Part shown: positions 1-44,293 of the stretch, piece after piece
Numbering within the stretch: position 1 is the stretch's first letter
How the letters are laid out: the number at the start of each line of letters is the position of its first letter
Source: Promethearchaeota archaeon
GTDB lineage: Archaea > Asgardarchaeota > Lokiarchaeia > Sigyniarchaeales > SOKP01
Reading direction: 5' to 3'
Assembly (NCBI GenBank): GCA_048941285.1
Contig: JBHLNS010000028.1
Location: forward strand, 1 to 44,293
Length of the DNA: 44,293 nucleotides
Program-made: the position numbers and the translations under genes
Notes under the pieces: model-generated
What the model was told of the DNA's origin: nothing
The model's database searches: none
Seen by the model: the letters and a program-made list of their open reading frames with translations, nothing else

Positions 1-204
1 CATTCTTTCGCATGGAGCCCAATTCGCCGATTAATGAAGCAACAGGGCGCTAGCATTGTAGCTCGAAATGCAGTTGATTTATTAATTGATCATTTAGAAA
101 AAACTGCTACTGCATTAACTGAGCAGGCACGAACATTCACAATGCATGCGAACAGAAAGAAAATCACAAAGAATGATCTTCTCCTTTCAATTAAATACAA
201 ATAA
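1..204 (+). CDS. Archaeal histone (HMf/histone-fold), 5'-truncated by the window edge
   Basis: Frame 1 reads HSFAWSPIRRLMKQQGASIVARNAVDLLIDHLEKTATALTEQARTFTMHANRKKITKNDLLLSIKYK*. P-I-x-R-L-M-K, the GA-x-x-V L1 loop and HAxRKxI-x-x-D L2 loop are HMf-like. Not in the ORF track. Confidence 0.9.
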   Translation, partial: HSFAWSPIRRLMKQQGASIVARNAVDLLIDHLEKTATALTEQARTFTMHANRKKITKNDLLLSIKYK

Positions 205-231
205 GGAGATTTTCTGAGTTAAAAAAATTAA

Positions 232-253
232 TTTTTTTTTCTTTTTTTTCTTT
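232..253 (+). terminator. Oligo-T archaeal terminator after the histone gene
   Basis: TTTTTTTTTCTTTTTTTTCTTT about 28 nt after the histone stop, between convergent genes. Confidence 0.55.
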
Positions 254-256
254 ACT

Positions 257-592
257 TTATGTTTTGACCTTGTATCTATCCTTTTGGTTGAAAAACGTGA
301 TATCAGCATATCCTTTATAGATTTTAGCTGAGTGTTTTACTCCCTTTGGAATGAAATACCGATCGCCTTTTCTAAATACAAACTCTTTACCATCTATAGT
401 TAAATCAATTTGACCCTCAAGAATGACCCCCCATTGACTCTTGTGAGAGTGTTCCTCAATAATTACATCTTTTTCAAATTCCATGTATAATATTTGAAAG
501 TGTTCTCCCTGTGCTAGATATGCTTTAAGCCCATCTATAGGGATATCTGCTCTTGGTAATTCTAATACTGGTTCGGGAAAAATTTCTAACAT
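257..592 (-). CDS. Cupin-2 domain protein
   Basis: EHSH...QWGVILEG and GD..FIPKGVKH cupin motifs. Confidence 0.85.
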   Translation of the reverse strand: MLEIFPEPVLELPRADIPIDGLKAYLAQGEHFQILYMEFEKDVIIEEHSHKSQWGVILEGQIDLTIDGKEFVFRKGDRYFIPKGVKHSAKIYKGYADITFFNQKDRYKVKT

Positions 593-635
593 ATATATTC
601 ATCCATTCGATAATATTTCAATCTAAGTTTTATAA

Positions 636-1202
636 TTAATTTTGTTTAAGACTAATCCGTTCTCCTAATTTATAGTAATTGAAATCTCCTCCTGTAGTCC
701 AAATAATCGGGTGGATTTTTCTCCAGTCAAGTTTCACATTCCCTTCTTCTTCGAAGGTGTATTGTTGATTTACATAAGACTTAACTACTTTGCCAATAAT
801 TCCTTCACCATCACCATAGTTGAGGATTTCATGTACTTTGCATTCTATATTAACTGGACATTCACGGATCATTGGAGCTGTTTTTAATTCTCCATAAAAA
901 TTATCAAAGAGAGAACTTTTATCAATATCACGTCCAGATTTGCTCCCACATATACTTGTTTTTTCCACGAGATCTTCCGATGGAATATTTACACTAAAAG
1001 TCATATTCTCATGAATTCCGATTGCAGTATAGCGTTTTGGATATAAACTGAAGAAAATATATTTACCAAAATCAAATGGGCAACTATATCCGATTACCAA
1101 ATAATTTGGTTTGTCATTGACATTTGCACCAACCAAAATCACTGGTAATGGACTGAGTAGATTTCTTTCAGTTACTTGCTTATTTAAATTTTTTTCTTTC
1201 AT
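636..1202 (-). CDS. Flavin reductase-like FMN-binding protein (flavoredoxin, DIM6/NTAB family)
   Basis: PLPVILVGA, FSVNIP, CGSKSGRDIDK, APMIRECPVNIECKV. Confidence 0.85.
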   Translation of the reverse strand: MKEKNLNKQVTERNLLSPLPVILVGANVNDKPNYLVIGYSCPFDFGKYIFFSLYPKRYTAIGIHENMTFSVNIPSEDLVEKTSICGSKSGRDIDKSSLFDNFYGELKTAPMIRECPVNIECKVHEILNYGDGEGIIGKVVKSYVNQQYTFEEEGNVKLDWRKIHPIIWTTGGDFNYYKLGERISLKQN

Positions 1203-1214
1203 TTTTTTTAGCCT

Positions 1215-1826
1215 TTATGGTTTTTTTACAATATAATCAATAACACAGGTCCGCCCCGTATTAAAATAATTTCCTTTTAAAATTTGTCTTTTTTCTTTAT
1301 AAATTATCTCGAAATCCTTAAAATATTTATCAGGTTCATTATCATCATAAAAACTATGAAGAAATTTGTCATTACTCCCTATAGTTACAACTTCCCCCGG
1401 ATTTTGTTCTATTCCATTACCATAATGAGTATCGTCCTTTGAAAGGAAGTTTACATAACAAAGTCCTCCTTTTTTCAGCACTCTATACATTTCTTTGATG
1501 GCAGTACCTGTATCAATCTTATTTAAGTGAAATATAGAATTATAGGAAAATACAAAACTAAAAAAATTAGAGTCAAATGGTATTTTTCTCATATCTGCTT
1601 TAATGATTTTTAGGTTGATTCCATTTTCTTCACAATATTCATTAGAATAGTTAATTGAATCCTCCGAAATATCAATCCCATAAGCTTCAAAACCATTTTC
1701 TTGAAAAAATGCCAGCTTAGGGTTTGGACCTCCCGCTCCACAATCTAAAATATTTTTCTCTAAAGGAATTGAATTCGTAAACCTAAGGAAATTATACAAT
1801 GAAGATGGATAAAAATTTTGGATCAT
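1215..1826 (-). CDS. Class I SAM-dependent methyltransferase
   Basis: ILDCGAGG motif I, GIDIS, ADMRKIPF, EMYRVLKKGG. Confidence 0.85.
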   Translation of the reverse strand: MIQNFYPSSLYNFLRFTNSIPLEKNILDCGAGGPNPKLAFFQENGFEAYGIDISEDSINYSNEYCEENGINLKIIKADMRKIPFDSNFFSFVFSYNSIFHLNKIDTGTAIKEMYRVLKKGGLCYVNFLSKDDTHYGNGIEQNPGEVVTIGSNDKFLHSFYDDNEPDKYFKDFEIIYKEKRQILKGNYFNTGRTCVIDYIVKKP

Positions 1827-1869
1827 TTTCCATATCTACCTCAAATCTGTTAGGTATTTAATCGTTCTT

Positions 1870-2451
1870 TTATAATTTTTTATACTTCTTACCAATCTCA
1901 AATGCTGGTGCCAATTTTTCCCCAATTTTCCAATAATTATTTATAGAATATGCATAAGTTTTTAATTTGGCAATATCAGGTATTCCTTCTGTTAAATAAT
2001 CCTCATCTGCATAAACATTTACTATCTTTCCAATGAAAATTTCATGACCTTTCTCAATCTCTACTAAATCCTTGATTTTAAAGGATTTGATAACCTCACA
2101 TTCAAGATTTAAAGGTGAAAGACTTGCCATTGGAGCAGTTTTGAGATCCCCATAAAAAACATCAAAGACTTCTGATTTATCTGTTTCTTTTCCAGATACT
2201 ATACCACAATAATCAACCTTTTCTGCTAAATCTTCAGTAGGTGTATTGACACTGAATGTTCGATTTTCATTAATACCAATGTTAGTATAATGAGTCACCC
2301 AAGAAGCTATTGAAATCATTGGAGGATCAGCTTCTACAATACCAACGTATGCAAGTGTCTCAAAATTTGGCTTTCCATTTACGTTCGCCCCTATAAGAGC
2401 AACTGGCATAGGAAATAAATAAGCCCTTGGAGTTATTTTACTTTTTTTCAC
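1870..2451 (-). CDS. Flavin reductase-like FMN-binding protein (flavoredoxin), paralogue of 636..1202
   Basis: PMPVALIGA, FSVNTP, CGIVSGKETDK, PLNLECEV, HEIFIGKI; GTG start. Confidence 0.85.
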   Translation of the reverse strand: MKKSKITPRAYLFPMPVALIGANVNGKPNFETLAYVGIVEADPPMISIASWVTHYTNIGINENRTFSVNTPTEDLAEKVDYCGIVSGKETDKSEVFDVFYGDLKTAPMASLSPLNLECEVIKSFKIKDLVEIEKGHEIFIGKIVNVYADEDYLTEGIPDIAKLKTYAYSINNYWKIGEKLAPAFEIGKKYKKL

Positions 2452-2493
2452 TAAATTCCACTTTTAATAATTATATATATGTATAAAAGAAAA

Positions 2494-2515
2494 AGATGAC
2501 ATAAATAGATGACAT
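2494..2515. promoter_or_regulatory. Tandem direct repeat AGATGACAT-N4-AGATGACAT, possible transcription-factor site upstream of the flavoredoxin gene
   Basis: Perfect 9-mers at 2494-2502 and 2507-2515, next to a TATA-like tract at about 2471-2488. Confidence 0.3.
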
Positions 2516-2632
2516 TAATGAACTAAGAACGAACTTTGAACTCATATTCAAAATTTGTACTAAAACTGCCAATTCGTTCTAATAGACTGTTATTTTGTTT
2601 TTTAGTGCAGAATTTAAAGATAAAATGATATT

Positions 2633-2995
2633 TTAACCACAACAATTGGTATTTGAACTAGTTCCACTGGCAGGTGCACAACCACAACTATTATCAGTTA
2701 CTTCTCCTTTTTTTGCGTTTTTAGCAACACCTCTTGCATTCCATAAACAGCCACATCCTTTTCGTTCATTCAGGATAATTGCTTGAGTGGGACAATTTCT
2801 TTTACAGGCACTGCATTCTGTACATAAGTCCGGTCTTGGAATTTCATATTTACCAGAACTATTATCTTGTGGAAGACCAAATGGGCATACTTCAGCACAA
2901 AGACCACATCCATTACACACATCTTTATCAATGAAGATTAAAACATCTTTAATAAATTCAGTAAAATCAAATGATTCAAGATTAGTTTCTGTCAT
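2633..2995 (-). CDS. hgcB: HgcB-like 2x[4Fe-4S] ferredoxin with Cys-rich tail
   Basis: CNGCGLCAEVCP and CTECSACKRNCP (HgcB-type CxECxAC), then GCGC, CGC and terminal CCG. Lies directly downstream of the hgcA-like gene, with a GGAGG SD. Confidence 0.75.
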   Translation of the reverse strand: MTETNLESFDFTEFIKDVLIFIDKDVCNGCGLCAEVCPFGLPQDNSSGKYEIPRPDLCTECSACKRNCPTQAIILNERKGCGCLWNARGVAKNAKKGEVTDNSCGCAPASGTSSNTNCCG

Positions 2996-3040
2996 TTTCC
3001 TTACCTCCTATTTTTATACATCTTTTATTTTTTATTAAAT

Positions 3041-4702
3041 TTATGTAGAAAATATAAATCCTAAAATTAGAAGTACTATATTTAGGATAATTAAAATCTT
3101 ATTTGTTAAATTAAAAATGGGATATTCTTCTTGGATTTCTCTAGGACTTGTAGCCATTGAGTATCCACTAAATGACATCGTTGAAAAGAATGTAATCCAA
3201 AAATAAAAACCAAGTTGCCATAGAATATAATAGATATTATAATGGATTAAAAAAGATAACCCTCCCAAGAGAACCATATTAATAATACCAAAAAAGATAC
3301 CTTTAAAAATAAATCTCCTTGTGAATTTTGAAATTGGGAACAATATTGCTATAATTAAATTTGCTATAATTATCCAGAGCGATAATTCACCAATCCACCA
3401 TAATTTATTGAACCAAGTTAGAATTGAAAACAGTAATACTAAAGCAATTAAAGGCAAGATGAAAATTTTTCGGAATAAAAATGAGAGATGAGTTACTCCA
3501 GCACGAATTCTATGGTATAGTGTAAATTTAGCTAGTTTCATTCGATCAGGTTTTTTAGCAGGATTTTCATCAAGAAATTGAGGTATTTGTTTTGACCAGA
3601 TTGGTCCATATCTAATTCTAAAGGGAAATTCTTCTGAATTCTTAGGAAGTTGAGGTATAGCGACACCTCCGGCTGAAAGTTGTGGAAGTAGTAAGGTTTT
3701 CTTTTTAGTGATATTTCTTATATCTGTTGCATCTATTACCTCAAGAAGTTGTTTATTTCCAAAATCATTGCCACGAGCAGCACACCATACATTTATGCCG
3801 TTTGAATCAACACATAATACCCAAGCATCACGTCCTTTAAGGTCACGCATTACCTTAATATATGTAAATTCATAATTAGCAGTGACAATTATAGGTGATT
3901 TTTCATCAGGATTTCCAGATTTATAAATACCAGGTTCTATTGGTACACGATCAACTTGTCCTGTGAATATACAACGATAAATTCTCAACTGAGATCGAAA
4001 TCCCTTAAATCTTTTTATTCCGGGTCGATAATATCCCGGCTCATTAGTTCCATTATCAGTAACTTTTTGTAATTCTATTGCTTGGATTGAACCGTGTTTC
4101 CATTTTGCCAGTGTATTGATTTTATAACCTATTGGCTCTAGATATTTAAAAAACCATTTAATTAGATACGTACTTTGTATTCGTAAGCGCCTTAATTTTT
4201 TCTTATATCGCCATCTTTTTAGTTTAAATATTAGCTTCCAAAAGCCAGTAGGTACGAATTCAGCAGCTAAAATTAAACGTCCATTTGGTTTCAACATTTT
4301 CCATACTTTCCTAAGAAAAAGTTGTTGTTCTAAAGGACGAAGTTCAGATAACATAAATTTACTAACTATTAAATCTTGAGAACGAGTTGGTATAGTCAAA
4401 TCTGTAAATGAACCCGTTTGGTATAATAACTTTCCTCCAGATAAATCAGATGGAAAGTTTTTCATAGCATAATTAATCATTTGAAAGTTTTGATCAATCG
4501 CAATTACATTATTTCCTTTTTGAGCCATTTTTGAAGCGAGCGTTCCTGTACCGCATCCAATTTCTAAAATTGACTCGGAATTATTAATTTGATTTAAAAT
4601 CCAGTTTTGTACTTCAATATTTACTCCTTTTGTAAGAGCTGTAAACTTAGAATCGTAAGATTCTGGTTCTTCTTCTAATTTTCGCATATAGACGACAGCC
4701 AT
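3041..4702 (-). CDS. hgcA: Fusion of a class I SAM methyltransferase, an HgcA-like corrinoid-binding (CdhD-like) domain and a transmembrane domain
   Basis: N-terminal ILEIGCGTG / VIAID / KMLKPNGRL. Middle EPGIY..GNPD..SPIIVTANY, GINVWCAARGNDFG (Cys TGT at 3782-3784), LLLPQLSAGG, YGPI. C-terminal 4-5 hydrophobic helices with FSGYSMATS (HgcA has FTGxxxxTS). Confidence 0.8.
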   Translation of the reverse strand: MAVVYMRKLEEEPESYDSKFTALTKGVNIEVQNWILNQINNSESILEIGCGTGTLASKMAQKGNNVIAIDQNFQMINYAMKNFPSDLSGGKLLYQTGSFTDLTIPTRSQDLIVSKFMLSELRPLEQQLFLRKVWKMLKPNGRLILAAEFVPTGFWKLIFKLKRWRYKKKLRRLRIQSTYLIKWFFKYLEPIGYKINTLAKWKHGSIQAIELQKVTDNGTNEPGYYRPGIKRFKGFRSQLRIYRCIFTGQVDRVPIEPGIYKSGNPDEKSPIIVTANYEFTYIKVMRDLKGRDAWVLCVDSNGINVWCAARGNDFGNKQLLEVIDATDIRNITKKKTLLLPQLSAGGVAIPQLPKNSEEFPFRIRYGPIWSKQIPQFLDENPAKKPDRMKLAKFTLYHRIRAGVTHLSFLFRKIFILPLIALVLLFSILTWFNKLWWIGELSLWIIIANLIIAILFPISKFTRRFIFKGIFFGIINMVLLGGLSFLIHYNIYYILWQLGFYFWITFFSTMSFSGYSMATSPREIQEEYPIFNLTNKILIILNIVLLILGFIFST

Positions 4703-4769
4703 AAGTAACCAAACTGTTTTTTATAATTTTATTTTGATTTTAAAGCTCTTGAAATATTTATAGAATGTA

Positions 4770-4793
4770 TCATATAAAAATATTTCGATGTGA
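4770..4793. promoter_or_regulatory. Imperfect 12+12 palindrome, putative ArsR operator
   Basis: TCATATAAAAAT/ATTTCGATGTGA (9/12 symmetric) in the hgcA-like/arsR divergent spacer. A second TATGAA-N15-TTCATA lies at 4809-4835. Confidence 0.45.
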
Positions 4794-4877
4794 ATCTAGC
4801 GTAATAAATATGAATAAAATTTTTATAATTTCATACGTTCTATAATAATAAGAATAAAAAAATAGAATCATATTTCA

Positions 4878-5270
4878 ATGAAAGTTGATCGAAAGGAAAA
4901 AATTAAAGATACATTATGTGGATGTGAAGATTGTTCTGATAGCAATAAATATTTTGAAAATCTACAGCAAATTGGAAAAGAATTGAAATTTGATCAAAAT
5001 TTAAATTCATTGTTTGCATTTTTTAATGCTTTAGGAAACAAAGAACGTTTGACCATACTAACAGCATTGAACAACAAAGAACGCTGTGTTTGTGAATTAG
5101 AGGCGATTTTAGATAAATCTCAACCCTCAATTTCTCACCACCTACGAGAGTTGGAAAAAGTAGGTCTTATTCGTGGATGGAAAAAAGGTAAATACACATA
5201 TTATACATTAATAAAAGAAGAATTTAAGAACCTTATAGCAAGCCTAAATCAAGAGTTTAGTTTTGAATAA
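4878..5270 (+). CDS. arsR: ArsR/SmtB-family metalloregulatory repressor
   Basis: FNALGNKERLTIL, ERCVCELE (CVC alpha3 site), SQPSISHHLRELEKVGLI HTH; N-terminal CGCEDC. Confidence 0.85.
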   Translation: MKVDRKEKIKDTLCGCEDCSDSNKYFENLQQIGKELKFDQNLNSLFAFFNALGNKERLTILTALNNKERCVCELEAILDKSQPSISHHLRELEKVGLIRGWKKGKYTYYTLIKEEFKNLIASLNQEFSFE

Positions 5271-5321
5271 TTTAAACAAAAATTGGTTTTTGAGTATAAA
5301 ATACGAAAATAGGAATCAATA

Positions 5322-5990
5322 TTAAATAGATTCTGAATGCTTCTTTAACATATCGGCATCAGTTTTACCCATTCTTACTGCTAATTCTGCTATAATTGAA
5401 TCGAGATATACAAATGCCGCAATTTCAAATTGTGTTCCCTCAGTTGTGAGTACCGCTTGATCATCCTGAGGATCAGGTCTATCCCGTTTTGTTCGACCCT
5501 TCAATTTAATAGTAATGTCAGCAATCCTCCCAATAATTGATTCTGTATGAGAAGTTATTGATACTATAGCAAATGGTTTTACATTATTAACATAATTCTC
5601 CAATAATGATACTACTATCTTGGTAGTTCCAGATCCTGAAAGCACAATCAAAATATCCTCTTTAGAGACTGCGGGTATTGAAGCTAAATTGGTTACCATA
5701 TACACGTCCACTCCAAGATGGACTAGTCTAGTTGCAAAACATTGTAATATAAATGCACTTCTTCCAGAAGCTAATAAAAAGAATTTTCGCTTATTTATTA
5801 TTCCATCATAAACTAACTCAATGAATTTTTGAGTAAATTTGAAATATTTATCTTTCTTGAGATGTTCGACGTTTTCATCTAAATTTTTCATAAGTATATT
5901 CATTGCACGGAAAAGAATTTCTTTAGCTCGACCATTTACTTCAATCTGGTTTTCTCCCATATTAGTTTTCTCAACCATTATTATTTTCAA
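5322..5990 (-). CDS. hxlB: SIS-domain sugar isomerase, 6-phospho-3-hexuloisomerase-like (true start probably 5978 or 5960)
   Basis: ASGRSAF, FATRLVHLG, VLSGSGTT, GTQFE. Confidence 0.75.
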   Translation of the reverse strand: MKIIMVEKTNMGENQIEVNGRAKEILFRAMNILMKNLDENVEHLKKDKYFKFTQKFIELVYDGIINKRKFFLLASGRSAFILQCFATRLVHLGVDVYMVTNLASIPAVSKEDILIVLSGSGTTKIVVSLLENYVNNVKPFAIVSITSHTESIIGRIADITIKLKGRTKRDRPDPQDDQAVLTTEGTQFEIAAFVYLDSIIAELAVRMGKTDADMLKKHSESI

Positions 5991-6061
5991 TGTTTTTAGA
6001 TTAATAATTTATATAAAGAAGGATATAAAAAATATATTTTGGTTAATAAAATTTTAGTCCT

Positions 6062-6079
6062 AAGGTATTAAAATACCTT
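6062..6079. promoter_or_regulatory. Perfect palindrome AAGGTATT-AA-AATACCTT, putative operator upstream of the hxlB-like gene
   Basis: 8-bp perfect arms with a 2-bp spacer, about 70 bp upstream of the ORF. Confidence 0.45.
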
Positions 6080-6155
6080 GTATCAAAAGGATAATTGATA
6101 ATTTTTGTAAATATTAAGATTGAAAGAATTATATAGCTAATAAAATAATATTAAT

Positions 6156-6225
6156 TGTGCCCATTTATAGTGTCTTTATGAGATTAATTCTTAATTCAAT
6201 GATTATTGATCTCCAAATGGGCACA
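6156..6225. other. Intergenic nested stem-loop (candidate structured RNA element)
   Basis: TGTGCCCATTT (6156-6166) / AAATGGGCACA (6215-6225) form a perfect 11-bp stem enclosing GAGATTAAT (6180-6188) / ATTGATCTC (6205-6213). Confidence 0.4.
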
Positions 6226-6258
6226 CATATTTTAGAGTGAAATTTTATGATCGTTAAA

Positions 6259-7137
6259 TTAAGCTAAAAGGGCTCCAATTGCCCCACAGTATTCAGAATT
6301 TTTTAAGAAAATTGCTTTTATATTATTCACTCGACATATTAATGAGATAATATTCTTTAAAATCCTATTTTCTATTAAAAAACCTCCGCAAAAGATAATA
6401 TCTCTTACATCATTGTAAACAGCGATGTTAGTAGCAATAGTGCCTACATTTTCACCAATCATACAAATTATAGAATTGATAAAATCTTCTTTGTTTAAAG
6501 AATTAACATTAAAATCCTCATCAATCTTGCCTAATGAAGCTGCCGTATATTCTCTAAAAAGTAAATCAATTCTGTTATCTTCAGGTGAATAAATATCTGA
6601 GACTTTTAGATCGACAACATAACGATTTCCTTTTTTTGCTACACTTATTGCTTCTTGAAAATCATTCAAATCATATAATAATTTTATAATCCCCATAAAA
6701 AAACCACCTCCAAGAGCTGAACCACCCAAATGCTTAAAATTTCTATCCATTAAGATAATCGAAGTCCCTGTGCCAATGGTTACCATTAATGATCGTGAAA
6801 GTTCTTCATTTTTCTCCAAATTATGAAGAAAATTGATTCCTCTAACACTAGCTTCAAATTCGTTTATTAGATTAGATTTAAAATTCCTGGAATATTCTTT
6901 ATATAAATCAAAGCTCTTTCCCCCTGTGAAACTGAAAGTATTAAATTTTCCTTTTTTAGTTTTCAAAAATTGTTTGATTTCCAAAACAGATTTTTGTGTA
7001 GGAAAGGAAGCTAAAATTAAGTTACTCCCATCTAGATGAGCAAATTTAGAAAGAGTCTGTCCCATATCTATTCCTACTGTATTAAAGGGGATTTTCGAAA
7101 TATTATCGCCAAGATTAATTTTTATCATTTTATACAT
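6259..7137 (-). CDS. coaW: Type II pantothenate kinase (Fumble/CoaW family)
   Basis: GIDMGQTLSK, NEFEA..RG, IGTGTSI, HLGGSALGGG, GN..VDLKVSDIY, ASLGK, GAIGAL. Confidence 0.85.
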   Translation of the reverse strand: MYKMIKINLGDNISKIPFNTVGIDMGQTLSKFAHLDGSNLILASFPTQKSVLEIKQFLKTKKGKFNTFSFTGGKSFDLYKEYSRNFKSNLINEFEASVRGINFLHNLEKNEELSRSLMVTIGTGTSIILMDRNFKHLGGSALGGGFFMGIIKLLYDLNDFQEAISVAKKGNRYVVDLKVSDIYSPEDNRIDLLFREYTAASLGKIDEDFNVNSLNKEDFINSIICMIGENVGTIATNIAVYNDVRDIIFCGGFLIENRILKNIISLICRVNNIKAIFLKNSEYCGAIGALLA

Positions 7138-7189
7138 TACTTAAATTAAAATTCAATTCTTTCATTATTTTATATTATCAATTTAATAA

Positions 7190-8677
7190 ATGAATTGCGA
7201 AACTACCTTCTCTATGTTATCCCAATCAAAATCAAAGAAAACTAATGTTGTGATTAGTAAAGGTAACACTCCAAAAGAAAGTCTATTAAAAGGAATAGAA
7301 AAACTTGGAGGGATTTCGAATTATATTAGCAAAGATGATCAAGTTTTTATAAAGTTTAATTTAAATTTACCAGGTGGTTTCCCCACAAATACAAACTATG
7401 ACGTGTTAGAAGCACTTATTATTGCTTGTAAAGAAGCAGGAGCTGATAAGATCTATTTAGGAAGTTTTCCAATTAAGGGGATTCCTATTAAGATAATATC
7501 AGATTTATTAAATCTAAAAGAATATTTTGAAACTCTTGGAGCAGAATTAATCTTTTTAGACAACAGCGATCTTTTTGAGGACAAAAATATTGACCAAGAT
7601 CAGTTAAAAAAAATTAAGTACGAATCACTTTCTAAAGTAATAATAAATGATAACGAATTTTTCATACCAAAATTAATTCTCAATTCTAATAAGTTTATAT
7701 CTGTTAACCAGATTAATGTAAATCCTTTATTCAAGTTGAATTTAGCTTTATTGAATTTATATTCAATCCTTCCTCCTAAATATCAAGCAGTTGGAAAAAA
7801 TATTGGGGAAAACATATCCCTTGATCAATACAAGAAAAACTTAATTTCGAATATTTTAGACATATATGCAATTAAGCAACCCGATTTGATAATTAATGAC
7901 TTATTTTATATTTTAGAGGATGCAGGGCCTTATATATATAAAGATTCAAAAATAAAGAAAACTAGATTAATGGTTCTTGGAGATGACACGATTGCTGTTG
8001 ATATGATTACCTTAAAAATATTAAATATTGAAATTAATAGTAGTGAATTAATATCAGGAATACAAAATAAAAATATTGATTCACCTCAATTTTCTAACAT
8101 AAAAATTTTAGGAGAAAAAGTTGAAGATACTCAAATTGATATTGGATTATGTGTTTCAGAGCTAGAGGATATTAAGACAAAGAATTTTATAATTAATTCT
8201 GGGAAAAAATGCTCTGGATGCTTTAAACAGGCATATCATTTATTAAATTTCATGAAAAGTTATATGGGAAAAGACCTTAAATATAATATCAATAACTCTT
8301 TTCTAATAGGGGAGAGACCACCAGAACCCAATAAAGCTAAAAATTATTTTATTTTTGGGGATTGTGCTATAAACACTACAAAAAATTACGACTTTAGAAC
8401 AGCAATTATCGAATCTAAAAAGGATCTCATTACTGGAGCAAAAAATAAGATTTTAAAGAAATCTAAATCTAAAAAGAAAGCTACGATTAAACGAAAAAGC
8501 AACAAAAATATATTAGAATTACATGGATGCCCCCCTAATATTGTTAATTGTTTGGAATTAATATTGAAATATTTTGGTAAGAAAAATCTGCCAAATCTAA
8601 ATTTAATGACAAATGTTAATGAATACTGGATGACAGATCAATTAAAAAATAAATTAAAACTTTGGGAGGAGCTTTAA
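7190..8677 (+). CDS. DUF362-like Fe-S protein
   Basis: LGGISNYISKDDQVFIKFN..TNT, D.IAVD, later CSGC, FGDCA and GCPP motifs. Confidence 0.65.
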   Translation: MNCETTFSMLSQSKSKKTNVVISKGNTPKESLLKGIEKLGGISNYISKDDQVFIKFNLNLPGGFPTNTNYDVLEALIIACKEAGADKIYLGSFPIKGIPIKIISDLLNLKEYFETLGAELIFLDNSDLFEDKNIDQDQLKKIKYESLSKVIINDNEFFIPKLILNSNKFISVNQINVNPLFKLNLALLNLYSILPPKYQAVGKNIGENISLDQYKKNLISNILDIYAIKQPDLIINDLFYILEDAGPYIYKDSKIKKTRLMVLGDDTIAVDMITLKILNIEINSSELISGIQNKNIDSPQFSNIKILGEKVEDTQIDIGLCVSELEDIKTKNFIINSGKKCSGCFKQAYHLLNFMKSYMGKDLKYNINNSFLIGERPPEPNKAKNYFIFGDCAINTTKNYDFRTAIIESKKDLITGAKNKILKKSKSKKKATIKRKSNKNILELHGCPPNIVNCLELILKYFGKKNLPNLNLMTNVNEYWMTDQLKNKLKLWEEL

Positions 8678-8681
8678 TCAA

Positions 8682-10262
8682 TTGATTAATGAAACCTTCA
8701 AGAATAATTGGCTAAAGATACTAAAATTTAATGCAAATAGAGAGATATTGGAGGATCCTAATAAAGTAATGGAAAAATTAAGGATACCCTTTAGCCCAAT
8801 TTCTATAAATCCTAATCTATTATATCGTTTTTTTGAGCTCTTATATCCAAGATTTATAAATGACCAACAAAATATCCTTGATATAATAATATCGGATGAG
8901 GAAAAAAAGAATAAGGTTCAAAGTTTGTTTCTATACACAACTAAAAAAGCAGGGATTCATGAAAATTTTGAACCTCTCCCTAATAACATAATTCGAATTA
9001 AAAGTCTAGAAAGTGAAAATTTGGATGAATTATTTGATAAAGCACAAAAAGCAATATTAAAGGAAAAAAAAATACAAATCTCATCTATTCGTTTATTCAG
9101 AGAAGAAGCTATTGATCTAATTAATAAACATTGCGAGGGGATTGAAGACACATCTATTTATGAATTCTTAGAACGCTCTATGGATTTTATCCAAAAAATT
9201 ATCAATCGAGATTTAATTCTAATTTATCCTGAACCTATTGTTATTAATTTTCTTAGAAACTTTTTAAAATTTGTAGGTAAAACTCATCTGCGAACCTTAT
9301 TTAAAATAATAGAAGAAATTTTTCCTGAATTCAATATTTCTTTATTAGTGAATGGAACTGGCTTTAAAGTTATAATTCATTTGCAAAAACAGATACTTAA
9401 ATCAGGGAAATCTAGCTTAACTGTAAATTTCTTAACTCCAGATGAGTTAGAAATTACCTTAAATGATTCAGATTTAAAGGAAACCTTAAATTTAATTCAA
9501 AAAAAATTAAAAACTGAAAATACATATTATTTAAATCAAAATGGTATTATTTCATTTACATCAGATTTAATTGAGCTTTCAATTCCACTTAAAAAAGATA
9601 ATACACTATTTTTACTTCAGAAAGCCTTATTTGGCTATCGAAGTTTCCAGAGTCTCTGGGATATGGTGCCACGCCCTAAGATTTACAATACTTTAATTAG
9701 ATTTATAATTCGACTTTTTGGGTTTAACGTGAATCTTAAAAAACTTTCACATTGGGCTATTCCTGATTTAATTTTTAATTATATTGATTTTTATATAGGA
9801 TTAAATTCTAGAATACTCTTCGTTATCAGTGACCAAGAAAAAAACAAAAACGGGAAAATAACTCGAAGTAGGGTTAATAAGAATATATATAATCATATGT
9901 TTCTATTGTACTTTGAAAATAGTACTTTAAAGAATATAATAAAAATTACTAATGAAGAGCTTTTTTCAGGGTTAAATAACTCAATATTTTCAATCAAACA
10001 AAAATTAACAGAACAATTTGGTTATATTACAGCTGTTATTATTTTCGATAAACACCTTCTACAAAATATTATTAAATATTTTCTTATTAGTCATTCAAAA
10101 TTTACTTTTTTCCCTCGGTTTAAAACATTGAAGATGTTGAAGAACGAGAAGTATTTTAATATGTATCCTGAATTTCCGTTTTATAAATTAATTAAAAAGA
10201 GAAGAACGATAACTCTAGCAAAATTATTATTGCCAATAATAATTGATAAACATGAATTTTAA
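8682..10262 (+). CDS. Hypothetical protein
   Basis: 526-aa open frame closely coupled to the upstream gene; no motif recognised. Confidence 0.6.
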   Translation: MINETFKNNWLKILKFNANREILEDPNKVMEKLRIPFSPISINPNLLYRFFELLYPRFINDQQNILDIIISDEEKKNKVQSLFLYTTKKAGIHENFEPLPNNIIRIKSLESENLDELFDKAQKAILKEKKIQISSIRLFREEAIDLINKHCEGIEDTSIYEFLERSMDFIQKIINRDLILIYPEPIVINFLRNFLKFVGKTHLRTLFKIIEEIFPEFNISLLVNGTGFKVIIHLQKQILKSGKSSLTVNFLTPDELEITLNDSDLKETLNLIQKKLKTENTYYLNQNGIISFTSDLIELSIPLKKDNTLFLLQKALFGYRSFQSLWDMVPRPKIYNTLIRFIIRLFGFNVNLKKLSHWAIPDLIFNYIDFYIGLNSRILFVISDQEKNKNGKITRSRVNKNIYNHMFLLYFENSTLKNIIKITNEELFSGLNNSIFSIKQKLTEQFGYITAVIIFDKHLLQNIIKYFLISHSKFTFFPRFKTLKMLKNEKYFNMYPEFPFYKLIKKRRTITLAKLLLPIIIDKHEF

Positions 10263-10271
10263 AATAATTGT

Positions 10272-11360
10272 TTATTTTACAAATCCTTGAGATACTAATA
10301 ATTCTGCGTTTAAAATAGCCCCACCTGCTGCACCTCTTATTGTATTATGACTTAGTGACACAAATTTATAATCTAAAACATTGTCTTCTCTAAGTCTACC
10401 TACTGTAACTGCCATTCCTTTTTCATTATCTCTATCTTTTTTTGGTTGAGGCCTATCTATATTTTCTAAATAAACTATTGGCTGTTTTGGTGCAAATGGT
10501 AAACATAATTCCTGAGGGAGTGATTTAAATGAATTCCAAACTTGTATAATATCTTCTCTTGATGGTATACTTTCTTTGAATTTAATACTTACAATAGCAG
10601 TATGACCATCTGACACTGGAACTCTAGTACAAGTTGCACTTATTTTTATGGTATTATTATTCTCAATTCCCTCTTTTCCAAGTTTCCCAAGTATTTTTAA
10701 TGGTTCTTTTTCGGTCTTTTCTTCCTCCCCCTCAATAAAAGGAACTATGTTATCAATTACGTCTAAAGATGGTACACCAGGATAACCAGCACCCGAAATT
10801 GCTTGTAACGTTGTTATAATTAATTTACTCACTTTGTACCCTGCTTCTTCCAGAGCATAAATTGGAGTAAGATAACTTTGAAGTGAACAATTAGGTTTTA
10901 CAATTATAAAACCAGTTGTAAGACCTCTTCTTTTTTGTTGAATTGGTATCATCTTTAAATGTTCATGGTTAATTTCACCAATTACCATTGGTACATCAGG
11001 AGTCCAACGATGAGCTGAATTATTACTTATTACTGAAAAACCCATATTAGCGTATTCAAGCTCCAACTCTTTTATTTGCTTTTTTGTAGGCATATTAATT
11101 GCAGAAAAAATAAATTTAAGATTATCGGGAATTTTTTCAAAATCTTGTACATCTCTCACAATCAGATTTTTAACACCATCTGGAATTGGAATAGCCATCT
11201 GCCATTTAGCATCAACAGCTTCTTTATAAGGCTTTCCAGCTGATTTAGGAGAAGCTGCTACATCTACAATTTCAAACCAAGGATGATTACACAATAATTT
11301 AACATAATTTTGCCCAACTGCTCCTGTAGCACCCAAAACACCCACATTAAACTTTTTCAT
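10272..11360 (-). CDS. asd: Aspartate-semialdehyde dehydrogenase (archaeal/fungal type)
   Basis: GVLGATGAVGQ, PNCS, QAISGAGYPGV, CTRVPVSDGH, HNTIRGAAG. Confidence 0.95.
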   Translation of the reverse strand: MKKFNVGVLGATGAVGQNYVKLLCNHPWFEIVDVAASPKSAGKPYKEAVDAKWQMAIPIPDGVKNLIVRDVQDFEKIPDNLKFIFSAINMPTKKQIKELELEYANMGFSVISNNSAHRWTPDVPMVIGEINHEHLKMIPIQQKRRGLTTGFIIVKPNCSLQSYLTPIYALEEAGYKVSKLIITTLQAISGAGYPGVPSLDVIDNIVPFIEGEEEKTEKEPLKILGKLGKEGIENNNTIKISATCTRVPVSDGHTAIVSIKFKESIPSREDIIQVWNSFKSLPQELCLPFAPKQPIVYLENIDRPQPKKDRDNEKGMAVTVGRLREDNVLDYKFVSLSHNTIRGAAGGAILNAELLVSQGFVK

Positions 11361-11546
11361 AAAAAAACCTTCATAATTTAATTTTTTTTAAATCTTGAAA
11401 ATGAAAATCAAATTTTAAATTATTTTCAAAATCAATTTAAATTTTTTCGACTAAAAAAGGTAATTTTGTTAAATTTTTATTTTTTAATATCTTTAAAAAA
11501 ATAGAATTCAAGAACTTTTTAACAGTATTGATATGTGATATTCTTT

Positions 11547-12077
11547 ATGCCAGGACCTTTTGAAGAGCTTGAAAAAGAAGCAGAAACATTGGAAAATCGA
11601 TCAAAAGAAGAGTTTAATAAAAAAAATTACATCTCAGCAATTAATTTTCTCGAGGAGGCGAAAAAAATGTATTCAAAATTAGGATATCATGGTAAAATTG
11701 GGATGCTTGATAAACGAATATCTCAATTAAAAAATTTGGTTAAATTCGAAACGCAAGATACTTATGTAAAAACTAAAGCCGAAGAAAATTTCCAAAGATA
11801 CACCGAAAAAGTTTTCCAAGAAAAAAAATTGTATGGTGATAATAAGCATTTAGGACAAACAGCTCTCTCTCCAGAAATGAAACAAAATCTAAAAAAGATC
11901 GAATTAATTTTGGAAAAAGCTGAAAGAGAGGAAAAGTTAGGAAAATATTCTAGAGTTATGGGAAGATATGAATATCTTCTTGAATTATATAAATCAATAC
12001 CCAAAGAAGTAGTAAATTTCTCTAAACAAATACATGAAATTGAGAAGAAATTAGAGATGATTCGTGAGAAATTATAA
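11547..12077 (+). CDS. Helical hypothetical protein with two TPR/MIT-like units
   Basis: KKNYISAINFLEEAKKMY and LGKYSRVMGRYEYLLELY helical pairs; ATG at 11547. Confidence 0.55.
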   Translation: MPGPFEELEKEAETLENRSKEEFNKKNYISAINFLEEAKKMYSKLGYHGKIGMLDKRISQLKNLVKFETQDTYVKTKAEENFQRYTEKVFQEKKLYGDNKHLGQTALSPEMKQNLKKIELILEKAEREEKLGKYSRVMGRYEYLLELYKSIPKEVVNFSKQIHEIEKKLEMIREKL

Positions 12078-12117
12078 ATTTACTCTTTTCTCATAATAAC
12101 AAAAAAAATGAAGTCTA

Positions 12118-13158
12118 ATGAAAAATCCTTTTAATGAATTCTATCACGTACCAAATTCTAAAGAATTTTTAGATATTGCCTTTAAAAGAGGAATGAAGAG
12201 TTCTGCTCAGGTCTCTCAAAATGCACCAATATTAATTAAGGCAAAGAAGAAAGAATCTAAGCGTATAAAAGTTGCCATTGAAGAACTCATAGATAGAATT
12301 CAAAGAGTTATCAAAATGGTTCCGATTATTGATGATCTTCCAGATTTTTACAGAGAATTGGCATCAATTTTAGTGAATATTGATGAATTGAAACTAACCC
12401 TTGGAAAAATAAATGGTATTATCCCAGTTCTTAGAAAAATAGAACGAGAATATCTTAATAAATTGAATCAAATAGAACTTCCAAAAGATGCTGATCGCTT
12501 ACGACGAGCTGCATTTGGGCGGGTATCATCAATTATAAATAAACAAAATACAAATCTTGAATATTTGAATGAAATAAGAGGACGTTTGAGAGAAATTCCT
12601 TCAATTGATTATACTATACCGTGTGTTGTTGTTGCAGGGTATCCAAATGTAGGAAAGAGTAGTATCGTTAAAAATGTCTCTACGAATAAAAAAATAGAAG
12701 TAAAAGAATACCCTTTCACAACCAAAAAGTTGAATATGGGACATTTAGAAATTCAAAGAAGGTTCGATACAATTAAAATTCAGTGTTTAGATACTCCAGG
12801 GATTTTAGATCGTCCTATGGCTAAAAGAAATAATATTGAGTTACAAGCAATTTTGGCTTTAAGGTTAATATCTGATTTAATTATCTTTATCTTCGATCCC
12901 ACACCTGCAAGTGGTTATGACGTTGAATCACAAATTGAATTATATAATGAAATTAAACATAATTTTTCAAAGGAAGGGCAAATAGAGATTCTTATCATAT
13001 TTAATAAGATGGATTTAGCTAATCATTCAGAAATAGAGTATTTAAGAGAAAGGTTAAACGTAATGGAAAGTGAGGTTTACTTAACAAATGCTCTTACAGG
13101 AGAGAATCTTGACAAAATAGTTAGTCTATTAAAAGAAAAATTCAGAGGTAATAAATGA
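12118..13158 (+). CDS. nog1: Nog1-family ribosome biogenesis GTPase
   Basis: PDFYREL, AGYPNVGKSS, YPFTTK, DTPGILDRP..RNNIE, NKMD. Confidence 0.92.
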   Translation: MKNPFNEFYHVPNSKEFLDIAFKRGMKSSAQVSQNAPILIKAKKKESKRIKVAIEELIDRIQRVIKMVPIIDDLPDFYRELASILVNIDELKLTLGKINGIIPVLRKIEREYLNKLNQIELPKDADRLRRAAFGRVSSIINKQNTNLEYLNEIRGRLREIPSIDYTIPCVVVAGYPNVGKSSIVKNVSTNKKIEVKEYPFTTKKLNMGHLEIQRRFDTIKIQCLDTPGILDRPMAKRNNIELQAILALRLISDLIIFIFDPTPASGYDVESQIELYNEIKHNFSKEGQIEILIIFNKMDLANHSEIEYLRERLNVMESEVYLTNALTGENLDKIVSLLKEKFRGNK

Positions 13159-14228
13159 CAATCATTTTAGGGTTAGATATTGGAGGAGCAAATACAAAAA
13201 CAGCCTTACTTAACTTCAAAGATAACAAAATAATAGAATCTTTTTCATATATTGAATATTTTCCATTCTGGAAAAAAAATGTCTTGGAAATTCCTGAAAT
13301 GTTAATCCATGTCTCAAAAAATTTAGTTGAAAAAAATAATTACAGTTTAAACAATATTGATCATTATGCTATTACTATTACAGCTGAACTTTCTGATGCT
13401 TTTCAAACAAAGAGAGAGGGAATTCATACAATTTTAAATGCACTTACAAAAGTTTTTAGAAAAGATAAATTGAGATTCATCACAAATGAATGCCATTTTA
13501 TTGATTTTAATATAGCTAAATCAAAATATTTCTCAATCGCAGCAGCGAATTGGGCTTCAACTGCTCTGTTTTTAGGAAAATTTGTACCAGAATGCATTTT
13601 AATTGATGCTGGATCAACAACTATCGATATCATTCCTATATTAAATTCTATTCCCGTACCACAAGGAAAAGATGATATTTCACGCTTAATGAATCATGAA
13701 TTAATCTATACAGGGGGTTTAAGAGCTACAATTCCCTCTATAACACACCACGTTTTTTATAAGAATAAAAATATACGTATTTCATTTGAAAATTTTGCTT
13801 TAATCTCTGATGTTCATAGAATATTAAATAATATCACAGAAAACGAATATATTAATGATACTGCTGATAATCGTTCTAAATCCTTAGAAGATTCTTATGC
13901 TCGACTTTCTAGAATAATTTGTATGGACATTGAAACAATTTCAAAAGAAGCTTTAGATTTAATAGCTAATTTTATTTATCAGAAACAATTAGAGATTATA
14001 ACAAGAGAAATTAGAGCTTTTATGAATTATCTTAATTTAAGGCTAAAGGAGTTTAATGATAATCCTAAATTTGTAATAACTGGCTTATCAGCAAATTTTC
14101 TGATAAAAAAGCCACTCCAAGATTTAGGCTTTACTAATATAATAAATTATGAAGATATTACAAACATACCCGATAACATTAGCTCCTCCGCTTATGCTGT
14201 GGCAGGAGCATTTTATAATCAATTATAA
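13155..14228 (+). CDS. mfnF: Hydantoinase/oxoprolinase-family methanofuran biosynthesis protein MfnF
   Basis: GLDIGGANTK, TAELSDAF.TKREG, AAANW, DAGSTTIDIIP, ELIYTG..R; overlaps the nog1 stop and is adjacent to mfnE. Confidence 0.8.
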   Translation: MTIILGLDIGGANTKTALLNFKDNKIIESFSYIEYFPFWKKNVLEIPEMLIHVSKNLVEKNNYSLNNIDHYAITITAELSDAFQTKREGIHTILNALTKVFRKDKLRFITNECHFIDFNIAKSKYFSIAAANWASTALFLGKFVPECILIDAGSTTIDIIPILNSIPVPQGKDDISRLMNHELIYTGGLRATIPSITHHVFYKNKNIRISFENFALISDVHRILNNITENEYINDTADNRSKSLEDSYARLSRIICMDIETISKEALDLIANFIYQKQLEIITREIRAFMNYLNLRLKEFNDNPKFVITGLSANFLIKKPLQDLGFTNIINYEDITNIPDNISSSAYAVAGAFYNQL

Positions 14229-14244
14229 AACATGTGAAAAAAAA

Positions 14245-14967
14245 ATGAATGAAAAAGTAGCCGTATTTAAAATTGGCGGAAAAATTTTAGATAATTTTGA
14301 AAATTTGCAATTCACAATTTCACAATTGGCCCAATTATATGAAGAGAATTTGATTGATAAGATAATATTAATTCCAGGAGGAGGTTCGTTTGCAAACTTT
14401 ATTCGTAAAATATATAGTGAATTAAAGTTTACTGAAGAAATTGCTCATTGGATGGGAATTATTTCCATGAATTATAATGGGTTAGAGTTAAACAAGAAAT
14501 ATCCTAACTTAGAAGTGATTGAAAACTTTGATAGATTAAAAGAAATAAGTAAAATTTTTTGCATATTTCTACCCTACGAATACATAAAAGAAAATGATAA
14601 ATTGCCACATAGTTGGGATGTTACTTCTGATTCGATATCATTGTTTATAACAAAGGAACTCGAGCTAAATGAATGTTTTTTGATTAAAGATGTAGATGGG
14701 ATTTTAAATAGGAATGGGCAGGTTATAAAAGAGATTACTACTTCAGAATACAAGCATCTTAAGGACTCCGATATATTAAATGAATCTTTATCTAAAAATG
14801 AATTATTAAAGGAAAAAACAAAACCAATTGACCTATTTGCAACAACACTCATTGAAAATTATGAATTAACGTGTATTATTTTAAATGGAACTAAAAGTTC
14901 CTCAAGAATTTTAAATTATTTCAAATCAACTAAATTGGAAGATAAAATTTATACAAAAATCATATGA
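14245..14967 (+). CDS. mfnE: Amino-acid-kinase-family methanofuran biosynthesis kinase MfnE
   Basis: VFKIGG, IPGGGSFAN, AHWMGI, LPHSWDVTSDSI, KDVDG; start moved to ATG 14245. Confidence 0.8.
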   Translation: MNEKVAVFKIGGKILDNFENLQFTISQLAQLYEENLIDKIILIPGGGSFANFIRKIYSELKFTEEIAHWMGIISMNYNGLELNKKYPNLEVIENFDRLKEISKIFCIFLPYEYIKENDKLPHSWDVTSDSISLFITKELELNECFLIKDVDGILNRNGQVIKEITTSEYKHLKDSDILNESLSKNELLKEKTKPIDLFATTLIENYELTCIILNGTKSSSRILNYFKSTKLEDKIYTKII

Positions 14968-15106
14968 AAAATAATCAAGCAAATTAGCTTTGGTTTAATG
15001 ATATTTTTGTTAAATTTTATATTTAAAATTAAAGTTTTAATTAAATTGAACTTAATTTATAATTAATATAATAATTATATTCGATAAATTCAAGAGTGAA
15101 ATCAAC

Positions 15107-15607
15107 ATGGATATTGAAGAAATGAAAAAAAATGCTCAATTTCTAATTGATAATATCAAAGGCAGGGATATCCCTGGCTCTACGACAGTAAGTATTAGAT
15201 ATAAAAATATGGTCAATTTTGCTAAAGTTTACGGGATAACTGACCCTAAATATGTTGGATCAGAGGAGGAAGGTGTTGTTGCCTGTCATGCTTTTGCTAA
15301 CTTTTATACAATTAAAGCAATTTATAAATTACTTTTAGGATTTAGATTAAATCAAGATGGGAAAGAACGAGGACTTGCCATTGATTTAGGCAAATTAATA
15401 CACGCAGGTAATCGATATAATTGGGAAGGCTGCGTTGATGTTAAACCAGGGGATAAACTAACAGTAACGGGAAAATGCGTTGATGCAAAATTAATAGAAA
15501 AGAATATGTTGTTCATTACTGACTTTTTAGTAAATGTTAAAAATCAAAATAATGAACCAGTTTGTAATATTACAATTTCTGCTGGTTTTCGTAAAGGAGG
15601 GTATTAA
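15107..15607 (+). CDS. MaoC-like hotdog-fold protein (FAS1 dehydratase N-type, likely non-catalytic partner)
   Basis: FAKVYGITDPKY, LIHAG.RYNW, VKPGDKLTV, VKNQNNEPV. Confidence 0.7.
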   Translation: MDIEEMKKNAQFLIDNIKGRDIPGSTTVSIRYKNMVNFAKVYGITDPKYVGSEEEGVVACHAFANFYTIKAIYKLLLGFRLNQDGKERGLAIDLGKLIHAGNRYNWEGCVDVKPGDKLTVTGKCVDAKLIEKNMLFITDFLVNVKNQNNEPVCNITISAGFRKGGY

Positions 15608-15608
15608 A

Positions 15609-16157
15609 ATGGTTAAAATCTCAGATATAAAAGTTGGACAAGTGTTAACAAGTGAATTTGATGGAATTACAAGAGATCTACTAAAACAATACGCTAAAGC
15701 CTCTGGAGATACTAACCCTATTCATACTAATGATATTGTTGCTGAAAGAGCAGGTCTTAAAGGTGTTATTGGTCATGGATTGCTAAGTTTTGGATTTATT
15801 TCAAAATTATTTGAAGATTTTCTCGAACATGGAAAATTTGGAAATCTTATTGATATTAGTGTTCAAATGAGAGGGATGGTAAGATGCGGAGATCTTCTAA
15901 TCACTGAAGCGACTGTTAATAAAATTGAAGGCAACAAAGTTTATTTTGATGTAGTTCAAACCACCATTACTAATGTTGACATAAAGGATATGGATGGTAA
16001 CATTGTAAAACAATTTGAAGCTGGTGAAAGAGGATATATAACTGAACAAGATATCGAACGTGGTTTAGTAAAAACTAAAAAAGTTCCAGAAGGAACTCTC
16101 ACATACAGAGAAAGAGTAGCAACTCCTGGAGAAGCTATTATTGAACTTTTTGAATAA
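15609..16157 (+). CDS. MaoC-family (R)-hydratase/dehydratase
   Basis: YAKASGDTNPIH...GVIGHG hydratase-2 motif; start moved to ATG 15609. Confidence 0.85.
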   Translation: MVKISDIKVGQVLTSEFDGITRDLLKQYAKASGDTNPIHTNDIVAERAGLKGVIGHGLLSFGFISKLFEDFLEHGKFGNLIDISVQMRGMVRCGDLLITEATVNKIEGNKVYFDVVQTTITNVDIKDMDGNIVKQFEAGERGYITEQDIERGLVKTKKVPEGTLTYRERVATPGEAIIELFE

Positions 16158-16175
16158 AAAAAACTCTTTATTCTC

Positions 16176-17159
16176 TTATTCTTTTTTTTCTAAATTTTTA
16201 ATATTAGATTCAAATTCTTTTATTGCTCCTAAAAAGTTAATGGATCTAGCAGCGTTAATCATAAGGTTATAATAATTAATAGCTGCCTCTACATCTATTT
16301 TTTCTACAATTTCCTCTCCTCGTCTTTGAATAAGGACCATTAAAGGTTTTATACGATGCACCCTTTCAGCAGCTGTAAATGCTTTTTTAAAATACTCTAA
16401 AGCATTTTCTAATTCCTTTTTCATGAAATATATAAAACCTATAGCAAAATAAGCAAATTGTAATGAAAAAATAAAGCCGATTTCTTCTCTTAATTCTGCT
16501 GATTTTTTAAAATATTCGAGCCCTTTATCTAGGTCATCCTTATTATATGCATAATGACCTGCCAGATGTCGATAAAGATATGATTGTTCAAGTTTAAAAT
16601 CTTCCTCCATTGCTATTTTTAAACCTTTTTCAAAATAATCATATGATGTTTGATGATCCTTTTCATCGGGATCCTTTCTGTTTTCATGATAAATCCCTAA
16701 ATGAAAATAAGACCAAGTAATTCCCAATTTATCTTGTATCTGAGTTCGTATTGATAGAGCTTGTTTGTAATACTTCAATGCATCCTCAAAATCTCCTTCA
16801 AGTATTCCTGCACGATAAATACAATTTCCATAAAGATCAAGAGCATCTGCCTGGATGCTTTTTACATTTGATAATTCTGCTAATTTCTGAGCATCTTGAA
16901 GCATCTTCATTTCCTCACTATAATCAAAATCCTTGAGAAACTTATGATCCATTCTAATTTTAGCAAATTGTATTAGAATTCGAGCTTTATCCTCATTTCT
17001 TAAATTATCAAAGTCTAATATTGGCTTTATAGATTCGAAAAATAACATTGCCTCATTAAATCTCCCTTCGAAACGATAAACTTCAGAGATTTTATACACT
17101 TTATCAATAAATTCTGTAAATAGATTTTCAAGCATATTTCCCACGTTTAGAAATCTCAC
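16176..17159 (-). CDS. Tetratricopeptide-repeat protein
   Basis: Repeated ALKYYKQAL / GLEYFKKSA / ALEYFKKAF TPR units. Confidence 0.8.
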   Translation of the reverse strand: MRFLNVGNMLENLFTEFIDKVYKISEVYRFEGRFNEAMLFFESIKPILDFDNLRNEDKARILIQFAKIRMDHKFLKDFDYSEEMKMLQDAQKLAELSNVKSIQADALDLYGNCIYRAGILEGDFEDALKYYKQALSIRTQIQDKLGITWSYFHLGIYHENRKDPDEKDHQTSYDYFEKGLKIAMEEDFKLEQSYLYRHLAGHYAYNKDDLDKGLEYFKKSAELREEIGFIFSLQFAYFAIGFIYFMKKELENALEYFKKAFTAAERVHRIKPLMVLIQRRGEEIVEKIDVEAAINYYNLMINAARSINFLGAIKEFESNIKNLEKKE

Positions 17160-17359
17160 TCAGATCTAATATCAATAATGAAATTTTGGTATTTGTTAGA
17201 TTTAATCAAAAGATTAATTTATAGATTTATTGATTGAACTACGGTAGGAGTATTTAGTTCTATTGAAGTATCTAATATAAATATAAATATTTATACTACT
17301 TTGATAGAAGAGATATTTGAAGTTATAATTTTAAAAAATAATTCTTTTTTCCAACCGCA

Positions 17360-20332
17360 TTGACAACCCAAGAACCCTTAGACTCCCAAGAACCATTAGA
17401 TACTGAGAAAATTGAAAGTTTAATTTTTAACGGATATAACGAAAAAGCAGCTGAAGAACTATTTGGAGTTATTGAGAATTATGAAAACCACTCTGATAAA
17501 GAACTAGTTTATAGATGCCTTAGTTTATTAAATCTAATTTGCGATAAATCTCCTTCAATTTCAATGAGAACGATAAAAAATATAAGTCAATTTATTAATG
17601 ATTCTGATTCCTGGATTAGATTAGTCTCATTAGAAATTTCATATCAGATAAGTTTGTTTAGACCCAATCTCTTAATTGAATTACTTGAAAAAATCCGAAA
17701 GCGTTTATATGACCATGACCCATCTGTTAGGAGATTGACTGTAAAAATCATAGGTAATTTGATTCTATCGTTATATATAGAGAAGAGTGAGTTATATGAA
17801 ATTATTGAAGAATACACTGAAAAACTAATGGATAATGATTGGAAAGTAAAATTGAATGTAATTAAAACAATTCAAAAAGTACTAAATCAGGATTACACTA
17901 AAATCAGAGATTTAGAACCTTTATTATCAATGGTAATTATTAATTTACGAGATGAAGATGATGATGTTGCTAGAGCGGCAGCAGAACTTTTGAAAATTCA
18001 TGGGACATATTTCTTATCAAAAGAGAAAATATTTTATGTATTATTAAATCTCTTATATAATGAGGATAATCGAGTTAAAGAACTCATTATTTGGCTTTTT
18101 GGAGAGATTGGTAAAGAAAAATCCTCCGAAATTATATCAATAATACCAAAATTGATTAATATCTTAAAAGAAAAAGATTATAGAATTCAATCAAAAATTA
18201 TTGAAGCACTAGTCAATATTGCGGAAAATAATTTTGATCAAATATGGGCAAATTTATTACATTCTTTATTAGATGCTAGTGATTCTAATTATAGAAATTC
18301 TTTAATAAATGCAATATTTCATTTAAGTCAAAAAAATATAAATAATATTTTTCCATATTTGTTTGAGGAATTAGAAAATCCTTCTGAAAATATTAGAGAT
18401 GGTATCGCATTAGTGTTTAAACGTTTATTTGAAGAATATCAGATTGAAATTGAAAATGAGATTACTAAGATAATTTATCAATTAGAATCACGATTTTGGC
18501 GAGAAAGAAAAAAAACTATCTCATTATTACAAAATATATGTTTCATTTTAGAAAGTAAAAAGATTGCGGTATGGATTACAATAGAGCTAAACCACGCATT
18601 AGTTGTTGAAAAAGATCCTCAGGTTAAAGATGAAGTAATTTTCACTTTAAAAAATATTAAATCAAATTTTCCTGATATTGATAATACAATTGAAAGGATT
18701 AATAATGAATTAACTATATTTGAGAAAAAAATTCTCGAATTTCAACGGATTCCTGCTCAGTTTAGAGAAAAATTAAATTCTTATATTCAAAATTTTAAGT
18801 TTAATGATACAGAAATTCAGTTAAATAGTAAATATAAGAAAATTCTAAAAAAAATCAAAAAATTTGATAATATTATTAAAAAATTTGATTACAAAAGGTT
18901 AGCATTCGAATTAATAGAAGATTGGGAAGAGACAAGAGTACAAATTATAGAAGAATTAAGTATAATTAAAGGTTTTATCTCAGAAATCTGTGAAGAGAAA
19001 AAATCCGAATTTGCTTCAAATTTACAACAAAAAATTGAAGTATTAAATAATCGAATTGATCTATTAAAAGCAGAATTTGAATATATTAAAGATAGAAAAT
19101 TCGAAATAAAAATTGATAACGAAGTCTCTGAAATTGAAAGTGTCTATAGCCGAGATGATAAACTTGGATTCATTACACAAATTAGAAAAAAGTTATTTAA
19201 ACTGGATGGCGATATTCGAGAATTGCTTATAGAAAATGTTGAATTTAACGAAATCTTTAAGAATCTTCTGCAAAAATGGGTTGCTACAAAAATAAATATC
19301 CAAGAATATTTGAATGACCTTGATCAGAAAATTAAATCAATGAAAGATAAATTAATTACTTATTTAACTCAGCCTGGTTTTATAACTGAAAGTGTAAAAA
19401 GCACCGAGATTAATGGAATTAGCAATGAATTAAGTTTTCAATTATTGCAAGGACATATTCAATCAATCATTACAGAAAGAATTGAAGGTATGAAAACATT
19501 TAACGAGGATTTTGAAAAATTAAATGATAAGTTGGATATATTAATAAAAAAAAATGAATATTTAGATGCAAAAAGATTAATAGAGATGAATTCAACCCAA
19601 GTTCAAAACTATATCGAGGATACAGAAAAGCAAATCGATTCAATTATCGGAAGAGAAAACGTGTTTAAAGATAATAATACATTTAATTTATATATAAGAC
19701 CTTACCTTAACAAAATTAATTCTTCAAAAGAATTATTAATAAATCGAACAAAAAATTTTGTTAGAAAATCTAATAATAAGGTATTTCTGAACCAGATTAA
19801 ATATTACCTTAAAATGATCAATCCGATTAAGCTAGATCTACTTGCTAATTATATTAAATTAGATAACGAACGATTAAAAGAATTAGTTCTCAAATTTATC
19901 AGTAAAAATAAGTTGAATGCCAAAATTATTAATGAAAAACTTTATTTCCAGCAAATTGAATCTGAGATACATGATTCAAAAGACATTCTCTTTTTTAAGA
20001 ATATAAAGACAATTGGTTCTGAGATTTACCTTAACTTCAAATTAAGTAATCCGACAAATTTTGATTTTAAAGATTTACAAATATCCTTAAAAATACCAAC
20101 TTATCTCAATTTTCAGAGAAAAGAAAGTTTTCCAAAATTCCTTCAAATTAACGACTTAAAACCTGGGAAGGTTTTTAAATTTAATTATGTACTAAAAGTA
20201 GATAAACAAAAGGAACTTAAGAAAAACCTTTTCGATCCGTCAGCTGATGAAATTAAGCTCGATTTACATTATAAGGATCAATTTGATATTGCTAGGAAAA
20301 CAACTAAACATATAGATTTGTTTATTCGATAA
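17360..20332 (+). CDS. Large HEAT-repeat protein with coiled coil, PCI-like winged helix and C-terminal beta-sandwich
   Basis: HEAT signatures DSDSWIR, DHDPSVR, DNDWKVK, DEDDDVA, NPSENIR; PIKLDLLAN...ISKNKLNAKII; C-terminal FKLSNPT...LKPG..F.Y. TTG start. Confidence 0.75.
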   Translation: MTTQEPLDSQEPLDTEKIESLIFNGYNEKAAEELFGVIENYENHSDKELVYRCLSLLNLICDKSPSISMRTIKNISQFINDSDSWIRLVSLEISYQISLFRPNLLIELLEKIRKRLYDHDPSVRRLTVKIIGNLILSLYIEKSELYEIIEEYTEKLMDNDWKVKLNVIKTIQKVLNQDYTKIRDLEPLLSMVIINLRDEDDDVARAAAELLKIHGTYFLSKEKIFYVLLNLLYNEDNRVKELIIWLFGEIGKEKSSEIISIIPKLINILKEKDYRIQSKIIEALVNIAENNFDQIWANLLHSLLDASDSNYRNSLINAIFHLSQKNINNIFPYLFEELENPSENIRDGIALVFKRLFEEYQIEIENEITKIIYQLESRFWRERKKTISLLQNICFILESKKIAVWITIELNHALVVEKDPQVKDEVIFTLKNIKSNFPDIDNTIERINNELTIFEKKILEFQRIPAQFREKLNSYIQNFKFNDTEIQLNSKYKKILKKIKKFDNIIKKFDYKRLAFELIEDWEETRVQIIEELSIIKGFISEICEEKKSEFASNLQQKIEVLNNRIDLLKAEFEYIKDRKFEIKIDNEVSEIESVYSRDDKLGFITQIRKKLFKLDGDIRELLIENVEFNEIFKNLLQKWVATKINIQEYLNDLDQKIKSMKDKLITYLTQPGFITESVKSTEINGISNELSFQLLQGHIQSIITERIEGMKTFNEDFEKLNDKLDILIKKNEYLDAKRLIEMNSTQVQNYIEDTEKQIDSIIGRENVFKDNNTFNLYIRPYLNKINSSKELLINRTKNFVRKSNNKVFLNQIKYYLKMINPIKLDLLANYIKLDNERLKELVLKFISKNKLNAKIINEKLYFQQIESEIHDSKDILFFKNIKTIGSEIYLNFKLSNPTNFDFKDLQISLKIPTYLNFQRKESFPKFLQINDLKPGKVFKFNYVLKVDKQKELKKNLFDPSADEIKLDLHYKDQFDIARKTTKHIDLFIR

Positions 20333-20519
20333 AATTAGGCGAATATATCAAGAAAATTGATAATATTTTTCTAATTATAAGATTTTTGTCCAATTTATTT
20401 ATAAAACGATCTCATTTATTAGAAATATAAATAACTTATATGGAAAAAATTAATATATTCATCTATTCTATCTTAGAATACTGGTATAATTAATACGAAT
20501 TTATAGAATGAGGTGAATA

Positions 20520-21554
20520 ATGCAAGAATTAGAAAGTTATCGATTGACACTGCAAACGAAACTTTTTGGATGAAACTGCAAATTATCAGCGAATAAATTA
20601 GAAAAACTTTTGACTAATGTGGGGCTAAAAGCTGATATTGAAGATTCTGCTCTTATTCCCGTGCCAAACACTAATCTTTTCATGGCTAAAAATATAGACA
20701 TATTTACTCCTATTATTGACGAACCTGAGATTCAGGGAGAGATAGCTGCTGCTAACGTTACAAATGATGTATTTGCTCTAAATGTCCCAGAAATATCTGG
20801 TATGCTTGTTTTTCTGGGATTAAAAAAAAATATGCCTATGTACGTCGCTGAAGGAATATTAATTGGAATCAAAAACTTCATGGAGAACAAGATACATTCT
20901 AAAATACTGGGAGGTCATACAATTTATTCAGAATGGCCTTTAATAGGTGGAGAAGCTTCTGGATTCGTAGAAAAAGACAAAATTATTAAAAAAAATTTTG
21001 TTAAAAAGGGTGATAAACTAATACTCACGAAACCTATTGGAAATCAAGCTATAATGGCAGCATACCGGCTTCAGAAGAACAATCCTGACCTTTTAGAGAA
21101 TTATACTACAAGTGAAATAGACAGTTCTATTGATTTAGCGGTAGAATTAATGATTATGCCTCTTCAAGACGTCGTAAAAACAATCCATAGCTATGAAGAT
21201 CTATCTTTTATCCATTCTATGACAGATGTTAGTGGTTTTGGACTCGCAGGACACTTAAAAGAAATGTTACAGAATTCAGATCTCTCAGCTGTAATTGAGA
21301 AAATCCCTAGCATCAAACTTACAAGCGACTTAGCTTATGAATTTGGCTATAAATACGATAAGTGCGAAATGCCTGAAACTGCTGGCGGGATGCTTTTATC
21401 CGTTGATCATACTTATGCTGAAGAATTTTCACAGCGACTTTACAATGAATATAATGTAAAAAATTGGATCATAGGCAAAATCGATAACATAAATAAACCA
21501 AAACATGTTCGCGTTTCTAATAATGTAGAACATGTTGAAGTATCAAATCTTTAA
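20520..21554 (+). CDS. selD: Selenophosphate synthetase, selenocysteine-containing (copy 1)
   Basis: SD GAGGTGA then ATG 20520: MQELESYRLTLQTKLFG-UGA(20571-20573)-NCK, in frame with the track ORF 20610. DIFTP, GGHT, LTKPIG, TDVSGFGLAGH, ETAGG. Confidence 0.93.
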
Positions 21555-21555
21555 T

Positions 21556-21625
21556 GATGTCTATGAAATAAGCGAAAACACACTATCGTGGAAGCTTATT
21601 GAGAATACTGTTGCAAGACAGCATC
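21556..21625 (+). ncRNA. Eukaryote-type SECIS element (3' UTR of selD copy 1)
   Basis: GATGTCT-ATGA-AATAAGC-GAAAA-CAC..GTG-GAA-GCTTATT-GA: AUGA/GA core, helix II, apical As and mini-stem. Confidence 0.88.
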
Positions 21626-21836
21626 GAAAAATATTGGAAGTTTTTATAAATTACTTCATTTTTTTTATTGTAAACTTATTTTCTATTAAAAAATTAGTTT
21701 CATTTTGACTTATTTTAACTATCGAGAGGATCGATAAATAACATCGAAAAGATTAATTAATAACAATTATAATTGTAAAATATAATATAGTCAAAATCTT
21801 AATTGAATTAAATAAATCTATAAATGTGAGGTGAAA

Positions 21837-22862
21837 ATGGAAAAATCGGAATATAGGTTAACCAAAGATGTAAAGATACACGGATGAAGCTGTAAACTCG
21901 GACAAAACGATTTAAATGATTTATTAACCAAGGTGGGATTAATGGGAAATATCGAAGATGCTGCTATAATCCCAATTCCTAACAGTGATTTGGTTCTTGT
22001 CAAGAATATCGATGTTTTTACACCTATTATTGATGAGCCAGAGTTAGCAGGGGAAATCGCTGCTTGTAATGTTACTAATGACATTTTTGCAATGAATGTG
22101 CCTGAGGTATCAGGGATGCTTGTGTTTTTAGCAATAAGCACAAGAACTCCAATGAAAGTCGCTGAAGGAATTTTAAGGGGAATAAAATACTTTTTGGAGA
22201 AAAAAGTCAACTCCAAAGTTGTTGGTGGGCATACCATATATTCAGAATGGCCATTAATAGGTGGTGAAGCTTCTGGATATGTACATAAAGATAAAATTAT
22301 TAATAAACAAGGTGTCAAAAAGGGAGATAAGTTAATTTTAACCAAACCAATTGGACTGCAAGCAATCATGGCAGCATATAGGATTCTTAAAGATTTTCCA
22401 GAAATGCTCGAACAATATTCGAAAGAAGAACTCTATAATTCAATAGATCTTGCCGTAAAAATTATGACGACTCCTAATCAGAATGTTGCTAAAACCATTC
22501 ATTCCTACGAAGATTTTTCATTTGTTCATGCTTTAAGTGATATTACTGGATTTGGTTTAGCAGGTCATATTGCTGAAATGCTACAGAATTCAAATCTTTC
22601 AGCAATAATAGAAACTGTTCCCTCAATAAAATATTCTGAACAACTATCTCACGAGTTAGGTTATGCTTTTGATGAATGCAAATGTCATGAAACTGCTGGG
22701 GGTATGATAATTGCAGTTGATCCCTCTAGAGTAGAAGATTTCACAACTAGTCTCACTGCTAATAAAATTTCTAATTGGATCGTGGGAAAAATAGATAAGG
22801 TTCAGCCGGGTTTAGTTAGAATTTCAGAAAATGTTCAAAACATTGAAGTTACAAAAATTTAA
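21837..22862 (+). CDS. selD: Selenophosphate synthetase, selenocysteine-containing (copy 2)
   Basis: SD GAGGTGA then ATG 21837: MEKSEYRLTKDVKIHG-UGA(21885-21887)-SCK, in frame with the track ORF 21933; same SelD motifs. Confidence 0.93.
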
Positions 22863-22863
22863 A

Positions 22864-22934
22864 GATGTCTATGAAGTAAGCTAAAACACTTAATAGTGGG
22901 GGCTTATTGAGAATTCCACTTGCATGGTGGCATC
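22864..22934 (+). ncRNA. Eukaryote-type SECIS element (3' UTR of selD copy 2)
   Basis: GATGTCT-ATGA-AGTAAGC-TAAAA-CACT-TAAT-AGTG-GGG-GCTTATT-GA; same fold as the copy 1 SECIS. Confidence 0.88.
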
Positions 22935-22965
22935 TAATTTAAAAACAATTTAACCTAAGAAGATG

Positions 22966-23313
22966 TTAAAATTTTATATAATTAATGAAATCATCAAACC
23001 ATTTGTATTTATTATCTTTCTTTTTTTTTGGCATACGTGCAAAAAATTCAATATGCTTATAATTCCTATTATTTGTAATAAATTCTATGAACTTATTAGT
23101 AAATTTCTCAATTTTAGGTATCGGAGAGGCTAAATATATAAATGATATTTCTTCATATTGCTCTTTTATAATTTCTTTAGCTTTAGAAATATTATCACAT
23201 ACAATTGTATCTATTGAGTCAGTTTCTAAAGAGGATAAAATTGATTTTATTTCATTTGAACTGATTGGAGGATCTTTTTCATTTCTGATTACGATCCCTA
23301 TTTTATCAATCAT
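22966..23313 (-). CDS. Hypothetical protein
   Basis: 115-aa ORF co-oriented with the cinA-like gene; no motif recognised. Confidence 0.5.
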   Translation of the reverse strand: MIDKIGIVIRNEKDPPISSNEIKSILSSLETDSIDTIVCDNISKAKEIIKEQYEEISFIYLASPIPKIEKFTNKFIEFITNNRNYKHIEFFARMPKKKKDNKYKWFDDFINYIKF

Positions 23314-23346
23314 AAATAAATTAATACATTTTTTAGAATATATTTT

Positions 23347-24135
23347 TTAATCTTTAATTTTTCCTTTTAAATTGAGTACAATTTCTCTAATTTCCTCCAA
23401 TACTTTCTGTGCTAACTCTTCGCCATGTTCCAGATTAAAGGCAGTTATTGAAACCTCAACTTCAACTGAAAGGCCAACTCTGGGATGAGTTTTAATCCAT
23501 AATTGAGGATATTTATTCTCCAATTTAGTTATATAAGGAGCGATTTGAGATTCCCCAATTCCCATAAAAGTGAAGCCTTTCTCGACGAAAACACCTTGTT
23601 TTTCTTTTAACAATGGTATTATTATATTTCTAAACATTGCTTTCATCTCTGCTGGAACTCCCGGTAATATAAAAATAATTGTATTTCCTTCGAGAATTTT
23701 AACTCCCGGAGCAGTACCTACCGTGTTAGTTAAGGGAGTGGAACCTTGTGGTAAAAATGCCATCTTCTCTCTTTCTTTTGTCATACCTTCAAGCTTCAAA
23801 AGGCCTTTATGATATGCTCGTTCATATGTTTTTTTAATTGATTTATATGCTTTTTCATTTAATATTAATTCACGTCCTAACCCTTTAGTAATACCTTCCA
23901 ATGTCATATCGTCAAAAGTAGGACCAATGCCTCCAGAAGTTATAATTATATCAGGTTTACGGTCTAAAATTGTTTTAAAGGTATTAGAGATCGTGTATAG
24001 CTCATCACCTATTGTTGTTATTCTTTTAACTTGGTGTCCAAATTTTGTGATTCTTTTTGCCATCCAAGTAGAATTTGTATCTTGTGTCTTTCCAATAAGT
24101 ATTTCGTTACCAATCATTAAGAGTTCAACAATCAT
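23347..24135 (-). CDS. cinA: CinA-like molybdopterin-binding-domain protein
   Basis: IGNEILIGKTQDTN, SGGIGPTFDDMT, GTAPG, LPGVPAEM. Confidence 0.85.
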   Translation of the reverse strand: MIVELLMIGNEILIGKTQDTNSTWMAKRITKFGHQVKRITTIGDELYTISNTFKTILDRKPDIIITSGGIGPTFDDMTLEGITKGLGRELILNEKAYKSIKKTYERAYHKGLLKLEGMTKEREKMAFLPQGSTPLTNTVGTAPGVKILEGNTIIFILPGVPAEMKAMFRNIIIPLLKEKQGVFVEKGFTFMGIGESQIAPYITKLENKYPQLWIKTHPRVGLSVEVEVSITAFNLEHGEELAQKVLEEIREIVLNLKGKIKD

Positions 24136-24227
24136 GAGAAAATCTCATAAAAAAACTTGCTATAATTAATAGTATAAAACTTGATATTTTTTAATTAATT
24201 TACTCAATTGCTAGTAGAATAAATAAT

Positions 24228-24809
24228 GTGTCACTAAGAAGAATGACGATTGAAATTGATGACGCTGGTACCGGAGATCTTGTAGGAGATGCATTTATTG
24301 GCCTCTTGAGGAAAGAAACTGGAGAATTAATTTTTAAGAGATTACCCCTTGAACTTTTTCAAGGCGAAAACTGGAAAAAAAAGAAGTATTTGAAGGTAAG
24401 CGCCGAACTTGTGCGGGAGGGCCTTAAAGCGTTAAATTTCCAAAATCAAACCGAAAAAGTAGAACTTTGTAGAGGCAATATTTTTGATGAAGTAAGGAAT
24501 TACTTTATAGAAGAGGGAATAAATTATGAAGACGCGATTGTTGAGGGAAAGCTACAGGATGCTGTAGAGGGAAAATTAATTGAACATCTTCGAAATGATA
24601 TAGGCGTAAGGTCAAAGCAATTAACACTGAAAAGTGGCGCTAAACGTTTTTTCGTTTTATTTAATTGGGTTTGCTATGATTTTTTTAAAAGAGAGAAATA
24701 TGTAAAATCAGGATTTAAAAAATGGAATACAGTATGGCGCGATCGAGCAATAGAAAGATATAATAAGATAAAATCTAAAAATAAAAAAAGTTCTTATTCT
24801 TTAAATTAA
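24228..24809 (+). CDS. Hypothetical protein with an RNase HII/HIII-like N-terminal motif
   Basis: IEIDDAGTGDLVG resembles DExGxGD; later CRGNIF. Confidence 0.55.
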   Translation: MSLRRMTIEIDDAGTGDLVGDAFIGLLRKETGELIFKRLPLELFQGENWKKKKYLKVSAELVREGLKALNFQNQTEKVELCRGNIFDEVRNYFIEEGINYEDAIVEGKLQDAVEGKLIEHLRNDIGVRSKQLTLKSGAKRFFVLFNWVCYDFFKREKYVKSGFKKWNTVWRDRAIERYNKIKSKNKKSSYSLN

Positions 24810-24860
24810 TTTTATTTTTTTGATTTTACTGCTAGCAATAAATTTCTAATAAAGAAAATC

Positions 24861-25550
24861 TTAATCCAAATTCGTTCCACAATTCTTACATACTTTGTCT
24901 TTAATCAAGTTCTTATCATATCCACAAGCAAAACATATTTTAGTTTTTCCATCTTTAGGGTGTTCAAAATCTGCTCTATCTGGTTTTTCTGAATCTACTT
25001 CTGAAGTTCCTTGTTTCTTTGCTTTAAAAAACTCACTATCAAAAGCTTTGTCAAATTGTTTTTTTACAAAATCTTTATCATGGGGGGTAATTATTTCAAA
25101 ATCTTCTGACGTTTCAATTTCTTTAAAGCCTATAGGTAAATTTTTAAGATCAGAATTTTCAATAACTTTCGTATTTCTCTTTGTATTTGATTTTAAAGTT
25201 TTTACTTCACTTCTTTCTGGATAACGAAGATCTTCACGCTCACCTTGATTAGTTTCCATTGAATCTTCTACATCTGAAAATTCATCCAGAGATTCAACAT
25301 TTTCCACATATAATTCTTCTTCTAGCTGACCTGCTTTTAAGCGTCTTACATGTTCAAAGATTCCTTTTATTCGATTCATAAGCATGTTCCTAAAAGATGC
25401 ATCTAGTTTAGTATTTTTCGATAGACTAATTGCCATCTCAGAAACTTCTAACCATAGTTTGATAGCTAGTTTTATATCTCCACTTTTTTCATATCTTTTC
25501 GCTGTTGCTATCCTAATTGCTAGCTCTTTATTAAATTGTGTAATGTCCAT
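24861..25550 (-). CDS. MIT-like helical domain, acidic linker and C-terminal zinc ribbon
   Basis: TAKRYEKSGDIKLAIKLW; CFACG...CKNCG; start moved to MDITQF. Confidence 0.6.
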   Translation of the reverse strand: MDITQFNKELAIRIATAKRYEKSGDIKLAIKLWLEVSEMAISLSKNTKLDASFRNMLMNRIKGIFEHVRRLKAGQLEEELYVENVESLDEFSDVEDSMETNQGEREDLRYPERSEVKTLKSNTKRNTKVIENSDLKNLPIGFKEIETSEDFEIITPHDKDFVKKQFDKAFDSEFFKAKKQGTSEVDSEKPDRADFEHPKDGKTKICFACGYDKNLIKDKVCKNCGTNLD

Positions 25551-25714
25551 AATGGAATCTTTTTTTACTTCTTTTAAATACAATGTTTACAAATAAATTC
25601 TAATATAAAATCTTTATTCGAATCTTAATACAAAATTTAATATTTAAAATCACTATTAGTTATATAAGAGTAGATAATATCTCTGAGAACATTAACTACT
25701 TAAAAGCAATAGCC

Positions 25715-27604
25715 ATGTCAATTAACCCTTTTTCCTCGAATGAGATAAGTAATTTAAGAGAACTTATGGAAAAAAATGGATGGAGATTAGAAAGTACAAT
25801 TGAAAACTATTTTCGATATAGCATTAAAAAGAAGAAATTAATTCTTTTCACAACTAAGTTCCCAATAACCTTTCCTATAAGAATCAATATTCCTTTTGAA
25901 GCCGCAAATTTTCGTCTTTCTTTAGCTTTTCAATTTTGGAATTTAAATCAAGAAATTTTTATTCTCATATTATATCTGATGAAAGCCCTTAGGAGTTTAG
26001 CATTATCATTGAGTTTAGATCATAATTTCCAATTAGAAGGAAAAAAGCAACAACTTGGAGATTTATTAAATTTAGTAATTCCTGAAGTTATTAAAAATGA
26101 AAATGAACGTACATGGTTAAATCGCATAAGAATTTCACTAATGAATAAAAGAGATAAATTAAAAGACTACTCTGATGAACAGTTAAACAGACTAATAGGT
26201 TCACTTGAAAATCTTGGATTAAAACCAAGTTTTAAAATACCATGGGATTTAAAGTATGGAATTCCCAAAATCAGAACCTCTGAAACACTTTTTTTTTCAA
26301 ATCATGGAAAATATGATGAATTTTTCATTTTAGAGAAAGGTTATTTTACATATTTCAAAGATATTGAGTATAATAAATTTTATCTAAGAAGCTTTTTCGA
26401 AACTTATACTCCTTATCTACTAAATGAATTATTTAATGATAATCCAGATTTTAAATTAGAAGTATTTGTAGAAAATTGGATTAAATTTTCTCGTCAAATA
26501 TTAATTTCCTTAATAGAAATTCTAAATTCAAAACAACTCAATCTATCTGAACTTATTCAATTTCGCCCAGAAAAAGAACTTTTATATAACACACATAATT
26601 TCATCGAGGAACAAAATAATTTTCCTTTTTCTGCTTTAAATTATGAAAGTTCTATAACAAAAGAACTATTTTTTACTGATCTGGAGCATTTTAATAATCC
26701 TCCAACTAACTTTGAAGTAATAGAATCTATAAATAAATACAAAGAAGCCGAAGAATTGATAAAAAATTATAGATTTGAAGAAGCAGCTAAGCTTCTTAAT
26801 CAACTATTAATTGTATTTAATAAAAATCAGCAAAAAAAAGTAATTATATTTGTCTTGCAAAAATTAACAAAAATCGCAACACTCTTAAATCAATATGATA
26901 CTGCGATTAATTATTTACAGAACGCTTTAGGTTTAGCAAAATCTGGAGAAATCCCTATAGATTTGATTATAAATGTCCATTATAAATTAGGAGTAATCTA
27001 TTATAAGAAGAAATATTTTGAAAAAGCATCTAATCATTTCAATGTTATAATAAATTTTTTAGAAAAAGAGGAAATTTCTTTTAATAAAGAGAAACTCATA
27101 GGTCTTGCTAATCTATATATTGGTTTAATTTTCTTGGAACAAAATAAAATTGATGAATCCAAAATCTATTTTAAGAATGCTTTTCTTATTGGAAATGACC
27201 ATTTGAAAGTAAAGGTAAAATATTTTCTACTTCGTGGCACTTATTATAAAGATCAAGGTAATTTATCTCTTGCTCAAAAATTTCTTAAAGGAGGAGTAGA
27301 AAATGTTGGTTTGGATTTTAATAATGAAGAAATTATTAAACCTTTAACAGAATTAATTCTTGAGTTATCTGAATTCTATATCCATTACAAGAAGGATGGA
27401 AAGAAAGCATATAACTTATTAAAGAATCTCGAACAACAAATAAGATTAAAGGAAATTAGTAATATGAAGAGAGCAGTGCGCTGGAATCTCTTAATGAGTG
27501 ATTACTATATTACGTTTGAAATTGACCGTGAAAAATCTCAATTTTATTTAAAACAAGGGCAAAAGATAAAAAATCAACTTCAAACAATAGGATTAGTAGA
27601 TTAA
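25715..27604 (+). CDS. Protein with C-terminal TPR repeats
   Basis: AINYLQNAL, HYKLGVIYY, LYIGLIFL..SKIYFKNA TPR units. Confidence 0.7.
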   Translation: MSINPFSSNEISNLRELMEKNGWRLESTIENYFRYSIKKKKLILFTTKFPITFPIRINIPFEAANFRLSLAFQFWNLNQEIFILILYLMKALRSLALSLSLDHNFQLEGKKQQLGDLLNLVIPEVIKNENERTWLNRIRISLMNKRDKLKDYSDEQLNRLIGSLENLGLKPSFKIPWDLKYGIPKIRTSETLFFSNHGKYDEFFILEKGYFTYFKDIEYNKFYLRSFFETYTPYLLNELFNDNPDFKLEVFVENWIKFSRQILISLIEILNSKQLNLSELIQFRPEKELLYNTHNFIEEQNNFPFSALNYESSITKELFFTDLEHFNNPPTNFEVIESINKYKEAEELIKNYRFEEAAKLLNQLLIVFNKNQQKKVIIFVLQKLTKIATLLNQYDTAINYLQNALGLAKSGEIPIDLIINVHYKLGVIYYKKKYFEKASNHFNVIINFLEKEEISFNKEKLIGLANLYIGLIFLEQNKIDESKIYFKNAFLIGNDHLKVKVKYFLLRGTYYKDQGNLSLAQKFLKGGVENVGLDFNNEEIIKPLTELILELSEFYIHYKKDGKKAYNLLKNLEQQIRLKEISNMKRAVRWNLLMSDYYITFEIDREKSQFYLKQGQKIKNQLQTIGLVD

Positions 27605-27619
27605 AATAGCAGTATTTTC

Positions 27620-27826
27620 TTATCTTCTTGAAAATTGAGACCTTTTAGCCCCAAGACTATCTTTTTGACCCCCAAACTTGCTTTTTACAATTCTTTCTAA
27701 GTAGAGTTCTCGAAATCGCATTCTTGGAGGTTTTTTCTTGCTACTATTTACTCCTGTCCGTTCAATTTTCGGAGTTTGCATCTTTACTTTTCCAGCTTTG
27801 GTTAATGAACCATGTGAACCAGGCAT
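27620..27826 (-). CDS. rps30e: 30S ribosomal protein S30e
   Basis: HGSLTKAGKVKMQTPK, PPRMRFR..Y..R. Confidence 0.93.
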   Translation of the reverse strand: MPGSHGSLTKAGKVKMQTPKIERTGVNSSKKKPPRMRFRELYLERIVKSKFGGQKDSLGAKRSQFSRR

Positions 27827-27992
27827 TCTTGATTTATCTACTCGAATTTTTAATTATAATATGATTATATAAATAATTTCAAACTCTTAAATTTTATTAT
27901 CTTTAACTAACCTTAAATATCGGACTCCAATTTTTTATTAAATTTAATCATTATCTATTTAAATAAATATAATTCTAATTCAAGGTATAACC

Positions 27993-28151
27993 ATGTCGGA
28001 AAAAAAAAGTTTTAAATCAGAAATTAGAAATCTTGCGAAAGATAATGAAAAGATTTTATATGGGGAGAATAAATCAGTTTGCTTTGCCTGTGGAGAAGAA
28101 ATTGATAAAAATGCTGAAATATGCCCATATTGTAAAACAACTTTGAAATAA
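27993..28151 (+). CDS. Small zinc-ribbon protein (52 aa), missed by the ORF track
   Basis: MSEKKSFKSEIRNLAKDNEKILYGENKSVCFACGEEIDKNAEICPYCKTTLK*; CxxC-x10-CxxC, with AAGGT upstream. Confidence 0.75.
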   Translation: MSEKKSFKSEIRNLAKDNEKILYGENKSVCFACGEEIDKNAEICPYCKTTLK

Positions 28152-28223
28152 TTATATTCACATCCCTTAAAGTTAAAGCAATATTATAATTTATATCAAA
28201 AAATTATAATAAAAGGCGTTAAT

Positions 28224-28721
28224 GTGAAAATTAGTGAAGAAAGTGTTAAAAAAAGAAGTTATATCGGTGTTTGGATTCTTATCTTTCTTGTAATAACTAC
28301 CCTTAGTTTTATTTTATCTTTATTAATCAATCCAATTTGGTGGATCTTAATTCCTTTGTCAATATTCTTTATTTCTATATTTCAATTAATCTCACGGTAT
28401 TTCTGGTTAGAGAAGAATAACTGTCCAAGTTGTAACACTCCAATAAGTAAATATGCAGAATTCTGTAAAAATTGTGGTCTTAAATTATGGTTTAAATGTC
28501 TTTCATGCGGGAAATATCTTAGAGTAAATACTAAATTTTGTGAGAATTGTAATAGGGAACTTAAACATACAGATGAGGAAATAAGAACTTTCAGAAAGGA
28601 ACCAACAAAAAAAGATTCTTATTTCCCAAAAATGCCAAATTTTTGTTCTAATTGTGGTAAAGAAGTGAAAAAGAAAGGAAATATTAAATTTTGTGAAGAG
28701 TGTGGAGAGAAATTAGATTAG
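28224..28721 (+). CDS. Membrane protein with multiple zinc ribbons (DZR-type)
   Basis: Two N-terminal TM helices followed by six CxxC motifs. Confidence 0.75.
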   Translation: MKISEESVKKRSYIGVWILIFLVITTLSFILSLLINPIWWILIPLSIFFISIFQLISRYFWLEKNNCPSCNTPISKYAEFCKNCGLKLWFKCLSCGKYLRVNTKFCENCNRELKHTDEEIRTFRKEPTKKDSYFPKMPNFCSNCGKEVKKKGNIKFCEECGEKLD

Positions 28722-28725
28722 TTTT

Positions 28726-29304
28726 TTAATTATTTGATTTATCTTGATTTTTAAAAGTAATTAGAACTGATAAAAAAAACCACAATAATGCATAAATAGC
28801 AACATTTCTGATATAAATTATTATATCTTCGTTATAATAAGCTAAATTTAAAAAATATACCGAAAACAGCCAAGATATATTAACCATAATAATAGGTAAT
28901 GCATATTTTTGAGAGAATATCTCCCTTTTCTTCCAAATCAAATAAATATCGACTATGACTGGAACTATATGGATATAATCATAATATAGGAAAAGGAAAA
29001 AGAATTCATAGAAAATGATTATTCCAAGAGGTATAATTGAGTAGATTAAGAAATTATTTATATATGGATTATCACGGTAAATAAACCATGCCAGTGAGAG
29101 TGAAAAATACCATTGGCTTATTGTGAAAATCACTAAATTAGTGTCAGGATCTCCGTGTTGTCTAATACCGTAAAGAAAAGTGTCTAAAGGTTGCCAAGAA
29201 AAAGGGATTAAAAATTGGAATAACAGAGAAATAAAGGTAGCAATAGAGATCTGCAAAACTGTTATAACAGGTAAATCAAGCTTTTTAAAACTAATTCTCG
29301 TCAT
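28726..29304 (-). CDS. Hypothetical integral membrane protein
   Basis: About 6 hydrophobic segments. Confidence 0.6.
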   Translation of the reverse strand: MTRISFKKLDLPVITVLQISIATFISLLFQFLIPFSWQPLDTFLYGIRQHGDPDTNLVIFTISQWYFSLSLAWFIYRDNPYINNFLIYSIIPLGIIIFYEFFFLFLYYDYIHIVPVIVDIYLIWKKREIFSQKYALPIIMVNISWLFSVYFLNLAYYNEDIIIYIRNVAIYALLWFFLSVLITFKNQDKSNN

Positions 29305-29506
29305 TTGAATTTTTTCAAAAAAATTTAATATTTTCTAAAATGATGCCAGCTTTATGATTCTTAACAACTCTAAAATCCCTAAAAAAAAATATTAATGATA
29401 AATACAGAATTTCTCTACTGAAGAATGAAATTAGAATGGGTTTTCTATAAAAATTTTATAAATAATTGTACTATTATCTTCTCAAAAAACTAAATATAAG
29501 GTTAAA

Positions 29507-30172
29507 ATGAAGGATATTGGAAAAAAGCTTCTACTTTTCATATTTGTTTACATCATTTATCAGAACATATTCTACATAATTCTTGTACCAGAGATATACT
29601 CGATTCCTATTTATGTTGTATATTTACTTACTGCCTATATGTTTACTCTAGCAGATACTCTAATACGTTCCATTCCAGAGGAAAAACACGCTTCAAAAAT
29701 TTTTGATATTTTATTATTATCCATGCTTTTATTATCTCCATTCTTCCTAATAGGGGCGTTTCTTGAGAACACATTGCTTATATCACAAATTTTCCCTTTC
29801 TGGAATAACATAATTATCAGTTATTTAGGATTTATTCTATATATTACTGGTGCTCTACTTATATTCGTAGCAAGGACACAATTGGGACGATTTGGAAGTG
29901 CGGAATTAAGCACCGAAGAGGATCATCAACTCTTTACCCAAGGGATATATAAATACATTAGAAATCCCATGTATTCTGGCGGTTTAATAGCAACTGTTGG
30001 ATTCTGTCTTGTTTTCAGATGTATCATTACGCTTATTATTATATTTATATATACTTTTTTAGTTTACAGAATGCGCATAATTGAAGAAGAAAAAATCTTA
30101 CTAAACAAATTTGGCAAAGATTATGAAGAATATAAAAAAAAAACTAAAAAACTAATTCCATTTCTTTATTAA
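29507..30172 (+). CDS. Isoprenylcysteine carboxyl methyltransferase (ICMT/PEMT)-family membrane protein
   Basis: HQLFTQGIYKYIRNPMY, RIIEEE..L..FG..Y.EY. Confidence 0.85.
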   Translation: MKDIGKKLLLFIFVYIIYQNIFYIILVPEIYSIPIYVVYLLTAYMFTLADTLIRSIPEEKHASKIFDILLLSMLLLSPFFLIGAFLENTLLISQIFPFWNNIIISYLGFILYITGALLIFVARTQLGRFGSAELSTEEDHQLFTQGIYKYIRNPMYSGGLIATVGFCLVFRCIITLIIIFIYTFLVYRMRIIEEEKILLNKFGKDYEEYKKKTKKLIPFLY

Positions 30173-30191
30173 AGAAATTCAATTCAGAACT

Positions 30192-30232
30192 GATAAATTC
30201 AGCGTCTGATTTCAATGATAATTACTTTGAAA
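30192..30232 (+). repeat. Intergenic 41-bp repeat, copy R1
   Basis: GATAAATTCAGCGTCTGATTTCAATGATAATTACTTTGAAA; aligns without gaps to R2-R5. Confidence 0.85.
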
Positions 30233-30382
30233 AAAAAAAAAAAGAAAAATCTTATGATTCGATTTTAGGATTCCCATAGTTTTTTGTTGAGAATGATTGC
30301 ACATGTGAAAGAATGCCAAGTAGTCAGAATCGATAAATCTATCAAAATAACTTATTACTAAATTATTAATTTAATCAGCATT

Positions 30383-31057
30383 TCATTTTTGCTTAGTCCT
30401 TATAACTATTTCCTTATAAAACTCTTTTATCTTAGTTTTTAAACTTTCATTAAATTTTTTAATATCTGAACGATCTTTTTCTGGAAATTTATTAATCTCC
30501 TTCATATATAGAGCTTTAAAAAGCCCTTCTGTGTTTTTTAAACGTGCAGCAAAATCCGTACAAATTTCCCTTATATCCTCTTCTAATAGCTGATTTGTTG
30601 TTATATCTAAATTTACGCTTATCATGAGCATTTCTTTGTTTCCACGAGCCCATTCTGAAGGAATTTCAAAATAATAATTCAAGGATGATGGTACAGTGCT
30701 TGACCGATGGACAAAGAAACCTTCTTTAAATACTTGATCCATTATATTTGTAATTTGAATAGATAATTCTTCGTCAAGACTACCCTCGGGATGTGCATAG
30801 AAAACGAGAGGACCTTTTCTTCGAGCAAAATAAATTAATGCTATAGTAGTTTCAGTAGCGATTTTAATTTCTGGAATTAAAATAAGAGTATATACTATTT
30901 CGGGATCTAAGAGTTCATCATCAATATAGGTCTTACTTATTGGAAATTTCGCCCCATTCTTATGTACTTTTAAAGATTGACGTCGCAGACCTATACCACC
31001 AAATTTTTGAGCAACTGAAATTATTTCCTTTCTATCTTTTTCAGACATCACTTTCAT
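30383..31057 (-). CDS. Longin/uDENN-like domain protein
   Basis: IALIYF.RRKGP.VF and NYYFEIPSEWARGNKEMLMISV recall the F-x4-GP and ARG motifs of uDENN/longin domains. Confidence 0.55.
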   Translation of the reverse strand: MKVMSEKDRKEIISVAQKFGGIGLRRQSLKVHKNGAKFPISKTYIDDELLDPEIVYTLILIPEIKIATETTIALIYFARRKGPLVFYAHPEGSLDEELSIQITNIMDQVFKEGFFVHRSSTVPSSLNYYFEIPSEWARGNKEMLMISVNLDITTNQLLEEDIREICTDFAARLKNTEGLFKALYMKEINKFPEKDRSDIKKFNESLKTKIKEFYKEIVIRTKQK

Positions 31058-31312
31058 TATTGAACACTTTTATGTTATATAATTAAACATAAATATTTAT
31101 AGTTTTTGTTTTCTTTTTGATTCATATATTGAACAATTTGATGAACAGATATAAATAATAACATTTGCAGAATATCAATTAACAAAATTCGAAATGATTA
31201 ATGTTTGAGTACGCAATTTTATGCGTATTTTATTTTGTCTGACTTCAAATTATATTTATTTGTCTTTTTCAATATTTTGAAACCGCAAGGTTAAAACTTT
31301 TTTAAATTTTGT

Positions 31313-31382
31313 CCCAATCTCATGTGATATTGGAATGGAAAGGTAAATTCAGAGTCATATCTCATTGGAAATTCCTTTGAGA
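31313..31382 (+). repeat. Intergenic repeat, copy R2 (extended form)
   Basis: CCCAATCTCATGTGATATTGGAATGGAAA followed by core GGTAAATTCAGAGTCATATCTCATTGGAAATTCCTTTGAGA (31342-31382). Confidence 0.85.
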
Positions 31383-31419
31383 GAATTTGATAAAATTTAT
31401 CAAAGATCTCAAAATTGCT

Positions 31420-32208
31420 TCAACTTTTCTTTTCCTTTATTACTTCCTTAAGTACGAATATCCCACCAACAATAATTAATAAGTAGGGAATGCTTAATAT
31501 AAAAAATACTATTAGCATTGCTAAATCACCATAATTAGCTATTAAAAGGGTTACAAAAAAGGCAAAATATCCAAAGTAACGTAATCCAACAAATAGTAAA
31601 ATTATAAGTGTTATTCCTGAAATTAGACAAATAATACTTCCAATAAATAGATATTTTTTCAATATCAACGCAATAATTGCTAAAATTATAGTAACCAGAC
31701 TGATAAAGAACAATATAATAATAAATATACTGAAAATATTCAAGATTCCATCCACAACTCCTATTAATATGCCTAAAAATCCCCCAAGCAGACAGAACGC
31801 AAATCCAGATCCAATATTCTCTTTTTCCGCTACTATCTCTTTTCTATCTTCAGGAAGCTCTGTTTTTCTTGTTAGATAAATACCATATATACTACCACCT
31901 ATAATTAAAAAGAATGGGAGTCCATAGAAGGGAAATATAGACATAATTACAAGTATAATTCCTGAGATTAAGCAAATAATATTTCCGGCTCTTAGATTTT
32001 TTAATTGTATAATCGCTCCAAGGACGGGTACCAGACTAGCTCCTGCAATATAATAACCATGCAAGCTATGACCCCCCCAGTAATAAAACATAGGCTGATA
32101 CGCGAGACCCATAATTATACCCACTACTGCACCTATTATACATAAAGTTGGAGGTACTGATTTATGTGGCAATTTTTCAGGTTTCTCTTTAATTCTAGAA
32201 GAATTCAT
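31420..32208 (-). CDS. Hypothetical membrane protein with internal duplication
   Basis: Two halves: LCIIGA..G.IICLISGI..LIIGG and FCLLGG..GSIICLISGI..LIIVGG. Confidence 0.7.
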   Translation of the reverse strand: MNSSRIKEKPEKLPHKSVPPTLCIIGAVVGIIMGLAYQPMFYYWGGHSLHGYYIAGASLVPVLGAIIQLKNLRAGNIICLISGIILVIMSIFPFYGLPFFLIIGGSIYGIYLTRKTELPEDRKEIVAEKENIGSGFAFCLLGGFLGILIGVVDGILNIFSIFIIILFFISLVTIILAIIALILKKYLFIGSIICLISGITLIILLFVGLRYFGYFAFFVTLLIANYGDLAMLIVFFILSIPYLLIIVGGIFVLKEVIKEKKS

Positions 32209-32329
32209 TTTGAATTCGCCAAAAAAGTATAATTATTGATAAATTCCAGATTCTTTTTAAGTTTTTACTAGGGATGGAGTATGTTCTTGAACATTATTTT
32301 TATATTTCGTTTTATCTTTTTCACGATAG

Positions 32330-32370
32330 GATAAATTCAGAGTCTGATTTTAATGAAAATTCCTTTGAAA
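32330..32370 (+). repeat. Intergenic 41-bp repeat, copy R3
   Basis: GATAAATTCAGAGTCTGATTTTAATGAAAATTCCTTTGAAA. Confidence 0.85.
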
Positions 32371-32504
32371 TACATTGAGACGAGTAGGAAGGAGTATGTT
32401 TTTGAGCTTAGATTTAGTTTTTATTTTTTAATTAGTATCTTAAGCATATTAAAGGAATATTAAAAATAATATCATCATTCTAAGAAAAAGGGAGTTTGAA
32501 TATT

Positions 32505-33317
32505 TTAATCATTTTTTAAAAAGCTTATAATTAGTTGGCTTATTAGTTTAGGCTTCTCCATGAGAACTAAATGTGTTCCACCTGGAATAACTTCAAGTCG
32601 CGCATTAGGTATTGCCTTAGTCATTTCTTGCATAACTTCTAATGGATAAAGTTGTTCTTTTTCTCCATCGATAATAAGTGAAGGGCTTTCTATGTTTTTC
32701 AATTGGTCTAACGTGAAGTTTGGTTCTCGCTTAGCCATATCCATTTCTTTTTCGATTAACTTTAACCAATTATCGGGATCAGACGCTACTTTTTCATATG
32801 CTCTCCTAATAAATTTATATTCTTTAGGTAAATTATTAGGATCCACATTACTAAAACTTTCAAAGATTTCTGGATAGAAATTAGATATATTATATGGAGT
32901 ACCACATAGCACTAACTTATTTACTAATTCGGGATACTCTAGACCAAGAACTAAGGAAGTACAACCCCCATCACTCCAACCAACGAAACTAGCTTTTTTT
33001 ATATCCAATTTTTCCATCAGTTGAGAGATATCTGAAGCAAAGAGCTGATAACTTAGAGGTTTGTCTGAATCAGTTGTCCTCCCATGTGCTCGAGTGTCTG
33101 GAGCGATTATCCGAAAATGTTTTGCTAATTCTTTGATTTGGAAAAACCAACTAGTATAATCCACCATACCACCGTGTAATAAAAAAACGGGCTCTCCAGT
33201 ACCAAACGTGGCATAATACATTTTAATATCTCCAATATCGACATAATCTTCAACAATGTTTTTTTTTTTCCAAGCATTAAATTTAGCCTTACCTATCAAC
33301 ATTTTGAATACTATCAT
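32505..33317 (-). CDS. Alpha/beta-fold hydrolase
   Basis: LLHGG, PDTRAHGRT, GWSDGG nucleophile elbow, C-terminal GTH. Confidence 0.9.
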   Translation of the reverse strand: MIVFKMLIGKAKFNAWKKKNIVEDYVDIGDIKMYYATFGTGEPVFLLHGGMVDYTSWFFQIKELAKHFRIIAPDTRAHGRTTDSDKPLSYQLFASDISQLMEKLDIKKASFVGWSDGGCTSLVLGLEYPELVNKLVLCGTPYNISNFYPEIFESFSNVDPNNLPKEYKFIRRAYEKVASDPDNWLKLIEKEMDMAKREPNFTLDQLKNIESPSLIIDGEKEQLYPLEVMQEMTKAIPNARLEVIPGGTHLVLMEKPKLISQLIISFLKND

Positions 33318-33508
33318 CGTATATACCTCTATGTTTTTTTTATTTGTAATTGAATAAGGATTCTAATAAAGTTTGCTGTTCATTAAAAATTAAATTGAAA
33401 CCAATTTATACTCTTATTTTCACCTATTTTTTAGGACTTTTTTATCAATTCCTGCAGATATTATGATACCATTTTTTTCTGCTTTTGAGGAAACATATTA
33501 ATTTTACA

Positions 33509-33554
33509 GGAAAGGTAAATTCAGCGTCTGATTTCAATGAAAATTCCTTTCAAA
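33509..33554 (+). repeat. Intergenic repeat, copy R4
   Basis: GGAAA followed by GGTAAATTCAGCGTCTGATTTCAATGAAAATTCCTTTCAAA; terminal GAAAGG/CCTTTC inverted repeat. Confidence 0.85.
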
Positions 33555-33681
33555 AATCCTAAAAAAATTATATAAGTAAACTGTACTTCTTTTTAGATGA
33601 CGTTGATTCAGTTAAAAATTTTATACATTATCAGCAAAAAGACACAAAAGTAAAAAGAAAAGTTAAAAAGAATCATTAAAT

Positions 33682-33730
33682 TTGACTATCATACATGAAT
33701 GCATAGTCAATTAAATTCATAGTATGAATT
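33682..33730. promoter_or_regulatory. Two adjacent perfect palindromes upstream of the PNPOx-like gene (putative operators)
   Basis: TTGACTAT (33682-33689)-N13-ATAGTCAA (33703-33710) and AATTCATA-G-TATGAATT (33714-33730). Confidence 0.45.
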
Positions 33731-33746
33731 CAAACTGGGATATATA

Positions 33747-34256
33747 ATGGCTAAACAAAAATTTGATTTTCATTTTATTAAAAATATAATAAGAAAGAAA
33801 ACATTTGGTATTTTAACTACCTTAAATAACGACGGAAGTCCTCATACATCTGGAATTATCTACGGTGTTTCTAATAAAGATGATAAATTTGCATTGTATC
33901 TTTTGACTTATAAAAAAAACAAAAAAGTAAGAAATATTCAGAGGGATCCTAAAGTTTCTTTTGTTATACCATTTCCACATCATATCCTGCGTTTTATTCC
34001 TTCGAGTGCAATTACAATTAATGGTACTGCAAAAATATATCCCGTCAATACGAAGGAAATCATACAGGTGTTTGAAGAAAAAAAGATGCTAAGAATGCTT
34101 ATTGCTGATATTGACTTTGAGAATGACACAGAGTATATATTTATTAAGATTGAACCAAAATCTAAGATTTTTTGTTATGGAGTTGGATTTAGTATTTGGA
34201 AACTAAGAAGCTCTCACACAACTGGAGGATATACTGTAACTATACCTGACGAGTGA
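33747..34256 (+). CDS. Pyridoxamine 5'-phosphate oxidase-like split-barrel protein
   Basis: LTTLNNDGSPHTS, KVRNIQRDPKVSF. Confidence 0.85.
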   Translation: MAKQKFDFHFIKNIIRKKTFGILTTLNNDGSPHTSGIIYGVSNKDDKFALYLLTYKKNKKVRNIQRDPKVSFVIPFPHHILRFIPSSAITINGTAKIYPVNTKEIIQVFEEKKMLRMLIADIDFENDTEYIFIKIEPKSKIFCYGVGFSIWKLRSSHTTGGYTVTIPDE

Positions 34257-34294
34257 TGAACATTCGACTATTTTAAATCTCTTATATAACACTG

Positions 34295-34402
34295 TCAGAA
34301 TAAAAAAAATGAAAATAGAAAAACAAAATAAGATAAAAGAATAAGAGATAAAACTTTTTTGTTTGGTAATAAGATTATTGCGTTATTATCTTCGATTGAC
34401 AT
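34295..34402 (-). CDS. Possible 35-aa hydrophobic small protein or gene remnant
   Basis: GGAGGGAG SD upstream of the ATG; MSIEDNNAIILLPNKKVLSLILLSYFVFLFSFFLF*. Confidence 0.25.
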   Translation of the reverse strand: MSIEDNNAIILLPNKKVLSLILLSYFVFLFSFFLF

Positions 34403-34508
34403 TTTTTCTCCCTCCATAATATGCTCTACAATGAAATCAATTTAATTTTTATGTTTTAAATATCTAGGAATTTTTTGATCTCATTCATTATCTTTTCTCT
34501 TTTAATTA

Positions 34509-34578
34509 CCCAATTTCCTGTGAAAATTGGATGGAAAGGTAAATTCAGAGTCGGATTTCCATGAATTTGTGCTTGAAA
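34509..34578 (+). repeat. Intergenic repeat, copy R5 (extended form)
   Basis: CCCAATTTCCTGTGAAAATTGGATGGAAA followed by core GGTAAATTCAGAGTCGGATTTCCATGAATTTGTGCTTGAAA (34538-34578). Confidence 0.8.
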
Positions 34579-34748
34579 AAACTTACCAAAAAGAATGAAC
34601 TCAAAAAAAAATGTATATAAGGAAAATTAACCCTATTTTAAATCACTAGCTAAATTTTTTCCTAATATAGCGAAATTAATATAAATTCCATTGAAAAATT
34701 AACAATCCTAATAGTTATTTACATTAAAAAAAAAGTTGTGAGTTAAAC

Positions 34749-35495
34749 GTGGTAAAATTTTATCATTGTGAGAATTGTAAAAAAGTTTATAAAACTGAAA
34801 GCTGGATAGGTGAAGTACATGCATATAACGGAGTTTGTCCTTCATGTTTTGCAGAAGAACAAGAAGAAAATCAAATACACCAAGAAAGTGTAGAGGATCT
34901 AAAATTTAATACATATGGTACTGAACTAATTAAAACAAATGAAATTGATTTTGAAAACATTCAGTCTTCTCCAATAGAAATTGAGAAAAATCTACTCTTA
35001 AGTTTAGAAAAGAAAGCTAACGAGGTTTTATATGGTAAAGGATCAATAGATGTTCTAATTAAGGAAATTAAAGATGAGCTTATAGATAAGGCAAAGCAAA
35101 GGATTGAAGAAACAATTCAAAGTTTTGATGTGAGTAAAATTGAAGCTCAAAAAGTTATGAATTATACCGAAAAGACTTTTGATTATTTAAGTGAATATAA
35201 AGATTATATGGAAAATGTGGTTAAAAAACTATGGGATAAACCAAAAATGAAGGTAAAAACGGCGCTAGAGAAAGTCTATAAAGAAGCAATGGAAAATATG
35301 ACCAAGGACGTTGCAAAGGATGTCATCCTTAATAAAAAGACAACATTAAAAACTGTGTTTGGAAAGGCAGTAAAATGGTATAATATTTATTCAGATACAG
35401 AAAATGTCAATGAACTTGCAAAAAAAATGTTTTTACACCCCTTTATTGAGATCCAAAAGAAACTCTACACTCTTCCATTCTACTCTTCCACGTAA
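34749..35495 (+). CDS. Hypothetical protein with N-terminal zinc finger and helical body
   Basis: CENC...CPSC; GTG start. Confidence 0.6.
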   Translation: MVKFYHCENCKKVYKTESWIGEVHAYNGVCPSCFAEEQEENQIHQESVEDLKFNTYGTELIKTNEIDFENIQSSPIEIEKNLLLSLEKKANEVLYGKGSIDVLIKEIKDELIDKAKQRIEETIQSFDVSKIEAQKVMNYTEKTFDYLSEYKDYMENVVKKLWDKPKMKVKTALEKVYKEAMENMTKDVAKDVILNKKTTLKTVFGKAVKWYNIYSDTENVNELAKKMFLHPFIEIQKKLYTLPFYSST

Positions 35496-35592
35496 TTAGG
35501 GTTTCTATTTTTAATTTTTAAAGGTTGTGAATTAAAAATAATTAGAAAAACATATAAATTCCATACATTCTTTTATAAATTAACTACTCTAA

Positions 35593-35725
35593 GGGGACTT
35601 GGTGTAGCCCGGTGGCACAGCAGGCTCCAGATCCTACAAGCAAAAGCTGTTCCGTGGACACCTGTCGGTCGAGGGTTCAAATTGAAGCTTAAACTCTAAG
35701 CTTTCCGAGATTCCCTCAGTCCCCA
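35593..35725 (+). tRNA. trnW: tRNA-Trp(CCA) with two introns (anticodon loop about 35631-35659; T-loop about 35682-35711)
   Basis: Acceptor GGGGACT/AGTCCCC, D stem GTGT/GCAC, anticodon stem GCAGG/CCTGT with CCA at 35627-35629, T stem GAGGG/CCCTC with TTCAAAT loop. Removing 29+30 nt gives a 74-nt cloverleaf; CCA end not encoded. Confidence 0.9.
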
Positions 35726-35736
35726 CATTTCTTTCA

Positions 35737-36039
35737 ATTGATATTGATATTTTTGGAGATGCTAATGATGAAGATATCGGTGCAATTAAATATTGTGAAA
35801 GTCATTTTAAAGATTTAAAGAAAATCATTGAATTAGAGACAAAGAATAAATTAAATCAAATAATTCAAAGATATTTAATTATAAGAAAATTTAAAATTCT
35901 TTGTTGGTGTGTTGAACCTGAAAATGAAACTGAGAATTATGGGATTTCAATTGGGTTTAAGAAAAATGATATCTTATTTTCAATTTTAATAGCAGAAAAA
36001 GATTTTCTTTTTGATGAATTTAAACAACAAATGCAATAA
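35737..36039 (+). pseudogene. Headless 100-codon open frame abutting the tRNA 3' end
   Basis: IDIDIFGDANDEDIGAIKYCESHFKDLKK...EFKQQMQ*; stop-free in very AT-rich DNA, with no standard start and no room for a promoter. Confidence 0.5.
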
Positions 36040-36071
36040 ATAATTGTATTTATTTATCCAAAATCAACAAT

Positions 36072-37985
36072 TTAAAGATTTTTTAATCTCTCTTGTTCTT
36101 TTTGCTTCTTTTTTTCCAATTTTTTCTTTTGTTTTTCTAGTTTTTTTCGCTTTTTGGCTTCTTGTTTTGCTTCTTTTTCTTTTTGTTTTCTTTCTTGTTT
36201 CAACCTTTCTAGTTCTTGTTGTTCTTTTTCAATAGCTTGTATTTCTTTTCTCTCACTCTCTATACGTTCTCTTTCTAATCTGAATTTCTCTTGCTTTTCC
36301 ATTTCGATTTTTTCTAATCTCTCTTTTTCTAATTGTTCTTGTTTTAATATTTCTTTTTCCTTTTGAATTCTTAATAGACGTTCTTTTTCTTGCATTTCCT
36401 TTTCTAGCTTTTCTCTTGCTATTCTCTCTCTTTCTAATCTCTCTACTCTCTCCTTTTCCAAATGAACTCTTTCTCTTTCTTCTTTTTCCTTTCTTTCTTC
36501 TTCTTCGATTTCAAAAAGCCATTTATTTATCTTTTGAATTAATTCTTGTTTTTCTTTTAATGATAATCCTAAATTATGATCTTTTTTCAGGTATATATTA
36601 GCATATTTACTCATTTCCCATATTTTTTTCTGTTCTGTCGTTGTCGCGCTAACGCCAATTTGTCTCATGGTTTCCCTGGCGATTTCAAAAGCTTTTCCAA
36701 CGGATCTCATCTCATAATTCTCTTGGATAACTTTTATTAAATATAAAAGAATTGGCTTAATTTCAGCAATAGGTGGACTTGGTAATGGTTTAAATTCAAC
36801 TCTTTGAGATTTTAATGTTTCTAACTCAAATTTTTCTTGTTTATAATCTGATATTTTAGTTGATCTGATATCGTTACCTTGAATGTTATTTTGGGGGGCA
36901 TATGTTGGTTGTTCTACTAGTTTTGGTAAAACTATTGGTTCTTTTTTCCCTTTTCTTTTAAATAGCTGCGGCCAGCTGATAAACTCAAAGTTGCGTTCTT
37001 CTGCTGAAGCGAAAATTGATTTTTTGGAAGTCTTTTGAGAAACTGAGCTAATTTGTTTTGAAGTAATTGGTTGGATATTTGATCCTAGCATTAATGCCGC
37101 TTGCTCTATTATCGAGAATAGATACATGGGATCAAATTCAATAGCAGAATAAATGCTTCTCAATGTGACAATATTATCTTCAATAATACCGAGATTTATA
37201 GAAGATATGGTTTCCTCTAAAAGCTTATCGGCCGCAAAGTTAATCGCATCTAAGCCTGCTGTTGAATTGAGGTAAGTAAAATCATGATTGGCAGAGAATA
37301 CATACATTTTATCCGACACTAAAATTTGATTAAAAAAGTCCCAGTGGGCACTTAAAATCATATGCCCCCACTTTGAGATTATGTAAGAATCTTCTGTACG
37401 GATTTTATCCATCATCTCTAAAAATATATCCTTATAGGGTATAAACAGATTTCGCATCAAAGCCCCTTTTACAAAGGTCAGGTGATCCTCTGATTTATTG
37501 GATAAATCCAGAGGGATTTTTATAACTTTCTCAGAGATAATTACGTCGTGATCATCCTCTAACGTGATATCTCCAGAAGTCACCATCAAATCATAAGCAA
37601 AATCGGGTAAAACCAATCCCGTTAGAATTCTATTATCGGTAATATATTTCCCAGATTCTAATTCAAATTTTAAAAAATAATATCCCAAACCAAAGAGATA
37701 ATGAAGCGTTCCTTGTGCGGTCTCAATTGAATAGTCATACCCGCTAAAAAATATAACTGGATCTGAAATAATTTTTAACACTGGATGGTGGGCATAGTTT
37801 CCTAACGTAGGATAACCTAATAAATCACTCCAACTAGGAATTATAAATAGTGAGTTATTGGGATATAATTTATTTTCCAATTTTTGTTTTTCAATTCTCT
37901 CTCTTTCAAACTTTTCTTTCTCAATTTGCTCCTTTTCTAACCTTTCTTTTTTCAATTGTTCATCATTTACTCTTTCTAATCCCAT
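36072..37985 (-). CDS. Hypothetical protein with ER/K-rich charged helical termini and a central globular domain
   Basis: N-terminal KKERLEKEQIEKEKFERE; about 145-aa E/K/R/Q-rich C-terminus. Confidence 0.75.
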   Translation of the reverse strand: MGLERVNDEQLKKERLEKEQIEKEKFERERIEKQKLENKLYPNNSLFIIPSWSDLLGYPTLGNYAHHPVLKIISDPVIFFSGYDYSIETAQGTLHYLFGLGYYFLKFELESGKYITDNRILTGLVLPDFAYDLMVTSGDITLEDDHDVIISEKVIKIPLDLSNKSEDHLTFVKGALMRNLFIPYKDIFLEMMDKIRTEDSYIISKWGHMILSAHWDFFNQILVSDKMYVFSANHDFTYLNSTAGLDAINFAADKLLEETISSINLGIIEDNIVTLRSIYSAIEFDPMYLFSIIEQAALMLGSNIQPITSKQISSVSQKTSKKSIFASAEERNFEFISWPQLFKRKGKKEPIVLPKLVEQPTYAPQNNIQGNDIRSTKISDYKQEKFELETLKSQRVEFKPLPSPPIAEIKPILLYLIKVIQENYEMRSVGKAFEIARETMRQIGVSATTTEQKKIWEMSKYANIYLKKDHNLGLSLKEKQELIQKINKWLFEIEEEERKEKEERERVHLEKERVERLERERIAREKLEKEMQEKERLLRIQKEKEILKQEQLEKERLEKIEMEKQEKFRLERERIESERKEIQAIEKEQQELERLKQERKQKEKEAKQEAKKRKKLEKQKKKLEKKKQKEQERLKNL

Positions 37986-38372
37986 AATTCTAACTCTAAA
38001 TATATATTTTAATTTAAAAATAATTTTTACATAATATATTTACTCACTAATAATTTATGAATTTTTCATCATAAGAAAAGTTTGAAATAATTTTAACAGA
38101 ACAAGAAATATATATCCAGTATTTGAATTTATTTCATTTTTACTCTTTTCTATATTTTCCCTACAGTGTGATCATTTTCGTGAAAGCCCAATTTCACGAT
38201 CATTTTGATAGTTCTTTCTATTAACATAACTTCTTAAAATTAAGTTAAAACTATATAATCTTTACTTTTTGTAATCAAACTATTTGTCTGCTCTATAAAT
38301 CTTAATGAATCAATTAATTAGGGTAGATTTGTTTGCTATATATGAGAAATCTATTATCAGAAGTGATTTATA

Positions 38373-38564
38373 TTGAAATTAGATTGGAAATTATTCAAAA
38401 AAACATATCCATATATATGTGATAAATGTGGATATTTGCAATGGAATAAAAAATCTATATGTGAAGGCTGTGGAAGCAGAAATAGCCTTAGGAAAATATC
38501 TAAAAAAGACTGGAAAAAGAATTACTTAGTTGGAACTACAAAAACAGAAAAAGCTTCAATTTAA
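38373..38564 (+). CDS. Small basic zinc-ribbon protein
   Basis: YICDKCG...CEGCG...LRK; TTG start. Confidence 0.6.
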   Translation: MKLDWKLFKKTYPYICDKCGYLQWNKKSICEGCGSRNSLRKISKKDWKKNYLVGTTKTEKASI

Positions 38565-38646
38565 GGCTATTACAAAACCATAATTCATAGAATAGTTTTT
38601 AGATAAATTCAATTATAGCCATTTTCTCATTAATAGCTATCATTCC

Positions 38647-39396
38647 CTAAACACGTCCGTATTGTAGCCATTTTGCCCAATCAGATCTACCATTCATTAG
38701 TGCAATGGACGCAGCTTTTTTCCAATTATATGGAACAGAAATATTTTCAATATACCATTGGTTCTTATTTTTAGTTATGATGCAGTACCGAGCATGTGGA
38801 ACGCCATTTTCCATAATATGAGGATATGGAGTACTATCCACATATGCAGGCAAACCAATACTTCCAGGATTGATTATAAGTTGTCCACGCTGCAGATAAA
38901 TTGATCTTGGGATATGACTATGACCACATAGTATTAATTCTTGATTAAATGATGAAATTAGTGATTCTAATTCTTCATTCTTCTTAATTTTAACTCCATG
39001 TTTAGTGACTTTTTCAAAAAAATATTCTGAATCATTATTTGGAGTACCATGAAAGAGAACCATATTATCATATTCAATTATTTTTTGCAGTTTATTCAAC
39101 CATTTCCTTATTTTTGAATCAATCAAATCCATAACATATGACAGGGAAGAATTTTTTTCTAATTCATCTTCTGAATGAAAAAGAAGGATTCGATCTTCGT
39201 TTCCACATACACTTGGAATTGTGAGGTCCATAAGAATTTCAGCAGTATTTACTGGGTCTAAAGGTCCATAGAGGCTGTCACCAAGGTTAACTATAGTATG
39301 AATCTTCCTATTATGAATATCTTCTAAAACTGCCTTCAAAGCAAAACTATTCCCATGAATATCAGATATCACTGCAAGTTGTTTTTCAATTGTCAT
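38647..39396 (-). CDS. Calcineurin-like metallophosphoesterase (YfcE/MJ0936 type)
   Basis: SDIHGN, LGD, GNED, HG, GHSH, NPGS. Confidence 0.9.
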   Translation of the reverse strand: MTIEKQLAVISDIHGNSFALKAVLEDIHNRKIHTIVNLGDSLYGPLDPVNTAEILMDLTIPSVCGNEDRILLFHSEDELEKNSSLSYVMDLIDSKIRKWLNKLQKIIEYDNMVLFHGTPNNDSEYFFEKVTKHGVKIKKNEELESLISSFNQELILCGHSHIPRSIYLQRGQLIINPGSIGLPAYVDSTPYPHIMENGVPHARYCIITKNKNQWYIENISVPYNWKKAASIALMNGRSDWAKWLQYGRV

Positions 39397-39439
39397 AAAT
39401 TTACATCATCTCTGAAAGTGATCTTGAGCTCTCTACTTT

Positions 39440-39712
39440 TTAAATATTTTTAGGTTTCCAGTGTACGCGGTTCATTAATAATGGATTAAGCTTGATAGCG
39501 CCCTTTTTTGGGCATTCACCTACACAACAGCCGCAATACCAACATTCTCCAGGATATAAAATGACTGGAGGTTTTCCTTTCTCTGGGTTTGGTATGAAGA
39601 TATCGACTTGGCACACCTCCATGCATCTATTGCATCCATTACAAATATCCGAATTAAAGGTTATAGGATTAGTAATTCCAGTTTCCGGAATTACAAAAAT
39701 TTTTTCATCCAT
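39440..39712 (-). CDS. AprB-like 2x[4Fe-4S] ferredoxin
   Basis: CNGCNRCMEVCQ and PGECWYCGCCVGECP; start moved to ATG 39712, overlapping the upstream stop. Confidence 0.8.
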   Translation of the reverse strand: MDEKIFVIPETGITNPITFNSDICNGCNRCMEVCQVDIFIPNPEKGKPPVILYPGECWYCGCCVGECPKKGAIKLNPLLMNRVHWKPKNI

Positions 39713-41663
39713 TATCAAATTCCCCTCTAATATAATTTGTATTATGAAATTCGTAATTATCTTTAAGAGATCCATAATAATCTATTTGTTTCTCATTAAC
39801 CTTTACGCGATTGTTCTCGAGTCTTACAGTAATAAATTTATGCCACTCTGGGGGATCGATTTCTGGATAATCTGATCTCTTAAAGTGCAACTGTTTAGAG
39901 CTTGCTTTCCGTGCTAAACAAGAATGGATTATTATCTTAGCATTTGTAAGGATATTTAGAACTTCTAGTGTACGCATCAATTCGTGGGGATTCCTTGCAT
40001 ATAACATAGGTGCCTCAATTTCTTCCATTTTTTGTAATTGCTCTAATCCTATATTTAAGAGCTCTTTGCTTTTTATCTCACCACAATAATTTTGCATAAT
40101 TCTAGTGATGTGCATATTAAATTCCTTCCACCCTATTCCGGATTTTTTATATAATAAGGAATAAATATTATTTTTCTCTAATTCTACTTGATGGCGCTCT
40201 ATTGGTGTTTCAATAGATCTCATTGCATAATCTGCAGCGTGTCTTCCAGCGTAATGCCCCGTTGCTGCTGCATGACCAACACAATCTGATGCGAATAATT
40301 GATCACCGGCAGCATATAATCCTTCCAGATTCGTTTTTAATTTCCAATCGTTAAATATTCCACCAGGAACTCCAAAAAGTTGCCGTTCACGTGGTAAAAA
40401 TGATGCTGATGTCCATCCATCTCCATAACTTTGGAGTAAATCTCTACTAGGATCAAAACCTTCTTTTGTATACATATCAAGTATTGGGATTTTTGACTTT
40501 CCTTCTTCTCCAACCATTAAACCCCAAATTGCCTTTCTTTCAAATTCAGGCATATTAGTTAAATCGGCATAAAAAGGGAGCTTAAAACCTTGTTTTAAGA
40601 GATCTTCTACCGAAAGAGTATCAGGTCCTAAGTATTTATACAAGTGAAAGTCAGATTCACCTCCTCCTTTTAGAAAGAATTTTTGTCCTGAAACCGGGCG
40701 GTATCTTTGGGAAACATCTTTAAGGATATTCCCGTCTCTGTCTATCCAAGGGATATCTTTACCGTTAGCATCAACCATGGAACTTGCGTACCACGTGTTA
40801 TGAGTATTACCAGTTCCATATGGTGGAAAACTACGCTCACCTGACCATAGAGCTCTTAAAGATTTTTCCATCATAGTAAATTCTACACCTGCCCTCCAGC
40901 CCATAGCATGACCATCTCCCATACACTGGAGTGGACGGAATTCAGAAATTCCGGGAAATCCTGGAGAGAATAACCAGATACGCGTTGGTCGAGCCATGCA
41001 TAATATAGTTGCTTTTGCCTTAAAAATATAAAATTCACCCGTTCTTCCATTGATTCCCATAGCTCCAATGATCTTTGTCCCTTGGTCGCCTTTTTTTATT
41101 AGTAGATTTGTAGCCATAGTTCTATCAAAAATTTCTACACCTAAACGTTTACATTCTTTATAAAGAGCAGGTTTAAAGGTTGTTCCCCATACTCTTAAGT
41201 TGTATCTATTCTCATAATCATAAGCAAATAAGAATTTAGTTTTTTCATCTCTAAATTCAGCACCTCTAAACTCATTTTCGGTATCTCTAATTTTTCCACC
41301 AAATTCTTCCAAGTCCAAGAGTCGATCATATCCTTCTCTACATTCAATATAATGTGAAATTCCATTATTATAACCATTATGATCTTCAACCATAGCCAAT
41401 GCAAGTTCTTCAGGGGTGACTTTTGAACAAGGATTAGTCGCTGCTGCTTCCCAGTGATCACAACCTGATCCACCTGCACCACTCCTAAATGTTGCACCTT
41501 TTTCAACAAGTGTAACTTTTACACCTTTTTTAGCTGCTGCTATTGCAGCCCAACAACCTGCTATTCCTCCCCCCAAAACTAAGATTTCCGATGAGCTTTC
41601 TTTTTCTGTATTCCATTTAATAGGATATGGCCACTCAATTCTATTAAATAATTGTTGTTTCAA
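39705..41663 (-). CDS. AprA-like FAD-dependent oxidoreductase (SdhA/FrdA/AprA superfamily)
   Basis: ILVLGGGIAG, RSGAGGSGCDH, GDGHAMGWRAG, GLYAAGD, ARKASS..HFKRSDYPE. Confidence 0.8.
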   Translation of the reverse strand: MKQQLFNRIEWPYPIKWNTEKESSSEILVLGGGIAGCWAAIAAAKKGVKVTLVEKGATFRSGAGGSGCDHWEAAATNPCSKVTPEELALAMVEDHNGYNNGISHYIECREGYDRLLDLEEFGGKIRDTENEFRGAEFRDEKTKFLFAYDYENRYNLRVWGTTFKPALYKECKRLGVEIFDRTMATNLLIKKGDQGTKIIGAMGINGRTGEFYIFKAKATILCMARPTRIWLFSPGFPGISEFRPLQCMGDGHAMGWRAGVEFTMMEKSLRALWSGERSFPPYGTGNTHNTWYASSMVDANGKDIPWIDRDGNILKDVSQRYRPVSGQKFFLKGGGESDFHLYKYLGPDTLSVEDLLKQGFKLPFYADLTNMPEFERKAIWGLMVGEEGKSKIPILDMYTKEGFDPSRDLLQSYGDGWTSASFLPRERQLFGVPGGIFNDWKLKTNLEGLYAAGDQLFASDCVGHAAATGHYAGRHAADYAMRSIETPIERHQVELEKNNIYSLLYKKSGIGWKEFNMHITRIMQNYCGEIKSKELLNIGLEQLQKMEEIEAPMLYARNPHELMRTLEVLNILTNAKIIIHSCLARKASSKQLHFKRSDYPEIDPPEWHKFITVRLENNRVKVNEKQIDYYGSLKDNYEFHNTNYIRGEFDNG

Positions 41664-41784
41664 TTGTAAATTCTCCTTTCCAACTTTTATTATTAAGTAT
41701 TCTAAATATTTCTAACACAATAAAACAAATAAAGTAATTTGATAAATATAATTAATAACACAAATAAATTTCAATTTTGAGATT

Positions 41785-42162
41785 ATGTATAAAATTGAGA
41801 AGATAGGAAAACATGATCTTTATATTAAGATAATGGGTACATTTCCACCTTCAGTAACGAGGAGATTTATTGATGAATTCGAAGAAAAAACGAAAAACCT
41901 TAAAAATTTATCAGTAATTGTTGATGGATTAGATTTCATAATGTTAAACCTTCAATCATTTGAAATGGTACTAAATTTTCTTAAAAAAAATAATAATAAA
42001 TTAATTAAATCTGCTTATATCGTAAAAAATAATCCTGTTTTGGATAAAGAAGCTCAAATCTTATTGGATAGAGCAGATTCTCCAAAGAGAAAACTTGTTA
42101 ATAATTTTGATGAAGCAAAAGAATGGATTGGAATTAAAAAAATAATGTTAGAAAAAGATTAA
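41785..42162 (+). CDS. STAS/SEC14 (SpoIIAA-like) domain protein
   Basis: LYIKIMG, VIVDG.DF, C-terminal NFDEAKEWI. Confidence 0.65.
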   Translation: MYKIEKIGKHDLYIKIMGTFPPSVTRRFIDEFEEKTKNLKNLSVIVDGLDFIMLNLQSFEMVLNFLKKNNNKLIKSAYIVKNNPVLDKEAQILLDRADSPKRKLVNNFDEAKEWIGIKKIMLEKD

Positions 42163-42197
42163 TTCTTATTTCATTTTGACTAATTTTCAATTTTTTT

Positions 42198-42300
42198 TCA
42201 CCATGCGATTACTTTAGGATTGTTATCAACACCAATCCATTTTCTATTTAACTTATCTCCTATAATTAATGTTGTAATATTGCCTATATCGTTATAAATA
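42198..42300 (-). pseudogene. Fragment resembling the C-terminus of an N6/N4 DNA methyltransferase
   Basis: GNITTLIIGDKLNRKWIGVDNNP resembles GSGTT..A.KLNR.WIG.D. Confidence 0.45.
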
Positions 42301-42318
42301 CTTTTATAAAATTTACTC

Positions 42319-42576
42319 CTTGACAAAATTTCAGTTATAGTTGATAGTGTAGATTTTTTATTTTTAAATCTTAATTCTTTTAAAATATTTTTGAGATATC
42401 CTAAAATTAAAAACAGCAAATTAGTTTGGACGGGTTATAAAATTTCTAAAAATCATCCTTGAGATAAAAAAATCCATGTGTCATTAGGAAAAACAAGATC
42501 TCCAAGAAGAATAGTGAATAACCGTGAAGATGTCAAGAAATGGCTCGGAATCAATAATATGATCATTAGTAAATAA
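42319..42576 (+). pseudogene. Decayed tandem paralogue of the STAS/SEC14 gene
   Basis: KISVIVDSVDFLFLNLNSF...HP*DKK...RSPRRIVNNREDVKKWLGI aligns with NLSVIVDGLDFIMLNLQSF...NPVLDK...DSPKRKLVNNFDEAKEWIGI; 5' end missing and in-frame TGA at 42460. Confidence 0.75.
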
Positions 42577-42801
42577 TAAATCCTACTTCATAAAATTGAT
42601 CTAAATTTATATTTATATATATCATATTTTAATTCCCATTTTATTTGAAAAGAATAGTAAAAAGAGTGAGAATTACTCTTTTAATGAATTCGAGCCTAAT
42701 CATATTTATATAATTGTTATTTCATTATATAATCAAGAGAAAAAAGGATTATAGACATCTTTTAGTAATTATTATTTTAATTAATACAAGGTGGAACAAT
42801 C

Positions 42802-44293
42802 TTGTTTTTAAATAAAAATTCACTTTTCACTGAATTATTAAATAATTTTTTGGAAATTAACAGAGACACTGAAGCTATAATCGTCTCCGACGAAGAAGGG
42901 TTAATCATTGCAGGAGAAAAACGAGAAAATATTGATATGGAGATAGTTTCAGTATTAACTACCATTATAAATCCTATTTTGGATAGAATTCGCTATGAAT
43001 TTGACTTTAAAAAATTTGGGGCATGTTCATTTGAGACTGAAAATCATCGATTAGTTTTTATATCTGTAAATGAAAATATTATGATCAGTCTTGTTTTAAA
43101 TATTATGGCCTCGATTGAGAAAGTAGCTCCTTATGGATATTTTCTTGCGGAAAAAACCGCACAAATTCTTTCAATTGATGAAGAAGATCAAATTCAATTA
43201 ATTATTCCAGATTTTGATTATGAAGCTCAGCAAGCAAAACGACTTAAAAACCAATTATATCAATTAAGTGTAGATGCTAATGGAACATATAATTTTAAAT
43301 TTATAATTATTGGAGATCATAATGTAGGCAAGAGTTCAATTGTTCGTAGGTTTGCTGAAGATAGATTTTTAGAAAACTATCGAGCTACTATTGGCCTAAA
43401 TATAATTTCACACAATTTTGAATCATTTGGAAAAGGAATAAATATATCTCTGTGGGATATAGGAGCACAAGAATATTTTAGAAGATATAGAAAAACGTAT
43501 TATAATGGAGCTCAAGCAGCATTTATTGTTTTTGATCTTACTAACAATAGGTCTTTTGAAAATGTAATAAACTGGTTTAATGAACTAATTCAATTTATTG
43601 ATAATAAAAGTCTACCCGTCATAATTATTGGAAATAAAAAAGATCTAATTATTAACCGTAAAATTGATAAAGAAGATGCTTTGAAGCTAACAAAAAGCTT
43701 AAATGAAGCTTCAAAAACAAATATTTTATATCTTGAAACTAGTGCATTAACAGGAGAGAATATTGAAGATGCTTTCAGATTAATCTCTCATAATTTTATT
43801 GCTAAATGTAGAGAAGTTGCTCAACAACAACGAGATGAAGAATTATTGAGTGAAATTAGATCTATTTTGCAATTTAAAGATAAATTAATTCTTAGTTTTA
43901 TAACTGAAACCCCGATATGGAATCCTGCCTTACAAGTGATGGTTGGCATTAATGACAATAAACAAATTTTGGATTTTAAGGATGAGGAGGATGAAAAATA
44001 TTATCACTATTCAAATGGTTTGATTTTAAAAAATTGTATCTATTTTTTAAAAGACATTTCTGATTCAGATGGAGTTTTTTGTATATTCGATGCAAGAGAA
44101 AAAGAGAGCATTAATCCTAAATGGAAATACATAATTAGTAAAATAATTGAATATGTTCAGAAAAATAAAGTCTTAGTAATAGGAATTCAAGTAACAGAAA
44201 AAAATAATTGGTCGAAATTAATAGAACAACTTAGATTAGATGAAGAATTAGAAAGAAAAATGGGATCTATAATTTTTTTTAAGATTGGAAATG
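42802..44293 (+). CDS. Roadblock/MglB domain fused to a Rab-like small GTPase and a degenerate GTPase-like domain; 3'-truncated by the window edge
   Basis: AGGTGGA SD then TTG 42802. AIIVSDEEGLII roadblock; GDHNVGKSS, YRATIG, LWDIGAQE, YYNGA, VFDLT, GNKKD, ETSA. Open to the window end and not in the ORF track. Confidence 0.88.
   Translation, partial: MFLNKNSLFTELLNNFLEINRDTEAIIVSDEEGLIIAGEKRENIDMEIVSVLTTIINPILDRIRYEFDFKKFGACSFETENHRLVFISVNENIMISLVLNIMASIEKVAPYGYFLAEKTAQILSIDEEDQIQLIIPDFDYEAQQAKRLKNQLYQLSVDANGTYNFKFIIIGDHNVGKSSIVRRFAEDRFLENYRATIGLNIISHNFESFGKGINISLWDIGAQEYFRRYRKTYYNGAQAAFIVFDLTNNRSFENVINWFNELIQFIDNKSLPVIIIGNKKDLIINRKIDKEDALKLTKSLNEASKTNILYLETSALTGENIEDAFRLISHNFIAKCREVAQQQRDEELLSEIRSILQFKDKLILSFITETPIWNPALQVMVGINDNKQILDFKDEEDEKYYHYSNGLILKNCIYFLKDISDSDGVFCIFDAREKESINPKWKYIISKIIEYVQKNKVLVIGIQVTEKNNWSKLIEQLRLDEELERKMGSIIFFKIGN

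Follow-up and report, generated by a model that had tools for sequence, protein, structure and literature searches.

The textbook way in which single genes are stacked and swapped is the integron, which needs a dedicated integrase as well as folded attC sites. On a contig of a Loki-type Asgard archaeon, five gap-free copies of a repeat of about 50 bp, all on the + strand, occupy successive gaps between genes, which raises the question of what such a series of repeats is for. We analysed the whole stretch of 44,293 nucleotides that carries them (the window) together with related genomes. The first-pass annotation of this DNA had interpreted the repeats as recombination sites of a gene-capture system, integron- or dif-module-like and acted on in trans. 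This interpretation is supported: random scattering of the copies, a fixed relation to gene starts and invariant gene content between them were looked for and none of these was found. We consider the repeats to be the joints of an integron-like chromosomal gene-cassette array acted on in trans, with a probability of about 0.55.

The copies lie 1150, 988, 1184 and 1024 bp apart from R1 to R5 (Table 1); we use 50-nt cores here, the earlier-noted 41-nt cores beginning 8 nt further in. The 13-mer G(A/G)TAAATTCAG(A/C)GTC, described before as invariant, has five exact matches, every one on the + strand, and is present in all five copies. Chance is ruled out for these copies by a whole-genome search with a 14-mer (at most one mismatch), which gave 18 matches vs 1 for the reversed control, and by a profile HMM that recovers all five at E 4e-13 to 6e-11. 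Coordinates, 13-mer and profile HMM confirm the earlier description of five same-orientation copies that align without gaps at this spacing, and the ORF map confirms one copy per intergenic gap with enclosed ORFs running -, -, -, +. The additional left arm with a CCAAT...ATTGG hairpin is indeed common to R2 and R5. The TCAG-N3-CTGA dyad ascribed to the element is intact in R1, R3 and R4 and broken in R2 (CATA) and R5 (CGGA), R2 having a diverged right half of its core (CATATCTCATTGG). A suspected weak sixth copy at 29397 is not supported: a profile of 127 copies did not detect it in an 8-kb search at E<=10, nor did it appear when 6.9 kb of boundary and empty-site pieces, its own 200-nt stretch among them, were searched. 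A second array-linked motif, GGAGTATGTT(C/T)TTGA(A/G)C, has 5 matches genome-wide, all within the array regions of contigs C39 and C69 and on the strand of the repeats.

Table 1 Features of the window, and the XerA gene of the same genome (window positions unless a contig is named)
Feature	Position	Strand	Basis or remark
Left flank, conserved gene, 192 aa, no Pfam family	28726..29304	-	ortholog adjoins tRNA-like gene in 12/20 loci
Variable island, six gene units and five joints, ~6.3 kb, approximate boundaries	29305..35530	.	orthologous-locus comparison
Unit 0, PEMT/ICMT-type membrane methyltransferase; repeat on right side only	29507..30172	+	PF04191 1.5e-15; absent from orthologous loci
Repeat R1, 50-nt core, central base C	30184..30233	+	nhmmer E 3.6e-11
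Filler between R1 and unit A	30234..30382	-	aligns with sequence after five other copies
Unit A, 224-aa protein, no Pfam family	30383..31057	-	common to G001 array, same locus
Repeat R2, left module with hairpin (31313-31333) and core (31334-31383)	31313..31383	+	profile HMM, repeat-family search
Unit B, 262-aa ORF, no Pfam family, hydrophobic by eye	31420..32208	-	ORF list, Pfam scan
Second array-linked motif, two copies flanking R3	32276-32292, 32391-32407 (span 32276..32407)	+	motif search
Repeat R3, core	32322..32371	+	profile HMM match
Unit C, alpha/beta hydrolase	32505..33317	-	PF00561 4.5e-28
Repeat R4, core; the copy nearest to the family consensus	33506..33555	+	E 3.7e-13
Unit D, pyridoxamine-5'-phosphate-oxidase-like flavoprotein	33747..34256	+	PF01243 4.5e-12
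Repeat R5, left module with hairpin CCAATTTCC/GAAAATTGG (34509-34529) and core (34530-34579)	34509..34579	+	profile HMM, repeat-family search
Unit E, 248-aa protein, no Pfam family; repeat on left side only	34749..35495	+	ORF list, Pfam scan
Right flank, tRNA-like gene and upstream promoter-like stretch	35593..35725	+	conserved in 24/40 other genus genomes
XerA, housekeeping tyrosine recombinase, other contig, adjoins orc1/cdc6	G000:C30:39424-40347		passes NF040815

The repeats belong to a family of about 50 bp with the core AAAGGTAAATTCAG-M-GTCTGATTTCAATGAAAATTCC, of which AAAGGTAAATTCAG-M-GTCTGATTTCAATGAAAATT is the best-conserved block, and some copies carry an optional left module with a 9-bp hairpin and a 3-nt loop. 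Across species the site is conserved position by position next to flanks that cannot be aligned, a pattern that points to recognition by a protein. Each of the 24 further congeneric genomes that were searched contains matches to the family (1-47 per genome), and outside the genus there were only single weak matches (E 0.002-0.009) in 4 of 16 genomes; a literature search found no description of it. In the genome of the window the 13-14 copies are clustered, with five on C39 (+), four on C69 (-) and two on C19 (-), while a complete genome (G006) carries 22 copies at about 12 places in 3.3 Mb, where the strand of the clusters alternates along the chromosome; polarity is thus local and independent of replication direction. 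At no fewer than 5 of 39 loci a contig ends within 270 nt of a copy, which fits population variation at the joints. Nearly all compared genomes are metagenome assemblies, and some joints could be misassembled.

How the sites relate to genes was surveyed on 128 copies at 39 loci in 12 genomes. Neighbouring copies within 5 kb lie on one strand in 84 of 85 pairs and arrays are uniform in 32 of 33 cases, with a median spacing of 1205 bp, so that the copies are clustered and not randomly scattered. Almost all of them are intergenic (126/128), and the intervals between copies mostly hold 1-3 ORFs. The strand of the site is independent of gene direction, adjacent genes being co-oriented with it in 65/120 cases on the left (65:55) and 59/122 on the right (59:63). 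Median distances amount to 133-202 nt to gene starts, which places the copies outside promoters, and to 66-96 nt to gene ends. Intergenic placement, a shared strand and genes running either way together argue against a promoter, a terminator or a MITE. A transcription signal of the adjacent genes (promoter, operator, terminator or UTR element) would agree with the fact that four of the five window copies precede the start of at least one adjacent gene, and with the TATA-like TTTTTAAATTTT in the left module, but these orientation counts and distances, as well as the position of R1 between two convergent gene ends, leave it only a slight chance; the poor fit as promoters or terminators perceived earlier is borne out.

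Small palindromes in a short, intergenic, multi-copy and genus-specific sequence would also be expected of a MITE-, REP- or BIME-like sequence, a non-autonomous mobile element inserting itself into intergenic DNA. The uniform orientation within arrays and the strong clustering in the complete genome make this highly improbable, and it is the DNA between copies itself that varies, rather than conserved genes being broken by insertions. The consensus dyad search found no terminal inverted repeats that span the element. Moreover, the Y1 (IS200-like, RAYT) transposase PF01797 was found in 0/5 genomes, a control search having matched 6 of 14 reference genomes, and the window's genome (G000) and the complete genome, both array-bearing, contain no TnpB, IS110, serine or Y1 enzymes.

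Compared with orthologous sites that are empty, the window array is an insertion. The island lies between a conserved gene and a tRNA-like gene, and in five related loci without the island the same flanks are merely 152-250 nt apart. Its six genes are missing at the orthologous locus in 20 loci, except for unit A (L066) and the C-terminal part of unit E, which is matched at 79% in L074, where the hotspot is the same but repeats are absent. Beyond the array a tRNA-Trp had been proposed: a conserved tRNA-like stretch is present there and reads by eye as an intron-containing tRNA with a CCA anticodon, an identity assigned by eye only; at 35593-35725 neither ARAGORN nor Rfam called it. A second locus, downstream of the FlpD gene, has co-oriented copies in 10 of 22 loci and none in 12; three occupied loci hold 0.6-1.0 kb with repeats between FlpD and a neighbour that is common to five empty loci. 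No hidden copy came to light in the empty loci when boundary and empty-site pieces (6.9 kb in all) were searched, so a first insertion at a new place would need a pseudo-site or another route, a point against the cassette reading.

Gene content between repeats likewise varies among relatives, and homology stops at the repeats, where units are exchanged. Unit A is 85.7% identical at the amino acid level between the window and G001, and at the nucleotide level 85% over 1010 nt (30381 to 31380); despite the same locus its neighbours differ, and homology ends at 31380, within R2. A carboxylesterase unit of 1.95 kb is bounded by two copies in three species (94-96% and 84-87% nucleotide identity), while the DNA outside these copies is unrelated among the three. 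The same units reappear in other species with other genes beside them, and paralogues of unit C were found in arrays of G006, G011 and G002. The filler beside unit A, read for coding capacity by eye, resembles what is left of the 3' end of a surface-protein gene with a C-terminal membrane anchor; after two of the five other copies with alignable following sequence (L055, L058) an intact beta-helix (NosD-type) gene occupies its position. The window island counts six units and five joints, an observation that counts against the cassette reading.

Within the core, the two halves are linked to their own sides. Pairs of copies with only the left unit in common differ at 36/289 positions in the core's left half and at 124/442 in its right half; for pairs with only the right unit in common the figures are 78/374 and, in the same order, 108/572 (Fisher odds ratio 0.40, p 1.5e-4; 39 non-independent pairs). 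In addition, two truncated copies at a downstream array end (L244 and L092) stop directly after TTCAG(C). This linkage and the truncated copies place the probable breakpoint at the core centre, TCAG|MGT|CTGA, its exact position being backed by the two truncated copies only. A third candidate for a truncated copy, L255, was rejected as a degenerate full copy.

The main rival to the cassette-joint reading is homologous recombination (RadA-type, possibly after DNA uptake) between repeats that are kept for another reason, for instance because a chromatin, insulator or silencing protein binds them or because they encode a small RNA. Homologous recombination across a repeat of 50-150 nt predicts identical homology boundaries. 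Any crossover within the repeat makes the homology of units stop where the conserved core does, the longer modules (up to ~190 nt) that adjoin some copies and are shared offer sufficient homology, direct orientation is likewise kept by homologous excision and reinsertion, and searches by family found no dedicated recombinase. What this explanation leaves open is why the site exists, why it is directional and why it is restricted to unit borders; the linkage of core halves fits a preferred central crossover better than a random one, and two copies are broken at an identical central position. Its small RNA variant is opposed by RNAalifold (0 pairs on 14 copies) and by Rfam 15, which at E<=1 had 0 matches in 28000-37000 and in four array loci (47 kb in total). 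We judge homologous recombination unlikely, though likelier than the other rivals.

If the repeats are cassette joints, known integrons are the obvious comparison. Integrons and CALINs have been reported in Archaea and as enriched in Asgard genomes (PMC9668308). A canonical integrase-less integron array (CALIN) with divergent attC sites would agree with that report and with direct sites that divide mostly single-gene accessory units. In 29301-35600, however, both strands contain 0 RYYYAAC...GTTRRRY pairs 30-130 nt apart, vs 1.7 expected from shuffles, as the earlier remark that the sites lack an attC signature had it, and GTT is absent by reading from either strand of the consensus of core and left module. 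The five copies were folded as single-stranded DNA on both strands; eight of the ten folds do not surpass shuffles (z -0.81 to +0.46), and the two that do, both of R1, owe this to a hairpin that, by the dot-bracket output, lies outside the core. Genes run in both directions, and the 18-mer core motif is absent in either orientation from one supplementary file of PMC9668308. With the sole tyrosine recombinase of G000 scoring 98 bits vs a cut-off of 265 on the integron-integrase model, a CALIN is the least credible of the explanations considered.

We searched five recombinase and transposase families in five genomes. None of the hits lies on the window's contig, in line with the earlier statement that the window holds no recombinase; IntI is absent from all five genomes, and no integrase, recombinase or transposase turned up near the arrays covered by the gene scans. 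Of these families XerA alone is present in all five, with one strong homologue per genome among one PF00589 protein each in G000, G006 and G002 and two each in G023 and G001. The G000 protein reaches 235 bits against a cut-off of 220 on the archaeal XerA model, and among solved structures its best relative is entry 4a8e, an XerC-like tyrosine recombinase (E 1e-37). Xer sites consist of two inverted arms of ~11 bp around a 6-bp (4-10 bp) spacer (PMC2958812). The best dyads of the core consensus are AATTCAGA-G-TCTGATTT (7/8) and TTTCAATG-N7-CTTTGAAA (7/8), with consensus arms of 8 bp (7/8) and a 7-bp spacer, or of 11 bp (9/11) and a 1-bp spacer, and the optional left module has 11-bp arms (10/11) with a 3-bp spacer; none of them has the 11-6-11 layout. 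That layout missing from the core, and no enzyme pinpointed near the scanned arrays, count against the cassette reading. XerA is the leading named candidate for the enzyme, at rather long odds, and a recombinase of an unrecognised kind is at least as likely.

For the cassette reading we infer conservative site-specific recombination, a circular intermediate and an enzyme. Each repeat would be a directional, double-stranded site of ~50 bp, and the unit between two sites would be self-contained, 0.3-4 kb long and usually made up of a single gene that has its own upstream region and may point either way. A site-recognising protein would pair two copies and strands would be swapped centrally within TCAG|MGT|CTGA; crossover of two direct copies would free the unit as a circle bearing one site, which could then recombine with any resident copy, or rarely a pseudo-site, resulting in insertion, the enzyme acting in trans. 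Such a cycle would keep a single orientation of sites and build arrays, as in an integron. Going further, we tentatively propose, at somewhat less than even odds, that Loki-type Asgard archaea have a gene-capture system of their own, in which a directional 50-bp duplex site is exchanged at this centre and single genes with their promoters are excised and inserted at many chromosomal places without an integron integrase, by XerA acting on a non-dif site or by a recombinase of unrecognised kind.

These arrays resemble sedentary chromosomal integrons and CALINs in having direct, family-specific sites between small, mostly one-gene accessory units (hydrolases, acetyltransferases, methyltransferases), in units that vary among relatives and recur in other arrays, and in a recombinase that need not adjoin the array. 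They differ in that the Loki site lacks the R''/R' signature and a long imperfect hairpin and is conserved as a directional duplex, that genes have either orientation and their own upstream regions whereas integron cassettes are mostly promoterless and co-oriented, and that several small arrays per genome lie beside housekeeping genes, without IntI. Dif modules of Acinetobacter plasmids are bounded by pdif (XerC/XerD) sites, which have the 11-6-11 Xer layout and flank the module in inverted orientation, and IMEX elements exploit Xer as well. Common to both and the Loki arrays are small gene modules, short sites and a housekeeping host recombinase in trans, here possibly XerA; the Loki sites, however, are direct, and their best dyads do not show that layout. 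In Neisseria, exchanges at dRS3 repeats (intergenic mosaic elements) and of 'minimal mobile elements' depend on transformation, followed by homologous recombination in which conserved flanks or repeats pair. There, too, short conserved intergenic repeats mark exchange points of gene-sized units, but they do not form uniformly oriented arrays with one unit per interval.

Across an Asgard genus we find an integron-like architecture whose site is of another kind, whose genes are free in orientation and whose arrays are small and numerous; no dedicated enzyme came to light. In fragmented Asgard assemblies contigs often end at the 50-bp site, which can be used there as a marker of variable islands. 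If the proposed mechanism is true, it would represent a second, independent solution to gene capture, imply either that XerA has a further activity or that a new recombinase exists, and provide a handle on the movement of accessory, often bacterial-type enzymes (esterases, acetyltransferases, methyltransferases) in the lineage nearest to eukaryotes.

Five direct copies of the repeat (R1 to R5) lie in the window at successive distances of 1150, 988, 1184 and 1024 bp, which confirms the first-pass annotation in its description of five same-orientation repeats with one copy per intergenic gap; the ORFs around them run, in order, +, -, -, -, + and +. All five contain G(A/G)TAAATTCAG(A/C)GTC, and comparison of the repeat family in the window also upheld the extra left arm with a CCAAT...ATTGG hairpin that R2 and R5 have in common. 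Three of the five copies have the TCAG-N3-CTGA dyad ascribed to the element in intact form and the other two do not, and a weak sixth copy proposed at 29397 was detected by a 127-copy profile neither in an 8-kb search nor in a search of 6.9 kb of boundary and empty-site sequence, its own 200-nt stretch among them. Genome-wide, the repeat 14-mer was counted 18 times with at most one mismatch, compared to once for the reversed control, which excludes a chance origin of the repeats. Eight of these 18 matches were rejected as copies and attributed to chance, their identity to the consensus being just 20-26 of 50 positions. A second motif, GGAGTATGTTCT(T/A)GAGC, often preceded by GATTTGAGATGA, was seen at 32276-32292 and 32391-32407 of the window and on contig C69 of the same genome at 87833, 89636 and 100104; here it is confined to the two array regions and to the repeat strand, and in relatives 9 of 78 copies have it about 45 nt upstream.

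Coordinates of the repeat copies and of the XerA region in the window's own genome (C numbers are contigs, C39 being that of the window)
Feature	Location	Strand	Remark
R1 core	30184-30233	+	gap-free direct copy
R2 core	31334-31383	+	gap-free direct copy
R3 core	32322-32371	+	gap-free direct copy
R4 core	33506-33555	+	gap-free direct copy
R5 core	34530-34579	+	gap-free direct copy
Copies, contig C39	five	+	profile HMM
Copies, contig C69	four	-	profile HMM
Copies, contig C19	two	-	profile HMM
Copies, contigs C1, C4, C51			profile HMM
XerA through orc1/cdc6	G000:C30:39424-41678 (L106:6425-8679)		XerA directly upstream of orc1/cdc6

Across the whole genome (3.55 Mb, 101 contigs, 29.7% G+C) a profile HMM recovered 13 copies at E<0.001 and one weaker, all of them intergenic. 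Using a sequence-only covariance model, the family was present in 24 of 24 other genomes of the genus searched, with 1 to 47 copies each, while other genera of the order yielded single weak and partial matches in 4 of 16 genomes, the best reaching 20 bits in one genome. Exact matches to a 28-mer number at least 126 in species-representative genomes, every record being labelled Asgard archaea, and none lies in viral contigs. Literature searches returned no description of this 50-bp element, and a 2026 preprint on Asgard viruses proved unrelated to it.

In an alignment of 127 copies, a block of about 35 nt, AAAGGTAAATTCAG-M-GTCTGATTTCAATGAAAATT (M being A or C), is 82-100% conserved at almost every column, the central M being A in just 54% of the copies. 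This conservation is position-specific, stopping abruptly on the left and fading over about 10 nt on the right. Among the first 78 copies examined, 19 have TAAATTTTGTCCCAATTTTCTGTGAAAATTGG as a left module that contains a perfect 9-bp hairpin, up to about 190 nt more being common to some of them, and nine carry a different upstream module with GGAGTATGTTCTTGAGC. Stand-alone hairpin modules, sought in the window's genome as a possible dif or primary site, were not found, the hairpin occurring with R5 only; the search for stand-alone half sites gave one right-half match inside an ORF and a remainder at chance level. Three short dyads lie within the element and none spans it as a whole. A structured RNA was rejected because RNAalifold placed 0 pairs in a consensus structure and Rfam held no match to the element, and a C/D-box reading, made by eye, fails on spacing. 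Folding of the single-stranded DNA was no better than that of shuffles in 8 of 10 tests. Conserved small ORFs within the core or next to it were discarded as well, as by eye their frames vary between copies.

The arrangement of the copies was analyzed in 39 loci from 12 genomes (128 copies), chosen on the sole criterion of containing matches. Of 85 neighbouring pairs within 5 kb, 84 are on the same strand, and 32 of 33 arrays, which hold up to nine copies, are uniform in orientation, with a median copy spacing of 1205 bp (range 277-4256). Nearly all copies (126/128) are intergenic. Two pairs of full copies 277 and 372 nt apart (L057:8913-9190 and L060:5074-5446) have no ORF between them and may be 'empty' units or deletion remains. 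The element and its left-hand neighbour gene run the same way in 65 cases and opposite ways in 55, the figures for the right-hand gene being 59 and 63, and the median gap to the element is 66-96 nt from a gene's 3' end and 133-202 nt from a 5' end. Tracking of transcription starts, which the annotation had set against its own reading, is not seen at the level of gene starts; transcription signals would track gene direction and the element does not, which argues against a promoter, terminator or UTR element. The 22 copies of a complete 3.3-Mb genome occupy about 12 places and their strand alternates from cluster to cluster, so that polarity is a local property of each array and a replication-linked strand bias is ruled out. 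Genome-wide scatter in random orientation, likewise named beforehand as contrary evidence, does not describe these clustered copies. The readings of the repeat as a transcription signal or as a MITE/REP element are contradicted by its polarity, its clustering, the variable content between copies and its independence from gene direction.

Twenty orthologous loci (L066-L085) were extracted via the tRNA-like sequence conserved in the genus, most of which are syntenic with the window left of 29304 and right of 36072. Just one of them, that of the related genome G001, contains repeats. Of the six genes of 29507-35495, G001 has unit A and one genome has a fragment of unit E; otherwise all six are missing from these loci. 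The conserved 192-aa gene on the left starts 152-250 nt from the tRNA-like gene in five loci, and in seven others the same gap measures 0.8-3.3 kb and holds unrelated content without repeats. This gap (29305-35592 in the window) is a hotspot, at which repeat arrays are confined to the window and G001 among the loci compared. The G001 array at the same place has only unit A in common with the window; the match, of 85% identity, begins at the stop of this gene (30381) and reaches the right edge of the R2 core (31380), and the neighbours of the unit differ on both sides. Content between the repeats, whose invariance in relatives would have spoken against the annotation's reading, hence differs, and the window array, with its six units and five joints, is an insertion relative to the empty orthologous sites.

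A profile search revealed no hidden copies at the island borders. At locus L081 the repeat model scores 9 bits once, on the opposite strand near the start of the flank gene and some 160-200 nt upstream of the tRNA-like gene; this match exceeds all 40 shuffles (maximum 5.9) and may be chance. The filler after R1 (30234-30382) aligns with the sequence following five other copies, two of which have an intact gene for a beta-helix (NosD-type) surface protein at this position; the shared stretch, by eye, encodes the C-terminal membrane anchor of that protein, and the filler therefore resembles a degraded piece of a gene within a unit. The tRNA-like gene (35593-35725) has, by eye, a CCA anticodon and at least two introns, with a further insertion of about 40 nt near its 5' end in L068, L080, L083 and L077. 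It is conserved in 24 of 40 other genomes of the genus and was called by neither ARAGORN nor Rfam in the window and in six related loci. In 9 of the 20 loci it is adjoined by a 637-aa ORF (36072-37985, -, in the window) without Pfam family; short T/C-rich direct repeats (families D1, D3 and D6) pervade its DNA, so that the protein is probably a charged coiled-coil or of low complexity.

Units have moved between arrays. An all-against-all comparison of flanks revealed copy pairs with at least 250 nt in common on the left (19) or on the right (24), and in 17 left and 22 right pairs this sharing is one-sided and across different loci. Three species have a carboxylesterase unit of 1.95 kb bounded by two copies (94-96% and 84-87% identity), the DNA outside these copies being unrelated, and a GNAT acetyltransferase unit is present in the arrays of five genomes with different neighbours each time. 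In every alignment inspected, homology stops at an edge of the conserved core. The genes of the units have typically accessory roles (alpha/beta hydrolases, GNAT, methyltransferases, HAD, M28 peptidase, beta-lactamase fold, GrpB, acyltransferase, TPR and beta-helix surface proteins), and the arrays are flanked by housekeeping genes such as those for a class-I aminoacyl-tRNA synthetase, ribonucleotide reductase, thermosome, helicase-ERCC4 nuclease and thiolase.

Filled and empty sites could be compared downstream of an FlpD gene (G000:C4), for which 24 orthologous loci were collected, 22 with at least 700 nt of downstream sequence. A copy lies 9-95 nt past the FlpD stop codon in eight of these 22, one of which has a second copy, and further downstream in two; the other 12 have none, and all 11 copies are co-oriented with FlpD. 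Five empty loci have the same downstream neighbour, which in three filled loci is displaced by about 590, 1030 and 920 nt by DNA bounded by repeats. The empty loci gave no sign of degenerate copies (best 0.8 bits versus a mean shuffle maximum of 2.8). In the window's genome this locus is rearranged and adds nothing to the comparison.

Where two copies have only the left unit in common, their cores differ at 36 of 289 left-half and 124 of 442 right-half positions; where only the right unit is common to them, the counts are 78 of 374 and, for the right half, 108 of 572 (odds ratio 0.40, p 1.5e-4, over 39 non-independent pairs). The switch is located near CAG-M-GTC. Two truncated copies agree with this position: the FlpD insertion of G007 has ...ATGGAAACGTAAATTCAGC at its right junction, with native sequence directly after, and at the downstream end of an array in G024 the hairpin module and GGAAAGCTAAATTCAG are followed by unrelated DNA. 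A third candidate turned out to be a degenerate full copy. In about 220 kb around 40 arrays, one solo half was found in the predicted place and none in seven control categories, this single case (the G024 copy) being too few for statistics on polarity. The main rival explanation, in which repeats kept for some other purpose undergo homologous recombination with one another, accounts for the homology boundaries and leaves unexplained the directionality of the sites, their exclusive position at unit borders and the shared central breakpoint. Most genomes are metagenome assemblies, and in at least 5 of 39 loci a contig ends within 270 nt of a copy, which shows that assemblies are fragile at the joints and is consistent with population variation there.

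As the first-pass annotation had stated for the window, no recombinase or transposase gene was found in or beside the arrays with scanned ORFs. Each of five genomes surveyed has one strong PF00589 match, which in the window's genome is a canonical archaeal XerA on another contig; its position directly upstream of orc1/cdc6 probably places it beside a replication origin. None of these five genomes has a Y1 transposase or an intact serine recombinase, G023 having one broken gene of the latter kind, TnpB being confined to G023 (21 copies, PF07282) and IS110 to G001. Of the five families searched, XerA alone is thus found wherever arrays are; the site does not show the 11-6-11 layout that defines dif. 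The 21 TnpB-like matches of G023 compared to none in the window's genome or G006 indicate that transposon load varies sharply within the genus, independently of the repeat family.

Published work on archaeal integrons and CALINs with canonical attC sites describes their enrichment in Asgard genomes (PMC9668308), and one supplementary file of that work does not contain the core motif. Aloposons, considered as an integron-like relative, are giant-gene transposons at tRNA sites (PMC8813620) and were set aside as irrelevant. The present system is not a member of the integron family: tests for the attC signature, a folded hairpin, IntI and co-oriented promoterless ORFs found none of these, the lack of an attC signature having been noted from the start, and the features of pdif modules were not seen either. 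Direct sites are shared with integrons; units would be excised and inserted at them, arrays would be built by accretion, and the candidate recombining enzyme would act in trans. Taken as a whole, the data are in line with a cassette system that functions in the manner of an integron.
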